In this document: positions 1 to 64,000 of the stretch, piece after piece | How positions within the stretch are numbered: position 1 is the first letter of the stretch | Layout: every line of letters begins with the position of its first letter | The notes under the pieces: model-generated | Seen by the model: only the letters and a program-made list of their open reading frames with translations | Told to the model about the DNA's origin: nothing | Databases searched by the model: none | Origin: Candidatus Latescibacterota bacterium | GTDB lineage: Bacteria > Latescibacterota > UBA2968 | Direction of reading: 5' to 3' | Assembly (NCBI GenBank): GCA_965198115.1 | Contig: OZ240241.1 | Span: 2,848,001-2,912,000, forward strand | DNA: 64,000 nucleotides | Translations under genes and position numbers: made by a program

Positions 1-426
1 TCACCACCTTGCTGGGCGTGAGGGGCCAGTAGGACGCATCCTGATGCCAACTGACCTGTTTGGGATCGGCCGGCATCTTGCAAAAGTAGTGTGTCATCGT
101 GCAGACTAAATTGGGCCCGATGAGATCTTCGACCCGATCGAGGATGCGAGGATCCATCACCAGGCCGTAGATTCCCTCGCAGGACCTGTGCCATCCGTTG
201 ATCGAATAGCTGTTCAGTCCAGCTCTTCTGCTACCGCCATTATGTGGTCGAAATAGGCACGATTCCGGTCGACCTCACCCGGCGTCATCACGTCGAGCGG
301 GCAAAGGTAGCCATCGGTGTTGAAGCGATCGATCTGCTCAGCGGTCAGAACTTTCGGGTTCGTGTTCTTTGCCGGATAGAACTTCAGCTCTCGCTCCATA
401 TCCGGCAGGGCATCGGTGATTGGCAC
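1..426 (-). pseudogene. Phytanoyl-CoA dioxygenase (PhyH) family gene, 1-nt frameshift at ~215, runs off window start
   Basis: ORF 214..426 (QIDRFNTDGYLCPLDV) continues in another frame as NSYSINGWH...ILDRVEDLIGPNL...FCKMPADPKQVSWHQDASYW (HxD motif); the frameshift may be a sequencing error. Confidence 0.75.
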
Positions 427-497
427 CTCGTATCCTCCGTTTGGGCACGCTCGGTGCTCCCCAAGCTACCTCGCTCGTGTCTGGGTCGCAACCCGCC

Positions 498-1058
498 CTA
501 CGGCGCGCGGATGATGTGCACCTCTCCCGATAGCGCGTCGACGCGGACCTTCACCGGCGCATCTTCTTGGGTTCTCACATCGACGTAGTAGGCCAATCGG
601 CCTGCCCGCTGCCCCAGTTCGGCCTCGATCGCCCATCCCGGTCGCAGCTTGAGCGCCCGTCTCAACGCTTCGCCCAATGAAATCGTGGCTCCCGTGGATG
701 AGCCCTCACCCTCCTTGATGTCCGCTTCATCAACTTCTTGGTCGCGTTCATCCGCCACGATCCCCCCATCTCCCGCATCGACGAACACCTCCCGCTCGCC
801 CTCTGGCGTCATCACGTCGACTTCGTAAACAAGTCGACCGTCCTCGACCTCGAGCTCTGCTCCGACCGGTCGGCCTGCGATTGCGCGCGTTGCGGTCCCG
901 ACAGCCTGAACCATCGACACTCGTGTTAAACGGTAGACGTGAACTGTGGACACCTGCCCTTCGATCGTGCCCCAGAACCCCACCAGGACAGGAACGATGA
1001 TTCCCGCTGCGATGTGAACGATGAATTGGAGTCGCTTGGTGTATTGGAAGAGGGTCAT
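498..1058 (-). CDS. PepSY-domain membrane-anchored protein (two PepSY repeats)
   Basis: N-terminal TM segment; repeats ELEVEDGRLVYEVDV...EVFVDA and ELGQRAGRLAYYVDV...VRVDALSGEV; ATG overlaps the TonB receptor stop (TAATG). Confidence 0.8.
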   Translation of the reverse strand: MTLFQYTKRLQFIVHIAAGIIVPVLVGFWGTIEGQVSTVHVYRLTRVSMVQAVGTATRAIAGRPVGAELEVEDGRLVYEVDVMTPEGEREVFVDAGDGGIVADERDQEVDEADIKEGEGSSTGATISLGEALRRALKLRPGWAIEAELGQRAGRLAYYVDVRTQEDAPVKVRVDALSGEVHIIRAP

Positions 1059-3475
1059 TACAGATCTCCAGACCAACTGATGCCGAGAGATGGCAGAATC
1101 GTAAACCAGGTCTCCAGGTCGCGCTGCAGCCGAACGTCCCCCGCGTTGCTGGGCATTCGGAAGTAGTCGTAGCCCCACACGTTCGAGTGATTTGTCATAT
1201 TGACGAGTTCGACGAAAAATCGCAGGTCGCCCCACGACGTCCTGACTCGGCGCGTCGCCCGTGCGTCCAGTCGCTGGTAGTTCGGGAACCTCGCGCCGTA
1301 GAGCTTTTCAGCCTTGATCGCGAAATCGGTCCGTCCGTCCTGTTCGATCTGCACCATTCGCTCGAGCGTACTGGGCCAGCCCGAGTGGTAGGCGTAGGAA
1401 AGACTGATCGACCACGCGTTAGACACCTGCCAGCTCAGGTCCGCGTTGAGCGCGTGACGTTGGTCCTGAGGCGCCGCGTGCGTCCGGTCGAACACCAGCC
1501 TATGGTCGTCGTTGATGTTGTCGATCCGACTCACCGTCTCTTCCACGAACGACAGGGCATAGCCGGTTCGGAGGGCGAGTCTGCTCCCGAGGTTGCGCTC
1601 GAAATACACTTCGGCGCCCTTGGAAGTCGACCTATCCGGATAGACGAGGATGTAGTCATCATCGCTTTCCGGAAACACGTCCTTCGGCGCCTTCCAATTT
1701 CTGAAAATCGGACGTAGGCTGGACCCGCGTTTGAAGTAGCCTTCTACACGCAGCTTGGACCCATCCTCGAACGCGTGTTCTACGCCTGCCGTCCACTGTT
1801 TCGACAGTTCGGCGGGGTAATATCGGCCGCGATTGTCGAGCGCGTCGATCTGTTCCAGACCCTGAAACTGACGGTAGTGACCCCACCCGAGCTTCAGGTT
1901 GGTATTGGAGGTCAGGTCCACACGAGCGTTCAGACGCGGGCTGAGGTGGCTTTCACCGACGTAACTCGCACGGTCGTAACGGGTGCCTATGGAAAAGGTC
2001 AGGGGATCGACCGGACGCATCCGTCCCGTGGCATAGGCCGCAAACGTTGTTCCGTTCTTTTTCTGTCCGCGTGTCGTTTCGACGGGAAAGAAGGCCAGAG
2101 GGTCCGGTGAGGGGTCATCCGGATCTCGCCAGACCTTGTTGTTGATCGTGTAATCCACGTCGAACCGCCGGAAATCGAATCCTGACTCGATGAAGAATTT
2201 ACTTGTCGCATCGAAGGACCAATCCTGCTTCAATCCGAGCACCGTCAGGTCTCTTCGGTCCGCTACCTCATATATCGCGTCTGCGGTATCTGTGTAAAAC
2301 TCGGTACCGCCGCGATTCCTGCGAATCAGCCCGACAGACCCCAAGGTCTGAACGGCTGCGCCCTCGCCAAGGACACCAGTATGGGTGAACCAAGCGTAGG
2401 AGTTCCCATACCTGTTATTCCCCCACTCGTGCGTCTTGATCGTATCCTGAAACCCGGTCGTGCCCGCTACATCGAACGAGTAGGTGTCCCTGGCGTGAAG
2501 CAGGTTGAGCGCAATCGTGTTTCGAGGGTTGACCTGGTAGCGCACCTTGGAAAAGATGTCATAGTAAACCGGTGAGGGGATATCGTTCTGGTTCATCAAC
2601 GTGAACACAAGGTCGAGATACCCGCGTCGCGCCGATACGATCCAGGACCCGTCACCCTCGGCGAACCTGCCCTCCGCGTGCCCTCGCAGGTTCATCAGGC
2701 TAAATCCCACGCTCGCCCTCGTACCATCCCCTCTCGGCTCCCGGGACTTGATGCTGAAGACACCACTCGTCTTGTTTCCGTATTCCGCCGAAAAGCCTCC
2801 CGTCATCAGCTCGACACCCTCGATCGTCTGCAGATCCAGGATACTCAGCGCGCCCTCGTTGAACTCCTTCATATGGTAGGGTTCGTAGAGCTCCAGCCCA
2901 TCGAACAGGATGAGCGTTTCTTCGTGCCGCCCTCCCCGGATTGAGAAGTGGGCGGAGATATCGCCAGACGACAGCCCCGGCAGTCGATTCACTGCTCGGA
3001 ACAGGTCCTCGCCGAATTGCGGAACCGATTCTATGTCCCGGCGCGTCATAATCTGTGACGCCGGTTCCGCGCCTTCCATAAATGTGAACGATCCCGGCGT
3101 AACCGTGATTTCCTTGAGCTCCTGCACCACGGGACTGAGGAATACGCGCAACGGCGTTTCGGGTGCGCCCTCGACGCGTAGCGACTCGAGGGCGAACGTT
3201 CCGTAGCCCACGCGACTGACGACCAATGTGTAGATCCCCGCGGAGACGGATTGGATCTCGAACCGTCCTTCTGGATCGGTGGTTGTAGCCCAATGCGAGT
3301 CGATCAGCCTGACATTCGCGAGATGGACGGGCTGCCCGGTCGTCTCATCCACGACTGTCCCCTGAACGGTGAACGACTCTGTGGCTCCGACGTCAGCCCG
3401 GAAAGCCAGCAACAGGAACAGTATCGCGCAAAAAAGCACTCGCGCGGCGAGGGGAAGGTAGAGTCGGATCATCAC
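1058..3475 (-). CDS. TonB-dependent receptor with N-terminal carboxypeptidase-regulatory-like domain
   Basis: Signal peptide, VQGTVVDETTGQP...TTTDPEGRFEI, plug region RLPGLSS...IRGG, beta-barrel-like C-terminus. Confidence 0.9.
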   Translation of the reverse strand: MMIRLYLPLAARVLFCAILFLLLAFRADVGATESFTVQGTVVDETTGQPVHLANVRLIDSHWATTTDPEGRFEIQSVSAGIYTLVVSRVGYGTFALESLRVEGAPETPLRVFLSPVVQELKEITVTPGSFTFMEGAEPASQIMTRRDIESVPQFGEDLFRAVNRLPGLSSGDISAHFSIRGGRHEETLILFDGLELYEPYHMKEFNEGALSILDLQTIEGVELMTGGFSAEYGNKTSGVFSIKSREPRGDGTRASVGFSLMNLRGHAEGRFAEGDGSWIVSARRGYLDLVFTLMNQNDIPSPVYYDIFSKVRYQVNPRNTIALNLLHARDTYSFDVAGTTGFQDTIKTHEWGNNRYGNSYAWFTHTGVLGEGAAVQTLGSVGLIRRNRGGTEFYTDTADAIYEVADRRDLTVLGLKQDWSFDATSKFFIESGFDFRRFDVDYTINNKVWRDPDDPSPDPLAFFPVETTRGQKKNGTTFAAYATGRMRPVDPLTFSIGTRYDRASYVGESHLSPRLNARVDLTSNTNLKLGWGHYRQFQGLEQIDALDNRGRYYPAELSKQWTAGVEHAFEDGSKLRVEGYFKRGSSLRPIFRNWKAPKDVFPESDDDYILVYPDRSTSKGAEVYFERNLGSRLALRTGYALSFVEETVSRIDNINDDHRLVFDRTHAAPQDQRHALNADLSWQVSNAWSISLSYAYHSGWPSTLERMVQIEQDGRTDFAIKAEKLYGARFPNYQRLDARATRRVRTSWGDLRFFVELVNMTNHSNVWGYDYFRMPSNAGDVRLQRDLETWFTILPSLGISWSGDL

Positions 3476-3660
3476 TTCCTCCGAGGTTTACCGCGAATCG
3501 CGGTAGTGAACGGATTAACGATTCGGACGAAGCATACGGGATCCGGATTAAGCCTTGATTAATCGAACATTAGAAACCTCTCATCATCCTCACTTTCCAC
3601 TCCCGCGAGCGTGGCGTGTGTGCATACTTAGGGAAATCGGAGATCAGGAAGGGGCTCATC

Positions 3661-4334
3661 GTGCGTGTACTTCTGGTAGAAGATGATCCCAAGGTCGGGT
3701 CATTCATCGAGCAGGGTCTGGCCGAAAACGGCTATGTCGTAGAAGTGTGCCCGGACGGGGCCTCGGGGCTGGCGGCTTTCGAAGAGTCGAACTTCGACCT
3801 TGTCATCCTCGACTGGATGCTGCCTGACACGGATGGCGTGGCGGTCTGTCGCCGGATCCGGGACGAATCACCTACGATCCCGATCCTATTTCTCACCGTC
3901 AAAGCAACTGTCGCCGACAAAGTCACAGGACTGGAAGCAGGGGCAGACGACTACCTCACGAAGCCTTTTTCGTTCCTCGAACTCCTGGCCAGGACGCGGG
4001 CGCTGGCCCGCCGCCGTCAGGCCCCAGCCGACCCCCTGCGTATCGACGATCTTGAAATGAACCTGGAAGAGCGTCGCGTCTTGCGCGGAGGAGAATCCGT
4101 CGACCTGACCAGTCGCGAGTTTTCGATCCTCGAATACTTCCTCGGAATCAGAACCGCCTGATCACACGGGCGACGCTGGCCGATCAGATCTGGAACATCG
4201 ACTTCGACCGACGCTCGAATGTCGTCGACGTCTACATCAGCTACCTGAGAAAGAAGCTGGCCTGCGGTTCCGGCCGTCCCCTACTCCACACGCTCCGCGG
4301 TGCGGGTTACGTGATGAAGGTGGAGGAGCAGTGA
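3661..4334 (+). pseudogene. OmpR-family response regulator, 1-nt frameshift at ~4143
   Basis: VLLVEDD...DLVILDWMLP...GADDYLTKPF; the winged-helix part (NRLITRATLADQIWNIDFDRRSNVVDVYISYLRKK...RGAGY) is in another frame. Confidence 0.85.
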
Positions 4335-5695
4335 CCCTCCGCGTCAAACTCATTCTGGGTTTCGTAGGTTCGGGGCTCTGTGTTCTGGTTACTGCATCCC
4401 TCGTCTACTACGCTTCCTTCCGCGCGCTCGTCCGAGGTGGCCTCGAGGAAGAGCTCATCGACGACACGATCGAATTCGTCGAAACGGTCGAATGGACCGG
4501 AAGTCGGGTGTGGGTGCGCGACGACTTCGTCTGGGAAGACATCGACGAGGAGGCGGTGGAGGTCGTCGATCACGCTCTGGGCACGCTGAGGAAGAGCGAT
4601 AACCTGGGCGATGCTTCGCTCGTCGACCTGTTCGATGTCGAACCGACCGAAGAACCGGTCGCCCTCTTCGCAGAAATTGACGACGCGCAACTCGTCTGCG
4701 CCGTTCGCCCAGTCTACCGTGATGATGAGATCATCGCATACGTGCTCCTCGCCGAAAGCGCCGAGCAGGCAGACGAGTACGTCGATATCCTGCAGGAGGT
4801 GATGCTCGCCTCGATCGCGTTTCTCGTCGTCTTCGGAGCTGGGATGGGATACGTCATCGCCGGCAGGCTGGTGCGTCCCGTCGTCGCGATTCAAAAAACG
4901 GTCGGGGAGATCGACTTGAAAAGACTGGACCGTCGCATCGACCGCGTCAGTGACGATCCCGATGTACGCAACCTCGTCGATACGCTCAACGACCTGTTCG
5001 AGCGACTCGAGAAGTCCTACGATGAGATCGCCAGCTTCTCTGCCAACGTCGCGCACGAGCTCCATACCCCGCTTACCATCCTCCGCGGCAACATCGAGGT
5101 CGCCCTTTCGCGCGATCGCAGCACCGATGAGTACGTCCAGATCCTGTCCGACATCCTCGAGGAAACCCTTCACACAATCCACATCGTCGACAGCTTGTTG
5201 ATGCTCGCACGAAGCGAGTCTGCCGTCCAACAACTGAAAGGGGAAGTGATCCGCCTCAGCGACTTCATCAGCCATCAGCAGGACGACTTCGAAGCGCTCT
5301 GTTCCCTGAAGTCGCAAAAACTCATCGTCCGCGTTCACGAATCGGCCGTCATCTCGGGCGATCGCGCCCTCCTGATCCAGTTATTGCTGAACCTCGTCTC
5401 AAACGCCTCCAAGTATTCGCCCGCGGGAGCGACCATCGAGGTGGAGGTCAAACCAGGAAGACGTGAGAAGATCCTTCTATCCGTGGCGGATACCGGTGTC
5501 GGCATTCCCGAAACCGACCACGTGAAGGTTTTCGAGCGGTTCTACCGGCCCGAAACGACCGGCCGCAGAACGGAAGGGGCCGGGCTGGGGCTATCGATCT
5601 GCAAGGTGATCGCCGAGGCGCACGGTGGATCCATCGGTCTCGAAAGTAGACCGGGACAAGGAACCCGGGTCACGGTCGCTTTACCTTCATCGTAG
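4331..5695 (+). CDS. Sensor histidine kinase (HAMP-HisKA-HATPase)
   Basis: Two TM segments, H-box AHELHTPL, N-box NLVSNASKY, G-boxes DTGVGI and GAGLGL. Confidence 0.95.
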   Translation: MTLRVKLILGFVGSGLCVLVTASLVYYASFRALVRGGLEEELIDDTIEFVETVEWTGSRVWVRDDFVWEDIDEEAVEVVDHALGTLRKSDNLGDASLVDLFDVEPTEEPVALFAEIDDAQLVCAVRPVYRDDEIIAYVLLAESAEQADEYVDILQEVMLASIAFLVVFGAGMGYVIAGRLVRPVVAIQKTVGEIDLKRLDRRIDRVSDDPDVRNLVDTLNDLFERLEKSYDEIASFSANVAHELHTPLTILRGNIEVALSRDRSTDEYVQILSDILEETLHTIHIVDSLLMLARSESAVQQLKGEVIRLSDFISHQQDDFEALCSLKSQKLIVRVHESAVISGDRALLIQLLLNLVSNASKYSPAGATIEVEVKPGRREKILLSVADTGVGIPETDHVKVFERFYRPETTGRRTEGAGLGLSICKVIAEAHGGSIGLESRPGQGTRVTVALPSS

Positions 5696-5738
5696 CGCAG
5701 AACCCTTTGCCTTTCAGGCAACGGCGGATGGGTGTCAC

Positions 5739-5764
5739 CAACAGTGGCCCCGGGGCCACTGTTG
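5739..5764. repeat. Perfect 26-bp palindrome
   Basis: CAACAGTGGCCCC|GGGGCCACTGTTG, no spacer. Confidence 0.9.
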
Positions 5765-5893
5765 AGACGGGATTCGCCTTCCTAATAGCAGATCCCCCAA
5801 TTCCTCACTTTTTCACACATTTGTTGACAGGTCAGAAATCCTGCCACAACTTATAAGAGTTGTTTTTGCAATGGATTACGCTAGGAGACAGGT

Positions 5894-6154
5894 ATGATTC
5901 TCCCCACAATCACCGTAATCTGCCTGTGCGCACTTGTGGCAGCCAAATTCCTGACCGCCGCAAGTCTGAACAGTGTGCGTAAAAGGGCAGCCGAAATCGA
6001 CACAGACGTCCGCAAGGCGCGTGGCCTGGCCAAAGCGGCCGAGAACGCCAAAGGCGTAGCCGGTCGCGGCGTCAACACCAAGGCCCGCAAAAAGAAGACG
6101 CTCGAAAAACAAATCGAGAAATACCGCAAGGAACTTGCCGAGCTCAAGAAATAG
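5894..6154 (+). CDS. Small basic coiled-coil protein with N-terminal TM segment
   Basis: RBS AGGAG, 86 aa, followed by a terminator-like hairpin. Confidence 0.7.
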   Translation: MILPTITVICLCALVAAKFLTAASLNSVRKRAAEIDTDVRKARGLAKAAENAKGVAGRGVNTKARKKKTLEKQIEKYRKELAELKK

Positions 6155-6174
6155 GCCTTCCCCGACCGACCGCA

Positions 6175-6213
6175 AAAAAAACGGCCCGTGTGACACACAC
6201 GTGGCCGTTTTCT
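6175..6213. terminator. Probable bidirectional intrinsic terminator
   Basis: AAAACGGCC...GGCCGTTTT between convergent genes. Confidence 0.6.
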
Positions 6214-6368
6214 GTTGATGGAAGTGATATCCGAATCCGATCGGGGATTTCCGATATCGCGACTGCGGTATATACGTTGACGCGAAGCCGTCTCTACCGC
6301 CCACGGCCTACAGGTTCGCAGCCGGGAGGCTGCTCCCACCGTCTACAATCCGCCGCCCTATCTCTCCA

Positions 6369-6728
6369 CTACCGACCCCTCCTCCACAACTTCCACCAGC
6401 GACCCTCCTCCCCCCTTCCCAGGTGTTCGGCGGGCACAGCCGACAGTCGCTCGAGAACCGCCGTCAACGCGCCCTTCAGAATGACCGACGCCTTCTCCTT
6501 GTCGCGATCGGCCAGCGTCAGCCCAAGTCGGACGTTTTGCTGAACGTCGCTCGGGAAGACGTGATTCATAATCGCGTCGTCCTCGTTCAGCGTCTCGCCA
6601 CCCGTCCGAATCCGATAGGCTTCGATGGCCGCATCTCGGAAGGCGTCGGGATCCTTGTCCTGAATCGTGGCCCGTATCCCTTCGCTCAAAACCGCCGTGA
6701 TTTCGTCCGTCATCTGTCCTTCGGTCAC
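6369..6728 (-). CDS. Hypothetical protein
   Basis: 119-aa ORF downstream of and co-oriented with the peptidase; C-terminal RWWKLW. Confidence 0.6.
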   Translation of the reverse strand: MTEGQMTDEITAVLSEGIRATIQDKDPDAFRDAAIEAYRIRTGGETLNEDDAIMNHVFPSDVQQNVRLGLTLADRDKEKASVILKGALTAVLERLSAVPAEHLGRGEEGRWWKLWRRGR

Positions 6729-6752
6729 AACGCCCTTCCCATTCCTTTCGAG

Positions 6753-7839
6753 TTAGCCTTCTACCGATGAAGGGAACACCACGTAGGTGCCATCCTGGAT
6801 GACGCTGCAAGTCGCGCCGTCGTCCGATGTCAGCACGACCTTGGTCACCTGTATCGGACTGTCCGTTGCGTAGACAATGTCCTGATGAACGACCCGATCT
6901 GCAGAGGAAAAAGCTTCAGGCCCGACCGTCCCACCAAGATGTTCACTGCGGCCGTAGGCCCAATGGAACCCGGCTTTCTCGTCCTCCAGCACGTTCCCCC
7001 AAACCACGGCCTTCGGGTTGCACCCGAAAGCGAGCTCGGCGATGTTTCCCTGCGCCGGCTCTTCTGCGAAAGCGACGCGCAGTCGTTGCGCGGTCGGCCC
7101 GATCCCCTCCACATCCACGACCCGATTCGCCTCGACTTTGAACAAAGCGACATCACCATCCAGCGCGACCGGAATCTCCCCTTCGGTCCTCGAGGACTCC
7201 CCCTCCCGCTCCCCTTCATACGACACTTGAAAGCCTTCGCCGCTCGGAAGATTGATCACACGTGTCGGCTTGTCGCGCGGCAACTGACCGTCGTCTGTCC
7301 TCGCTTCCCGATAGCGGAGATCCACGCGCCACTCGTGGCCCGTCGCAAAGGTCACGTTGGCTTCCACCGCCGGATTCAGCAGATCGACCAGCACCTTGCA
7401 CCGTCGCGCCACTTCGGCGTAATCGGCGGCGAGGGCGGTCTTTTCCGTTCGACGGGCAACACCTGGCAAGGTCGCCATTCGGATGTCCTCGTGGGACTCC
7501 GCCCACACCACCATCGGCGCAGATGACGAGAACTCCGTCGGGACGACCACGGCTGTGGCTTCCGAAAGCGCCTCACGCAGGGGGATCGGGTCGCCGTCGT
7601 CGAGGGGGAGGTCGGCGTTATGGGCACCCGTAGCGGGGTAGGTCACGAGCGGGAGAATCTCAACGCCCAAATCACTCGACGCCTCCGCCAACAGGGACCG
7701 CCAGGTGGCGGCCATCGCGTTCCTGCCAGGCAGTCGAGTACTTCACATCCCCGGTGGGCGCATCCGTCGCCACGAGCACGCGCTCGCCGGGCTCGGGATG
7801 AAACACATCGACGAACAGCTTCAGAAAATCGAATGCCAC
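6753..7839 (-). pseudogene. M29/aminopeptidase-T-like metallopeptidase, frameshift at ~7717
   Basis: NLPSGEGF, NIAELAFGCNP, LEDEKAGFHWAYGRSEHLGG motifs; N-terminus MAFDFLKLFVDVFHPEPGERVLV starts at GTG 7839 with RBS GAGGGG in another frame. Confidence 0.75.
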
Positions 7840-7934
7840 TCAACCCCCTCTTTCCACAGATCCCCCAAAGGAACCGATTGCGCGCACAAGAAGGTAGACT
7901 AAATTGGGGCAGTCTGCGAGATCTGGAGGAGAAC

Positions 7935-8132
7935 GTGCAGATCCGTAAGGGCATCCGGAATTTCGAAGTCGAGGCGGAACACGACGGTGACTTCTGGTTC
8001 GTCTCGATCTACGAAATCGAAGACAACCGCAGGAGGCAATTGTACGTCTACAAAATCAACCACCCTCGCGATGAGGCAGGGGCGCGCGAACGAGGGTGGG
8101 AGATCTATCGACAGCGCCATTTGAACGGGTGA
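7935..8132 (+). CDS. Small hypothetical protein (65 aa)
   Basis: RBS GGAGGAG before GTG; MQIRKGIRNFEVEAEHDGDFWFVSIYEI. Confidence 0.65.
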   Translation: MQIRKGIRNFEVEAEHDGDFWFVSIYEIEDNRRRQLYVYKINHPRDEAGARERGWEIYRQRHLNG

Positions 8133-8135
8133 GGT

Positions 8136-8591
8136 ATGGCCAGAATACTGATCATCGACGATGAACCCGAGATCCGAATCGCGACGAGACGAATCCTGGA
8201 ACGCGCGGGTCACGACGTGATCGAGGCCTCGACCGGAGAAGAAGGGGTCGAAGCATTCAAGGCCACACCCGCCGATCTCATCATCACCGACATCTTGATG
8301 CCCGGTCAGGGAGGCGTGGAAACCGTAGCTCAGCTCCGCGAAGAGAGCCCCGGTTTGCGCATCATCGCGATGTCCGCCCACGCGCTCGACGAACTGCCCG
8401 AGGCAGCTAAACTCGGCGCCGCCCGAACCATCGTCAAGCCGTTTGCCGTCGACACGCTAACCAAGATCGTCGATGAAGTCTTGAGGGGCGACGAGCCGGA
8501 AGAAGAGGAAGAAATAGACGGACTGGACGAACTCGTCATCGACGATGACATCGAGTGGCCCGACGAAGAAGAGGAGGAGGAAAACAATTAG
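8136..8591 (+). CDS. Stand-alone response regulator receiver with acidic tail
   Basis: ILIIDDE, DLIITDILMP, KPF motifs. Confidence 0.9.
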   Translation: MARILIIDDEPEIRIATRRILERAGHDVIEASTGEEGVEAFKATPADLIITDILMPGQGGVETVAQLREESPGLRIIAMSAHALDELPEAAKLGAARTIVKPFAVDTLTKIVDEVLRGDEPEEEEEIDGLDELVIDDDIEWPDEEEEEENN

Positions 8592-8706
8592 GAAATTGCC
8601 GTATTAGGGAATAGCACATTGAGGGGAGCGTGCGATCGATCCGCGCCCCTCAGTTTCATAATTACTCACTTTCATAATTTCATAATCGATTCACGGGGGT
8701 TTCAGA

Positions 8707-9648
8707 ATGCACGTTTCGGTTTGGGACGGTGGGATGACTGATCAGTATCTGACACAGGCCGCGCAGATCGGCGCAGAGTATGTCGACTTTGGTGGGGGCA
8801 CTGCTTTCCCGGGTGTGGAAGAACAAGGCTATCCCGATGCCGGCGAAGTCGTCGCCATCAGAAAACGTCTGCAATCCTACGGGCTCGACGTGAACCGCGT
8901 CACGCTTCCCGACATCACCGATGATTTCATGAACGGTCGTGGGAACGAGCAGGACGTCGAGAACACGGCCAAGGCGATGCGTATTTACGCCGATGCGGGT
9001 GTTCCGATCGCCCGACAGCGTTTCGGCGGAGATACGTTCCCCGTGATGGCCAGTTGGCGGGGGACCCATCGGGGGGGCTACGTATCCCGCGCCGAGAGCC
9101 TGGCCTATCCTCCGGTCGAATGGCCTGACAAGGAAGCCCTCGATCGCTGGTGGGGTCAGTTCCGCAAGGTCTACGACGCCCTCGTCCCGATCGCCGATGA
9201 AACCGGCACCAAGCTCGCGCTCCATCCGTCCGACACACCGAATCAGGACACCCCTTTCGGCGGCATCGGCTTCCATCGCGTCATCGACGACTACCCCAGC
9301 CGTCACGTCGGCTACCTCTACTGCTGCGGAACACGGGCCGAATCGGGTGGCTCGGCTATCGTCCTCGACGAGCTCAACAACTACGGCCGCAAGGGCAAGA
9401 TCTTCATGATTCACTTCCGCAACATCCGCGGAAGCCTGGCCAGCGCCAACGCCTTCGAGGAAGTACTCCTCGACGACGGCGATATGAATATGTTCAAGCT
9501 CCTGCTCGAACTGCGGAAGGTCGGCTTCAACGGCTGCATCAACGCCGACCATCACCCCCGGCTCAAGGGAGACGAGGGTGGGTTTGCCGCGCTGAGCTAT
9601 GCGGTCGGATATATCAAGGCGTGTCTCGCCGCGCTCTCTGTCGTTTAG
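8707..9648 (+). CDS. uxuA: Mannonate dehydratase-like protein
   Basis: LVPIADETGTKLALHPSD, IHFRNIRG, FEEVLLDDGDMNM, ADHHP motifs. Confidence 0.75.
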   Translation: MHVSVWDGGMTDQYLTQAAQIGAEYVDFGGGTAFPGVEEQGYPDAGEVVAIRKRLQSYGLDVNRVTLPDITDDFMNGRGNEQDVENTAKAMRIYADAGVPIARQRFGGDTFPVMASWRGTHRGGYVSRAESLAYPPVEWPDKEALDRWWGQFRKVYDALVPIADETGTKLALHPSDTPNQDTPFGGIGFHRVIDDYPSRHVGYLYCCGTRAESGGSAIVLDELNNYGRKGKIFMIHFRNIRGSLASANAFEEVLLDDGDMNMFKLLLELRKVGFNGCINADHHPRLKGDEGGFAALSYAVGYIKACLAALSVV

Positions 9649-9706
9649 AAAGACGAACACGAAGTCACGAAGGTGCGAAGAGAAGCAGGTTTTCAGGCAG
9701 GACAAC

Positions 9707-9741
9707 AGAAAGGGCTACGTTGTTTCGACGTAGCCCTTCTT
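9707..9741. terminator. Bidirectional terminator hairpin
   Basis: AAGGGCTACGT...ACGTAGCCCTT between convergent genes. Confidence 0.65.
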
Positions 9742-9816
9742 CATTCGCCCCAACCTATGTTACCTATACGATACGTTGGTCTTTCTTCGTGTCTTCGCGC
9801 CTTCGTGTTGATTGGT

Positions 9817-11229
9817 TTAGAAGGTGCTGTCTTTTGTGGTAAACGGACACCACCGGGTCGTTTCCATCCACGCGAGCAACGCGTCGACGGCTTCCGGTGT
9901 CCGAACCCGGCTGAGCGCTGAGACGGCGTGGCCGCTAACGTATCGGTTATCGTCGTGCAGGGCGTTGACAAGAGCAGGGACAGCCTCGGCGGCTTCAGCG
10001 CCAAAGCGAGCGAGCGAATACGCGGCATTGTACCGAACCTGCGAGTCCTCGTCCGACAACGCCTTCGCGAGCGCGGGCACGGCCCTATCCGGAATGGACG
10101 CGATGGTCCCTAGAGCTTCAGCCGCGTGGTGTCGCACTCCCTCCGAACTGTCGGACAAAGCATTCACGAGCGCCGGAACCGCATCATCCGCTCGGGACCC
10201 CATATCCCCTAACGCAAAGGCTGCGTGCGATCGAACATCCTCTTCATTGTTCGCCAAAGCGGCAGTCAATCGCTCGACCGCTGGACGACCGACAACCCCG
10301 AGCCCGTAAGCGGCCATCCGACGCGTCTGTTCGTTGTCGCCCTCCAGCGCGTCACCCAGCGGGCTCACCGCCCTCTCGCCGGAACGGCCGAGTCCATACG
10401 CCGCGTTGATACGCTCTCGTTCCGAGTCGGATGACAACGCCGTAACGTCGACGTCGTCCCCAGGTCGCGAATCCCGCCCGCACAGCCAATCCCAGTGCTG
10501 AGACCAGACGACATCGTGATCCGAAAGACCGTTGTTTGAAGACTGCCACGCGTCATCCTCCGCATCCCACGATGGCGCTGTAGGCTCGCTCATCCGATGG
10601 AACTGGAACTTCATCATATAACGATTGTCACCCGTCTTGTTGGCTGTCGCCCGGTGCCAGATGTCAAAGTGCACGATGGCGATCGTTCCCGCCTCACCCA
10701 AAACGGGTTGTCCGATGTCATTCACCTCGTCGAGATTCTCATCATAGATGTGAGAGCCGGGGGCCACGCGTGTCGGTCCGTTGTCTGGATAAATCGCCTG
10801 GGGGTAGTAGAAGGCCATCGCCCAGCGCGGGTGATGGTAGCGAATCTTGTGATAGCCCCAGTAGCTGTCCTTGTGCCAGCGGCGATCGTCCGATTTCCCC
10901 TTCGTCAGGTGGCCGTGACGATGCACGTGCATCACGTGGTCGGCCCCGAGGATGCTGGAGAAGGCTCCGGTGACCGTCGGATGGTCGAACAGCCGCTGTA
11001 ATGCTGGGATACGTGGTAGAATGTTGTTCCCCGGATTGCCCTCCGCTTCGTAGACCTCCTCGCATCGTTCGTAGACTTCCTGGTGGAACCCATCCGGCAT
11101 ATCCACTTTCAAAACCACAAAGCCCTGAGTCACGAACTGACACATCTGCTCGTCATTCAACAGGCCACTCACATTCGACATCGATCGTCTCCATCCTTTG
11201 TTGGTCCTAGTGACTTCGAAATCCACCAT
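9817..11229 (-). CDS. PhyH-family dioxygenase fused to HEAT/PBS-lyase repeats
   Basis: WHKD and DIWHR Fe motifs; C-terminal AVPALVNALSD...VRHHAAEALG repeats; true start may be ~11181. Confidence 0.85.
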   Translation of the reverse strand: MVDFEVTRTNKGWRRSMSNVSGLLNDEQMCQFVTQGFVVLKVDMPDGFHQEVYERCEEVYEAEGNPGNNILPRIPALQRLFDHPTVTGAFSSILGADHVMHVHRHGHLTKGKSDDRRWHKDSYWGYHKIRYHHPRWAMAFYYPQAIYPDNGPTRVAPGSHIYDENLDEVNDIGQPVLGEAGTIAIVHFDIWHRATANKTGDNRYMMKFQFHRMSEPTAPSWDAEDDAWQSSNNGLSDHDVVWSQHWDWLCGRDSRPGDDVDVTALSSDSERERINAAYGLGRSGERAVSPLGDALEGDNEQTRRMAAYGLGVVGRPAVERLTAALANNEEDVRSHAAFALGDMGSRADDAVPALVNALSDSSEGVRHHAAEALGTIASIPDRAVPALAKALSDEDSQVRYNAAYSLARFGAEAAEAVPALVNALHDDNRYVSGHAVSALSRVRTPEAVDALLAWMETTRWCPFTTKDSTF

Positions 11230-11376
11230 AGAAAAACACCCCCTACACCACCCGTGTCAAGACCCCCATCGGGCTCGTCCGGCGATGGTGAGTCGAGTCT
11301 CTTACCCGGCGGTCTGCCAAAGCGGTGCAGCCGCAAGGGAGGACTCGCATGCACGCCCTTTCTCCCCCTCCGTTTC

Positions 11377-11405
11377 TTGACACCCCCAACCGAAAAGGGT
11401 AATTT
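11377..11405 (+). promoter_or_regulatory. Sigma70-type promoter of tRNA-Leu
   Basis: TTGACA-17 bp-TAATTT, 40 bp upstream of the tRNA. Confidence 0.65.
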
Positions 11406-11445
11406 CCCATCGCTTGGGAAGGTTTCCAAGCCCCGGATCGCCCGT

Positions 11446-11532
11446 GCCGAAGTGGTGGAACTGGTAGACGCGCTGCGTTCAGGGCGCAGTGTCCTTAGGG
11501 ACGTGGGGGTTCGAATCCCCCCTTCGGCACCA
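11446..11532 (+). tRNA. tRNA-Leu(CAG), canonical class II
   Basis: Cloverleaf, anticodon arm CTGCG-TTCAGGG-CGCAG, long V-arm, CCA. Confidence 0.95.
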
Positions 11533-11603
11533 GGAAAAAACAGCGGGTTACGTCAATTTGGCGTGACCCGTTTTCTTTTCTGATGAAACTCTCTACCATT
11601 CCG

Positions 11604-12977
11604 GAGTTCAGGTCAATAGGTGTGTAAAAGAAATCAGGCGGCCATCTTCCCGGCTTCGACCTGCGGTCCGGTTGAGTGTTTCTGATCGTAGACTTGTTGT
11701 AGCAAGTGTGGCGCGGTGAGTTTCCTGAATCGGCTCTCTGCGACCTTGAGCGTACGCCAGATGAGAGCCGTGGCGTTCCTGACTTTCTTGAATCGCCTGG
11801 CGGCGTTTGTGCGAAGCCGAACGGAAGCAAAGGGGCTCTCGACGACGTTCGTGGTTCTCAGGTGTTTCCAGTGTTCCTTCGGGAAGTCGTAGAACGTGAC
11901 CATCCGATCCCAGTCTCTTTCGAGCGTCTCCACGGCGGCAGGGAACTGTGAGCGATACCGTGCGGCAAAGCGTTTCCGGAGCTTCTCGGCCTCCTTTTTC
12001 GTGCCGGCATAGGGGATCTGGACGAGCAGTGCGCGGGCTTCAGCCTGTGCACGCTTGGCGACCTTGTCGAGCACGTTGAGGATCTTGTGGTTCCAGCACC
12101 GTTGTTGCCGGCTCTCTGGCCAGACCTGATCAACGGCCGCCCAGATGCCCATATTCCCGTCCGCGGCGATCAGGACAGGATGTTCGAGCCCGCGATCCCG
12201 GAGATCCCGGAGCACCGTGAGCCAGGATTCTGTAGACTCTCGATAACCGGGTTCTATCGCCAGGATCTCCTTGCTGCCGTCGCTCATCGCGCCGATCACG
12301 ACCAGCAGACACGCCTTCTCGCGCTCGAGCCCGGCTTTGACGTAGATGCCATCAGCCCAGGCGTAGACCAGTTCGCGATTATCCAGACGCCTTTCTTTCC
12401 AGTCCTGGAAGTCGACCTCCCACTTCCCTCGAAGACGAGCGATCGAGGTCGGCGAAAGCGGCGCGCCATCACCGAGCAGCGCACGCAAAGACAACTCGAA
12501 GTCGCCCTGGGAGAGACCGTGGAGATAAAGGTCGGGAAGCAGATCTCCAATGGCCCTGGTTCTCCGGGCGAACAGGGGGAGGATGCGGCTTTCAAACCGC
12601 TCTTCCAGACCACGAACCCGGGGACGCCGGACCTTGATCGTTCCGCAGCTCGTCGAGAGACGCCGGGGCTTGCCGTAGCCGTTCCTGTAGCCCCTGGAGC
12701 TATCGACCTCGGCTCGGCGCTCATACCACGACCGGCCCAAGAACGCGGTCGCCTCCTCCTCCAGAATGGACTGGAACCGGCCCTGGATCTCTTCACGGAT
12801 CCAATCGTCAACCGTCTCCCACGTCGGCATGGACTTCAATGGGGCTCTATGCGTATGTTCCTTCACGGCGATCCTCCTTCCCAACCGGGCCTCTCACCCG
12901 GTTTTGTGTGAATCAACTATCTCACGGGAAGGGTAGGGTCGCCCTTTCTCTTTTTCCACACCTTTTGATTATAGCTC
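11604..12977 (-). mobile_element. IS256-family element type A, copy 1 (transposase 11634..12884)
   Basis: Mutator DDE transposase; imperfect TIRs GAGTTCAGGTCAATAGGTGTG / GAGCTATAATCAAAAGGTGTG; 8-bp TSD CCATTCCG. Confidence 0.95.
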
Positions 12978-13176
12978 CCATTCCGCGTACTATGCTTCTT
13001 GACGTTACTCGTTATCGGTAAACAGGGACCGATCGGAGCCGTGAACGCTGATGGAAGATTCCAGTGAAGGGAGCGGGGAATGATCGAGGTCGGTTCGAAG
13101 CGACAGCTCTTCTTGGATGACTACATCATTGGTCGGATGGACAACGTCAGCCGGGTGCTTCACCAGCCTGAAAAAC

Positions 13177-14596
13177 GGCTCTATCCGGGTTTCTCAACGG
13201 TGAAACTATAGAATGACAAGGTCATAGATCGTTCCCTACGCTTGGTTGTGTGTGTAGGACAATCAAAGCGAAGGGGGTGCGACCTATGACCGGGAGCAGA
13301 TTACTATCGAAACTGCTGAGATTCAAGGGGTTCCGTGTTGTCAGCTGGTGGTTTGAGAGGAGAAGCTGTTTCGTCATCGCCGTAAAGCCACATAAGAATG
13401 GTTGTTGTTGTCCGGAGTGCGGCCGTCGAGGTAAAATCGTCCGCACAATGCCCCATCCGCGTCGGTGGCGTGACATTCCGGTGTGCGGGTGGAGGGTCTG
13501 GCTTCTCTACCATCCTCGGGAGATTCGGTGTCCTACCCACGGTCGTGTGGTCGAGGAGATTCCGTGGGCGGAGCGGTTCTCTCGGGTGACGTATCGCTTC
13601 GAGTATGCCATGCTGCGCTACTGCCAGACCATGACGCAGAAGGCGGCGTCCGAGTTGCTGCGCATCTCTGCCTCGACGCTGTCGGATCTCCTTCACCGAT
13701 CCATCACGCGGCTTCGTGAAGGTCATCGTATCCGAGGGCTCAAAACCATCGGGATCGACGAGATCTCCTACGCCAAGCGTCACAGGTACGCCACGCTCGT
13801 TTACGATCTGGACCGCTCCTGCGTGGTGTGGGTTGGCCGCGGCAGGGCGCGTAAAACGATCGATCGGTTCTTCACAGAGGCTCTCAGTCCCTACCGGAGA
13901 TCCAAGATCGAGTGGGCCTGCTGCGACATGAGCGAAGCTTACATCGGAGCCATCCAGGAACACTGTCCGAATGCCAAGCTGGTCCTCGATCGCTTTCACA
14001 TCGTCAAGGCTCTCAATGCCGCCGTTGACGAGGTCCGTAAGGACCAGTGGCGTAAAGCTGCCCCGGATGAGCGCAAAGCCATGAAGGGCCTCCGATGGCT
14101 CCTCTACCGGCACTCAGCGACACGCTCCAGAGGGGATACTCGGACACTCAAAGCACTGGAGAAGGCGAACTACCGAATCTATAGAGCCTGGAGACTCAAG
14201 GACGAGTTCGAGCAGTTCTGGGAATACAAAGCGCCCTGGGCTGCCGAACGCTTCCTGAAATGCTGGACGACGTCCGCACTCAGAAGTCGACTTGAACCCC
14301 TGCGAAAGTTCGTCAGGACCCTGCGACAGCACTTCTTCGGCGTCCTCGCATTCGTGAACACGCGTCTTACCAACGCCATCGCCAAAGGCCTCAACCGAAT
14401 CGTCCAAATCGTCAAGAACCGAGCCAGCGGATTCCGCACACTCGACGCATTCAACGATATGATCTTCCTTACCGTCGGAGACATAAACATCCCTGAGCAG
14501 ATTCCGAAGAGGTTCCGCACACTCTAACCGCGCCCCCATGCCAGGAACCACGGCACCTTCACCCACTTCATCTCGTTGAGAGATCCGGATATAGCC
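13177..14596 (+). mobile_element. ISL3-family element copy 1 (transposase 13250..14527)
   Basis: Zn finger CPECG, GIDE, DRFH motifs; TIR GGCTCTATCCGG / GGCTATATCCGG; 8-bp TSD TGAAAAAC. Confidence 0.95.
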
Positions 14597-15875
14597 TGAA
14601 AAACACCCTGAGAATCCAGTCCTGGTTCCAGAGCATCCCTGGGAAGGAACGGGCGCCTCTCCTCATATGGTGATCTACGATGAGGAGGAAGAACTGTATA
14701 AGCTTTGGTACACCAGCTTCAAGGTACACGATTCCCTGCCCGGGTTTGAGGATCTTGAGAAAGTCGAGGGGATTCACGGAAAGAATTCGGTGGAACTGCC
14801 CGGGCTGGATATCCGCCAGGCGAAGGGCGGACCTTTGAACGTCTATTCCCACTGCTATGCAACCTCAAAGGACGGCGTGCATTTCGAGAAACCGCAACTC
14901 GGTCTGGCACCCTTTCCCGGATCGGACGAGAAGACGAACCTGTGCCCGCGGAAGCCTGCCCTGCATGATCCAGATCCTCAGAGGCGGTTCAAGGCGGTGA
15001 TTGGCACGGGAGACCGATCAGAGCGTATGGGAATTTCCTGGTCGTCCGATGGGCTTCGTTGGACAGATCACGCGAACAATCCGGTTCTCGACAAGGGTCT
15101 TGGCGCCGGTCGGGTGATCTGGGAGGAGAAACTCAGCCAGTATGTCGGATACTTTAGGCCAATGCCCTGGTTGGTCTACCCCGAGCGGGGACCAAAAGGG
15201 ATTCGCGTTCTGGGCCGATGCACGAGTCCCGATTTTGTCCAGTGGACGTTGCCTCAGGATGACGTCGTGCTTGCGCCAGATGAGCAGGATGATATGGGCA
15301 TCGAATTCTACAACATGCCTTTCTTCAATTACGAGGGTTGCTACATTGGATTCCTCTGGATTTACTACAACTATTCACAGACGGGGAATTCGGACCCGGA
15401 AAGCGGGGGCAGGCCCTTCGACGCAGAAGGTCTGGACAAGCTGATGGACTCGCAGCTGGTCTTCAGCCGGGATGGTCACGAGTGGACGCGGGTATGCGAC
15501 CGGCAGCTGTTTATGGCCTGCGGGAAGCCTGGTACCTGGGACGAAATGGAGGTCCATCCGTCAGGCATGATCGAGCGGGACGGCGAGTTGAAGATCTACT
15601 ACTCAGGAAAAGTCAGGGGTCACGGGCAGCGCCTGTCACGCGTGACCGATACAATCGTTGAAGGTCGTGACGTCGTGGGCGCAGTCGGATTGGCCACACT
15701 GCGCCTGGACGGATTCGTGTCCGTGAATGCCGGGGAGGCTGGCGGGGAGCTAATGACGCGGCCGTTCGATCCAGGTAAGGGAAAAAAGGTGTTCATCAAT
15801 ACGAATGCTTCGAAGGGAAGTGTGGCGGTAGAAGTGCTGGACCCGTATGCGGAACCATTGGAGGGATTCACACGC

Positions 15876-17249
15876 GAGCTATAATCAAAAGGTGTGGAAA
15901 AAGAGAAAGGGCGACCCTACCCTTCCCGTGAGATAGTTGATTCACACAAAACCGGGTGAGAGGCCCGGTTGGGAAGGAGGATCGCCGTGAAGGAACATAC
16001 GCATAGAGCCCCATTGAAGTCCATGCCGACGTGGGAGACGGTTGACGATTGGATCCGTGAAGAGATCCAGGGCCGGTTCCAGTCCATTCTGGAGGAGGAG
16101 GCGACCGCGTTCTTGGGCCGGTCGTGGTATGAGCGCCGAGCCGAGGTCGATAGCTCCAGGGGCTACAGGAACGGCTACGGCAAGCCCCGGCGTCTCTCGA
16201 CGAGCTGCGGAACGATCAAGGTCCGGCGTCCCCGGGTTCGTGGTCTGGAAGAGCGGTTTGAAAGCCGCATCCTCCCCCTGTTCGCCCGGAGAACCAGGGC
16301 CATTGGAGATCTGCTTCCCGACCTTTATCTCCACGGTCTCTCCCAGGGCGACTTCGAGTTGTCTTTGCGTGCGCTGCTCGGTGATGGCGCGCCGCTTTCG
16401 CCGACCTCGATCGCTCGTCTTCGAGGGAAGTGGGAGGTCGACTTCCAGGACTGGAAAGAAAGGCGTCTGGATAATCGCGAACTGGTCTACGCCTGGGCTG
16501 ATGGCATCTACGTCAAAGCCGGGCTCGAGCGCGAGAAGGCGTGTCTGCTGGTCGTGATCGGCGCGATGAGCGACGGCAGCAAGGAGATCCTGGCGATAGA
16601 ACCCGGTTATCGAGAGTCTACAGAATCCTGGCTCACGGTGCTCCGGGATCTCCGGGATCGCGGGCTCGAACATCCTGTCCTGATCGCCGCGGACGGGAAT
16701 ATGGGCATCTGGGCGGCCGTTGATCAGGTCTGGCCAGAGAGCCGGCAACAACGGTGCTGGAACCACAAGATCCTCAACGTGCTCGACAAGGTCGCCAAGC
16801 GTGCACAGGCTGAAGCCCGCGCACTGCTCGTCCAGATCCCCTATGCCGGCACGAAAAAGGAGGCCGAGAAGCTCCGGAAACGCTTTGCCGCACGGTATCG
16901 CTCACAGTTCCCTGCCGCCGTGGAGACGCTCGAAAGAGACTGGGATCGGATGGTCACGTTCTACGACTTCCCGAAGGAACACTGGAAACACCTGAGAACC
17001 ACGAACGTCGTCGAGAGCCCCTTTGCTTCCGTTCGGCTTCGCACAAACGCCGCCAGGCGATTCAAGAAAGTCAGGAACGCCACGACTCTCATCTGGCGTA
17101 CGCTCAAGGTCGCAGAGAGCCGATTCAGGAAACTCACCGCGCCACACTTGCTACAACAAGTCTACGATCAGAAACACTCAACCGGACCGCAGGTCGAAAC
17201 CGGGAAGATGGCCGCCTGATTTCTTTTACACACCTATTGACCTGAGCTC
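15876..17249 (+). mobile_element. IS256-family type A copy 2 (transposase 15969..17219)
   Basis: Near-identical to copy 1; 9-bp TSD TTCACACGC. Confidence 0.95.
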
Positions 17250-17349
17250 TTCACACGCAAAGATGCAATTCTATTCTCTGGAGATTCAATCGAACACGAG
17301 GTTGGATGGAGAGAGAAAGCCACCTTAGAAGGACTGAATGGGTCCGCAA

Positions 17350-18731
17350 GGTGTTGTGCCTATCGTAGTTGAAACTTAGAGGGCTCCAAACTTACGTTGG
17401 GTAGACGTGTAGGAGCGTATACCCGTAAGAAAGGAGCCCAGATGGAGAAGCTATTTGTAGGCGATGGTGAAGTCAAGGTTGAGGGCGATGTCATCGATTT
17501 GGAGACGCGTTTGTCGGTGATCCAGGCGTTGATCCCGTTGGGTCTGGAGGCAGTGGCAGACCTCCTCCAGCAGGAGGTCGAGCAGCTCGCAGGCGTTCGG
17601 TATGCGCGCAAAGGTTCGGAGCAGGCGCATCGTCGGTGGGAAGCCAGAAGGGATCCGTGTATCTGATGGACCAGAAGCTCCCGTTAGACGTTCCCCGGGT
17701 GCGCGACGTCGAGGCCGACGCAGAGGTTTCCCTGGCTGCATACCGGGCTCTACAGACGCCCAAGAAGACGGACGAGGGGCTGTTGCTTCGTGTTCTCAAG
17801 GGGATCTCGTGCCGCAACTACAAGGCCTGTGCCGAATCGGTTCCAGAAGCGTTTGGTATCTCAGCGTCCTCCGTCTCGCGGCGGTTCATCAAAGCCACCG
17901 CGAAGAAGCTGAAGCAGTTCCAGGAGCGTCCCCTCGACGACTACGGCTTCGTGACCCTCTTCATTGACGGAAAGAGCTTTGCCGACGAAGAGATCGTGAT
18001 CGCTCCGGGGGTCACGATGGACGGCCAGAAGATCCCCCTGGGCTTCGTCGAATCGGCGACGGAGAACGAACGGATCTGCCGCCAGCTGATCCAGGACCTC
18101 ATCTGGAGAGGCCTGTGCTACGACCAGGCCTTCTCGTTGTGCTCGACGGCTCAAAGGGGCTCCGCAGTGCCGTCACCAAAGCCCTCAAAGGGTATGTGCG
18201 CGTTCATCGCTGCCAGTGGCACAAGCGCGAGAATGTCGTCAGCTATCTCCCGGAGAGGGAACGTCCGCGAATCCGACGGAAGCTCCAGAAAGCCTATGAC
18301 TGCGACACCTACGAGGAGGCAAAGGCCGCACTCGAATCACTTAAACCCGAACTGAAGCTGATGAATCAGTCTGCCGTAACGAGCCTCGAGGAAGGCCTGG
18401 AAACCCTGACCCTCCACCGGCTGGGGATGCTCCCGTTCCTGAAACGAAGCTTCCGAACCACCAACTGCATCGAAGCCCTCAACAGCATGACCGGCGAGCT
18501 CACTCGGAAGGTCAACCGCTGGAACAACTCTCCCCAGAGACACAGATGGGTGGCTGCCGCACTCCTCGACATCGAACCTCGCCTGAGACGCGTGAGCAGA
18601 TACAAACATCTTCCCCTACTCAGGCAAGCACTGAACAAAGATCTGAATCTCGACAACGAACAGAATGCTCAAAAGAGAGCCTGACCAAACTACGGGGCCC
18701 GATGAGTTTCAACTGACTATGGGACTTGACC
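17350..18731 (+). mobile_element. IS256-family type B copy 1, frameshifted transposase
   Basis: TIRs GGTGTTGTGCCTATCGTAGTTGAAA / GGTCAAGTCCCATAGTCAGTTGAAA; 9-bp TSD GGTCCGCAA; lacks single bases in homopolymers relative to copies 2 and 3. Confidence 0.9.
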
Positions 18732-18944
18732 GGTCCGCAATCCGGCTTCGGTTTGTGATGAGAAACGCTGAACTTTATTCTTTTAGAATTGGATCTTGAA
18801 TGGTAACGACTTACCCACGAGCGGAGTGTAGTGGGCGTGCCCGGAAGAGGCAAATGAGATCCGAGAAAGTACGTGAGGCGGCCAAGGTGCGGTGGGGGCT
18901 CGTAGAAGGAGCTCGCGCGTCACCGAGCCTAAGAGGTATTTGAA

Positions 18945-20206
18945 ATGAACATCGATGAATTGCACGCAAAAGTTGCCTGTCTCGAGCGAGAACTGCGAGA
19001 GACTCGCGACCAACTCTCGCAGGCAACCCACGACCCCGAGACCGTCACGGCCGAACTCGCTCGCACTCGTGCGTTTGCGTTCAACGCCACAACGGATCCG
19101 GTCAAAGACACCATCGAAGGATGTGTCGACGCCATCAGTCGACACGGGTTCTGCGTCATCGACAACGTCATTCCCGCCAATGAAGTGGACGCCATCCGCG
19201 ATGAAACCGTAGCCGCGAAGTCAAAACAGACCCGGAATATTCAGGCCGTCAAGGACCTGTCCGATCAGAAGGGATTGATGGATGCGGACTTGCTCAACCA
19301 GGCCTCGGCCGATGGCCTGGAGCTGAGGCCTGTGCGCCGATCCGGTCACCCACCCAAACCACCGAACGACATCATATGGATGCCGCAATACGCCCAGCAT
19401 CTGGCCAACCCGGTCGTGACGGCAGTCGCGCGCCGCATCCTCGACGATCATCTCCGGATCGCTCAGCTGCATCCCCGGATCATCGAGTCCGACAGGCCGG
19501 GTGCCACATCAGGGGGATCTGGATCGATCAAGGTGCACGGGCGAGCCGGTATGCGGGGATGGCACACGGACTGGCCTCACGATTTGTCGGCTTACGGCAG
19601 AGCCGATCCGAACGTGAACGCCGGGTGCGTTCGTCAGCCTTTTCCCGACGTGACCCTGTGTCTGGTGATGATCTGGTATCTCACAGACGTGGACGCCGAT
19701 TCGGGCGGCACGTGGGTCGTGCCGGGATCGCACAGGGACCCTCGCAACCCTCGCGGGCCGGCCGACAGAATGGTGGTCACGGCGCCGATCCCCGGAGAGA
19801 TGCAAGTCGCCGCGCCAGCGGGATCGGTCTATATCCAGGATTCACGGTGCTGGCACTCCGCCGCGATGCACAATCCCAGCGACCGGGCGCGGGTTGCCGT
19901 GGTTACCCGCTGGTGCCCCTGGTGGGTGTCGGTCGACGACTTCGCTCCGGGCGACAAATACAATGTCAATATGGTCTGCCGGCCTCTATCGCACGCGGAG
20001 TATCTGGACCTACCTGCCGACCTGCAGCCGTTGCTGCGGCACGTCTGTCCCGAGGAGCGGGATACGCTGCAGCAACCTGTGCTGGACCGCGCCAAGGCGG
20101 CTGGTATGCGTACTCGGGAAGGGTTCCGCCAATTGGAGAAAACGCAGACGGCTTGGCGAATGCGAACGACCACGTCCGAGTACCGGTGGATCGCCTGAGC
20201 GATTGA
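18945..20206 (+). CDS. PhyH-family dioxygenase with N-terminal coiled coil; possible frameshift near 20140
   Basis: GWHTDWPHD, GGTWVVPGSH, DSRCWHSA motifs. Confidence 0.85.
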
Positions 20207-20274
20207 ACGGTGGGTCACATCTGAGGGTGCCGTACTTCCACGTTGAGCCTGGCGAAACGTCCCCGAAATGAAAA

Positions 20275-21695
20275 GGCTATATCCGGATCTCTCAACGAGA
20301 TGAAGTGGGTGAAGGTGCCGTGGTTCCTGGCATGGGGGCGCGGTTAGCGTGTGCGGAACCTCTTCGGAATCTGCTCAGGGATGTTTATGTCTCCGACGGT
20401 AAGGAAGATCATATCGTTGAATGCGTCGAGTGTGCGGAATCCGCTGGCTCGGTTCTTGACGATTTGGACGATTCGGTTGAGGCCTTCGGCGATGGCGTTG
20501 GTAAGACGCGTGTTCACGAATGCGAGGACGCCGAAGAAGTGCTGTCGCAGGGTCCTGACGAACTTTCGCAGGGGTTCACGTCGACTTCTGAGTGCGGACG
20601 TCGTCCAGCATTTCAGGAAGCGTTCGGCAGCCCAGGGCGCTTTGTATTCCCAGAACTGCTCGAACTCGTCCTTGAGTCTCCAGGCTCTATAGATTCGGTA
20701 GTTCGCCTTCTCCAGTGCTTTGAGTGTCCGAGTATCCCCTCTGGAGCGTGTCGCTGAGTGCCGGTAGAGGAGCCATCGGAGGCCCTTCATGGCTTTGCGC
20801 TCATCCGGGGCAGCTTTACGCCACTGGTCCTTACGGACCTCGTCAACGGCGGCATTGAGAGCCTTGACGATGTGAAAGCGATCGAGGACCAGCTTGGCAT
20901 TCGGACAGTGTTCCTGGATGGCTCCGATGTAAGCTTCGCTCATGTCGCAGCAGGCCCACTCGATCTTGGATCTCTGGTAGGGACTGAGAGCCTCTGTGAA
21001 GAACCGATCGATCGTTTTACGCGCCCTGCCGCGGCCAACCCACACCCACGCAGGAGCGGTCCAGATCGTAAACGAGCGTGGCGTACCTGTGACGCTTGGC
21101 GTAGGAGATCTCGTCGATCCCGATGGTTTTGAGCCCTCGGATACGATGACCTTCACGAAGCCGCGTGATGGATCGGTGAAGGAGATCCGACAGCGTCGAG
21201 GCAGAGATGCGCAGCAACTCGGACGCCGCCTTCTGCGTCATGGTCTGGCAGTAGCGCAGCATGGCATACTCGAAGCGATACGTCACCCGAGAGAACCGCT
21301 CCGCCCACGGAATCTCCTCGACCACACGACCGTGGGTAGGACACCGAATCTCCCGAGGATGGTAGAGAAGCCAGACCCTCCACCCGCACACCGGAATGTC
21401 ACGCCACCGACGCAGATGGGGCATTGTGCGGACGATTTTACCTCGACGGCCGCACTCCGGACAACAACAACCATTCTTATGTGGCTTTACGGCGATGACG
21501 AAGCAGCTTCTCCCCTCAAACCACCAGCTGACAACACGGAACCCCTTGAATCTCAGCAGTTTCGATAGTAATCTGCTCCCGGTCATAGGTCGCACCCCCT
21601 TCGCTTTGATTGTCCTACACACACAACCAAGCGTAGGGAACGATCTATGACCTTGTCATTCTATAGTTTCACCGTTGAGAAACCCGGATAGAGCC
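20275..21695 (-). mobile_element. ISL3-family element copy 2, frameshift at ~21046
   Basis: Inverted near-identical copy of 13177-14596; 8-bp TSD AATGAAAA. Confidence 0.95.
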
Positions 21696-21814
21696 AATGA
21701 AAAAGGGTTACGGCTGTGAGCACGTAACCCCTCTGAATTCTTCTTTAGATAGCCGGATGTTCGGTGACCTCGCAGAGCGTCTTGCATCAGGGAGACGCAC
21801 TCGCCCAGATCGAC

Positions 21815-22327
21815 TCAGCCTTCGGTGCCTCCATCGCCCTGGTCTTGCAACTCACCAGCTTCCAAGATTCTGCCACGTTCCTGATAATTTGAAACGAGCT
21901 CTTCGATCGTGCTGTGGAGCGTGCATCCGGAATGGTCCTCGGAACCGCTCTCCTTCTCGAATGCCACGAATAGTGCTCCGAAATCCGGGCTGGTGATGTC
22001 ATACACCAGGATCGGGTTATACCGGCTGTCACGTATCGCCCTTCTGTAATACTCATCTCTGAACAAACGGAACTCGGCAGGCCTCGGCTCCTCGTCACCC
22101 ATCAGTTCCAAGTATCTTTCGGATTCGATCTTGGAGCGAATGTAGCCAGGAACGAAGAATTCAGGACGAGGAGCGTCGAGAAAATAGAGGGTCTGAACGA
22201 GTCCACCGTCCCCATCGCTACGGGGTCCGAATCCGATGCGCGCCAGCGCAGTCAGTCCGACGTCCGGGTCGATCTCCTTCTCGTGCTGCTCGAAAAACAG
22301 CTCATAGATGTCCGGGGGTTGATTCAT
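21815..22327 (-). CDS. Hypothetical acidic protein downstream of the tRNA array
   Basis: 170-aa ORF; no recognised motif. Confidence 0.55.
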   Translation of the reverse strand: MNQPPDIYELFFEQHEKEIDPDVGLTALARIGFGPRSDGDGGLVQTLYFLDAPRPEFFVPGYIRSKIESERYLELMGDEEPRPAEFRLFRDEYYRRAIRDSRYNPILVYDITSPDFGALFVAFEKESGSEDHSGCTLHSTIEELVSNYQERGRILEAGELQDQGDGGTEG

Positions 22328-22482
22328 TCACGATTCCCTACGCGTCGATGGTCTACTCGTTTGCGCCGCGAAGATAGTCTATCCAAATATGCGGCCGCCG
22401 TCGAGGCCGTCGTAGGTGTTTCGAGCTCGGGGGACGAATTAACCGACAACGCAAAACCCGACAGACAACCCAGGGCTCGCCG

Positions 22483-22525
22483 AAGAAAAGACCAACGGGC
22501 CACACAAATTCTGTGCAGCCCGTTG
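22483..22525 (-). terminator. Intrinsic terminator closing the tRNA array
   Basis: Minus strand CAACGGGC...GCCCGTTG followed by GTCTTTTCTT. Confidence 0.6.
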
Positions 22526-22557
22526 TCATTCCAGCAGCCCAAGACAGAGGGCATGAT

Positions 22558-22641
22558 TGGTGGGGCGCTACGGAATCGAACCGCCTATCCGAAAGGCACG
22601 AGGGTTACAACCTCGCTCTCATCCCACTGAGTAGACGCCCC
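22558..22641 (-). tRNA. tRNA-Tyr(GTA)
   Basis: CGAGG-TTGTAAC-CCTCG, V-arm, CCA; C at position 8. Confidence 0.8.
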
Positions 22642-22677
22642 TATGTTGGGATCGACCCTTGCGGGCCAACCGATGAT

Positions 22678-22766
22678 TGGAGGAGGGCACAGGAGTCGAA
22701 CCCGCACCGTTTCCGATGGCGTCACGGTTTTCAAGACCGTTTCCAGTCCACACTGGGCTACCCTCG
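22678..22766 (-). tRNA. tRNA-Ser(TGA), atypical
   Basis: ACGGT-CTTGAAA-ACCGT, long V-arm, CCA; C1.C72 mismatch and odd D-arm. Confidence 0.75.
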
Positions 22767-22807
22767 ATATGGACGAGCCTGATGACGACATCGTGACTCC
22801 TCTGGTC

Positions 22808-22884
22808 TGGCTCCGGTGGTAGGATTCGAACCTACGACTGACAGTGGTTAACAGCCACCCGCTCTGCCACTGAGCTACACCGGA
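22808..22884 (-). tRNA. tRNA-Asn(GTT)
   Basis: GTGG-CTGTTAA-CCAC, canonical D and T arms, CCA. Confidence 0.9.
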
Positions 22885-22889
22885 ACAGA

Positions 22890-22962
22890 TGGTAGCGGGG
22901 ACGGGAGTCGAACCCGCCAAAGCCGGGATATGAGCCCGGCGTGCGCACCAGCGCTCCCCGCA
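22890..22962 (-). tRNA. Initiator-type tRNA-fMet(CAT) with shortened D-arm
   Basis: CCGGG-CTCATAT-CCCGG (three G-C pairs), T1.T72 mismatch, CCA. Confidence 0.8.
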
Positions 22963-22969
22963 CAAGGTT

Positions 22970-23043
22970 TGGAGCGATCGGAGGGAGTCGAACCCTCATC
23001 ATCAGCTTGGAAGGCTGAGGCCCTGCCGTTAGACGACGATCGC
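22970..23043 (-). tRNA. tRNA-Gly(TCC)
   Basis: TCAGC-CTTCCAA-GCTGA, T73, CCA. Confidence 0.9.
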
Positions 23044-23044
23044 T

Positions 23045-23109
23045 CTGAACCCGACGTTGCGCGTCGCCTCGTTCCTCCTTGTAAGGCCGGGCATTGCGCT
23101 CACTCGGGT
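23045..23109 (-). pseudogene. Degenerate tRNA-Val(TAC) remnant
   Basis: CTTACAAGGAGG anticodon-arm half and ACCCGA/TCGGGT acceptor-like pairing; no intact T-loop or CCA. Confidence 0.4.
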
Positions 23110-23112
23110 AAG

Positions 23113-23189
23113 TGGTAGTCGCCCCGGGATTCGAACCCGGACTGAACGCGCCCTCAACGCGATCCCTCTGCCGGTTGGGGTAGGCGACT
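23113..23189 (-). tRNA. tRNA-Leu(GAG) without long variable arm (77 nt)
   Basis: CGCG-TTGAGGG-CGCG, 5-nt V-loop TCAGT, A73, CCA. Confidence 0.85.
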
Positions 23190-23190
23190 C

Positions 23191-23267
23191 TGGTAGGGGC
23201 GGAGAGATTCGAACTCTCACTTTACACGGTCTGAACGTGCTCCCTCTGCCGATTGGGGTACGCCCCT
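23191..23267 (-). tRNA. tRNA-Leu(CAG) without long variable arm (77 nt)
   Basis: GCACG-TTCAGAC-CGTGT, 5-nt V-loop AAAGT, A73, CCA. Confidence 0.85.
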
Positions 23268-23272
23268 AATGT

Positions 23273-23346
23273 TGGTGCCCGCTGGAGGACTCGAACCCCC
23301 ATTTCGTGGTCCGTAGCCACGCGGTAATCCCTTAGCCTAAACGGGC
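23273..23346 (-). tRNA. tRNA-Arg(ACG)
   Basis: CGTGG-CTACGGA-CCACG, CCA. Confidence 0.85.
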
Positions 23347-23351
23347 AGTAC

Positions 23352-23425
23352 TGGTGTCGCGGGACGGATTCGAACCGCCACTGTCTGGTCTTCAGCCAGA
23401 GGTGCTACCGTTACACCACCACGAC
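23352..23425 (-). tRNA. tRNA-Phe(GAA)
   Basis: TCTGG-CTGAAGA-CCAGA, CCA. Confidence 0.9.
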
Positions 23426-23430
23426 AACAT

Positions 23431-23506
23431 TGGGGTGATCGATGGGATTCGAACCCACGGCGACCCGGTCCACAGCCGGGCGTTCTACCGCTGAACTACG
23501 ATCACC
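23431..23506 (-). tRNA. tRNA-His(GTG)
   Basis: CCCGG-CTGTGGA-CCGGG, G-1:C73, CCA. Confidence 0.9.
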
Positions 23507-23510
23507 ACGA

Positions 23511-23597
23511 TGGGGCCGGTGGCAGGACTTGCACCGGCGTGGGGCTTACGCCCGGCTGCTTACAAGGCAGCTGCTGTCGCTACTGAGCCACACCGGC
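23511..23597 (-). tRNA. tRNA-Thr(TGT) with long variable arm (87 nt)
   Basis: GCTGC-CTTGTAA-GCAGC, V-arm GGGC-GTAA-GCCC, T-loop TGCAAGT, G1-C72 and C2-G71, CCA. Confidence 0.8.
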
Positions 23598-23606
23598 AGT
23601 CTGTTT

Positions 23607-23681
23607 TGGAGCGTCCGAGGGGAATCGAACCCCTGTCTGCGCGATGGCAACGCACCGTCTTGGCCGCTGGACCACGGACGC
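23607..23681 (-). tRNA. tRNA-Gly(GCC)
   Basis: GTGCG-TTGCCAT-CGCGC, CCA. Confidence 0.9.
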
Positions 23682-23689
23682 TGTCTGTC

Positions 23690-23764
23690 TGGCGCCCCCA
23701 CGGGGAGTCGAACCCCGATTTGCTGATCGACAATCAGCTGTCCTGGCCGTTAGACGATGGGAGC
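23690..23764 (-). tRNA. tRNA-Asp(GTC)
   Basis: GCTGA-TTGTCGA-TCAGC, G73, CCA. Confidence 0.9.
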
Positions 23765-23765
23765 G

Positions 23766-23841
23766 TGGTGGACCGGGTAGGCTTCGAACCTACGATCTCC
23801 CGCTTAAGAGGCGGGTGCTGTGCCGACTTAGCTACCGATCC
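23766..23841 (-). tRNA. tRNA-Lys(CTT)
   Basis: CCCGC-CTCTTAA-GCGGG, CCA. Confidence 0.9.
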
Positions 23842-23856
23842 ACGATTTCAAAGAGC

Positions 23857-23931
23857 TGGAGGGCAGGGACGGAATCGAACCGTCGTTGAGCCGGGTTGCA
23901 ACCGGCCGCTTTGCCACTTAGCTACCCGCCC
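23857..23931 (-). tRNA. tRNA-Cys(GCA)
   Basis: GCCGG-TTGCAAC-CCGGC, T73, CCA. Confidence 0.9.
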
Positions 23932-24004
23932 TGGCGCGCCGTCGAGGTGTCGAGCCCCGCACACCGGGTTTTGGAGACCCGATTGGACGCCGGTCCCCGG
24001 CGCG
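23932..24004 (-). tRNA. tRNA-Trp(CCA), degenerate D and T arms
   Basis: CGGGT-CTCCAAA-ACCCG, CGCGCCG/CGGCGCG acceptor-like pairing, CCA; T-loop lacks TTC. Confidence 0.65.
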
Positions 24005-24008
24005 TATC

Positions 24009-24076
24009 TGGTGACCCCGGAGAGTCGAACTCTCAAGGTTCTTAACCTGATGCGTATGCCATTCCGCCACGGGGTC
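24009..24076 (-). pseudogene. Truncated tRNA-Leu-like gene with AAG anticodon (68 nt)
   Basis: Leu-type D-arm GCGGAATGGCATACGC, AGG-TTAAGAA-CCT, V-arm missing, 5-nt T-loop, perfect acceptor stem and ACCA. Confidence 0.65.
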
Positions 24077-24080
24077 GTGT

Positions 24081-24157
24081 TGGTTGGCGCGGTCGGACTT
24101 GAACCGACTGTCTCTCGCTTATAAGACGAGTGCCTTTACCCCTTAGGCTACGCGCCG
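24081..24157 (-). tRNA. tRNA-Ile(TAT)
   Basis: CTCGT-CTTATAA-GCGAG, C4-G69, A73, C1.A72 mismatch, CCA. Confidence 0.85.
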
Positions 24158-24163
24158 ACAAAA

Positions 24164-24238
24164 TGGTGACGACGGAGGGAGTCGAACCCTCGTCTTCTGG
24201 TTGAAAACCAGAGATCCTGACCGTTGAACGACGCCGTC
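24164..24238 (-). tRNA. tRNA-Glu(TTC)
   Basis: TCTGG-TTTTCAA-CCAGA, CCA. Confidence 0.9.
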
Positions 24239-24313
24239 TGGTGGCCCGAGCAGGAATCGAACCTGCCTCGAGCGGTTTAGAAGACCGCTGCCTCTCCAAT
24301 AGGCTATCGGGCC
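24239..24313 (-). tRNA. tRNA-Arg(TCT)
   Basis: GCGGT-CTTCTAA-ACCGC, CCA; abuts tRNA-Glu with no spacer. Confidence 0.9.
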
Positions 24314-24315
24314 GT

Positions 24316-24392
24316 TGGTGCGCCCGACAGGATTCGAACCTGCACAGTTCAGATTAAAAGTCTGATACCCGACCGGATTGGGTGACGGACGC
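24316..24392 (-). tRNA. tRNA-Lys(TTT)
   Basis: TCAGA-CTTTTAA-TCTGA, CCA. Confidence 0.9.
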
Positions 24393-24443
24393 ACGGATTC
24401 CGTGTCTTCTCGTTTTCCTGTGTTTTCGTGGTCTGCGTTTCAT
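24354..24443 (-). other. Candidate 29-aa Lys/Arg-rich mini-ORF overlapping tRNA-Lys(TTT)
   Basis: MKRRPRKHRKTRRHGIRASVTQSGRVSDF; GGA upstream of the ATG; stop codon lies in the anticodon loop. Confidence 0.4.
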
Positions 24444-24457
24444 CGTGCGTTCCGTTT

Positions 24458-24531
24458 TGGCACGGGGCTGAGGAATCGAACCCCAATTCGAAGAGTCAAA
24501 GTCTTCCGTCTTCCCGTTAGACGAGCCCCGT
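24458..24531 (-). tRNA. tRNA-Gln(TTG), first gene of the array
   Basis: GAAGA-CTTTGAC-TCTTC, G73, CCA. Confidence 0.9.
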
Positions 24532-24533
24532 AC

Positions 24534-24569
24534 AAAGAAAAACCCCATCAGATCGTGGTCTGACGGGGC
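24534..24569 (-). terminator. Terminator/attenuator hairpin directly upstream of the tRNA array
   Basis: CCCCGTCAGA-CCACGA-TCTGATGGGG followed by TTTTTCTTT, ending 2 nt before tRNA-Gln. Confidence 0.75.
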
Positions 24570-25238
24570 CTCGGTGATTCTGCTTCTGCGATTGGTTCTA
24601 CGTCACCGTTACCCCGCCAGTCGAGTCTTGTGTGCCATCCAGGGCATACATAAGCGTCCACGCGGATTCAAAGGTCGCGTCGCCGCAATGGACCTGCCCG
24701 GATTTGCGTAGTGACGATATGGGAAACGATGATCTCATCGAAGGTTCTGTCTCTTGTAAAAAGGTTTTCCGCTCCTCACACAACATTAGACACACCCAAC
24801 GTCAAAGCGGTTCCGCAATTCTTCCTCGAATCCAGATATTCCAGATGGTCCCGGCCTTCTCGGCAATCTTTTCTTACAGAACCACCGGGATATGGTCGGT
24901 TGGCTGTCTGTTTGCCGCCTACTTGGATTTATCGGCAAACTTCGAGCCAATCTTATCCAGTTCATCAAATTTTTGGTAACGTGCATCCCGAAGCCCGATC
25001 CTACTTACTGTCTTGACTCGGCATCCTTGACAGTGACAGCCTGGCTCGTTGCGAGCTGGTCTACATAGTCCTTGTATCTGCCCATTCTTACTCCGTGATT
25101 GCAGACGCTTTACCTGAGACGAGGACAGGCGCACCTGTGTTTCGTCGAGTTGACAGGCAAGGATCGGTAGTTTCGATGCCGATGACATCCACTTTCTGTG
25201 CAGTCTGTACAGTCAGGTTAGGGACGATATTGGCCTGA

Positions 25239-25868
25239 ATGTGCTTTCAAGCTGTCAAATGGCTCAAGAAACACCCTCTCGCAACGGTGACGCCCACTGG
25301 ATCGCTCCCCTCGCTCACAACGGCCGTGACTGGCGAGAACGTCAGGGGCAGCTGGTGGAGTCACCCGAAAGCGCACGACATCTACGCCGCCTGCCAGGCC
25401 CTGGATCGAAGCCCTTTCGTTCTCACCACCAAGTTGGTCAACCCCAAGGTCACCTTCATTCATCGTCGGATCTGGGGAGAGCTCTTGCGTGTGACCCTCG
25501 ATCGCGAGTGGGAAAGGGCCACGACCGTCGGCCTCGATCCCGCCACGAGAAGGATGCTCAGAAAAGTCAAGACTCTGGGTTGCGTTCGCTGGAACGACCT
25601 GACCGAGAGATCGCGAACAGACAGAAAGGTACTGCTCCAACGTCGACAAGCAGTCATCGAGAGGGGACTCGTTATCACGAGCCAAATGCACACCGAATCT
25701 GGCCGCCATACCGCTTTACTACAGTCCTGGCAGAACTTCTCCGAAGAGACAGCATCGCGACCCCATACAACCCTCGCCCTCTCCGAGGCGCTCGAACGGA
25801 TGAGAACCTGGGCGAAAGGTTGTGCGTTGACGATCGATGCTTTTTCCCGTGGGGGTGAAGCAGAGTAG
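25239..25868 (+). CDS. Hypothetical protein
   Basis: 209-aa ORF; RGSWWSHPKAHDIY...KLVNPKVTFIHRRIW. Confidence 0.65.
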   Translation: MCFQAVKWLKKHPLATVTPTGSLPSLTTAVTGENVRGSWWSHPKAHDIYAACQALDRSPFVLTTKLVNPKVTFIHRRIWGELLRVTLDREWERATTVGLDPATRRMLRKVKTLGCVRWNDLTERSRTDRKVLLQRRQAVIERGLVITSQMHTESGRHTALLQSWQNFSEETASRPHTTLALSEALERMRTWAKGCALTIDAFSRGGEAE

Positions 25869-25958
25869 TCATCGAGGCCGACACTCGTGCGGGCCAGCCC
25901 TCTGCCAATGGATCCTAGTACCTGACGCCGAACGGCCATTGAATTTTGACATCGACCT

Positions 25959-27889
25959 ATGAACAGACCGTTTGATAGCTGGAAGCCCATCACCGAAGAC
26001 GACGATGCCATCGCGTCAGCCCTCGAATCGGCCAACATCCCCACGTTGATGATGGCACTCGTCCACATCACCGGCGATGCAAGCATCATCCGAGGCGACA
26101 TCCGACCCGATTACTCGGTCCTCTACGACACGACGCTCGGCCTCACGAAAGATCAGAAGGCGGAGATCAGGGCGATCGCACTCGAAGTTCTCAAAGCGTA
26201 CCGAGACGCAGGATGCCCCTTGCCGGCGAAACTCGCGATCGAGCAGATTCGGCCGATGCTCGGATTCCTCACGGCGCGTGACCTCACGGACGACTACGTC
26301 GAGTTTCTGATGGGAGACCTTTCCCTGGGAGGCGAGGATCCTTATCAGCAGCCGGGTCTTCATCTTCTTTAAAAGAAAAACGTCAGGCATTTCAGGTTCT
26401 GATCATTGGCGCCGGTATGTCGGGCATCCTCGCAGCCCACAGGCTCAAAGAAGCGGGTATCGGGTTCGAGATCGTCGAGAAGAACAGCGATGTGGGCGGA
26501 ACCTGGTTGGAAAACACCTATCCCGGCTGTCGGGTCGATTCGCCGAATCACAGCTACTCCTACTCCTTCCTGCCGAATGACTGGCCTCAATACTACTCCC
26601 CGCGGAAAACCCTACTCGAATATTTCCAACAAGCCGCATCGGGCGCCGACATCCGTGATCACATTCGGTTCAGCACGGAAGTCGAGTCGGTCATCTTTGA
26701 CGAGCACAGCCGGACCTGGACGGTCACGGTCAAGAAGGCGGATGGGACCGAGGACAGACTCGTCGCGAACGCCGTCATCGGTGCCGTCGGCCAGCTCAAC
26801 AGACCCCGGCTCCCGGACATCGCACGACGCGAGCGTTTTGAGGGTCCCTCGTTCCACACCGCCCGATGGGAGCATCACCACGACCTGACGGGAAAACGGA
26901 TCGGCGTCATCGGAACGGGCGCGAGTGCGTTCCAGACCGTGCCCGAAATCGCGAAACAGGCCACGGACGTCTTCGTTTTCCAACGTACGCCGCCCTGGAT
27001 CTCCATTCGGCCCGAATACCACGACGATGTTCCCGCGGGCAAGCATTGGTTGCTCAACCACGTCCCTTACTACGCAAAGTGGTTCCGGTTTTATATGTTC
27101 TGGCGTTCGTCCGAGGGTCTTCTGCCGTGGGTGATGAAGGATGATGCGTGGGAGGATCAGTCGCGCTCGGTTGGGCCGGAGAACGATGAACTGCGCAGGG
27201 TCTTGACGGAGAGAATGGCCTCAATCATCGAGGACGACGAGGATCTGTTGAAGAAATCCATTCCCGACTTTCCACCCGCCGGGAAGCGAATGCTCGTCGA
27301 CAACGGCACCTATCTGAGAGCCCTCAAGCGAGAAAACGTCCACCTGATCACCGATCCGATTGCAGAGATTACCGAAACCGGCGTATCAGCCGAATCGGGC
27401 GCACACTACGATGCCGACGTGCTCATCTACGCGACAGGCTTTCACCCCAGTCGGATTCTCTGGCCGATGGAAATTCGGGGGCTCGGGGGTCTCGACCTCC
27501 AGACGCATTGGGACGGGGACCCTCACGCCTACAAGGGTGTCAGCATCCCCGGATTCCCCAATTTCTTCTGTATGTACGGGCCGAACACCAACATCGTCGT
27601 GAACGGGAGCATCATCTTCTTCTCAGAGTGCGAAATGCGTTACATCCTCGGATGCATCAAGCTCCTGATCGAGAACGAGCACTCGGCGATGGACTGTCGC
27701 CAGGATGTTCACGACGCCTACAACGAATGGATCGACCAGGGCAACGCGAACACGGCGTGGGGCGCACCTCACGTCAGGAGTTGGTACAAGAATGAAAGGG
27801 GCCGTGTCACACAGAACTGGCCCTACTCGATGATGGCGTTCTGGTCCCAGTCGAAGGCGCCCGATCCATCGGACTACATCTTTACCTGA
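25959..27889 (+). pseudogene. Baeyer-Villiger/flavin monooxygenase with N-terminal extension (HAPMO-like), frameshift at ~26370
   Basis: IIGAGMSG, GGTWLENTYPG, FHTARW fingerprint, GTGASA; split into ORFs 25959..26372 and 26417..27889. Confidence 0.85.
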
Positions 27890-29013
27890 TGGAGAAGCCC
27901 GTGGACCCCGACCTTTTGACGAGATACGAGCGAGACGGATACGTGCTGGTGGAAGGGGCTCTCGATCCCGGGCGGGACATCGAGCCTTTCAAGGATGCCT
28001 ACACGCGGTTGATCGATGCCCTCGCGTATGCTTATCTGGCCGAATCCGGTCTGTCCATCCGGGACTACGACTGCCTGACCCTGCCGGAACGATTCGCGAC
28101 GCTGTTGGGCGCGAGCGGGGCCACTGCGCTCCACCATCTAGATCCGGTACTCAACAGCTTTCTTCCGCACTACCAGAGGCGCCCCGATCTCCCTAGCGCT
28201 CAGACACCGATGCTCTTCGACTTCATCTCGCACCCGTGCGTGCTGGATGTCGTAGAGGCGCTGATCGGTCCCGAAGTGACGGCCTCGCCCATCTACCACA
28301 TCAACTTCAAGCTCGCAGACAAACACCTGGATCTCGTCAAACGCGTGGTGTCAGAAACGGGCCGGAACAGACCCAGGCTCAACGAAGGGGCGACGAACAA
28401 CCCCGACGACGATCCGGCGCTGGAACGGTTTTACGCATTCCAGGTGGGCAAGACCGACTGGCATATGGATGCGATCAGCAGGCTCTACGATTCACACGAA
28501 AGCAACATCGCAAACGCGTGGATCCCCGTGACCGAGGCAAACGAGAAGAATGGCTGTCTGACCGTCATCCCAGGCAGCCATAGGGAGGGCGTACGTGGCG
28601 CACCCTTCCCCGACGAGGAGCTAGAAAGGGCGGTCTCACTGCCTGCCAGCCCAGGCGACATCGTCGTTCTTCACAACAAAGTCCTTCACAGCTCGACGGC
28701 CAACTCGAGCGAGGAAGATTTTCGATGGGCTTTCAACTTTCGCTATCTGCCGACGGGCGAGCCGTCGGGACGTCCTTTCCTGCCTGGCTTTATCGCTCGC
28801 AGCCGGTCCGCGCCCGAAACCGAGCTCAAGAATCCGTATCTGTGGAGCGCAATGTGGCAGAAAGCACTCGATCACTTATCCGAACACGGCTCACCGTATT
28901 CCTACACGGACTTGCGAGAGGGCAAACTCGACCTCGACTTCGCAAAAGATCTCACGACTCAATGGAATAAGCAGGTACCAGCGCCCCACGATTGGCTGGC
29001 TTTGGATACCTGA
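27889..29013 (+). CDS. PhyH-family dioxygenase
   Basis: YERDGYVLVEG, WHMD, NGCLTVIPGSH, LHSS motifs. Confidence 0.85.
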   Translation: MEKPVDPDLLTRYERDGYVLVEGALDPGRDIEPFKDAYTRLIDALAYAYLAESGLSIRDYDCLTLPERFATLLGASGATALHHLDPVLNSFLPHYQRRPDLPSAQTPMLFDFISHPCVLDVVEALIGPEVTASPIYHINFKLADKHLDLVKRVVSETGRNRPRLNEGATNNPDDDPALERFYAFQVGKTDWHMDAISRLYDSHESNIANAWIPVTEANEKNGCLTVIPGSHREGVRGAPFPDEELERAVSLPASPGDIVVLHNKVLHSSTANSSEEDFRWAFNFRYLPTGEPSGRPFLPGFIARSRSAPETELKNPYLWSAMWQKALDHLSEHGSPYSYTDLREGKLDLDFAKDLTTQWNKQVPAPHDWLALDT

Positions 29014-29034
29014 GCAACGGCCTGGCACAGAAAA

Positions 29035-29063
29035 GGAGGTCACGCCCCAGAGACGTGACCTCC
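29035..29063. terminator. Terminator hairpin between convergent genes
   Basis: GGAGGTCACG...CGTGACCTCC. Confidence 0.65.
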
Positions 29064-29086
29064 CTTCGCCATTCCTGATAACCGTT

Positions 29087-29716
29087 TCACCGCCACTTTG
29101 TCTTCAACGCCTGACCCTTCTTCGCGCTCTGCACGGCCAGGTCCAGGATGTGAATCGGACGCCGAGCCCATTCGGGCGTGATCACGAGCGAATGTCCTTT
29201 CACCAGATGCGCAGCCACGTTCCGGTAGAACTTCGGCCATTGGCTCGCCATATTGTCGCCCTTCGTGCTGACCCGTGTGTCTCCCTTCTGCTGGATCATC
29301 TCATACATTCGCCCATCGAGCACGTAACTTCCCTTCGTCCCCGAAATCTCCAGTTGCCCCGCTTTCGGGTTCGTCTCGATCGACGAAACGGTCAGCGTCA
29401 ACCACGTACCCCCCTTGAACCGAACCACGGTGGATGCGACATCTTCGTTCGTATCCTCCTTCCACCGCGTCTTCCGCGCCCAATAGCCCCGCCTCGCGTA
29501 GCCGGTGACCTCGACCATCTCGTCGTCGATGATCTGCAGCGCATACTCCAGCAGATGCACACCCCAGTCATATAGAATGCCTCCGGAGATCGAGTTACTG
29601 GTCCGCCACCAATCCCCCGGTTGGCCGTATCCTCCAATGTGGGCTTCCACGCGATACACATCACCGATCGCCTTTTCACGCCGAATGTGCCTCAACGCTT
29701 CCAGTACACAGCCGTC
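29087..29716 (-). pseudogene. 3' half of a Gfo/Idh/MocA oxidoreductase (5' half at 47894-48311)
   Basis: DGCVLEALRH...SGGILYDWGVHLL; begins with the 13-bp duplication GACGGCTGTGTAC. Confidence 0.9.
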
Positions 29717-31098
29717 TGTAAAGCCCGCGGTTGTCTGGACACTCGGGTGAGTGTATTCAGGCGGCCTTTCGAGTTGCCGTGAGTGCGTTTCTAGCCTGTT
29801 CGGGCGTCTTGTAGCCGTGACGTTCGATGATCCACCTGTGGTTGTATCTGTCCCGAAACTCAAGGAGTGCGAGGCGCAGGTCTTCGATGGTACTGAAGTG
29901 TCTAACCCACAGGAGGTTTTCTTTGAGGGTACGGATGAACCGCTCGGCGCATCCGTTGCCTTCTGGCTCACGCACGAAACTCGGCGATGTTTGGACGCCG
30001 AGGAATGCGATCTCGTTCTGGAAGTCGTCAGAGACGTATTGTGACCCGTGATCGTGTCGGAGCTCCAGTCCTTCGGCGATGTTTTCTTCGAAGCCCCCGA
30101 AGTGTTCACGGATGCCCTGTCGGATCGGCTCGAGAGCCTCAAAGCGGTTGGCCGTCTTGGAGGCGTGAATGCCCACACACTCGCACGTGCAGTGGTCGAT
30201 CGCGATAAACACGGAGGCTCTGCCCTCGTCGACCGTGGGCGTCACAGTCAGGTCGGTGCCCCACATCTGATCGGGCTTCTCGGTCGTAATCGTGCCATCG
30301 TGGGCTCGTCGTTCGCGACGCCGTCCTGGACGCGCCTGGAGCCCGTTTTCACGCATCAACCGGCGGACCCGATCCTTTGACGTCCGCATACCGTGAAAGC
30401 GAAGCCTGGCCCAGATCTTGCGGTATCCTTCGCCGTGGAAGGGTGACGCGTCGATCTCCTGCTGAATGAGGGAGACCAATTCCTCATCGGTACCCGCTCC
30501 GACCGGGCCTCGCTTCCGGGGTTGCCGAAGATCGGTTACGGATGAACGACGAAGCTGGCTGTGCACCGTGGAACGGGGTATCTGCAACACTTTGCACACG
30601 CGTTTAATGCTGTAGCGTCTCCCCGTGGAGGGCGAAAGGACCTCACTCATTTCCGCGACCTCCGATGCGCCAAAGGGCGGCGGGCTTCCAGACGATCGAT
30701 TCTTTGTTGCAGCAGCTCGTTGTCCATCGTGAGCTCGCCAATCTTCGCCTGGAGGTCCTTGACCCTCTCGTCACGCTCGTCGCTCGGACGAGAGCGTAGT
30801 GCGGCCTGGGCGCCAGAGTGGAACTGATCGCGCCACTCGCTCAATTTAGCTGCCGTTACTCCCAGATCGCGAGAGACGCTGTCGAGGCTCTCGCCACGCA
30901 TCACACGTAATACGGCTTCGGCCTTCTTCTTCACGGAGAAACGACCCTGCGAAGTCGCGCTTGGATCGGCTGGGCCTCCGCTCGCTCTCGCTCGCTCCGC
31001 CCCAACCGATCCCCTGGTAGCCTTGTTCATGGTGGACCCTCCTTTTCGACCTACTGTAGGTCAACGGAGTGTCCAAGAAAACCCCGGGGCGCTGGACC
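29717..31098 (-). mobile_element. Two-ORF IS3/IS481-like element copy 1 (orfA 30647..31030, orfB 29757..30650)
   Basis: HTH OrfA, rve/DDE OrfB (WGTD...HDHGSQY...NGCAERF); identical inverted copy at 48312-49693 apart from the terminal base. Confidence 0.9.
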
Positions 31099-31858
31099 CG
31101 TAAGAAAGGAGCCCACGATGGAGAAGCTATTTGCAGGGGATGGCGAAGTCAAGGTTGGGTCAGACGTTATGGATTTGGAGACGCGTTTATCGGTGATCCG
31201 GGCGCTGATTCCGCTGGGTCTGGAGGCCGTTGCCGACGTGCTCCAGCAGGAGGTGGAGCAGCTTGCAGGCGTTCGGTATGCGCGTAAGGGTTCAGAGCAG
31301 TCGCATCGTCGATGGGGAAGCCAGAAAGGGTCCGTATATCTGATGGACCAGAAGCTACCGGTGGCCGTTCCCCGTGTGCGCGACGTCGAGGCCGACGCAG
31401 AGGTTTCCCTGGCTGCACACCGGGCTCTACAGACGCCCAAGAAGACGGACGAGGGGCTGTTGCTTCGTGTTCTCAAGGGGATCTCGTGCCGCAACTACAA
31501 GGCCTGTGCCGAATCGGTTCCGGAAGCGTTTGGTATCTCAGCGTCCTCCGTCTCGCGGCGGTTCATCAAAGCCACCGCGAAGAAGCTGAAGCAGTTCCAG
31601 GAACGGCCCCTCGACGACTACGACTTCGTGACCCATGAATCAGTCTGCCGTAACGAGCCTCGAGGAAGGCCTGGAGGAAACCCTGACCCTCCACCGGCTG
31701 GGTATGCTCCCATTCCTGAAACGAAGCTTCCGAACCACCAACTGCATCGAAGCCCTCAACAGCATGACCGGCGAGCTCACTCGGAAGGTCAGACGCTGGA
31801 ACAACTCTCCCCAGAGACACAGATGGGTGGCTGCCGCACTCCTCGACATCGAACCTCG
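31099..31858 (+). mobile_element. Diverged IS256 type B remnant with internal deletion; its left end lies at 49694-49783
   Basis: Similar to the type B transposase; jumps from GTGACCC to ATGAATCAG at ~31635; no right TIR. Confidence 0.85.
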
Positions 31859-32119
31859 TGTTTCCTATGGTTCCCTGCGTTTCCTGTAGAATGCGAGCCC
31901 GGCGAGCCCGGGGATTAATGCCCCAGGGATTAATGCCAGGGCCGTCACGGTGAGAATCTTCCTGAACATCGCTTGTCTCCTCGAAGTTGTCAGGATACGT
32001 CCAGAGAGACCCGTAGGAGGGTCCAGTCGCTCCGCCACGAGCCTCAGTGGGCCAGACATGGGTAGCTTTCGTTACATGTATATATAGATTAATTAATTAA
32101 TCAACTATTTCTTGACTAA

Positions 32120-32292
32120 GTGCATGGTTTAATAAATATTATTACGTATGTCCTGAACATTATTTGTAGCTTATGTTCTCCTTCAAAAGGAGGAGAACAA
32201 TGCCAAGACGTTCGCCTTATGTGGTGCTACTGTCTGAGAAGGAACGGGTCGACCTCGAGCGAATGGCTGGACAATATACGTTACCGTATTAC
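32120..32292 (+). mobile_element. 5' fragment of an IS630-like element type B
   Basis: Nearly identical to 63831-64000; encodes MPRRSPYVVLLSEKERVDLER. Confidence 0.7.
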
Positions 32293-32775
32293 GACCGTGC
32301 GACCGTCTGGCGTTTTGACTGGTCTCATTTCCTTCACCCGCATCGAGATCGGATAGCGTCCAGCGTATTTGATGAAGTCCGTAAGGCGGATCAGTATCGA
32401 TCGTTCAGGCTGACTCACGGTGACGCCGGCGGCGGCGGCGAGCTGCAGTAACTCGTGGTCGCCAGCGTCTTTCACGCCGACGTAGATATCGTTCTTGACG
32501 AGCGCATGCGCTTTGGTAGGGTCCTCCCAAACTCGATGCCGCCTGATGTACATCCCCTTCAGTAGGCACTCCAAGGCTATTCCGAGGAGCATGGCTTCGA
32601 CGCGCGCCAGTGGGTCCATCGCGTTATCGAATGGTTGCACCTTGGCCTTCACCGCCATCGCTGCGGCCAGTAGGTCTTTCGCAGATACCTGCCAAGCGGC
32701 AGGATTCTCGCCCGCGTTGCCATACGCCCACTTCAGGAAGTCAACTATCGGAGGATTGCTCTCGTCCAATTCCAT
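32281..32775 (-). CDS. Hypothetical HEPN-like protein
   Basis: MLLGIALECLLKG...HELLQL...GRYP pattern resembles the HEPN fold; 3' end overlaps the IS fragment. Confidence 0.5.
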   Translation of the reverse strand: MELDESNPPIVDFLKWAYGNAGENPAAWQVSAKDLLAAAMAVKAKVQPFDNAMDPLARVEAMLLGIALECLLKGMYIRRHRVWEDPTKAHALVKNDIYVGVKDAGDHELLQLAAAAGVTVSQPERSILIRLTDFIKYAGRYPISMRVKEMRPVKTPDGRTVVIR

Positions 32776-33099
32776 TTCCTCTATACCTGCGCGTGCCGCC
32801 CCTTCACGGCGTGGCTTTTTGCAGGACTCTCAGGACTTGACCCGAGATATATTGGCAATGCGTCCACTATGATCCCCTCATCAGATCCCTCTTTCTGAAG
32901 GGGAATCCATTGGACCTTCGAAGACGTCGGTGGACCGATCTGCTGATAGCGGCGCTCCGACCGCTACGAGTAATGGACTAAGCATCCCCCCACGCTCGTA
33001 AGCCGCATCGAGGGTTCTCCAACGCTCGGAGCGCCACGCGTTGTCATAGCCGAGTTCCGACAGCAGCACCTTGATAACACCCCGAAGCAAGAACTCGCC

Positions 33100-35511
33100 G
33101 GTGAAGATGAAAGGGACATTCTGGCCTGCGAGACTTATCGGGGCACCTTTCACTACAACAAGCAGCGCTTTACGACGGACCCTGTCACGGGAATCAAGAA
33201 AAGACAACCCAAGCCTCGGTCTGAATGGGTCTCGTGCACCGTACCCAGAATCATCGAGGACGCTCTGTGGAAGAAGGCCCAGTCTGCCTCAAAGGATGGA
33301 CGCAAGTCTCAGGGCGTCCGCACCGACGCGACCGAATATCTGTTGGGCAAGCTCCTCCGTTGCGGAGTCTGTCACGAAGAAGGCCGAGATTACCGCGGTG
33401 AGGGACGCGTGATCTATGGCCAACGGTCGAACCTGATCGACGGACGCCTCTACTGCAACGCCAAATACAATCAGTTCGGTAAGAGGTGCAGCGCGCCCAG
33501 CCAAAAAATCTCCGATGTGAACACGCGAGTTTGTAGACAGGTTCATCGGATGTTAATGAAGCCCGTGAAAATCTTGCAGATCTGGCAGTCACAGTTCGAT
33601 TCGGGTGACGCAGAGGCGATGGCACAGCGACTCGAAAAGCTACGAAAGAAGAGGGACGGTCTTACCGGACAGCTTGAGAGGGCAGACGATGCGTATGTGT
33701 CCGGGCCGCTGACGGGTACCCGGTATCAGAAGCAAGTGGACAGGATCCAAGCAGAAGGCGTGCACCTGGATCAAGAGATTCATCAGATAACTGCCAAGCT
33801 GGATGCGCGCGAGGGGGCCGACGCACTTAAGGATAGTCTCGCCCACGCGCTGACGTTTGCGGGCGATGGCATCCTCTCGCTAGTCGATGTCGACGATACG
33901 GTTCCATCTTTTCTCGTAAGGTGTTGTGCCTATCGTAGTTGAAACTTAGAGGGCTCCAAACTTACGTTGGGTAGACGTGTAGGAGCGTATACCCGTAAGA
34001 AAGGAGCCCAGATGGAGAAGCTATTTGTAGGCGATGGTGAAGTCAAGGTTGAGGGCGATGTCATCGATTTGGAGACGCGTTTGTCGGTGATCCAGGCGTT
34101 GATCCCGTTGGGTCTGGAGGCAGTGGCAGACCTCCTCCAGCAGGAGGTCGAGCAGCTCGCAGGCGTTCGGTATGCGCGCAAAGGTTCGGAGCAGGCGCAT
34201 CGTCGGTGGGGAAGCCAGAAGGGATCCGTGTATCTGATGGACCAGAAGCTCCCGTTAGACGTTCCCCGGGTGCGCGACGTCGAGGCCGACGCAGAGGTTT
34301 CCCTGGCTGCATACCGGGCTCTACAGACGCCCAAGAAGACGGACGAGGGGCTGTTGCTTCGTGTTCTCAAGGGGATCTCGTGCCGCAACTACAAGGCCTG
34401 TGCCGAATCGGTTCCAGAAGCGTTTGGTATCTCAGCGTCCTCCGTCTCGCGGCGGTTCATCAAAGCCACCGCGAAGAAGCTGAAGCAGTTCCAGGAGCGT
34501 CCCCTCGACGACTACGGCTTCGTGACCCTGTTCATTGACGGAAAGAGCTTTGCCGACGAAGAGATCGTGATCGCTCCGGGGGTCACGATGGACGGCCAGA
34601 AGATCCCCCTGGGCTTCGTCGAATCGGCGACGGAGAACGAACGGATCTGCCGCCAGCTGATCCAGGACCTCATCCGGAGAGGCCTGTGCTACGACCAGGG
34701 CCTTCTCGTTGTGCTTGACGGCTCAAAGGGACTCCGCAGTGCTGTCACCAAAGCCCTCAAAGGGTATGTGCGCGTGCATCGCTGTCAGTGGCACAAGCGC
34801 GAGAATGTCGTCAGCTATCTCCCGGAGAGGGAACGTCCAAGAGTTCGACGGAAGCTCCAGAAAGCCTATGACTGCGACACCTACGAGGAGGCAAAGGCCG
34901 CACTCGAATCACTTAAACCCGAACTGAAGCTGATGAATCAGTCTGCCGTAACGAGCCTCGAGGAAGGCCTGGAGGAAACCCTGACCCTCCACCGGCTGGG
35001 TATGCTCCCATTCCTGAAACGAAGCTTCCGAACCACCAACTGCATCGAAGCCCTCAACAGCAGGACCGGCGAGCTCACTCGGAAGGTCAGACGCTGGAAC
35101 AACTCTCCCCAGAGACACAGATGGGTGGCTGCCGCACTCCTCGACATCGAACCTCGCCTGCGACGCGTGAGCGGATACAAACATCTTCCCCTACTCAGGC
35201 AAGCACTGAACAAAAATCTGAATCTCGACAACGAACAGAATGCTCAAAAGAGAGCCTGACCAAACTACGGGGCCCGATGAGTTTTCAACTGACTATGGGA
35301 CTTGACCTCTCTCGTAAAGAATAGAAGCTACTCAGATCTTCAGCTGAAGCAGTTTCGAATGCGCAAGGCCATCATCCACGCCTGTGTCGAGCGAATTCAT
35401 CTACATCCAGGGGGCGAGATGGTTTTGGATTACCGGGTGAATCCCCGTAAACTCTCGGCAGGTTTTCGGTCTGTCGACAGTCTTAAACATCAAAGTTGTA
35501 CTAAGACGCTA
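33100..35511 (+). pseudogene. Large serine recombinase C-terminal fragment, interrupted by IS256-B
   Basis: ILACETYRGTFHYNK...EWVSCTVPRIIEDALWKKAQ...YLLGKLLRCGVC (recombinase domain plus Zn ribbon), coiled coil; resumes after 35307 (RKAIIHACVERIHL). Confidence 0.75.
33920..35307 (+). mobile_element. IS256-family type B copy 2 (intact transposase 33967..35259)
   Basis: DDE (IDG, LDG, HRCQWHK); TIRs; flanks share TCTCGTAA (imperfect TSD). Confidence 0.95.
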
Positions 35512-36677
35512 GTGTCACGTCCCGCGTATAAGCTTCAAAAGTTTATGGACTTTCTCGAGGATTGAATCTGCCGTGGCGGTCCAGACGAAGGGTGTAGAAT
35601 TCTCGTTGTAGTGATCAGTGAATTTCTTGATGCAGGCGATCAGGTCCTTGACGCTTCTGAAGGTGCCTCGTCGAATGGCTCTTTGGGTGATGATACCGAA
35701 CCAGATCTCTACCTGGTTCAGCCAGGAGGCATATGTTGGTGTGTAGTGCACGTGATATCGTTTCCGTGAGGCGAGCCAACGCTTGACGTTCGGGTGCTTG
35801 TGCGTGCCGTAATTATCGACGACCAGATGGATGTCGAGATCCTTTGGGACGTTCTTGTCGATGTGCTTGAGGAACTGAAGGAACTCTTTGTTGCGGTGTC
35901 TGGGCTTGCACTGAGTCAGAACTTTGCCGGATGCGATGTTGAGCGCTGCAAAGAGGGTGGTCGTGCCGTTCCGGATATAGCTGTGAGTGACGCCCTCGAC
36001 GTATCCGAGACCCAAAGGAAGAATCGGTTGTGTCCGTTCGAGTGCTTGAATCTGGCTCTTCTCGTCTACACAGAGCACCATCGCGTTGTCCGGTGGGTTC
36101 AGGTATAGACCGACGATATCCCTGACTTTCTCGACGAAGAAGGGATCGTTCGACAGTTTGAAGTGCTTCTGTCGATGCGGTTGCAGTCCAAAAGCTTTCC
36201 ATACACGTTGAACCGAGGACTTGGAGAGCCCCGTCTCGTCGGCCATCGAACGACAGGTCCAGTGGGTGGCACCCTTCGGTTGCTTCTTGAGCGTCTTGTA
36301 GATGAGGGAGGAGATCTCTTCGTCGCTGACCGACCGTGGCCCTCCAGGACGCAATTCGTCATACAGTCCCATCAAGCCTTGCTCGCAGAAGCGACGACGC
36401 CACTTGCCGACAGACGCTCCGGACAACCCGACTCGTTCCGCGATCTCCTGATTGGTCAGACCGCAATCGCTCATCAAGACGATCTTCGCGCGACGCACCA
36501 AAGCGTGAGACATGCTACGCGAACGAGACAATGACTCGAGTTGATCGTGGACCTCATCACTGATGTTCAGTGGCTGTAACGGACGACCTCTAGCCATCGG
36601 TTCCTCCCAAGAATGAGTGCTTGAGGAACCATACGACAGAATCGAATATTTTTCTAGTTATTCCTGGGACGTGACAC
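35512..36677 (-). mobile_element. IS630-family element type A copy 1 (transposase 35515..36597)
   Basis: CVDEKS, VVDNYGTH, SWLNQVE; TIR GTGTCACGTCCC; TA duplication at CTAG. Confidence 0.95.
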
Positions 36678-36756
36678 TAGTTAGAAGTTTAAAGGGGGTT
36701 GAAGCGGAGATAAGTGTTCGGGTAGACACCCGAACAATAACCTGATGTTCTTTCGC

Positions 36757-37009
36757 CATTTATAATTACTCCTAAGTAAACTTTATTTCACCAGTTCCGT
36801 AGGCTTGGTGGTAGGAAGTTCGATTGTTTCGGACGATACGCAAAGCCCTGGGCAAGCCAGGTTATCAGGACGGGAAGGCGCCGTCCGTTTCCAACCGCTT
36901 TGAGCGGTTCACAAGTTTTCAAGCCTCCGGCTTTGCCGGAGGTCATGACTCTCCCGCAGATCGTTCTCACGAAACACCACGTAAACTTTGGGCATTTATA
37001 ATTACTCCT
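36757..37009 (-). repeat. 17-bp direct repeat encoding RBS plus ATG (36757-36773 and 36993-37009)
   Basis: Minus strand AGGAGTAATTATAAATG occurs twice. Confidence 0.8.
36893..36949 (+). mobile_element. IS200/IS605-type end hairpins (orphan remnant)
   Basis: AACCGCTTTGAGCGGTT plus AAGCCTCCGGCTTTGCCGGAGG-TCATGAC; no tnpA nearby. Confidence 0.55.
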
Positions 37010-37031
37010 TTAACCGTTTACGATTCAGGAG

Positions 37032-38405
37032 GAGCTCAGGTCAATAGGTGTGTAAAAGAAATCAGGCGGCCATCTTCCCGGCTTCGACCTGCGGTTCGGT
37101 TGAGTGTTTCTGATCGTAGACTTGTTGTAGCAAGTGTGGCGCGGTGAGTTTCCTGAATCGGCTCTCTGCGACCTTGAGCGTACGCCAGATGAGAGCCGTG
37201 GCGTTCCTGACTTTCTTGAATCGCCTGGCGGCGTTTGTGCGAAGCCGAACGGAAGCAAAGGGGCTCTCGACGACGTTCGTGGTTCTCAGGTGTTTCCAGT
37301 GTTCCTTCGGGAAGTCGTAGAACGTGACCATCCGATCCCAGTCTCTTTCGAGCGTCTCCACGGCGGCAGGGAACTGTGAGCGATACCGTGCGGCAAAGCG
37401 TTTCCGGAGCTTCTCGGCCTCCTTTTTCGTGCCGGCATAGGGGATCTGGACGAGCAGTGCGCGGGCTTCAGCCTGTGCACGCTTGGCGACCTTGTCGAGC
37501 ACGTTGAGGATCTTGTGGTTCCAGCACCGTTGTTGCCGGCTCTCTGGCCAGACCTGATCAACGGCCGCCCAGATGCCCATATTCCCGTCCGCGGCGATCA
37601 GGACAGGATGTTCGAGCCCGCGATCCCGGAGATCCCGGAGCACCGTGAGCCAGGATTCTGTAGACTCTCGATAACCGGGTTCTATCGCCAGGATCTCCTT
37701 GCTGCCGTCGCTCATCGCGCCGATCACGACCAGCAGACACGCCTTCTCGCGCTCGAGCCCGGCTTTGACGTAGATGCCATCAGCCCAGGCGTAGACCAGT
37801 TCGCGATTATCCAGACGCCTTTCTTTCCAGTCCTGGAAGTCGACCTCCCACTTCCCTCGAAGACGAGCGATCGAGGTCGGCGAAAGCGGCGCGCCATCAC
37901 CGAGCAGCGCACGCAAAGACAACTCGAAGTCGCCCTGGGAGAGACCGTGGAGATAAAGGTCGGGAAGCAGATCTCCAATGGCCCTGGTTCTCCGGGCGAA
38001 CAGGGGGAGGATGCGGCTTTCAAACCGCTCTTCCAGACCACGAATCCGGGGACGCCGGACCTTGATCGTTCCGCAGCTCGTCGAGAGACGCCGGGGCTTG
38101 CCGTAGCCGTTCCTGTAGCCCCTGGAGCTATCGACCTCGGCTCGGCGCTCATACCACGACCGGCCCAAGAACGCGGTCGCCTCCTCCTCCAGAATGGACT
38201 GGAACCGGCCCTGGATCTCTTCACGGATCCAATCGTCAACCGTCTCCCACGTCGGCATGGACTTCAATGGGGCTCTATGCGTATGTTCCTTCACGGCGAT
38301 CCTCCTTCCCAACCGGGCCTCTCACCCGGTTTTGTGTGAATCAACTATCTCACGGGAAGGGTAGGGTCGCCCTTTCTCTTTTTCCACACCTTTTGATTAT
38401 AGTTC
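37032..38405 (-). mobile_element. IS256-family type A copy 3 (transposase 37062..38312), no TSD
   Basis: Near-identical to copies 1 and 2; flanks differ. Confidence 0.95.
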
Positions 38406-38413
38406 CAAGCAGA

Positions 38414-39801
38414 GGTCAAGTCCCATAGTCAGTTGAAAACTCATCGGGCCCCGTAGTTTGGTCAGGCTCTCTTTTGAGCATTCTGTTCGTTGTCGAGATT
38501 CAGATTTTTGTTCAGTGCTTGCCTGAGTAGGGGAAGATGTTTGTATCCGCTCACGCGTCGCAGGCGAGGTTCGATGTCGAGGAGTGCGGCAGCCACCCAT
38601 CTGTGTCTCTGGGGAGAGTTGTTCCAGCGTCTGACCTTCCGAGTGAGCTCGCCGGTCCTGCTGTTGAGGGCTTCGATGCAGTTGGTGGTTCGGAAGCTTC
38701 GTTTCAGGAATGGGAGCATACCCAGCCGGTGGAGGGTCAGGGTTTCCTCCAGGCCTTCCTCGAGGCTCGTTACGGCAGACTGATTCATCAGCTTCAGTTC
38801 GGGTTTAAGTGATTCGAGTGCGGCCTTTGCCTCCTCGTAGGTGTCGCAGTCATAGGCTTTCTGGAGCTTCCGTCGAACTCTTGGACGTTCCCTCTCCGGG
38901 AGATAGCTGACGACATTCTCGCGCTTGTGCCACTGACAGCGATGCACGCGCACATACCCTTTGAGGGCTTTGGTGACAGCACTGCGGAGTCCCTTTGAGC
39001 CGTCAAGCACAACGAGAAGGCCCTGGTCGTAGCACAGGCCTCTCCGGATGAGGTCCTGGATCAGCTGGCGGCAGATCCGTTCGTTCTCCGTCGCCGATTC
39101 GACGAAGCCCAGGGGGATCTTCTGGCCGTCCATCGTGACCCCCAGAGCGATCACGATCTCTTCGTCGGCAAAGCTCTTTCCGTCAATGAACAGGGTCACG
39201 AAGCCGTAGTCGTCGAGGGGACGCTCCTGGAACTGCTTCCGCTTCTTCGCGGTGGCTTTGATGAACCGCCGCGAGACGGAGGACGCTGAGATACCAAACG
39301 CTTCTGGAACCGATTCGGCACAGGCCTTGTAGTTGCGGCACGAGATCCCCTTGAGAACACGAAGCAACAGCCCCTCGTCCGTCTTCTTGGGCGTCTGTAG
39401 AGCCCGGTATGCAGCCAGGGAAACCTCTGCGTCGGCCTCGACGTCGCGCACCCGGGGAACGTCTAACGGGAGCTTCTGGTCCATCAGATACACGGATCCC
39501 TTCTGGCTTCCCCACCGACGATGCGCCTGCTCCGAACCTTTGCGCGCATACCGAACGCCTGCGAGCTGCTCGACCTCCTGCTGGAGGAGGTCTGCCACTG
39601 CCTCCAGACCCAACGGGATCAACGCCTGGATCACCGACAAACGCGTCTCCAAATCGATGACATCGCCCTCAACCTTGACTTCACCATCGCCTACAAATAG
39701 CTTCTCCATCTGGGCTCCTTTCTTACGGGTATACGCTCCTACACGTCTACCCAACGTAAGTTTGGAGCCCTCTAAGTTTCAACTACGATAGGCACAACAC
39801 C
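38414..39801 (-). mobile_element. IS256-family type B copy 3 (transposase 38462..39754)
   Basis: 8-bp TSD CAAGCAGA. Confidence 0.95.
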
Positions 39802-39825
39802 CAAGCAGATTCGGGCGCCCTTTAG

Positions 39826-41454
39826 CCTGAATCATGCATGAATTTGAGTTTAGGTTGTTTTGGAGTGATGTGATCACGCACAGGATTTGTTCTCGGCTTC
39901 TTCGGATGTCCAAGGTCCCGTAAGCGGTCTCTACGAGTCGCAAGAGTCACGATTTTCGTCCGGAACAGGTGTTGTTTTGCGACGTGTACATAGCTGTCCC
40001 CGGTATAGATCGGCGTTGTTACTGCGTGTTCGTTTCGAGCCTGGTGATGATTGACACCAAGACGTTTTTGAGTGGATACGATGTTGGAAAATGGAATCGG
40101 ATTCTTCGTGCGCTTTCAATGACTCTCGCGCCGATTTTGAGGAAACGGTTCTGTATCGTGTTGACCTGAGGTTTGGTCCACGCGGTGCCCTTGAGTCCCT
40201 GTGATCGGAGTGCGTGAAGCAAGGCGTATGCAGCACTGTGTAGAAAGAGTCGGAACTGGTTGGCTTCAAACTTGTGGCACGATGTTCGATCGGAGTGAAG
40301 GAATGTTTTGTGGTCCTTGATGAAGCCTTCCGTGCGTCCCCTTGCGCAGTAGATACGATCATAGATAAAGCCGTCTCGATTACTCTGTAAATTGGTCACG
40401 CGGTATCTTGGATTTGCTTCGCCGTTTGTGACTTCAGCCTTGTGAATGATCCGGCGAGGCTGCCGGTAGGTGCCAGCCTGATATGAGAAGGATGAGAACA
40501 AGCGAATCGTCTCCTTATGCTCGCTCAGACGTAGCGCTTGGTCCATCAGGTTTTGTCCAGCCGCTTTGAGCTTGGAGTTGGCGCCCTGGCCCAGAACGTA
40601 GTAGATACCGTTGTCTTCGCAGAAATCGTGCATCTCTGGTGAGCTGAACTTTGAGTCTGCGCGAACGATGATCTCCACGTTTGGCCAAGATCCGCGTAGG
40701 TGTTCCACCAAGCGCTTGAGAATAGAAACGACCTGTTTACCGTTCGTCGGATGCCCGGGTCTCAAGATCGTCGTAATGAGCTTGCCGCTTTGGCCTTCAT
40801 AGATATGTAGCGGCATATAGCAGTGTTCATTGTAATACGCGTTGAAGAGTGAAAATTGTTGCGCACCGTGCGTTGGGTCATCCGTGTCGTCGATATCGAG
40901 AATGATGCTTGGGGGTGCCTGGTCATACGATGCGATGAACCCGTCTACAAAAGCCCGTGCGAGCCGATACAAATCCGAGCGTCGCACATCATTCTCAAGT
41001 CGTGTCATCGTTGATTGGCTCCCGAGATCAGGACCGGAAAGAGGAAGCCGATCGCAGGCAGCCTTGACGCCCGGATCGTGGCGCAAATCATCACAATCGA
41101 CGGCATCTTCATAGCCGCAAGCGATCTGAAAAACACGCTGCTTCACAAGATCCAAAAGCGTGTGATCGATATAGCTTGGGTGACGACGATCTCGCAAAGC
41201 ATCTACCATTCTGGCGATCAATCCCATCTGAGACTCAAGGGCGCGAAGCAACAGAACTCCACCGTCACTCCTGACGGCGCCACCGGCAAAATCAGCCTCA
41301 ACTACCTTGCCCGAAATGCTTGCGAATGGTAACCGGATCTGACTAGGTTCTATCACGGTAGTTCCTTCCAAGTGTTGTTTTGATGTGTCAGCCCTAATGT
41401 AGGGAAAAACAAACACTTGTACAAGGAGACTACCTTTTTTATGCATAATTCAGG
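39826..41454 (-). mobile_element. IS1380-family element (transposase within 40019..41446)
   Basis: SDGGVLLL, ILDIDDTDDPTHGAQQ, VRADS motifs; TIR CCTGAATCATGCAT / CCTGAATTATGCAT; flanks TTAG / CTAG. Confidence 0.9.
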
Positions 41455-41458
41455 CTAG

Positions 41459-43337
41459 TGACTTTACCTACGTAGTGCTTTTGACCGAGTCCCGGGCGAG
41501 AAGGGCGATGGGTCTCGACCACGTTAGGTGGGTTGGACACCTCCCGCTCTACGCGAGACTGCGAACGAATGAGAAGCTGGTTCCTGGAACAGACAGGATA
41601 AACGGTGTATACACTGTCGAGTTTTTCGAAACTCGACATTTCGGGAGGCGGAGGCGCGATCTCGTTGCAGCGGGAGCGCATATCTTGAATCACGACAGTC
41701 GAACACACACGTCCATCATCCATCTCCAGAACCCATCTACTCGGGTCCTGAGCAGAATATCGGGAATCCACGGGGTCCAAATCGTTCGACAGCGATCCAG
41801 AAAACGATTCTGCAATAACGTGGCTACGCGGCTGATGAAGACAAAGGAGATTGTGTCACCCCTCGATCTGAGCGGAGAAGGTGAAATCATCTCGATTTGT
41901 GATTCTGGTTTGGATACGGGCGACATGAGCGACATGCATCCTGATTTCGAGGACCGTGTGATCGATATCAAGGGTTATCCAGTCAACCCATCGAATAGTC
42001 CTGAGGTTTCGAATGTGGGACATGATGATGGAGAAGATGACAGGAGCGATGGACACGGTACACACGTAGCCGGTTCGGCACTGGGTGCAGGTGTGGCGAG
42101 CATGAAAGACAAAGGCCGCCGTCGGCCGATCCGTGGTCTGGCGTACAAGGCACAGCTGGTTTTCCAGGCCGTCGAGCAGTTCGTCGAATGGAAGGATCCT
42201 GAGAATCTAGAGAAATATGGGCCCTACATGGTCTACGGGTGGCCAGACGACATGACCAAACTGCTGGAGTATGGTTTTTCTACTTGGGGAGCGAGAGCCC
42301 ATTCCTTTTCGATTGGAGGCGTCGAGCCCGGAGTCTACGACGTGGATTGTCGCAGAGTCGATAAGTTCGTCTGGGATCACAAAGAGGTGTGCATCGTGGC
42401 GGCCGTTGGGAACGACGGCCAGCAGGGGAAGAAGGGCATGATCAAAGAAAGAAGCGTGACTTCCCCGGCGTGTGCGAAGAACTGTATCGCCGTGGGTGCA
42501 AGCGAAACTCGGCGACGGCACTTCAAAAAGAAGACTTACGGTGATACCTGGGACGATTACTCGAAGGCGCCCTACAAGAACGCACAGATGGCCGATAAAC
42601 CCGATCAAGTCGCGGCTTTCAGTAGCCGTGGTCCTACCAACGACGATCGAGTCAGGCCGGATCTCGTTGCACCTGGGACATTTATTCTTTCAACACGGTC
42701 TCGCGTTCTTCCAAAGCACGAACACGGATACGGCAAATACAGAAACAAGCAGTATTTCTACCTTCACGGTACAAGCATGTCCACGCCCCTCGTGAGCGGG
42801 GCTGCCGCCGTGATGCGCGAGTACCTGAGGGAATACTGGGGTATCGATGATCCGAGTGCGGCCCTCGTAAAGGCCAGCCTGATCTATGGGGCAAAGAAGT
42901 CCCTTCGGCACGTCAAAAGGGACGAGGTGTGCGACAATCATCAGGGGTACGGCGTGATCAACCTCGATGCATCTGTCTCTGCAGTTGCTTACTACGATGT
43001 CCGAGAACGTTTGGAGACTGGGGAGTTCTATGAGTTCGAGATAAATGTTCGGTCTTCCCGCAGACCGCTGCGCATCGTGATGGCCTATACCGACTACCCT
43101 GGGGAAACACTGATCAACAATCTGAACTTGGAGTTGATCCCACCATCTGGGGATGAGACGCACTTCGGGGGCAATGGGCCCGGGCCCGACACGACAAACA
43201 ACGTGGAAGTCATCCACATCAAGAAGCCGCGCCGAGGAACGTGGACGTTGAGAGTTATGGCCGCGGAAGTAAAGAAAGGACGACAGGACTTCGCCCTCGT
43301 ATTCGGCGGACGCGCAGAGGACGTAACACCCGGCTGA
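41459..43337 (+). pseudogene. S8 subtilisin-like serine protease, probably 5'-truncated by IS1380
   Basis: Triad DSGLD, HGTHVAG, GTSMSTP; no signal peptide or RBS; frame starts at the IS edge. Confidence 0.85.
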
Positions 43338-43347
43338 TGGACCTACC

Positions 43348-46290
43348 GTGAACAGTTTGCAGCCCACAGAAGCCGGCTCCGGGCAAGGGCACTGGCTCAC
43401 GTTCGACGTGACTGACGGAATGTCAGGGGCGACGGTGTTCGCCACGGTCGAGGGTCCAGACGGTCGTCTCTGGTTCGGGACACAGACCGGAGGCGTCTCT
43501 ATCTACGACGGGGCAGGGTTCGAAAAGCTGGGTGTGGTGGATGGGTTGCCAGACGCCGAGGTGCGGGCCCTGGTCGTCGGGAAAGACGACCACCTGTGGA
43601 TTGGGACCAAAGGTGGTGTGGCCCTTTGGGATGGGACGCGTGTCTCGGTCCCCGAATGGCTGCGTCCGGCATTGGGGCATTTCGTCCGATGTGTTCTCCT
43701 AGTTGGGGACGAGGTCTGGCCCGGCACGGAGGCCGGGCTGATGCTTTGCGGCACATCGGGTTCGACCCTGGTGGGCGTGGAACAAGGTCTCCCCGACCGC
43801 GAAGTACACTCCCTTTTGCGCGATTCAGACGGCACCACCTGGGTGGGGACCGACGCGGGTCTCGGCAGGTTTTCGAAACACCCATCGTCCGGTATCACGA
43901 TCGAGTCATCGGTGGGCGACGTGTCGGTCAGGAGCCTCATGCGGGATTCGGCTGGACGTCTTGTGGTTGGCACGTTCGGGTCGGGTCTTCACGTTCTGGG
44001 CGATAAACACCGTGTGTTCCGTACGGAGGACGGTCTGGCGTCCGATCAGATTCTGTGCACGGTGGAGGATAGTGAAGGGTCGATGTGGATCGGAACCTGG
44101 GGAAGTGGCCTTTCCCGGTTTCGTGACGGCGCGTTCCAGACGCTGACGACCGCTGACGGCCTCGCGCAGAATGACGTCTGGTCCGCCTATCAGGATCGAG
44201 AAGGACAGCTGTGGTTCGGAACCTGGGGGAGCGGCGTCAGCCGCTACGGTGGCCCTGTCTTCCGGACTTTTTCGACGCCGCAGGGCCTCGCAAGCAGCGA
44301 TGTTTGGTGCACGGCCGAGGATCGAGACGGACTGCTGTGGTTCGGGACCTGGGGAGGTGGGCTTTTTGCCTTCGATGGGGCGGGTTTCGTCAGATACTCG
44401 ACCGAAGACGGGTTGCCCAGCCTGGATGTCGTCTGCCTGCTCGTAGATCGCGACGGAATCCTATGGGTTGGCACGGTCGGGGGTCTGGCGTGCTTCGATG
44501 GTGAGACATTCAAGACATTCAAAGTCGACGACGGGTTGGTCGACGACGAGGTCGTTGCACTGGCCGAGGATAGGGACGGAGGTCTATGGATCGGCACTGG
44601 TCTGGGAGCGTGCCGTTACGATGGAAGCTCGTTCGAAACGCTTACATCACCCGATGGCCCCGGGGACAAGGAGACTTCCGGTGTGCTGGCGGACTCGAGT
44701 GGTCGGGTCTGGTTTGCGACCGATTTCGGTGTCAGCTGTCTGAAGGAGGGGTCGTTCCGCACGTACACGACGGCGAACGGGCTGGGCAGCAACACGGCAT
44801 ATGCGCTGGCCGAAGATGAAAGCGGGACGATCTGGCTGACGACGTCGGGGGGGCTGGGATGCCTCGAGGATGATCGTTTTAGAAACGTCACGGCCGAACA
44901 GGGGTTGGCCCATACTGCTGCGTATGGTGTGATGAGCGGTCCTGGGGGCAAACTGTGGGTTACGACGCTGGGGGGCGGTGTCAGCGTTTTCGACGGCGAT
45001 ACATTCCAGACGCTGACCCGGGACGATGGTCTGGCCAGCAACGTGGTCATGGACATCCTGACCGACCGATCCGGGAACACCTGGTTCTGCACGCCTCGAG
45101 GTGTGACGCGCTTTCTACAGCCTGCCGAGTCGGCGCCCAGGGTCCGAATCGAGGCGCTGGTCGCGGATCGGAGATACGAGAGTCCGTCGAGTGCGGTTAT
45201 CCCGCACAGCATCGAGCTCATCGCGTTCGAAGTGGGTGGCGTCAGTCTGAAGACGAGACCGGGCGCGCTCGTCTATCGCTACCGTCTGAGCGGCCACGAC
45301 GACGAATGGCATTCGACACGCAGCCGGCGAATCGAGTTTTCCGGCGTCTCGGAAGGTGCCTACCGCTTCGAAGTCCTGGCGGTCGACCGGGACCTCTGCT
45401 ATTCGCCCGAACCGGCCGTGCTTGAGATCGAGGTTTCACGCGATCAGCGGGATGTGCGGATCGACGAGCTCGAACGACGGGTCGCGGAACGGACCGAGCA
45501 GCTGGAGCTCGCGCACCGGGATCTGGAGGCGTCACAGCAGGCTTTGATCAACGAGTTGGAGCGAGAACTGAACACGGCCAGAGAGATGCAACTCAGGCTG
45601 ATGCCGTCGGAAAAGCCCGAGGTGTTGGGTCTGGATGTCGCCGGACGCTGTGTCCCGGCCTCACAGGTGGGCGGCGACTTTTACCAGTACTATCCGATGC
45701 CGAGGGGGCGGTTCGCGGTGACGCTCGCCGACGTGTGCGGGCACGCGATGGCGGCGGCGATTCCCGCCGTGATGTTCAGCGGGATTTTGGAGAACGAAAC
45801 GCGTCGGGGTGGCAGGGTGGAGCATCTGTTCGGGAACCTGAATCAGACACTCCTCGGAGTCCTGGAACCCAGGACGTTCATCTGCTGTTGTGTCGGTGAA
45901 TACGATACGATGTCCGGAATCATGCGGGTGATCAACACGGGGTGCCCGTTCCCGTTTCACTTCCGATCGCGGACCGGTGACCTCGCTGAGCTGGAGGTCG
46001 CTCATTATCCGCTGGGCGTGAGATCTGAAACGAGCTTCGATGCGCAGACGGTCCAGATGGAGGTGGGAGATTATCTCATTCTGCACTCGGATGGGCTGGC
46101 AGAGACGAGCGACGCCCGTGGGGAGGTCCTCGGTTTCGACCGAATGGCGGAGCTGACGCGCGAAGGGTGCGTCTCGGGTCTGGATGCGCCGAGCCTGGTC
46201 GAACACATGATGTCTTCGGTCGAATCTTTCGGGGCTGGCAGCTCACAGGAGGACGATCGAACGGTTCTGGTCGTGAAGGTGACGGATTGA
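43348..46290 (+). CDS. Reg_prop beta-propeller plus Y_Y_Y plus SpoIIE/PP2C phosphatase
   Basis: Repeated DGL..N.V....EDRDG.LWFGT; YRYRLSG; VGGDFY, ADVCGH, SDGL, DDRT. Confidence 0.92.
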   Translation: MNSLQPTEAGSGQGHWLTFDVTDGMSGATVFATVEGPDGRLWFGTQTGGVSIYDGAGFEKLGVVDGLPDAEVRALVVGKDDHLWIGTKGGVALWDGTRVSVPEWLRPALGHFVRCVLLVGDEVWPGTEAGLMLCGTSGSTLVGVEQGLPDREVHSLLRDSDGTTWVGTDAGLGRFSKHPSSGITIESSVGDVSVRSLMRDSAGRLVVGTFGSGLHVLGDKHRVFRTEDGLASDQILCTVEDSEGSMWIGTWGSGLSRFRDGAFQTLTTADGLAQNDVWSAYQDREGQLWFGTWGSGVSRYGGPVFRTFSTPQGLASSDVWCTAEDRDGLLWFGTWGGGLFAFDGAGFVRYSTEDGLPSLDVVCLLVDRDGILWVGTVGGLACFDGETFKTFKVDDGLVDDEVVALAEDRDGGLWIGTGLGACRYDGSSFETLTSPDGPGDKETSGVLADSSGRVWFATDFGVSCLKEGSFRTYTTANGLGSNTAYALAEDESGTIWLTTSGGLGCLEDDRFRNVTAEQGLAHTAAYGVMSGPGGKLWVTTLGGGVSVFDGDTFQTLTRDDGLASNVVMDILTDRSGNTWFCTPRGVTRFLQPAESAPRVRIEALVADRRYESPSSAVIPHSIELIAFEVGGVSLKTRPGALVYRYRLSGHDDEWHSTRSRRIEFSGVSEGAYRFEVLAVDRDLCYSPEPAVLEIEVSRDQRDVRIDELERRVAERTEQLELAHRDLEASQQALINELERELNTAREMQLRLMPSEKPEVLGLDVAGRCVPASQVGGDFYQYYPMPRGRFAVTLADVCGHAMAAAIPAVMFSGILENETRRGGRVEHLFGNLNQTLLGVLEPRTFICCCVGEYDTMSGIMRVINTGCPFPFHFRSRTGDLAELEVAHYPLGVRSETSFDAQTVQMEVGDYLILHSDGLAETSDARGEVLGFDRMAELTREGCVSGLDAPSLVEHMMSSVESFGAGSSQEDDRTVLVVKVTD

Positions 46291-47831
46291 GAGTCAAGCT
46301 CCTCCAGATCACCGACCTGCATCTTTCGGATCGAGCCGACACGCCAGCAGCCGAGGCCCTCCGATGGGCGATCGATACGGCGAACACGCTGGTACCCGAT
46401 CTGGTCGCATTCACTGGAGATATGACGACCCACGGCACGGCCGAATCCGCCACCCGATTTCTCGAGCGGGCGGAGGGATTGACCGTTCCGTGGGTCTTCA
46501 CGCCCGGCAACGCGGAGTTGCGGTCGGACGGGGCGATGTCCGTCCTGGCGGAATGTGTGCTCCGCCAATCGATCGACGTCGGGGGCATCCGGTTCCTGTT
46601 GCCCGACACGTCGACGGGGCGGTTCACTCCCAAGGATCGCGCCTGGATGGATGCGGTCGATCGATCGGAGGATTGTCCGATCGTCCTCCTGACGCACTAT
46701 CCCACAGACACCTTGGACGTGGATTCACGCGAGTGGGTTACGGCGTGGTTGGCCGGTCGGCCTGTGGAGCTTTACCTGGCGGGTCACCGCCATTTCACTC
46801 GGTCGCGGTCGGTGGGTGGGTGCCAGGAGGTGATCACGCGTGGTCTGGATCCGGACAAGGCGTTCGGCGGTCCGCCAGGTATCAGTGTGTTCGAGCGAGG
46901 CGACGGTCGCTGGATCGAGGAGGCGATCGCGTGGCCCCACGGAAACGATCTTCTCCCGGCGGATACCGACCATTCGCCCGTTGGATGGTCGATTCACGGC
47001 GATCCGACCGACGCCGTCGTCGAAACGTATGACTTCGGGCTCAACGTGCTCGAGCTTCGGCCACGCGAGCCGGACTATGATTTCGACACAACGCTGTCAG
47101 AGCTGTCCCGTCTTCGCGAAGACCGACCGCTGTATCTGTCGTGGCACTTGCCCAGTCTGAACTGGGATGATGAAACCCACGCGGTACGCGGAGGGGACGA
47201 CATAAGCCGTCAGGTGGAACACGGACGACAGTGTGGCGTCGACGCATTCACGATCCACGTGCCCCAGGCTCGGGCGGACCGGATGTTCGACGGCGATGAA
47301 CCATCGGGTGTGTGGACGGCCTTCCTGGAGTACTACGATCGGCTGTTTCGCGACGCTGTGACGGACGGGATCCGCTTGTCGATCGAGAACGTACACAATG
47401 CGCCGGGAACCCCGCGAGATCGAGCGGAACGGAAGTTCGCGACTGAAATCGGAGAATACCTGGCCTGGATCGATTCGGTTCGATCCGAGATCGGATCGAT
47501 TGCGTGCGTCGGCGCCCACTTCGATGTCGGCCACGCCCGTAACAATGGCGATTTCGGAAATATCCAACCTCTGGGAGACTGGTATTCGCGCGTCGGATCG
47601 CTGGTCACGGGCTATCACATCCATCAGGTGCGGCCGCACGAGGATACGGGCAAGCTGACGAACCATCGCGACATCATCTCTCTGTATGACCGAACGATCA
47701 GTTACGCCGGGTTCCTCTACGCGTGGTCGAACCGACTCATCAACCGGGCACCCCTGTTCGTCGAGGTTCGTGACCCGGAGGAGCGACGCAGGACGACTCG
47801 GTTGTTGGAGCGACACTTTGCCGAAGGGTAG
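46287..47831 (+). CDS. Metallophosphoesterase fused to xylose-isomerase-like TIM barrel
   Basis: ITDLH, TGD, GNAE, THYP, AGHRH; then LSIEN, HFDVGH, YHIH. Confidence 0.8.
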   Translation: MRVKLLQITDLHLSDRADTPAAEALRWAIDTANTLVPDLVAFTGDMTTHGTAESATRFLERAEGLTVPWVFTPGNAELRSDGAMSVLAECVLRQSIDVGGIRFLLPDTSTGRFTPKDRAWMDAVDRSEDCPIVLLTHYPTDTLDVDSREWVTAWLAGRPVELYLAGHRHFTRSRSVGGCQEVITRGLDPDKAFGGPPGISVFERGDGRWIEEAIAWPHGNDLLPADTDHSPVGWSIHGDPTDAVVETYDFGLNVLELRPREPDYDFDTTLSELSRLREDRPLYLSWHLPSLNWDDETHAVRGGDDISRQVEHGRQCGVDAFTIHVPQARADRMFDGDEPSGVWTAFLEYYDRLFRDAVTDGIRLSIENVHNAPGTPRDRAERKFATEIGEYLAWIDSVRSEIGSIACVGAHFDVGHARNNGDFGNIQPLGDWYSRVGSLVTGYHIHQVRPHEDTGKLTNHRDIISLYDRTISYAGFLYAWSNRLINRAPLFVEVRDPEERRRTTRLLERHFAEG

Positions 47832-47893
47832 TGTACCCAGTTGCCGTGTTCGGTCGTGGTCGTATCAAACCAAGGTGCAATGAGGGATCGCAG

Positions 47894-48311
47894 ATGAGCG
47901 CGTTCAACCGGGCGAAGGACATCAAGGTGGGTGTGATCGGCTACGGCGGGGCATTCAACATGGGGCGTACGCACCTGACGGATATGCAAGCAGCGGGGAT
48001 GACGCCGGTGGCGGTCGCCGAGCTCGATGCGGAACGTTTGGAAGTCGCGACGGAGGAGTTTCCCGGCATTCAACCTTACCGTTCGGTGACCCGGATGCTC
48101 AACACGTCCGATGTGAACCTGGTCGTGTTGAGCACGCCGCACAACACGCACTCGAGGCTAGCGCTTCAGTGTCTGCGCGCTGGACGACACGTGATCAGCG
48201 AGAAGCCGCTGGCCATCAGAACGAGTGACTGCGACACGATGATTCGGGAGGCGAAAAAGCGAAGGTTGATGTTGACGACCTACCACAACCGGCACTGGGA
48301 CGGCTGTGTAC
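47894..48311 (+). pseudogene. 5' half of a Gfo/Idh/MocA oxidoreductase
   Basis: VGVIGYGG, HVISEKP, YHNRHWDGCV, then IS. Confidence 0.9.
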
Positions 48312-49693
48312 TGTCCAGCGCCCCGGGGTTTTCTTGGACACTCCGTTGACCTACAGTAGGTCGAAAAGGAGGGTCCACCATGAACAAGGCTACCAGGGGA
48401 TCGGTTGGGGCGGAGCGAGCGAGAGCGAGCGGAGGCCCAGCCGATCCAAGCGCGACTTCGCAGGGTCGTTTCTCCGTGAAGAAGAAGGCCGAAGCCGTAT
48501 TACGTGTGATGCGTGGCGAGAGCCTCGACAGCGTCTCTCGCGATCTGGGAGTAACGGCAGCTAAATTGAGCGAGTGGCGCGATCAGTTCCACTCTGGCGC
48601 CCAGGCCGCACTACGCTCTCGTCCGAGCGACGAGCGTGACGAGAGGGTCAAGGACCTCCAGGCGAAGATTGGCGAGCTCACGATGGACAACGAGCTGCTG
48701 CAACAAAGAATCGATCGTCTGGAAGCCCGCCGCCCTTTGGCGCATCGGAGGTCGCGGAAATGAGTGAGGTCCTTTCGCCCTCCACGGGGAGACGCTACAG
48801 CATTAAACGCGTGTGCAAAGTGTTGCAGATACCCCGTTCCACGGTGCACAGCCAGCTTCGTCGTTCATCCGTAACCGATCTTCGGCAACCCCGGAAGCGA
48901 GGCCCGGTCGGAGCGGGTACCGATGAGGAATTGGTCTCCCTCATTCAGCAGGAGATCGACGCGTCACCCTTCCACGGCGAAGGATACCGCAAGATCTGGG
49001 CCAGGCTTCGCTTTCACGGTATGCGGACGTCAAAGGATCGGGTCCGCCGGTTGATGCGTGAAAACGGGCTCCAGGCGCGTCCAGGACGGCGTCGCGAACG
49101 ACGAGCCCACGATGGCACGATTACGACCGAGAAGCCCGATCAGATGTGGGGCACCGACCTGACTGTGACGCCCACGGTCGACGAGGGCAGAGCCTCCGTG
49201 TTTATCGCGATCGACCACTGCACGTGCGAGTGTGTGGGCATTCACGCCTCCAAGACGGCCAACCGCTTTGAGGCTCTCGAGCCGATCCGACAGGGCATCC
49301 GTGAACACTTCGGGGGCTTCGAAGAAAACATCGCCGAAGGACTGGAGCTCCGACACGATCACGGGTCACAATACGTCTCTGACGACTTCCAGAACGAGAT
49401 CGCATTCCTCGGCGTCCAAACATCGCCGAGTTTCGTGCGTGAGCCAGAAGGCAACGGATGCGCCGAGCGGTTCATCCGTACCCTCAAAGAAAACCTCCTG
49501 TGGGTTAGACACTTCAGTACCATCGAAGACCTGCGCCTCGCACTCCTTGAGTTTCGGGACAGATACAACCACAGGTGGATCATCGAACGTCACGGCTACA
49601 AGACGCCCGAACAGGCTAGAAACGCACTCACGGCAACTCGAAAGGCCGCCTGAATACACTCACCCGAGTGTCCAGACAACCGCGGGCTTTACA
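48312..49693 (+). mobile_element. Two-ORF IS3/IS481-like element copy 2 (orfA 48380..48763, orfB 48760..49653)
   Basis: Ends TGTCCAGC...GCTTTACA; ATGA overlap of the ORFs. Confidence 0.9.
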
Positions 49694-49783
49694 CTCCTTT
49701 CTTACGGGTACACGCTCTCATACGCGTACCCACAACGTAAGTTTGGAGCCCTTTAAGTTTCAACTACGATAGGCACCTCAACC
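49694..49783 (-). mobile_element. Left end of the diverged IS256 type B element
   Basis: GGTTGAGGTGCCTATCGTAGTTGAAAC...CCGTAAGAAAGGAG, continuing at 31099. Confidence 0.85.
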
Positions 49784-50229
49784 GGTGTTCGGATGCAGAT
49801 CGATTGTACAGAACCGTTGAATGATCAGAAACAGCCGATCGGAACTCTCCAGCTTGGCGATCTGTTCTTCAAACCGAAAGTGTTCCAGGATGTTGAGCGC
49901 CCGGGTTGAGAACCCTTGATGTACTGCGTGAGATTGGCCGCGATGTCATCGGGATCGTCGCGGAGCGTCTCGAACGTAAATGGGCTTGTGTTGTGGAAAT
50001 CCAGTCCCGTGACGCGATTCAGGAGCGGCTCGATGCTGGTGACCTTGCCACCCTTCAGCTTTTCAGCCCGCTTGAGCACCCGGTCTTTCGTTGGCTGCAA
50101 AACGCAATCGAGGCGTCTCAACACCGTCAATGGCAGCATCACGTCTTTGTATTGATTCGGCCGGTAGGGCCCTCGCAGCAGATCCGCGACCGACCAGATA
50201 AAGCTGACTTTCTCACCCCAGTTGTTCAT
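49784..50229 (-). pseudogene. hsdM: Type I restriction-modification methyltransferase N-terminal fragment
   Basis: SFIWSVADLLRGPY...LPLTVLRRLDCVL; frameshift ~49905; cut by the IS256 end after IDLHPNT. Confidence 0.9.
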
Positions 50230-50252
50230 TCTCGCTACACAGTTCTGTTTTC

Positions 50253-50582
50253 TTACTCCCAGCCCCCTGCCCAATGTCTGAACGCCTCGACCCATTCCCA
50301 ACCTTCGGGTGGCGGGTCGGGCACGTTCAGATCCAGAAGCCGAATACGCTGTTTCTCTTTCCCCCGCCGACAGACAGCCACGATGTCGTCACCGCCGGTG
50401 AGATCTACTTTATCGACTTTGACGGGCAGCCCAAGAACTTCGACTTCAAACGGAAAGGACACGTGTTCTTCAACGGCGTAGAACAGGGATGTTGCCTGTT
50501 CGGCCTCGCCGTAGGCATCTACGGTCCCTTCTTCTACCAATCGATCGAGTTCGGCTGCCGAAGGTTTGCGACGTTTACCCAT
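50253..50582 (-). CDS. CcbP-like (calcium-binding family) small protein
   Basis: EEGTVDAYGEAEQ...SFPF...EWVEAFRHW pattern. Confidence 0.6.
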   Translation of the reverse strand: MGKRRKPSAAELDRLVEEGTVDAYGEAEQATSLFYAVEEHVSFPFEVEVLGLPVKVDKVDLTGGDDIVAVCRRGKEKQRIRLLDLNVPDPPPEGWEWVEAFRHWAGGWE

Positions 50583-50595
50583 ATTTCGCCCCAGT

Positions 50596-53103
50596 CTATA
50601 TCGAACGCCCGAACGATTGAAGTGCTTCCTGGTCGTATTCAAGAGTAAGCTCGTTCAGTTCTTTTGCCGCCGCTTCGTCCGAATCAGCGACCTCGTATCT
50701 CATCGAGGCGTAGCCTTTCATTCGCTTTTGGAACATTCTCCCCAGCATCGGAACCTTGAGATCCACGTAGTCATAAATGCGATCATCCGCCTTCCCTCGA
50801 TAGGCGCGATGGAGCCTCCCGGCGTATTGGACGAGCGTACCTCTCCAGGCAATCGGCATCGCGAGGAAGAGCGTGTCCAGGCGGGGATCATCGAAGCCCT
50901 CACCGGTGAAACGTCCAGTCGAAATCACGAGCCGCTCTTCGTCGTCGGACAAATCGGCGAGTCGATCAAGAGCTTCGCGCCTCTTTTGGGTACCCATCCC
51001 GCCTTGTAGTACGACCAGGTTCGGGGTCATCCCCTCGAGTCGATCCGCGAGGAATTGCAGATGATCTCTTCTCTCAGTCAGAACCAGAGGAGATCGACCT
51101 TCCTCCAAAGCTCGGATGACGTCGTCCAGGATCATCTCATTCCGTTTCGGGTCCAGGGCAAGGCGCTGATAGATGTGTTGTATTCCCGTGCGAGTCCCAT
51201 CTACATCAATTGAGAAGGACGTCTCACGGACAAAGAGCCGATGTCGAAAAAAACCCCGTACAGCTTGATCCTTGCGATCGAAGGAATATCGGATCGGTCC
51301 AAGATAGTAGTGGAGAATCGGGTGGTGGCCGTCGCGCCGGATTGGAGTCGCCGTTAAACCCGTTAAATGCTTTGCCCTGACCTCTTTCAGAACTTTTTCA
51401 AAAGAGACAGCTGGAATATGATGACACTCGTCAACGATCACGTTGCCATACCTTCCAGCAAACTCAGACAGATCCTTCCTGCGCGCCAGACTTTGGATCA
51501 TCGCCACATCCACCAGCCCTGTCTGTTTTCGCCTCCCACCGCCAATCTGACCAATTTCCTTCACATCAAGGCCCAGAAAAACCGCAAGCTGTTCGCGCCA
51601 TTGATCCAGAAGCTGCGTTCGATGTACGAGAACTAACGTGGCTCGTTTCCGTTCCGCGATCAGGTGGATACCGACGACGGTCTTGCCCATCCCGGGCACT
51701 GCAACGAAGACTCCGATGTCAGATCCCAATATCACATCGGCAGCTCTTTTCTGAGCGGCGGTCAACTCTCCTTGAAAGGCAACATCGATCCGCTCACCTG
51801 CTGTCTGTCGATCTTCGATCCTAAGCGTAATGTCGTGAGTCGCAAGCAGCTCCTCAAGATCGAATAAACAGCCTCGGGGCAGCGCCACGGCTTCGGACAG
51901 ATCTTCAGCACAGGTGATGACTCGAGGAGTCAACGCGGTAGACAGTCGCAGAGATTGCCTTTTGTAGAACTCTGGGTTCTGGAAAGCCGCCAACCGTTTG
52001 ATCTGATTGATCAGGGAAGAGGGCAAACCCGACTTTTCTACAAGAACACCCCGATCCAGATCGGCCCGAACACTCTTGGGCAAAGGATCCTCAATCGAGA
52101 CGATCTGTGGCCCTTCTTGAGATCGCGCGGTCTTATCCCCGGGTTCATCGGACAAAGACGGGATCTGTACGCCGATAATTCGGCCTTCTTGGGATGCCAT
52201 CTCGGCCAACGCCTCAACCCGTGAACGTGGCAAACGGTCCAAGGAGGCGAGATAGCCCCATTGATCCTCGTAGGGCGCCCATCTGTTGTCGACAAACACT
52301 GTGTTCCCAGCGCGCCTCGCCTCATACTGAAGCGGCAGGGCGATCAGGTTCCCGAATCCGCCTCGCGGCATCGTATCCTGGCTGGGAAACAGACGGTCGT
52401 AGGAAGCCATCGATATCTGGTGTCTTTGCGTCATCGTCTGCGTGATCAAATAGCAGCCCATTTTTCTCGCTGACGCTGCGGATACACACTCCTCAAAGAA
52501 GAACCAGACGTGTGCCCCCTTCCCCGATCGAGATCGTTCAACCGCGGGAGTCATCCCAAGCTTGATAGAAGTCTCCAGAAAGGAGGAAACATCGTCTGCC
52601 CAGGCCTTGCCATCGAAATCAATCGCCAAAATAGCGCAGGTGTCGTCTTCCAGCAGCGGATAGACTCCAACGACGTGACGCCCCTGCAGATGGTCCTTGA
52701 TAACTTGGTCGGTCACGGGAAGGAATGCTTGATTCGGACACTCTCCGCACCTTACCCGAGGTTTATCGCAGACACCGTGCACCCATTCGTTACCGCACGC
52801 TGGGGCGTACCCAATCGATTGTTTCCGCTGGTTTCGCCAGAATTTGGGGAAGACATCCATCCGACCTCGAAAGAGCGAGCGAAAGAGGGTAATCTTCTCT
52901 TGGTTTGATCGGGGCGATGCTACTTTGTGGGGGAGGGCTTCGACAGTTGGGCCAGACAGGGAAAGCGAGGTCAACTTATCCTGTAGTTCTGCCAGACGTC
53001 CGACGAGTAAGCGTTTCTCGGCATCGATGTCCGCGAGACGGGCTTTTTCGTCACGGATCTTCTGGATCAGAGTGGCCTTGTCAAGGGAAGTCAACGGACA
53101 CAC
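50596..53103 (-). CDS. AEP primase-like (TOTE-type) domain fused to SF2 DEAD/DEAH helicase
   Basis: FRSLFRGRMDVF, AIDFD, ERSRSGKGAHVW, GNLIALPL; Walker A GMGKT, DECHH, TAT, GEGFD, QYAGRLHR. Confidence 0.85.
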   Translation of the reverse strand: MCPLTSLDKATLIQKIRDEKARLADIDAEKRLLVGRLAELQDKLTSLSLSGPTVEALPHKVASPRSNQEKITLFRSLFRGRMDVFPKFWRNQRKQSIGYAPACGNEWVHGVCDKPRVRCGECPNQAFLPVTDQVIKDHLQGRHVVGVYPLLEDDTCAILAIDFDGKAWADDVSSFLETSIKLGMTPAVERSRSGKGAHVWFFFEECVSAASARKMGCYLITQTMTQRHQISMASYDRLFPSQDTMPRGGFGNLIALPLQYEARRAGNTVFVDNRWAPYEDQWGYLASLDRLPRSRVEALAEMASQEGRIIGVQIPSLSDEPGDKTARSQEGPQIVSIEDPLPKSVRADLDRGVLVEKSGLPSSLINQIKRLAAFQNPEFYKRQSLRLSTALTPRVITCAEDLSEAVALPRGCLFDLEELLATHDITLRIEDRQTAGERIDVAFQGELTAAQKRAADVILGSDIGVFVAVPGMGKTVVGIHLIAERKRATLVLVHRTQLLDQWREQLAVFLGLDVKEIGQIGGGRRKQTGLVDVAMIQSLARRKDLSEFAGRYGNVIVDECHHIPAVSFEKVLKEVRAKHLTGLTATPIRRDGHHPILHYYLGPIRYSFDRKDQAVRGFFRHRLFVRETSFSIDVDGTRTGIQHIYQRLALDPKRNEMILDDVIRALEEGRSPLVLTERRDHLQFLADRLEGMTPNLVVLQGGMGTQKRREALDRLADLSDDEERLVISTGRFTGEGFDDPRLDTLFLAMPIAWRGTLVQYAGRLHRAYRGKADDRIYDYVDLKVPMLGRMFQKRMKGYASMRYEVADSDEAAAKELNELTLEYDQEALQSFGRSI

Positions 53104-53342
53104 CTATTCGGCAGGTTTCTCGCGGCGCTCCCTGACCTCTCGAAGCACATCCACGATCTCATCTCGAGTCAGATCCAACCTCACGCCCTCGACATCCAGC
53201 GGCGAGCTCGAGGGATTCGCCGTTCGCAGGATTGAACTCCTGCCCGTCACGTCTTCTGATCCGGACCTCTCCTTCCCGACGAGCCCGATCGAGCAGGGAT
53301 GCCAGGGTTTTGCCTTGCTTCTGAGTATGTGACAACAGTCAT
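53104..53342 (-). pseudogene. Phd/YefM-type antitoxin with two 1-nt insertions
   Basis: MTVVTYSEARQN|LASLLDRARREGEVRIRRRDGQEF|ILR...SPLDVEGVRLDLTRDEIV. Confidence 0.7.
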
Positions 53343-53546
53343 CGGTCAGCCTTCAAATGTGCCAGGCAATGAGCTCGCATCTGTGGCCAGTGCGTGTCCT
53401 GCCGTCGTCTAGAGGCAAAAATCCAGCGCCAGGACGGCCTGAGAAGGGTCTTTGACCGTTTCACCCGGTAAGCGACAGGTTTCAGTCGATGATCTCCTAG
53501 CGAGTTTGGACTTCAGGTCCGTTCATTGGTTGAGTTGCCTTCGATG

Positions 53547-54095
53547 TCAATCAGGGGGAGACCACCGCAAGACTCCCATCTTCCCAGGGTGTGCAGCTTG
53601 CGCCTTAGTATGCCACTCAAAACCGACTTCGACCGGCACCTTCAATTCGCGAGCAATCCAGAGGGTCGTCTCCCACGCCCTATGAGAATCGAGGCCCTGT
53701 ATGGACAGATCCAACTTCGGAATGTATTTGAATCCTCGAGAACTTTCGTTGCCCTCCAAAAGGTTGGCCCTTGACACCTGCTGCATCTTCTCGACTCCCA
53801 GGACCTCCGCCGCCTTGATGTGGGCAAATTTCACGAGTTCATTCCACTTGGGAGGCACCGCATCATTCCCGAACTTTGCCCGCAAGACCCTTGTATGGCG
53901 AAGATTCTCTGGGTGGTCCGGGTCCAACTCAATCCCGCTCCGCTGATTCCCAGTCGTCCTGGGCTGACCGTTCGCGTTCTGGTGATAAAAGTCCAACAGG
54001 CGGTCAATAACGGATGCCTCCGTATCAACGAAAGGCTCCGCAATCTTCTTCAATCGACCATACGTTTCATCCGAAATCTGAATCGTCTGTGTCAT
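53547..54095 (-). CDS. Hypothetical protein with N-terminal ribbon-helix-helix-like segment
   Basis: MTQTIQISDETYGRLKKIAEPFVDTEASVIDRLL; AT-rich inverted repeat upstream (ATGTAG...CTACAT, ~54125-54156). Confidence 0.65.
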   Translation of the reverse strand: MTQTIQISDETYGRLKKIAEPFVDTEASVIDRLLDFYHQNANGQPRTTGNQRSGIELDPDHPENLRHTRVLRAKFGNDAVPPKWNELVKFAHIKAAEVLGVEKMQQVSRANLLEGNESSRGFKYIPKLDLSIQGLDSHRAWETTLWIARELKVPVEVGFEWHTKAQAAHPGKMGVLRWSPPD

Positions 54096-54169
54096 CGCCG
54101 GCCCCCAGAATACTGATATTAATAATGTAGATTGATATATAAATATCATACTACATGAGATATGTGTAG

Positions 54170-54508
54170 ATGTCAACCCCTCAGACCCATTCCTATCGCA
54201 AACTCTTGCAAGTCGTCCAAGTTACCCTGACCGAAGGCCGGCTTCGTGCCGAACAGGCCGTCGAACGCGAGCGGTTGACGACGTATCACGAGGTGGGGCA
54301 CCAAATTCATCAACATCTGACAGAATCAGGCGAAGGCGGAACCTACGGCGAGCGGCTCTTTCTAAGCCTGGCTGGTGACCTCGAAATCGCCGAGCAACTC
54401 CTTCGTGATGCGGTAAACGTGTATCGTTGGCATCCTAATTTCCCACGCGCGTGGGAAATTAGGATGGACCCATTACCGAATCCTCCTTCGTCTTCCATCC
54501 AAAGATGA
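54170..54508 (+). pseudogene. DUF1016/YhcG N-terminal-like fragment
   Basis: RAEQAVERERLTTYHEVG...TYGERLFLSLAGDL. Confidence 0.55.
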
Positions 54509-54589
54509 TCGCGATCGACTCGAAAAGGAGGCTGCCGCGGGCGGATGGACAAACGGCCCTTTCCCCTCGCATTATCTTGCTTCTGTCCA

Positions 54590-54793
54590 GTTGAGGCGTA
54601 CCCTAGCCTGGCGTCAGGGACGGGGCGCTGAGGCGTCAGAATAGAGTTCTCATTTGGATTGATGGACACATCCCGTCCAGGGTTATAGAGTTCTTCCTGA
54701 CAGATTGGATTCAGCAGGGACGCCTTGCCCGATCAGCGCATCGGCTATGTCCGGGTGAGCAGCTTCGACCAGAACCCGGAACGCCAAGTTGAG
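54590..54793 (+). mobile_element. Transposon res-site-like region plus 5' fragment of a resolvase
   Basis: QRIGYVRVSSFDQNPERQ (serine resolvase catalytic motif) at 54734-54787; upstream GCGTCAG repeats. Confidence 0.7.
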
Positions 54794-54861
54794 TTGTGTC
54801 CAGGTTCGAGAAGGACGCCCATCCAGGGAGGCTGGAGACGTTGAAGAAGGAGACGATCGCA

Positions 54862-55467
54862 ATGATCGGCAGCCGCGCCTTTACTGCATTGATGGTGGGA
54901 TGGCTATTGACGAACGCCGTTCAGGCAGAGCCGCGGCCCGGCGACATCGCCGGCGTATATCCGTCGGCAGGGCCGGGTGACCGTACGTTGTACGCGATAG
55001 CGCGGGTGAACCCGGGAGCCGGTCCCGCGACGACGAGGTCCGGGGAGTCGATCATTCAGGTCTTCGTCACCGGCAGGGACCGCCGCGTCGAAGGGACTGC
55101 CAGTCACTACTTTGCGGTGCCGCGGGATGTATCCACGGGCGTGCGACTCGACGCGCTCCACTCGGCACCGGGTCCCAATCACTTTATCCAAATTGACGGC
55201 CGGGAGTACGCGCTCCAACGGATTATGGTCGGGGTACGGGAGGGCCACCTGCGTCTTGAAGGGGCGGTTCTGGTACGCACCGGCTTCTTACCAATGATAA
55301 TGCGTGGACGGATCGAGCTTCGGCTGGACTCGGCCCTGAACCCCGGCGGGACCGCAGACGAGATGACGGCCAAGGCGTTGGAAGACACGACACGGGCCGA
55401 CAAAATCAGTCGTGAAGGCTATGAGAAGGCGCTACGAGACTACCAAACAAGAAGAGCGCGAGAGTGA
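54862..55467 (+). CDS. Secreted hypothetical protein
   Basis: RBS AAGGAG; signal-peptide-like MIGSRAFTALMVGWLLTNAVQA. Confidence 0.6.
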   Translation: MIGSRAFTALMVGWLLTNAVQAEPRPGDIAGVYPSAGPGDRTLYAIARVNPGAGPATTRSGESIIQVFVTGRDRRVEGTASHYFAVPRDVSTGVRLDALHSAPGPNHFIQIDGREYALQRIMVGVREGHLRLEGAVLVRTGFLPMIMRGRIELRLDSALNPGGTADEMTAKALEDTTRADKISREGYEKALRDYQTRRARE

Positions 55468-55493
55468 ATGGGCCTTAGCGTACGATTTTTCCC

Positions 55494-55874
55494 GTTTCGT
55501 GAGGTGACCCCACCTCAACCCCCATAACAAAGCGCCCGGACGGTGCCGTGATGCTGCGCATGCCCTTCGAGTTTCCCGACGGAGATCGCTTCCCTATCCA
55601 CGTTTCGGAACTCGGGTCCGGTGGATTGCGCCTTTCCGACCAGGGCCATACGCTCATGCACATCAGTTACGATCACGACATTGATTCGTTCCTGGAAGGC
55701 ACCCGTGGCCAGCTCATCGAGCGCACCATGGCCGAGACCGGCCTTGAATGGGACGGAGACGCATTCTGCGTCGATACTCCAATCGATAGGCTTCCTGATG
55801 CGATCTTTCGTTTAGGTCAAGTGTTGACCAGGGTTTACGACCTGATTGCCCTTCCAAGTGTTGTTTTGTGTTAA
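55494..55874 (+). pseudogene. DUF1828-like fragment
   Basis: PFEFPDGDRFPI...LRLSDQGHTLMH. Confidence 0.55.
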
Positions 55875-56620
55875 GGGTCAGCCGAAGGAGTCCATAGCCC
55901 CCACCTTCCGTGACTCTGGCCACCGAAGTGTTGCTGCAAGTTTCTGAATTTGCCGTAGGGTGGTTATGTCCCTCTGCGTCTTCTCAAAAGCTTCCTTCGC
56001 GTGGTGCTCGACGCTGGCAAGACTCACGCGAAGATTCCTGATGATCGGATCGAGATTGTCCTCGGTGATCTCTGACTCGGAAAGAATAGTTGACGCCGGA
56101 CACGCTCTATCCACGTGCTTCTGCATAGCCTCTCTGTCCTTGATCTTCCCGCCGTCCGAAATCGGTCCCGAGACGTAGATCCCTCTCTCACGTCGATGCG
56201 TGTAGACCCCTTTCTGGGTGCGATGTTCGTAGTGTGAGACGACGTTCGGGGTGGTTTGATTATGGGCTCTGAGCGGGCTTAACTTTGCCCTTCTGTGCGG
56301 GTTTTCGAGGACCTCGACGAGGTTCCGAACCCAGAGGACGTCAAGACCGATCCTTGAGCCCGGTCCAGACTGCGGGATACCTCGCAGATCAAGTTACCGA
56401 CCTCCGCAAGGAGCGAAGCGTCGCGAGAGCCACTACCTCATCAATTGGGCAATGTGACGCATGCTTTTCATCAGTGATGTCGTCAACAACTGCTGATACG
56501 GGGCTTCGGGAGCTTTTTCCGCATAGAGCCTCCACGGGTCATACTGACCTTGATATACCTAAATAGTACCGTAAATTTAAGAAATAAATTCACTCCTATT
56601 GAGTATAGGAATATACCTAC

Positions 56621-57424
56621 ATGAAAGAAAGAACGACGATCGGCGATCGAGTAAGGAAGGCAAGGGAGCGGTCTGGTCTTGCCTCCTCGCAGGCAGCCTT
56701 GGCCAAGAGGCTAAGAGTGACACCGAAGCAAGTCTCTGTATGGGAAAACGCCACCAACCTTGAATGGAGAACCTTGGAGCGGATTGCGAGCGCGCTGGAG
56801 ACTACGCCAGAAGACATCGTCAATGAGGGGATTACGGCACGGTTCAGGACGGAGTTCGAGGAGCTGCTGGAGAGTCGTAAACGATCGGTCACGGCGCGTT
56901 GGCTTGACGGGATTTACCCAGATCCCGAAGGGAGAAAGATAAACCTGACTGAGAACAACCTACTGATAGCTCTGGACGCCGATTTGCTGGATTGGCCCCC
57001 CGAAGAGTCAGGTGGCTATTCTGACCGTATCGCTGGCGTCACCCGCCGATATTGCAGTCAGGTTCAGAAGGCAGCATGGTCCGATGCTCGCAAAGCCGAG
57101 ATGATCGAGACAATCGTCAGCATTGGCACTAAACACTTTGCGGAAGCAAGAGAGAGAGGGATTTCGCTCGATGCCATCACAGCCCACTTGGCGGCAGACA
57201 GGAAGGAAGAGACGAAGCAGCTAAGAGGATTGGTCTCCCGGATGACAGAAGACAAGGAGATGCTGGATGTCGTCGATTGGTTATCGAGTGATAAGCGGTA
57301 CGTGAGGCTTCTGAAGACTTTGGGCAACCTACCAAAGGATCTCAACGATGCGGACCTGGGAGTGATAGCTCAGGGGCTTCGCGGCATTCTTAGGATGATC
57401 AAGCAACTGAAACGGCCCAGCTAA
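56621..57424 (+). CDS. XRE-family HTH transcriptional regulator
   Basis: IGDRVRKARERSGL...QAALAKRLRVTPKQVSVWE. Confidence 0.85.
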   Translation: MKERTTIGDRVRKARERSGLASSQAALAKRLRVTPKQVSVWENATNLEWRTLERIASALETTPEDIVNEGITARFRTEFEELLESRKRSVTARWLDGIYPDPEGRKINLTENNLLIALDADLLDWPPEESGGYSDRIAGVTRRYCSQVQKAAWSDARKAEMIETIVSIGTKHFAEARERGISLDAITAHLAADRKEETKQLRGLVSRMTEDKEMLDVVDWLSSDKRYVRLLKTLGNLPKDLNDADLGVIAQGLRGILRMIKQLKRPS

Positions 57425-57463
57425 CCGGAAAGACATGCAACGCGACATCCACAGACCGAAATC

Positions 57464-57724
57464 GTGATGCCAAATTCAAGACCAAAACTCGATGAGTACA
57501 TGAAGGAGGAAGGAAACGCCCTCCTCGACGGCGAGAGACTCTTGGCTCCCGAGCAGGTGATGGCTCGTCTTGGGATCACAAAGAGGCAGCTCAACGAACT
57601 ACATAGGGGCGAGAATCCGCGGGGTCTGTATCTGCCGGCTTACAGGCTGGGGAAGAAGACAATCCGTTACCGGCTGAAGGATGTGCTGCGGCTGGAATGG
57701 GAGGCGATGAAGGAGTGTAGCTGA
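57464..57724 (+). CDS. Excisionase/AlpA-like HTH protein
   Basis: LLAPEQVMARLGI...LPAYRLGKKTIRYRLKDV; convergent with the integrase. Confidence 0.75.
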   Translation: MMPNSRPKLDEYMKEEGNALLDGERLLAPEQVMARLGITKRQLNELHRGENPRGLYLPAYRLGKKTIRYRLKDVLRLEWEAMKECS

Positions 57725-57799
57725 CCGAATTTAAGTCAGCTTGGATTACTATAGGTCGATGGGACGGCAACACTCAACTGGCTGCCGCAAAAGCCAGCG

Positions 57800-59029
57800 T
57801 CAATACGGAAGCCTATCCATTGGATGCTGCTCGGGTTCGATGTAGTGGAGATACTGCATCGTCGTGTTTAGGCTGGCGTGGCCCATCCGCTTCTGGAGCG
57901 TTGTAGGGTCTACGCCGTTGCGGAGGGCCATCGTCGCGTATGTGTGTCTGAGAGAGTAGACGGTAATTTCTGGATCGATTTTCTCCGCACGGATCATCAG
58001 TGAAAAGGCCTTTTGCGGTGCAGCTTGGGAAAGCGGCCTCTTCCGGTAGCCCTTTCTCCTCGAATCCCCACCAGGCATCACGAACGGCCCGAGCATTCCC
58101 TCATCCTCCTGCCGTTTACATTCCTCTTGAAGATAGTCGACAAAGCTCAGCTTGATATCTAACCGACGGGCTTCGCTATCTTTGGGCACCCAAGTCTCGC
58201 CTGTTTCCTCGCAAGCGGATCTGTGGATGTCGATTATTCCACCCCTCCGATCGATTGCATCCCATCTGAGCCAGCACATTTCTTCATCCCTCAGTCCCGC
58301 GTAGAGCCCAAGTCTGACTACTGTGGGCAGGCTGCCACTTATTCTCGTCCGATAGTTCAAGGAAGCGTCTAGGATGTATTTTGCTTCTTCTTCGGTGAGG
58401 ACCCTACGCTCCTTGGACTTCCTTGGCTGGCGAATCTTAACTTGCCGTGCCGGGTTCTCAGAAAGCATTCCGAGTCTAATGGCCTGGTCGAGCAAGAGTC
58501 TGAGTTTGGTGTGGTAGTGATAAACACTCCAATCCGAGTAGTTCCTCCTGAGCTGGGCTAAATAATTTGACACATCATGCGTGGTGAGCTCCCTGAGATC
58601 TGGATGATGGGTTCCGAGCCACTCCAATACCTGCCCGGCAAGACTTATGTGGTTCTTGTAAGACTTCCTTCCTACTCCACCTTTACCCACATCTGCTGCA
58701 TAGTCCTCATAGGCTCGCAGGATTTCTTGATAGCCCGTCTTCTGGAGGGTGGCTCTTGAGTTTCTCTTTGCAGTTTCCAGATATCCTCTGAAGACGGTGC
58801 CGGCTTCTTCCTTCTTTATCCAGCCCCTCTCAATCCACTCCTGAATGTCAGCTTCTACAGCCAGGCCCGTCCGAGCTGCGGCCTCCAATCTCCCAACTTG
58901 AGTCTTGAGGGCATTGGCTTCTGCCTTGAGCTTTGCATACTTGGCCTTCTTTACTGACTTACCATTGAGCTTCAAATAATAGGACACTCGCCAGTTGTTC
59001 CTGGCGGGGAATTTATGGACGGAAGCCAT
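57800..59029 (-). CDS. Tyrosine recombinase/integrase
   Basis: AGLRDEE, YSLRHTYAT, MGHASLNTTMQY; adjacent to tRNA-Val. Confidence 0.93.
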   Translation of the reverse strand: MASVHKFPARNNWRVSYYLKLNGKSVKKAKYAKLKAEANALKTQVGRLEAAARTGLAVEADIQEWIERGWIKKEEAGTVFRGYLETAKRNSRATLQKTGYQEILRAYEDYAADVGKGGVGRKSYKNHISLAGQVLEWLGTHHPDLRELTTHDVSNYLAQLRRNYSDWSVYHYHTKLRLLLDQAIRLGMLSENPARQVKIRQPRKSKERRVLTEEEAKYILDASLNYRTRISGSLPTVVRLGLYAGLRDEEMCWLRWDAIDRRGGIIDIHRSACEETGETWVPKDSEARRLDIKLSFVDYLQEECKRQEDEGMLGPFVMPGGDSRRKGYRKRPLSQAAPQKAFSLMIRAEKIDPEITVYSLRHTYATMALRNGVDPTTLQKRMGHASLNTTMQYLHYIEPEQHPMDRLPY

Positions 59030-59039
59030 CTTGAAATCC

Positions 59040-59075
59040 CTATGTAACCCTCTATGTAACCCTCTATGTAACCCT
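59040..59075. repeat. 3 x 12-bp tandem repeat, candidate integrase arm-type sites
   Basis: CTATGTAACCCT x3 between the integrase start and the tRNA. Confidence 0.85.
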
Positions 59076-59212
59076 AAACAACACGTATAGATGGGTTTTC
59101 TAAAGTATCAATGGGTGCTAATGTGTATACCTTATTGTAGCCAATTGGTTAGTCGTGAGCAAGAGATCTGTGCTTGGCTTAGGTGGATAAACCTTTATAA
59201 TTGGGCAAAATT

Positions 59213-59247
59213 AACCCCGTAGAGCGTCTCAGCTTCTACGGGGGTTT
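59213..59247 (-). terminator. Hairpin after tRNA-Val
   Basis: CCCCGTAGA...TCTACGGGG. Confidence 0.6.
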
Positions 59248-59324
59248 TGGTGGGCGATACCGGACTCGAACCAGTGACTTCCTGCTTGTAGAGCAGGCGC
59301 CCAAACCAGCTGAGCTAATCACCC
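59248..59324 (-). tRNA. tRNA-Val(TAC) with C33
   Basis: CCTGC-TCTACAA-GCAGG, canonical D and T arms, A73, CCA. Confidence 0.9.
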
Positions 59325-59465
59325 TTTGAGCATTGGGGGGCATACCGATCCCATTCTGGTGGCTGGGTCTGGGCTTGCGTCAGGCTGTGCCCTAGTGTCG
59401 TGGGCAGTTGGGACAGTGTTTCAGACCGACTGGAAGGAATCGCTCAGGAATTTTCGTCCAGACTC

Positions 59466-61731
59466 TCACTCTATCCAGCTCATATCTTCGCCGCGCACCA
59501 GAAAGGAGCGGTCGTCATAGCGACCGGGCCGCTCGACCTGAATGACGCCGTCTTCCACTGCGACGTCTAGGGGATTGGCCCGGGTCTGCAGAGGCAGCAT
59601 GACGCGCTCGTGGACGCGTGCTGACTCGTAAACGGCCATCATGATTTCGAGGGCGGCCCGGCCGTATTTCGCCTCTCCCGGATAGTCCACTAGTGTCACG
59701 TCCCGCGTATAAGCTTCAAAAGTTTATGGACTTTCTCGAGGATTGAATCTGCCGTGGCGGTCCAGACGAAGGGTGTAGAATTCTCGTTGTAGTGATCAGT
59801 GAATTTCTTGATGCAGGCGATCAGGTCCTTGACGCTTCTGAAGGTGCCTCGTCGAATGGCTCTTTGGGTGATGATACCGAACCAGATCTCTACCTGGTTC
59901 AGCCAGGAGGCATATGTTGGTGTGTAGTGCACGTGATATCGTTTCCGTGAGGCGAGCCAACGCTTGACGTTCGGGTGCTTGTGCGTGCCGTAATTATCGA
60001 CGACCAGATGGATGTCGAGATCCTTTGGGACGTTCTTGTCGATGTGCTTGAGGAACTGAAGGAACTCTTTGTTGCGGTGTCTGGGCTTGCACTGAGTCAG
60101 AACTTTGCCGGATGCGATGTTGAGCGCTGCAAAGAGGGTGGTCGTGCCGTTCCGGATATAGCTGTGAGTGACGCCCTCGACGTATCCGAGACCCAAAGGA
60201 AGAATCGGTTGTGTCCGTTCGAGTGCTTGAATCTGGCTCTTCTCGTCTACACAGAGCACCATCGCGTTGTCCGGTGGGTTCAGGTATAGACCGACGATAT
60301 CCCTGACTTTCTCGACGAAGAAGGGATCGTTCGACAGTTTGAAGTGCTTCTGTCGATGCGGTTGCAGGCCAAAAGCTTTCCATACACGTTGAACCGAGGA
60401 CTTGGAGAGCCCCGTCTCGTCGGCCATCGAACGACAGGTCCAGTGGGTGGCACCCTTCGGTTGCTTCTTGAGCGTCTTGTAGATGAGGGAGGAGATCTCT
60501 TCGTCGCTGACCGACCGTGGCCCTCCAGGACGCAATTCGTCATACAGTCCCATCAAGCCTTGCTCGCAGAAGCGACGACGCCACTTGCCGACAGACGCTC
60601 CGGACAACCCGACTCGTTCCGCGATCTCCTGATTGGTCAGACCGCAATCGCTCATCAAGACGATCTTCGCGCGACGCACCAAAGCGTGAGACATGCTACG
60701 CGAACGAGACAATGACTCGAGTTGATCGTGGACCTCATCACTGATGTTCAGTGGCTGTAACGGACGACCTCTAGCCATCGGTTCCTCCCAAGAATGAGTG
60801 CTTGAGGAACCATACGACAGAATCGAATATTTTTCTAGTTATTCCTGGGACGTGACACTAGTTCTCCCCTTATCCAGGCGCAGATGGCATTGGCCTGGCG
60901 CACGAAGGTGTCGCCATAACCGCCCTCTCCCTCGTCGGAAGGTACTTCCTGCCAGCCAGCCCGTCCTGGCTCCATGTATTTGAGGCTGTCGCCGGCGAGC
61001 TCCATCATGCCATCGGTGCCGTAGATGCTGCAATTGATGCCGCCCCAACCACTCAATTCATTTTCGATGACGCCTTCAACGCCATCGGGGTAGCCGATGA
61101 TGCCGGAACAGCGGTCTTCGACCCGGTGGCCGAAGAGATAGTGGTCGGTCTTGCGCTCGACAGAGCCCATGACCCACTCGGGTTCTGGGTCGCCGAGGAC
61201 GAAGAGCTGGCAGTCCAGGCAGTGCGTACCCCAATTGAGCATGCCCTGGATCACGGTGGACCAGAGCCGGCGCGGCTCACCGATGGCTCCGTCGGCCAGC
61301 AAGCGGCGCGCCTCGTTCCAGCACGAGTAGAAGCGGCGCTGGTGCCCAATGGCGAGCTTAACTTCATTGCGCTGGCAAGCGACGATCATCTCGTCGGCCT
61401 CTCCGAGAGAGCAGGCCATGGGCTTCTCGCTGACGATGGCTCGGGGGCGACGTGCGGCGGCAGCGATCGTCATAGGGGCATGCTGGGGATCCCAGGAGCA
61501 GACGCTGACGATGTCGAGTTGTTCCTTGTCGAGCATCTCGCGATAGTCGAGGTATTGGGACTGGACCTCGAAGTCCCGCGCGTATTCGGCCAGGGCCTGG
61601 GGATGGGTATCAGCAATGGCGACGATCTCAGTGTGTTCGCACTCGCGCCAGCCACGGCCGTGCTCGCGGGCGATGCGGCCGCTGGCGATGACGCCTACGC
61701 GAAATCTGTCACTCACATCATTTTCCTCCAA
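59466..61731 (-). pseudogene. Gfo/Idh/MocA oxidoreductase interrupted by IS630
   Basis: VGVIASGRIA, SEKPMA, GHQRRF; ...IRGEL|VDYPGEAKYGRAALE rejoins across the CTAG target. Confidence 0.9.
59693..60858 (-). mobile_element. IS630-family type A copy 2 (transposase 59696..60778)
   Basis: Near-identical to 35512-36677; TA duplication. Confidence 0.95.
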
Positions 61732-61930
61732 AGTGGGAAGGGATTAGCGCGAAAGACCTTAGGACGCATTCAGGCTGCGATGGTAGGCAGAAATTACGGC
61801 ACTGTCAAAGCCGAGTCGGATCTTGCGGTGGGACAGTCCGTTGACCAGACGCTTTTATCATTCCTAGACTTGCATTTACTTGGTTGCTGCGGTCACCCAC
61901 AAGATCCGAGAGAAGAGCGAGGAGAAAGTC

Positions 61931-62866
61931 ATGGATATCAGCTTTTCCACGACGGCGGGTGCGGAAAATACGTGGAGTCTGGAGGAGTGTGCCACGTGGG
62001 CGAAGGAGCACGACTTCGACTGCGTGCGGCTCACGGACAGCGGGGTCCTGGATTCGGAGCTGGTTCTGAAGCAAGGACGGGCGGATGAGGTGAAGGAGAC
62101 GCTGGCCGGACGCGATCTCTACTTGTCCTGCATCTCCGCTCACTGCAATCTGCTCGACGACGACGCCGAGATCCGAGAGGCGGAGTCGACGCGGCTGCTC
62201 CGGGCGATCCAGACGGCACGGGCGGTGGATTGTCCGGTCATCATCTGCGGCAGTGGGGCGCCGGTGAGGAACGGGCAGTTCTACGGCATGTACTCGTCGC
62301 CGCCGGGAAATGCGTCTGACCGCACCGATGAGCTCGTGGATCGGTACAGCGAGATGTTCGCGCCGATTGCGCGCGCCGCCGAGGAGAACGACATCAGGAT
62401 TGCCCACGACGTGGCGGTGCGCATGGGCAACATCGGCTGCAATCCGGAGATGTGGGACCGCCTACTGCACGCAGTGCCGTCCGATCACATCGGGCTGTCG
62501 TGCGATCCGTCTCACTGGGTGTGGATGATGATCATGCCAGCCGAGGACGTGATCCGCGAATATGCCGGAAAGTGGTACTTCGCCGACGTGAAGGATTGCG
62601 AGGTGAGCTGGCGCATGCTCTACCGCCAGGGCATTATCGGCAACTGGTGGTGGCAGTACCGCGTGCCCGGTCGCGGCGATCTGGACTGGGCCAAGATCAC
62701 GGGTGCCCTCATAGAGTCGGGGTACGACTATGTGCTCTGCGTGGAGAACGAGGACCGGGGCATGCCGGGCCTCGAGGGGCTCGCCTACGGCTGCCGGCAT
62801 CTGCGGGGCTTGCTGCTCAGCCGCGAAGGGCACGAAGCGCCGAGAATTCCCTGGCTGATCCGCTAA
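61931..62866 (+). CDS. Sugar phosphate isomerase/epimerase (xylose-isomerase-like TIM barrel)
   Basis: GLSCDPSH, DVKD, YRVPGRGDLDW, VENED. Confidence 0.85.
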   Translation: MDISFSTTAGAENTWSLEECATWAKEHDFDCVRLTDSGVLDSELVLKQGRADEVKETLAGRDLYLSCISAHCNLLDDDAEIREAESTRLLRAIQTARAVDCPVIICGSGAPVRNGQFYGMYSSPPGNASDRTDELVDRYSEMFAPIARAAEENDIRIAHDVAVRMGNIGCNPEMWDRLLHAVPSDHIGLSCDPSHWVWMMIMPAEDVIREYAGKWYFADVKDCEVSWRMLYRQGIIGNWWWQYRVPGRGDLDWAKITGALIESGYDYVLCVENEDRGMPGLEGLAYGCRHLRGLLLSREGHEAPRIPWLIR

Positions 62867-62967
62867 TGAGTCGGCCGCCGATCCTCTTCCCTGCATCACA
62901 TTGCCATCTATCAACTGAGCTTTCGCTCACGGATGTCCAGAGCTATTAAACCGTTGGGAGGTGGGAG

Positions 62968-63831
62968 ATGGATCGAGTGAGGGTTGGCGTCATCGGGTGC
63001 GGGCACCACGGAAGGGTACACCTCAAGAACTACGTGGAGATTCCCGAGTCCGAGCTGGTCGCGCTCGCGGAGGTGAACCCGGAACGCGCGCGCGAGGCGG
63101 CGGAGTTCGACGTGCCGCACCACTACACGGATTTCCGCGAGATGCTACAGCGGCACACACTGGACGTCGTGAGCGTCGTGACGCCTCCGGTGGCACACCG
63201 TGACGCCGCGGTGGCGGCCTTCGGGGCGGGCGCGAACGTACTAGTGGACAAGCCGTTGGCAATGGACCTCTCCCAGGCGAAGGATATTGTCTGTGCCGCC
63301 AAAGGCGAGCGAAAGCTTCTCTCTATGTGCCTGCAGTTCCGCTGGGATGCAGAGGTGCGTGCGGTGCGCCAGTTTATCGCCGAGGGTAAGCTGGGTCAGG
63401 CATATCATACCCGGATCCTCAGCGGCCACATCATGAATATCCCCGGGTACGGGGTCTTCCATCGGCGCGACCAATCAGGTGGCGGCGTGCTTCACAGCAC
63501 GACGGTTCATTTACTTGACGCGATCCTCTGGGTCCTGGGCAACCCCGAGCCCGTGCGTGCCTCGGGTGCGAACTACCAGAAGGTCAGCAAGATGAAAACT
63601 CCTCTTGTAACCTGGCCCGGGGGCGTCGAGGCGTGCGACATTGAGGACTTCAATCTCGGCCTAGTGCACTTCGCGGACGGATCCACCATGGCGCTCGAGA
63701 GCAATTGGCTGACCCACCCCGGTCCCGCGAGTCCCTATGCACAGATCCTGGGCGACTGGGGCGTGGCGAGGCTGGGTCCTCTGTGTATCGAGCTGGAGGA
63801 CGGTGACAGGATCGTGGATGTTGCGCCTTAG
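62968..63831 (+). pseudogene. Gfo/Idh/MocA oxidoreductase truncated by IS insertion
   Basis: VGVIGCG, DKPLA, SGGGVL; the stop codon is created by the IS end at TA. Confidence 0.8.
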
Positions 63832-64000
63832 TGCATGGTTGCATAAACATTATTACGTATGTCCTGAACATTATTTGTAGCTTATGTTCTCCTTCAAAAG
63901 GAGGAGAACAATGCCAAGACGTTCGCCTTATGTGGTGCTACTGTCTGAGAAGGAACGGGTCGACCTCGAGCGAATGGCTGGACAATATACGTTATCGTAT
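63831..64000 (+). mobile_element. IS630-like type B element, left end (runs off window)
   Basis: Follows TA; RBS AGGAGG and MPRRSPYVVLLSEKERVDLER; repeated at 32120. Confidence 0.7.

Follow-up and report, generated by a model that had tools for sequence, protein, structure and literature searches.

At positions 22558-24531 of the window (the whole 64,000-nt stretch of DNA analysed), the minus strand carries 22 tRNA genes ending in CCA and the remnant of a tRNA-Val gene. ARAGORN called 20 minus-strand tRNAs from 22558 to 24531, 16 of which exceed the Rfam cut-off for tRNA. The tRNA-Trp(CCA) gene was called only once the threshold was lowered; at an 80% threshold, ARAGORN yields a flood of false calls genome-wide. 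With Trp and a degenerate Leu gene (Leu*) added to the 20 calls, the array matches the original observation exactly: 22 genes in ~2 kb, on one strand and in the order given. Encoded CCA, noticed for every array tRNA, is present in all 22 genes and missing from the Val remnant. The spacers are mostly short, as had been noticed, with 17 of the 22 at 8 nt or less (the remainder measure 65, 15, 9, 41 and 36 nt), and terminator-like hairpins do lie at both ends (22493-22525 and 24539-24572). The features are, in the direction of transcription:

24598-24738, minus strand: leader ORF, 46 codons, 19 amino-acid types (no Asn); homologues in G052 and P0003 (see below)
24611-24622, minus strand: predicted antiterminator strand, leader codons 39-43, complementary to the 5' arm of the terminator; duplex of -20.2 to -20.6 kcal/mol
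24533-24572, minus strand: leader intrinsic terminator, 14-pair hairpin and U tract, ending 2 nt before tRNA-Gln; same element in G052
24458-24531, minus strand: tRNA-Gln(UUG), first gene of the array (ARAGORN)
24354-24443, minus strand: Lys/Arg-rich mini-ORF, 29 codons, from the Gln-Lys spacer into the anticodon loop of tRNA-Lys(UUU); same frame in G052
24316-24392, minus strand: tRNA-Lys(UUU) (ARAGORN)
24081-24313, minus strand: tRNA-Arg(UCU), Glu(UUC) and Ile(UAU), the last with a C1.A72 mismatch (ARAGORN)
24009-24076, minus strand: Leu* pseudogene, acceptor and D arms present, variable loop absent, T loop shortened by 2 nt
23932-24003, minus strand: tRNA-Trp(CCA), reduced D arm; 79% identity to the Trp gene of G052
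23607-23931, minus strand: tRNA-Cys(GCA), Lys(CUU), Asp(GUC) and Gly(GCC) (ARAGORN)
23511-23597, minus strand: tRNA-Thr(UGU), long variable arm, 87 nt; also in G052
23273-23506, minus strand: tRNA-His(GUG, G-1 encoded), Phe(GAA) and Arg(ACG) (ARAGORN)
23113-23267, minus strand: tRNA-Leu(CAG) and Leu(GAG), 77 nt each, short variable loop
23044-23109, minus strand: Val(UAC) remnant, no CCA; best match is Val(UAC) at the same position in G052, 59%
22808-23043, minus strand: tRNA-Gly(UCC), initiator-type Met(CAU) and Asn(GUU)
22678-22766, minus strand: tRNA-Ser(UGA), drifting, with a C1.C72 mismatch and U73
22558-22641, minus strand: tRNA-Tyr(GUA), last gene; 88% identity to the Tyr gene of G052
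22483-22525, minus strand: operon-end terminator, 15-pair hairpin and U-rich tail

The array tRNA-Leu(CAG) is indeed unlike its housekeeping counterpart, being 77 nt long with a short variable loop vs. 87 nt, at 52% identity. The Met(CAU) gene is of the initiator type, with a U1.U72 mismatch and three G-C pairs closing the anticodon stem, and Leu* occupies the position of Leu(UAA) in the array of G052, another genome of the phylum. Judging by its sequence, the array tRNA-Trp(CCA) with its reduced D arm is a conserved type and not a product of simple decay. The long variable arm of tRNA-Thr(UGU) had been overlooked earlier; a literature search on short-arm Leu or long-arm Thr tRNAs returned nothing useful.

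In each of two runs, a single short-read contig of 8,076 nt spans the region 21669-26500 with zero differences; both runs were made from one sample that is possibly the source of the window assembly as well. As had been noticed, no rRNA gene is adjacent (the sole 16S gene lies ~157 kb off) and no phage structural family was found by Pfam among the 46 ORFs of the window, nor does an integrase or HNH gene among these ORFs adjoin the array.

This is a supernumerary long tRNA array (L-array), of a known kind. For 19 of the 20 anticodons called by ARAGORN, and for Trp, canonical genes exist at other places in the genome; Ile(UAU) is the only called one with no ordinary copy. The remaining 54 calls of the genome fall into 47 dispersed units, compared with 22 array genes in 2 kb. 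The proposal of an auxiliary set is supported in that the array is supernumerary, with Ile(UAU) as the exception. That the array is instead the housekeeping cluster, for which its near-complete amino-acid coverage and the missing ordinary Ile(UAU) could speak, is refuted by the dispersed set of canonical genes, and the full array is absent from 166 of 168 genomes of the phylum, many of them incomplete.

Only one of the 167 other phylum genomes, G052, has a syntenic array, of 32 genes; the full array is thus present in 2 of 168 genomes (52 of high quality), and one more (G001) has a remnant. For 16 of 20 array genes, the G052 array is a closer relative than the tRNAs of the host (three are lower and one is a tie), even if most are only 65-80% alike between the two arrays. 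Arg(CCG), two Ser genes and a six-gene block are present in G052 and absent here. Ala, Pro and Val, whose absence had been taken as a feature of the set, are intact in G052 and were lost or broken here by the deletion of that block and by decay; on this comparison, their lack is decay, not design. The suggested horizontal acquisition fits the patchy distribution and the affinity to the G052 array. It is not recent, since the genome with the remnant belongs to the same genus and holds three genes, with no leader, beside the same oxidoreductase gene as the array here.

No source was found among 72,556 plasmids and 50,697 phages, none of which covers more than 9% of the array. The family-specific Tyr and Trp patterns have no viral matches. 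The Asp pattern matches one viral locus, a 31-tRNA array of different order; the short-arm Leu pattern occurs at 54 viral loci, none syntenic with the array; and the Lys-Arg tandem occurs at four viral and six genome loci, of which only G052 is relevant. A metagenome scan for the Asp tRNA revealed no full syntenic array in the 120 of ~260 stretches covered (80 with flanks), and no literature on tRNA arrays in Latescibacterota was found.

The upstream hairpin, first taken as a mere boundary of the array, is the terminator of a leader with a putative ORF-borne antiterminator. It ends 2 nt before tRNA-Gln, leaving no room for a promoter between them. The leader stop codon precedes the terminator stem by 29 nt here and by 28 nt in G052, where an IS200-like element lies between the terminator and the first tRNA. 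An in-frame ATG at 24786 would extend the leader to 62 codons. The last leader codons pair with the 5' arm of the terminator, the alternative helix using codons 39-43. By folding, this duplex is as strong as the terminator (ratio 1.1), and G052 keeps the position of the switch, nine codons ahead of the leader stop. Among 101 ordinary gene/terminator pairs in the genome, only 3 (for this locus) and 6 equal or exceed the antiterminator duplexes in strength. The start region is lightly structured. Shine-Dalgarno pairing is weak: only 29% of gene starts score below the leader start. A sigma-70-like promoter was not found at this locus. Rfam gave no cis-regulatory match at the leader, such as a T-box or riboswitch, but tRNA only in the window.

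The leader peptide of G052 is 42% identical, a score reached by 13 of 5000 shuffles, with 20 amino-acid types; folding also gives a long hairpin inside the G052 leader. A profile search among 1.84 billion proteins gave three matches: P0001 (935 aa, five matched stretches), P0002 (a repeat protein, rejected as homologue) and P0003 (E = 8.7e-5), the only one recovered by the alignment search. P0003, encoded on a 1,772-nt contig and known as a called protein with no DNA context, is a third homologue and keeps the C-terminal Gly-Gly, the residues that encode the putative antiterminator. A weak phylum match inside a 215-aa frame was rejected. Word searches gave no further homologues, and viral contigs, plasmids and phages contain none. 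Conservation of the leader may be at the DNA level, because only two loci have DNA, and these share ancestry.

How unusual is this design? Of 29,065 short ATG ORFs in the genome, 1,346 encode at least 19 amino-acid types; six of these have a terminator 15-45 nt downstream, and only at this locus does the duplex exceed -15 kcal/mol in strength (the runner-up reaches -12.5), with thresholds set after the locus was known. The full design thus occurs at no other locus of this genome. The 51 codons of the G052 leader encode 20 types and include 41 different codons (P = 0.020 and 0.00015 vs. gene windows; P = 0.030 and 0.0035 vs. composition-matched random ORFs). Here, the first 37 codons cover 19 types (P = 0.015 and 0.023); over all 46 codons, amino-acid diversity does not reach significance (P = 0.074 and 0.092), and composition-matched random ORFs are just as diverse in their codons (P = 0.44). 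Among comparison loci chosen only by an array-type Asp tRNA, a terminator lies within 45 nt of the first tRNA in 5/18 arrays of at least five genes, 2/35 small clusters and 0/50 single genes; in three of those five arrays, an ORF upstream gives a duplex of at least -10 in strength. Viral loci, which possibly do not include the true array starts, show no excess of upstream terminators (2/31 arrays vs. 1/37 singles). In the present genome, an upstream hairpin also scored at three other tRNA units (4/48 in all).

Taken together, the locus is most plausibly a supernumerary, partly decayed long tRNA operon, the transcription of which is probably gated by an attenuator that reads ribosome speed. In the folding model, a ribosome at codon 38 or beyond would cover the antiterminator strand; the terminator would therefore form and the tRNAs would stay silent. 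If the ribosome were held up at any point in codons 1-37, the antiterminator would stay free, and RNA polymerase would enter the array. As 19 amino acids are represented in these codons, read-through would be triggered by an elongation inhibitor or when almost any tRNA is scarce or cleaved. The array is thus likely, under this model, to be transcribed only when ribosomes slow down.

The Lys/Arg-rich mini-ORF is a possible second sensor, less certain than the leader. An in-frame ORF as basic arose in 3 and 0 of 20,000 spacer shuffles, and none of 178 other array spacers holds an ORF of this kind reading into Lys; the Lys pattern occurs at eight viral loci, all without the mini-ORF. The frame is conserved with respect to G052 (length differences of 9 and 6 nt), where it survives although tRNA-Lys is scored as a pseudogene. 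With the 9-nt gap placed by MAFFT, apparent synonymous Arg swaps vanish. Its Shine-Dalgarno pairing is weak (stronger than 37% of gene starts) and no terminator lies behind it. Passage of a ribosome would open up the 5' half of pre-tRNA-Lys(UUU); a ribosome stalled at the AAA, AGA, AGG or CGA codons would leave this tRNA free to fold and be processed. That one transcript combines two translation sensors, an all-amino-acid leader attenuator and a mini-ORF by which ribosomes control tRNA-Lys maturation, is a tentative proposal that may well not hold.

It is also conceivable, but unlikely, that the switch once worked and the locus is now a silenced relic, with an effectively constitutive terminator and tRNAs never usefully made. 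The losses relative to G052, the broken Leu* and Val, the drifting Ser, the three leaderless genes of G001, the weak Shine-Dalgarno pairing and the lack of a clear promoter are all consistent with this. On the other hand, 20 genes still fold as CCA-ending tRNAs, the leader ORF has stayed open, and the antiterminator still equals the terminator in strength. Control of read-through by an antiterminator acting in trans, a protein or an RNA, with the ORF incidental to a conserved RNA structure, would fit the weak leader start and the internal hairpin in G052. It is rather improbable, as in both genomes an open frame of comparable length stops equally far from the terminator, the third homologue is called as a protein, and Rfam finds neither a T-box nor a riboswitch here.

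Even more improbable is control as in the Anabaena trn operon, with a repressor-controlled promoter driving the array and two hairpins that only insulate it. The array is of the same kind, with short-arm Leu tRNAs, and RtcB is encoded in the genome; this gene, however, lies 3.7 Mb off and has no such leader. An insulator would be expected upstream of the promoter, whereas here the terminator abuts the first tRNA, and in Anabaena the 350 nt that precede the first called tRNA contain no terminator. No tandem repeats occur near the leader start, at a locus where no clear promoter was found.

L-arrays are found in many phyla and, to our knowledge, a switch for them is known only in cyanobacteria, the TrcR repressor. 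A ribosome-speed switch, as favored here, would explain how silent tRNA arrays are turned on outside that group. With a cis-acting leader of ~210 nt that travels with it, the array would need no host regulator: it could arrive silent and induce itself in any host. The use of cryptic arrays becomes a simple reporter experiment, and a terminator placed directly before the first tRNA is predicted to be a feature by which other arrays can be screened. Translation of the mini-ORF, should it occur, would link maturation of the matching tRNA directly to the decoding of Lys/Arg codons. How such arrays are integrated into host regulation outside cyanobacteria was left open (PMC8421152).

L-arrays include the trn operon of Anabaena sp. 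PCC 7120 (PMC8421152), controlled by TrcR (PMC10272220). The present array is likewise long, co-oriented and non-periodic, with redundant isodecoders and a patchy distribution, and its short-arm Leu tRNAs and unusual Asp anticodon loop are also those of the Anabaena operon. A shared gene order was not borne out by the comparison: the order differs, with tRNA identities of 47-72%. Furthermore, the array here is chromosomal, with no adjoining HNH endonuclease or RtcB. The trn operon has a promoter repressor, with tandem 9-nt repressor repeats over the -10 box, while control here is predicted at elongation, by the leader attenuator. The main texts of PMC8421152 and PMC10272220 contain no wording on a leader or attenuation, and no published account of attenuation of tRNA genes was found in a search largely outside the subscription journals.

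Antibiotic-sensing leader peptides carry Arg/Lys-X-Arg/Lys arrest motifs (PMC8298421, PMC12583479). Three motifs of this form lie within the first ten codons of the mini-ORF, both here and in G052; unlike those peptides, the mini-ORF overlaps a tRNA gene and has no terminator or downstream ribosome-binding site to control.

In leader-peptide attenuators (trpL, hisL and the multivalent ilv/thr leaders), a stalled ribosome causes read-through. The locus shares with them a short ORF, an antiterminator overlapping it, a downstream intrinsic terminator and the same logic; in silico, antiterminator and terminator are mutually exclusive, the former being masked by a ribosome near the stop codon. Amino-acid operons, on the contrary, have a codon run for one or few amino acids, compared with 19-20 types here, and their output is biosynthetic enzymes instead of tRNA genes. 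With near-complete amino-acid coverage in place of a control-codon run, the leader is therefore a variant, and not a member, of the trp/his attenuator type.

The array consists of 22 tRNA genes and a Val(UAC) remnant. Twenty of these genes are called by ARAGORN on the minus strand from 22558 to 24531, 16 of them passing the Rfam tRNA cut-off; Trp(CCA) is called once the ARAGORN threshold is lowered, and Leu* lacks a variable loop and has a T loop short by 2 nt. A CCA end is encoded in all 22 genes and is absent from the Val remnant. This confirms the number of genes, their order from Gln to Tyr and the CCA ends of the original prediction, as well as its short spacers (17 of 22 are at most 8 nt) and the terminator-like hairpins flanking the array on both sides. 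The variable loop is short in both Leu(CAG) and Leu(GAG) of the array and long in Thr(UGU). The locus is spanned by one short-read contig with zero differences (one sample, possibly the assembly's own source). The spacers flanking Ser are both long and self-complementary, the one at 22767-22807 folding at -12.6 kcal/mol; they may be processing signals or leftovers of lost genes.

Features of the array and its surroundings (window coordinates)
24598..24738 (-), leader, a 46-codon ORF
24611..24622 (-), predicted antiterminator strand, leader codons 39-43
24533..24572 (-), terminator before tRNA-Gln(UUG)
24354..24443 (-), Lys/Arg-rich mini-ORF of 29 codons
24316..24392 (-), tRNA-Lys(UUU)
24081-24157 (-), array Ile(UAU)
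24009-24076 (-), Leu*
22767-22807 and 22642-22677, spacers flanking Ser
21815-22327 (-), 170-aa ORF just 3' of the end terminator
One side of the array, ISL3 element and the 170-aa ORF, which is of no clear family
Other side of the array, AlkZ-related protein, flavin monooxygenase and PhyH dioxygenases

The array is a spare set. Its auxiliary nature, as opposed to a sole-copy set, holds up: canonical genes for Trp and for 19 of the 20 called array anticodons lie outside the array in this genome, a single 8.43-Mb contig with 74 ARAGORN tRNA calls (a few spurious) and one 16S gene, ~157 kb from the array. The only UAU gene outside the array (G000:C1:5955046-5955121 (-), on the host contig) is odd, with an Ile anticodon on an alanine-type acceptor stem matching host tRNA-Ala (G3.U70). 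A hairpin precedes it and a transposase-like ORF directly follows; a missense tRNA or one carried by a mobile element is conceivable. Ile(UAU) may be the single anticodon that the array adds to the genome's set. The array gene has a C1.A72 mismatch, as in initiator tRNAs, and would decode AUA without lysidine. In seven viral loci (L035, L036, L045, L049, L071, L075, L076), phage tRNA-Ile(UAU) calls of 90-93 nt, which have a long variable arm, occur close to Leu tRNAs of the short-arm type. Another odd tRNA-like gene (G000:C1:2425266-2425341 (+)), called Gln-UUG and without a variable loop, lies 15 nt 3' of a terminator-like hairpin and ~550 nt from a transposase-like ORF, presumably IS1595-like.

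Among 60 relatives, related blocks were encountered only in G052, of the same order (32 calls, one flagged as a pseudogene), and G001 (three genes). The full array is present in two of 168 phylum genomes, this one included, only 52 of which are of high quality, so that absence is soft. Gene order in G052 matches almost gene for gene, except for Tyr, which has moved. Identity of array genes is 49-88% to the best host isotype and 61-92% to the array of G052, with the latter value higher for 16 of 20. Compared with G052, this copy has lost Ile(GAU)-Pro-Gln-Glu-Ala-Thr as one block and, in addition, Arg(CCG) and a pair of Ser genes; Leu* and the Val remnant are broken. The absence of Ala, Pro and Val therefore reflects decay. 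The G001 remnant has the same oxidoreductase neighbour as the array here, and the Gly tRNAs of the two are 99% identical; the array is therefore older than the split of the two species. In G001, the orthologue of the short-arm Leu(CAG) (L027:3155-3231) has the anticodon AAG, rare in bacteria.

Insertion sequences are abundant in the window. A GFO/IDH/MocA oxidoreductase gene that G001 keeps intact is divided here between 29087-29716 (-) and 47831-48349 (+) (region 29087-49653), its halves adjoining two inverted IS3 copies, which suggests an IS-mediated inversion of ~18 kb. The closest integrase is 33 kb from the array, adjoining a second Val(UAC) gene; an integrative-element remnant at 50596-59324 carries a tyrosine integrase, an HTH gene and a TOTE primase-helicase, and its adjoining variant Val(UAC) gene shares 96% identity with the housekeeping locus C1:7290888 across 124 nt. 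The RtcB gene is 3.7 Mb from the array. The 170-aa ORF is without a Pfam family; in the atlas it weakly resembles SMI1/KNR4 proteins (0.80), which is a lead only.

A ribosome-dependent leader attenuator probably controls the array. The U tract of the leader terminator stops 2 nt 5' of tRNA-Gln, leaving no promoter space; array transcription would therefore have to cross the terminator. The leader ORF ends 29 nt 5' of the terminator's 5' arm, and its 51-codon counterpart in G052 stops 28 nt short of a terminator that is nearly identical. The two peptides are 42% identical (equal or better score in 13 of 5000 shuffles), and in both genomes codons near the C-terminal Gly-Gly are complementary to the terminator 5' arm. 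In nascent-transcript folding, antiterminator probability is ~1 with the modelled ribosome at or before codon 37 (G052: 43) and ~0 beyond. Among 101 ordinary gene/terminator pairs, 3 match this duplex and 6 match that of G052. Genome-wide, with thresholds chosen after the fact, six of 29,065 short ORFs have at least 19 amino-acid types and a terminator 15-45 nt downstream, and a strong antiterminator occurs only at the leader. A leader profile search of 1.84 billion proteins gave three matches, one of which (P0003, 57 aa, known from protein sequence alone; the source names a Nitrospinaceae MAG) aligns over the whole leader. Several observations count against the attenuator: ribosome-binding sites at the leader and mini-ORF are weak, a promoter search at the array locus located none, and the only two loci with DNA are related to each other. 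So do the decay here and the interruption of the G052 unit, 3' of the leader terminator and before the first tRNA, by an IS200-like transposase insertion (L026:8790-9440) that has many copies in the host genome.

The leader contains 19 amino-acid types here and all 20 in G052, where 41 of the 51 codons are distinct and the diversity statistics are clear. Here, amino-acid diversity is modest (P = 0.074 over all 46 codons, P = 0.015 over the first 37), and codon diversity is not above that of composition-matched random ORFs. In comparison loci picked solely on an Asp tRNA, 5 of 18 arrays versus 0 of 50 single genes have a terminator no more than 45 nt from the first tRNA, and in three of these five an ORF could pair with that terminator. 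Among viral loci there was no excess of upstream terminators (2/31 arrays, 1/37 singles). Unrelated metagenome arrays with a terminator just 5' of the first tRNA are found at L138, L170, L128, L158 and L114. L170 has a 49-codon ORF using all 20 amino acids (duplex -27 kcal/mol), and at L138 the array, made up solely of tRNAs for Glu, Asp and Arg, is preceded by a 24-codon ORF rich in these three residues.

The chances that the mini-ORF is functional appear about evenly balanced. It starts in the 65-nt Gln-Lys spacer with the pattern M-K-R-R-x-R-K-x-R-K, reaches tRNA-Lys(UUU) with its 18th codon and ends inside the anticodon loop. The G052 mini-ORF (24 codons) has the identical pattern; the lengths differ by 9 and 6 nt, which keeps the frame, and the frame persists even though the overlapped tRNA-Lys has degenerated and another Lys(UUU), intact, comes next. 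AAA is used for all six Lys codons (35% genome-wide); the two genes after the spacer decode AAA and AGA. Such a basic ORF arises in 3 (here) and 0 (G052) of 20,000 spacer shuffles; of 178 other array spacers, one holds an ORF whose first ten residues include five basic ones, and this ORF does not read into Lys. Translation of the mini-ORF may control pre-tRNA folding; no terminator was found after it, and its output is therefore uncertain. Its basic triplets also fit the macrolide arrest motifs described in PMC8298421 and PMC12583479.

This array adds a new member to the long supernumerary tRNA arrays (L-arrays). Short-arm Leu tRNAs are common to it and the Anabaena trn operon, but gene order differs. 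The portions consulted of PMC8421152 and PMC10272220 describe L-array control by promoter repeats and by TrcR, respectively, whereas a leader attenuator is predicted here. The consulted part of an attenuator survey (PMC2965389) contains neither of the phrases tRNA genes and tRNA operon. Our literature search found no account of leader-peptide attenuation of tRNA genes. The proposed mechanism is the textbook attenuation of trp and his; compared with those attenuators, the mechanism would be the same, but sensor and output are both different.

Follow-up and report, generated by a model that had tools for sequence, protein, structure and literature searches.

A Lys/Arg-codon mini-ORF that runs into a tRNA-Lys(UUU) gene: member of a widespread family and candidate ribosome-stalling sensor

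Promoters and growth rate are usually taken to govern how much tRNA a bacterium has. A repressor is said, in a study of TrcR, to control the trn array of Anabaena at promoter repeats, and some T-box riboswitches precede tRNA genes. Defence nucleases repeatedly target tRNA-Lys(UUU), and both the PARIS nuclease and PrrC are reported to cut it. In the whiB7/wblC system, as described in the accessible part of PMC11550727, complete translation of a uORF favours an intrinsic terminator, and interruption of that translation frees an antiterminator. L-arrays, such as the trn operon of Anabaena, are presented in the main text of PMC8421152 as long, non-periodic and patchily distributed arrays of supernumerary tRNAs that are induced by translation stress; that main text makes no mention of attenuation, leaders, terminators, uORFs or spacers, and it places the Anabaena operon under a repressor without describing any gene-by-gene gating inside the array. 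In the work on PARIS and phage T5, the T5 tRNA-Lys was cloned with a 20 bp flank, and its leader is not discussed in the accessible part of that report (PMC11464382). Full-text literature searches, covering mainly open-access papers and their main texts, gave no account of tRNA genes that are gated by a minigene.

The window (the whole stretch of 64,000 nucleotides that was analysed) carries on its minus strand an array of 20 called tRNA genes and two uncalled units within 2 kb (22558-24531), with a terminator-like hairpin at its end (22493-22525). The first gene is tRNA-Gln(UUG) (24458-24531), followed after a spacer of 65 nt, 46% of it A, by tRNA-Lys(UUU) (24316-24392), the predicted gated gene, and by tRNA-Arg(UCU) (24239-24313), which starts 2 nt past it; these three genes were called by ARAGORN and Rfam. 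The rest of the array (22558-24238) consists of 17 called genes and two cloverleafs that neither ARAGORN nor Rfam called, one Leu(UAA)-like (24009-24078) and one Trp(CCA)-like (23933-24006, minus strand). The host genome (8.4 Mb, 74 tRNA genes) has separate housekeeping copies of Lys(UUU), Arg(UCU) and Gln(UUG), and a promoter-like stretch lies directly 5' of its housekeeping tRNA-Lys(UUU) gene; a scan of the locus found no sigma-70 consensus promoter. A search of 167 further genomes from the phylum, many of them incomplete, did not find the array. Its Ile(UAU) pattern matched two of 168 phylum genomes, the second match not being a tRNA, and a three-gene remnant was present in the same genus, 40 related genomes otherwise giving single-tRNA matches only. 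The array is thus long, same-strand and non-periodic, supernumerary to a dispersed housekeeping set and patchy in distribution, and it fits the L-arrays as characterized in the main text of PMC8421152 because of the separate housekeeping genes and because it was not found in those 167 genomes. Plasmid searches with blastn gave no matches with the window and four partial matches with L080. A public contig matches positions 22400-25000 with zero differences and may be the source of the present DNA. Mutator-family and ISL3-family transposase genes lie just downstream of the array (15969-21622), and ORF lengths hint at more repeated IS copies in the window. A flavin monooxygenase-like gene (25959-27889, plus strand) is apparently split near 26372 into frames of 137 and 490 aa, which may reflect a frameshift or an error of assembly.

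The spacer between tRNA-Gln and tRNA-Lys holds a mini-ORF of 29 codons (24354-24443, minus strand), 17 of them ahead of tRNA-Lys and 12 within it, which reads MKRRPRKHRKTRRHGIRASVTQSGRVSDF. The first-pass annotation had described here an ATG-led frame in a spacer of about 65 nt, entering tRNA-Lys(UUU), stopping at the TAA of its anticodon loop and followed by tRNA-Arg(UCU); ARAGORN and the ORF calls agree on the frame and on a spacer of 65 nt, the stop falls at 24354, and the coordinates confirm the order of the genes. Its count of nine Lys or Arg among the first 13 codons (AAA x3, AGA x3, AGG, CGA, CGC) was also borne out. When the spacer was shuffled 20,000 times with its dinucleotides preserved, a fraction of 0.00045 reached at least nine and a fraction of 0.036 had three AAA codons; some ATG frame with one AAA was present in 36% of spacer shuffles. 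Among 206,793 genomic ATGs on both strands, ten are followed by at least nine Lys/Arg in 13 codons, and the mini-ORF alone has three AAA too; an MKR start combined with CGA-AAA-C is found at two ATGs of the host genome, the mini-ORF being one. The expectation that these codons would be rare held for AGA and AGG (7% and 8% of the Arg codons of the host) and moderately for AAA (33% of Lys codons), and failed for CGA (18% of Arg codons). The AAA codons are located at -48, -33 (as CGA-AAA-C) and -24 nt from position 1 of tRNA-Lys, with AGA-AGA at -18/-15. A weak Shine-Dalgarno-like GGA (24451-24453) sits in an A-rich 14-nt stretch ahead of the ATG, and its -3.5 kcal/mol equals the median of 1,366 long-ORF starts of the host (random-ATG median, -2.1). 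A small predicted hairpin, CACGG-AAT-CCGTG (24392-24404), spans the junction of leader and tRNA; it is no stabler than shuffles (q=0.46; 36 of 200 equally stable), and the influence of the leader on tRNA folding is that of shuffled leaders (0.61 against a mean of 0.52; 0.02 against 0.19, with about 53% as low).

With high confidence we regard the mini-ORF as a real feature, belonging to a widespread and apparently undescribed family. The family element is a short ORF that starts 28-60 nt 5' of an accessory tRNA-Lys(UUU) and reaches or enters that tRNA, with AAA mostly as AAA-C and often within CGA-AAA-C, and tRNA clusters of phages and bacteria show this arrangement dozens of times. A metagenomic contig, L055, repeats the order seen in the window (leader ORF, terminator, mini-ORF, Lys, Arg). 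Its mini-ORF (MKRRPHKQK), which reads MKRRPHKQKTKPRKHARFQP into tRNA-Lys and has Arg(UCU) as the next gene, aligns codon for codon with the start of the window's copy; column identity across the ORF-plus-tRNA region is about 79%, and the SD is likewise modest. The metagenome search for Lys(UUU)-Arg(UCU) tandems was blind to the spacer and listed 120 of some 990 stretches. In a GC-rich array type, all seven loci with 48-53 nt ahead of tRNA-Lys (two identical, four near-identical) have an SD, an ATG and AAA-CAG, the other members having 0-3 nt there.

In loci chosen without regard to SD or ATG, and among distinct spacers of at least 35 nt, an SD-led ORF was present in 7 of 59 before Lys(UUU), six with AAA, and in 12 of 220 before other tRNAs, two with the cognate codon. 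In IMG/VR, GGAG-ATG ahead of tRNA-Lys(UUU) was found at 105 loci, of which 99 have a tRNA call; 54 of these remain distinct at a 70% limit. Two controls were used, one with GTA replacing ATG (69 loci, 43 kept), in which 21 distinct loci stand against the 54 with ATG in the same place, and one with other tRNAs in two samples (at least 120 loci each; at least 79 and at least 107 kept; at least 59 and at least 62 distinct). An in-frame AAA was present in 34 of 54 SD-led ORFs before Lys(UUU), whereas with other tRNAs downstream the count was 29 of 119 among the matches listed (p=1.4e-6), and AAA accounted for 45 of 572 in-frame codons versus 33 of 1,038 out-of-frame triplets (p=4e-5), p-values that, like those given below, overstate the case because the loci were de-duplicated by similarity only and include kin that are not independent. 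A C followed AAA in 30 of 45 instances in the Lys(UUU) set and in 15 of 50 in the controls. The AAA:AAG ratio in GC-rich loci (19:3) was not clearly above that of controls (9:3). The reverse design, in which ATG-AAR-MGN was selected and the SD left free (93 loci, 82 kept, 55 distinct), recovered an SD in 30 of the 55, against 8 of 55 at a control position 30 nt further upstream, together with an additional AAA in 38 and CGA-AAA in 19.

A pooled set was made of 43 distinct members with SD and AAA-C, 14 of them Lys/Arg-rich and 29 not, the AAA-C and Lys/Arg-rich classes having been defined post hoc with the data already seen. In this set, 25 of the 43 ORFs are in the frame that meets UAG at tRNA positions 8-10 (p=7e-4, overstated as above), the stop falls at offset +7 to +10 in 19 (17 of 121 controls), and in 41 it lies within 20 nt of the tRNA, inside it or past it; AAA stands between -36 and -20 in 33, its overall spread being -49 to -6. 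This UAG is the commonest stop of the family, whose conserved feature is not an end within the anticodon loop. The first-pass annotation had looked to conservation as its check, and start, frame and AAA codons do recur in many otherwise dissimilar arrays, specifically at tRNA-Lys(UUU). AGA/AGG is also enriched where Arg(UCU) is the next gene (7 of 13 ORFs, versus 7 of 37 otherwise), and ATA occurs in 8 of 11 ORFs preceded by an Ile(UAU) or CAU tRNA, versus 5 of 33 otherwise; six of 56 members in this tally had no next tRNA. The sensing of both Lys and Arg that had been proposed can be kept with Lys as the core signal and Arg as a secondary one, cognate codons being found directly before Arg(UCU) in just 3 of 29 ORFs, against 12 of 141.

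Before Ile(UAU) the same pattern was seen in small numbers (ATA in 5 of 8 ORFs), and the ORFs with CGA-ATA there probably form a sister family; in L353, L496, L535 and L557, SD-led ORFs with CGA-ATA lie directly ahead of tRNA-Ile(UAU). Cognate-codon ORFs showed no enrichment before Arg(UCU), Thr(UGU), Met or Asn in the IMG/VR controls, among the matches listed, nor before Ser(UGA) in viral loci (2 of 17 against 17 of 175; of the 120 loci, 91 lacked a tRNA call). The window itself contains a serine-codon ORF (22585-22791, minus strand), with a strong SD of -7.9 kcal/mol and the start ATG TCG TCA TCA GGC TCG TCC ATA, which runs through tRNA-Ser(UGA) (22682-22765); it is a single instance, at 0.0016 of shuffles, and the stretch noted ahead of the tRNA is 22766-22807. 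The 69-nt spacer before tRNA-Gly(UCC) (23044-23112, minus strand) forms one long hairpin of -29 kcal/mol with AAGGAGG, and its ORF, MPGLTRRNEATRNVGFRAIVV, has AGG-AGG and ends within the tRNA; this spacer may represent a further gate or the remains of a tRNA-Val(UAC).

Several narrower searches came out empty. A strict tandem search of genome contigs gave five loci, none with the mini-ORF; the Lys-Arg tandem was present in two of 301 genomes of Streptosporangiales, neither with an SD-led ORF; and for housekeeping genes of Actinomycetota the SD-start-Lys(UUU) pattern occurred in seven of 301 genomes, with AAA upstream of the tRNA in none of the seven matched strings. Among cultivated phages, one of nine Lys(UUU) genes examined was preceded by an SD-led ORF with AAA, that of Streptomyces phage BRock (L812, 585-712); this ORF has AAA at -24, reads through tRNA-Lys(UUU) and, in the annotation of the phage, opens a long protein-coding gene. 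In phage T5 (L806, 5241-5408), the 55-codon gene T5.065 has its stop at -1 of tRNA-Lys(UUU) and AAA at -39 and -24, which is only a lead because ORFs near tRNAs are common in T5. A phage clan (L173, L181, L184, L193, L213, L221 and their kin) has SD-led ORFs before tRNA-Lys(UUU) with repeated AAG (MDSDKSEKI), not AAA. In L090 and L059, HNH/endonuclease-VII-like ORFs, recognized by eye from CxxC and DHDH motifs, are inserted near tRNA-Lys, and L090 also has a duplicated 5' half of tRNA-Lys. Hungry-codon frameshifting was considered and rejected, the +1 and -1 frames having no common stop.

It is likely that the family ORFs sense a shortage of tRNA-Lys(UUU). For the mini-ORF of the window we lean, without strong conviction, towards a ribosome-stalling sensor, with folding or 5' processing of tRNA-Lys gated by the position of the ribosome and, in this copy, by ribosome traffic. 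If AAA is read fast, ribosomes would enter or terminate on the 5' acceptor strand of tRNA-Lys, which either termination at +7 or run-through would cover; alternatively, ribosomes would leave and a leader hairpin would capture that strand. With the acceptor strand covered or captured, cloverleaf folding and RNase P cleavage would be blocked. If tRNA-Lys is depleted, cleaved or uncharged, the ribosome would instead halt at AAA, some 20-35 nt upstream. When AAA occupies the A site, the ribosome shields about 12-15 nt downstream, and with a stall at -33 or -24 its front edge would fall short of tRNA-Lys, so that the tRNA could fold and be cut out. The idea of a sensor acting on processing, put forward in the first-pass annotation, is partly supported, and it would fit the geometry of mini-ORF and tRNA-Lys.

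Two versions of this gating are predicted, one with a junction hairpin in GC-rich members and one by ribosome traffic alone in Lys/Arg-rich members. In AAA-C members the hairpin starts a few bases past AAA and takes up roughly the first nine bases of the tRNA; it beats shuffles in 13 of 26 (q<=0.1; p=6e-6 against 162 controls, overstated like the others). When the whole tRNA was folded, the acceptor stem was lost in 13 of 26, compared with 23 of 59 and 17 of 59 in controls (29-39%) and 2 of 19 in the AAA-less set. Blocking the leader up to AAA+12 brought the stem back in 12 of 13, a near-inevitable outcome, since blocking restores folding almost by construction. The hairpin signal is confined to the 29 members that are not Lys/Arg-rich; for the 14 that are, the mean difference was -0.03 kcal/mol, and because no hairpin is seen there the output step proposed for them is taken from geometry only. 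For 12 hairpin-type members picked by hand, RNAalifold gave no consensus pair. In single folds, only five of 12 tried were stronger than all but 6 of their 200 shuffles, and simple measures of leader-tRNA pairing were null or weak.

Continued transcription had been suggested as a further output of stalling. At the mini-ORF this is not supported, as no terminator-like site is present on the minus strand between 24531 and 22525. Transcriptional control is predicted to map to a separate leader attenuator (24533-24738), absent from the first-pass annotation. There, a 46-codon leader ORF (24598-24738, minus strand), using 19 of the 20 amino acids and without a Pfam match, ends in a predicted antiterminator (24612-24620, minus strand) complementary to the 5' arm of an intrinsic-terminator-like hairpin with a T run (24533-24572, minus strand) that lies directly before tRNA-Gln, an arrangement of uORF ending in an antiterminator and intrinsic terminator before the first gene that is also that of whiB7. 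The distance from leader stop to hairpin is 27 nt in the window and 26 nt in L055, whose leader ORF has 51 codons. The duplex of antiterminator and terminator arm reaches -20.6 kcal/mol in the window (1.9% of codon shuffles as strong) and -20.3 kcal/mol in L055, where it is a perfect 9-bp match (0.1%). In folding models with a ribosome at the leader stop, the terminator formed at 1.00 in the window and in L055 alike. When the ribosome was stalled further upstream, the antiterminator won at equilibrium in L055 (0.81-0.86); in the window it prevailed only while the transcript was partly made (1.00), its share on the complete one being 0.08-0.25. From these two loci and their models, the leader is predicted to be a translation-stress attenuator of the whiB7 type, under which the mini-ORF would be a second tier, with the leader admitting transcription of the array under translation stress. 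The terminator motif in seven other genomes of the phylum was at gene ends or bidirectional, with a tRNA nearby in none of six examined (L711 was left out by the T-tail filter). The rtcB gene (G000:C1:6545607-6547200) is far from the array, right behind an AbrB/PIN-type gene pair as judged by eye, and its region has no leader of the ORF/antiterminator/terminator kind.

The main rival to maturation gating, which we consider possible though improbable, keeps the same sensor and gives it another output, so that stalling at AAA would control transcription elongation, through Rho access or pausing, or RNA decay, for the part of the array that lies downstream. All the codon evidence fits this output equally well, and the match of codons to the preceding Ile and following Arg tRNAs, which suggests group sensing, as well as the varied distances of CGA-ATA in the four Ile(UAU) ORFs, where in two cases it stands last before the stop, speak for it; the absence of a terminator-like site after the mini-ORF, the start of the ORFs within 60 nt of the tRNA with a preferred stop at tRNA positions 8-10, and the capture of the acceptor strand by junction hairpins in one class speak against it. 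It is more doubtful still that the family is real while this copy has decayed or goes untranslated, so that only an A-rich linker derived from a former sensor is left. The weak SD, the leader without significant structure and the two uncalled tRNA-like units in the array would agree with decay, but the start, the frame, the three AAA and CGA-AAA-C are intact at the identity to L055 given above, the -3.5 kcal/mol of the SD is the host median, the SD of L055 is modest too, and members without an SD exist, such as L780 (MKRKPRKCRKR). Even less credit is due to a basic peptide acting in trans, or to constitutive ribosome loading that protects the precursor without any sensing. AAA as second codon favours initiation, and many members begin with MKRK and are very basic; however, the peptides share little past the Lys codon (MKIKQAVRIRT, MGDDGKSGKR, MMDLKQAR), their C-termini are read from tRNA sequence and an NCBIfam search of the ORF peptides gave no match, while constitutive loading leaves the restriction to Lys(UUU) and the tracking of neighbouring anticodons unexplained. 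A chance frame in a purine-rich spacer, for which the A content and the frequency of single-AAA frames in shuffles would speak, is largely refuted by the nine Lys/Arg codons, the uniqueness of the mini-ORF among the genomic ATGs, the close match to L055 at the same position, the specificity of in-frame AAA for Lys(UUU) and the recovery of SDs in the reverse design, and we hold it to be very improbable.

Whether translation-gated tRNA genes make up a general, undescribed regulatory class in phages and mobile tRNA arrays is for us an evenly balanced matter. The same even weight goes to the form proposed for such gates, a cognate-codon minigene fused to tRNA-Lys(UUU) whose back-up tRNA would mature only when ribosomes stall for want of that very tRNA, as might happen once an anticodon nuclease of the host has struck; Ile(UAU) would probably be within the class as well, and so would Ser(UGA) in the present window. 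In the window, such gates would be placed beneath a leader attenuator acting on the whole array, a reading that has, in our judgement, about as much for it as against it. If true, this would be anticodon-specific feedback at the step of tRNA maturation, built from about 50 nt. It would bear on the reasons for which phages and mobile elements bring along tRNAs that the host already has, and on how a foreign tRNA array stays useful without unbalancing the host pool. It would also offer a small genetic reporter of tRNA depletion, and short synthetic constructs would make it cheap to test. Because tRNA-Lys(UUU) is recurrently hit by defence nucleases, the element predicts an inducible counter-defence, and nuclease counter-defence may be a plausible selective reason for the sensor.

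Among the known systems, the accessory tRNA-Lys(UUU) of phages facing host tRNA nucleases is a back-up, as the gated gene would be; the PARIS/T5 work, in the part of PMC11464382 that is accessible, concerns resistance of the tRNA, and the proposal made here is that such a tRNA would be produced conditionally. No minigene of the mini-ORF type is present in T5, and a 55-codon gene abuts its tRNA-Lys instead. T-box riboswitches also respond to whether one particular tRNA is charged, but they bind the uncharged tRNA directly and without translation, which the mini-ORF proposal needs; a T-box reading of the locus was rejected, as Rfam over 21500-26000 at E<=1 returned tRNA matches and weak unrelated ones, and no T-box. 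The whiB7/wblC attenuator, to the extent described in the accessible part of PMC11550727, resembles the leader at 24533-24738 with its long, unbiased uORF and not the Lys mini-ORF, and it governs a transcription factor, whereas that leader, predicted from two loci and folding models, precedes a tRNA array. The mini-ORF can further be compared with the amino-acid leader-peptide attenuators (trp, his, pheST and, in the accessible part of PMC11550727, the ilvB-II uORF), which are likewise short ORFs with codons of the sensed tRNA and in which stalling reports a shortage of charged tRNA, as is proposed here too. The mini-ORF has such codons and an SD, weak in this copy, but no intrinsic terminator or sequestered ribosome-binding site follows it, the next element being a tRNA gene. 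We class the element as new because of its output and because of these differences, the output being inferred and the sensing half borrowed from attenuation. Unlike the leader-peptide attenuators, the mini-ORF overlaps the gene that it would regulate, that gene is the tRNA which reads the sensor codon, and its predicted output is the folding or processing of this tRNA in place of a terminator or a ribosome-binding site.
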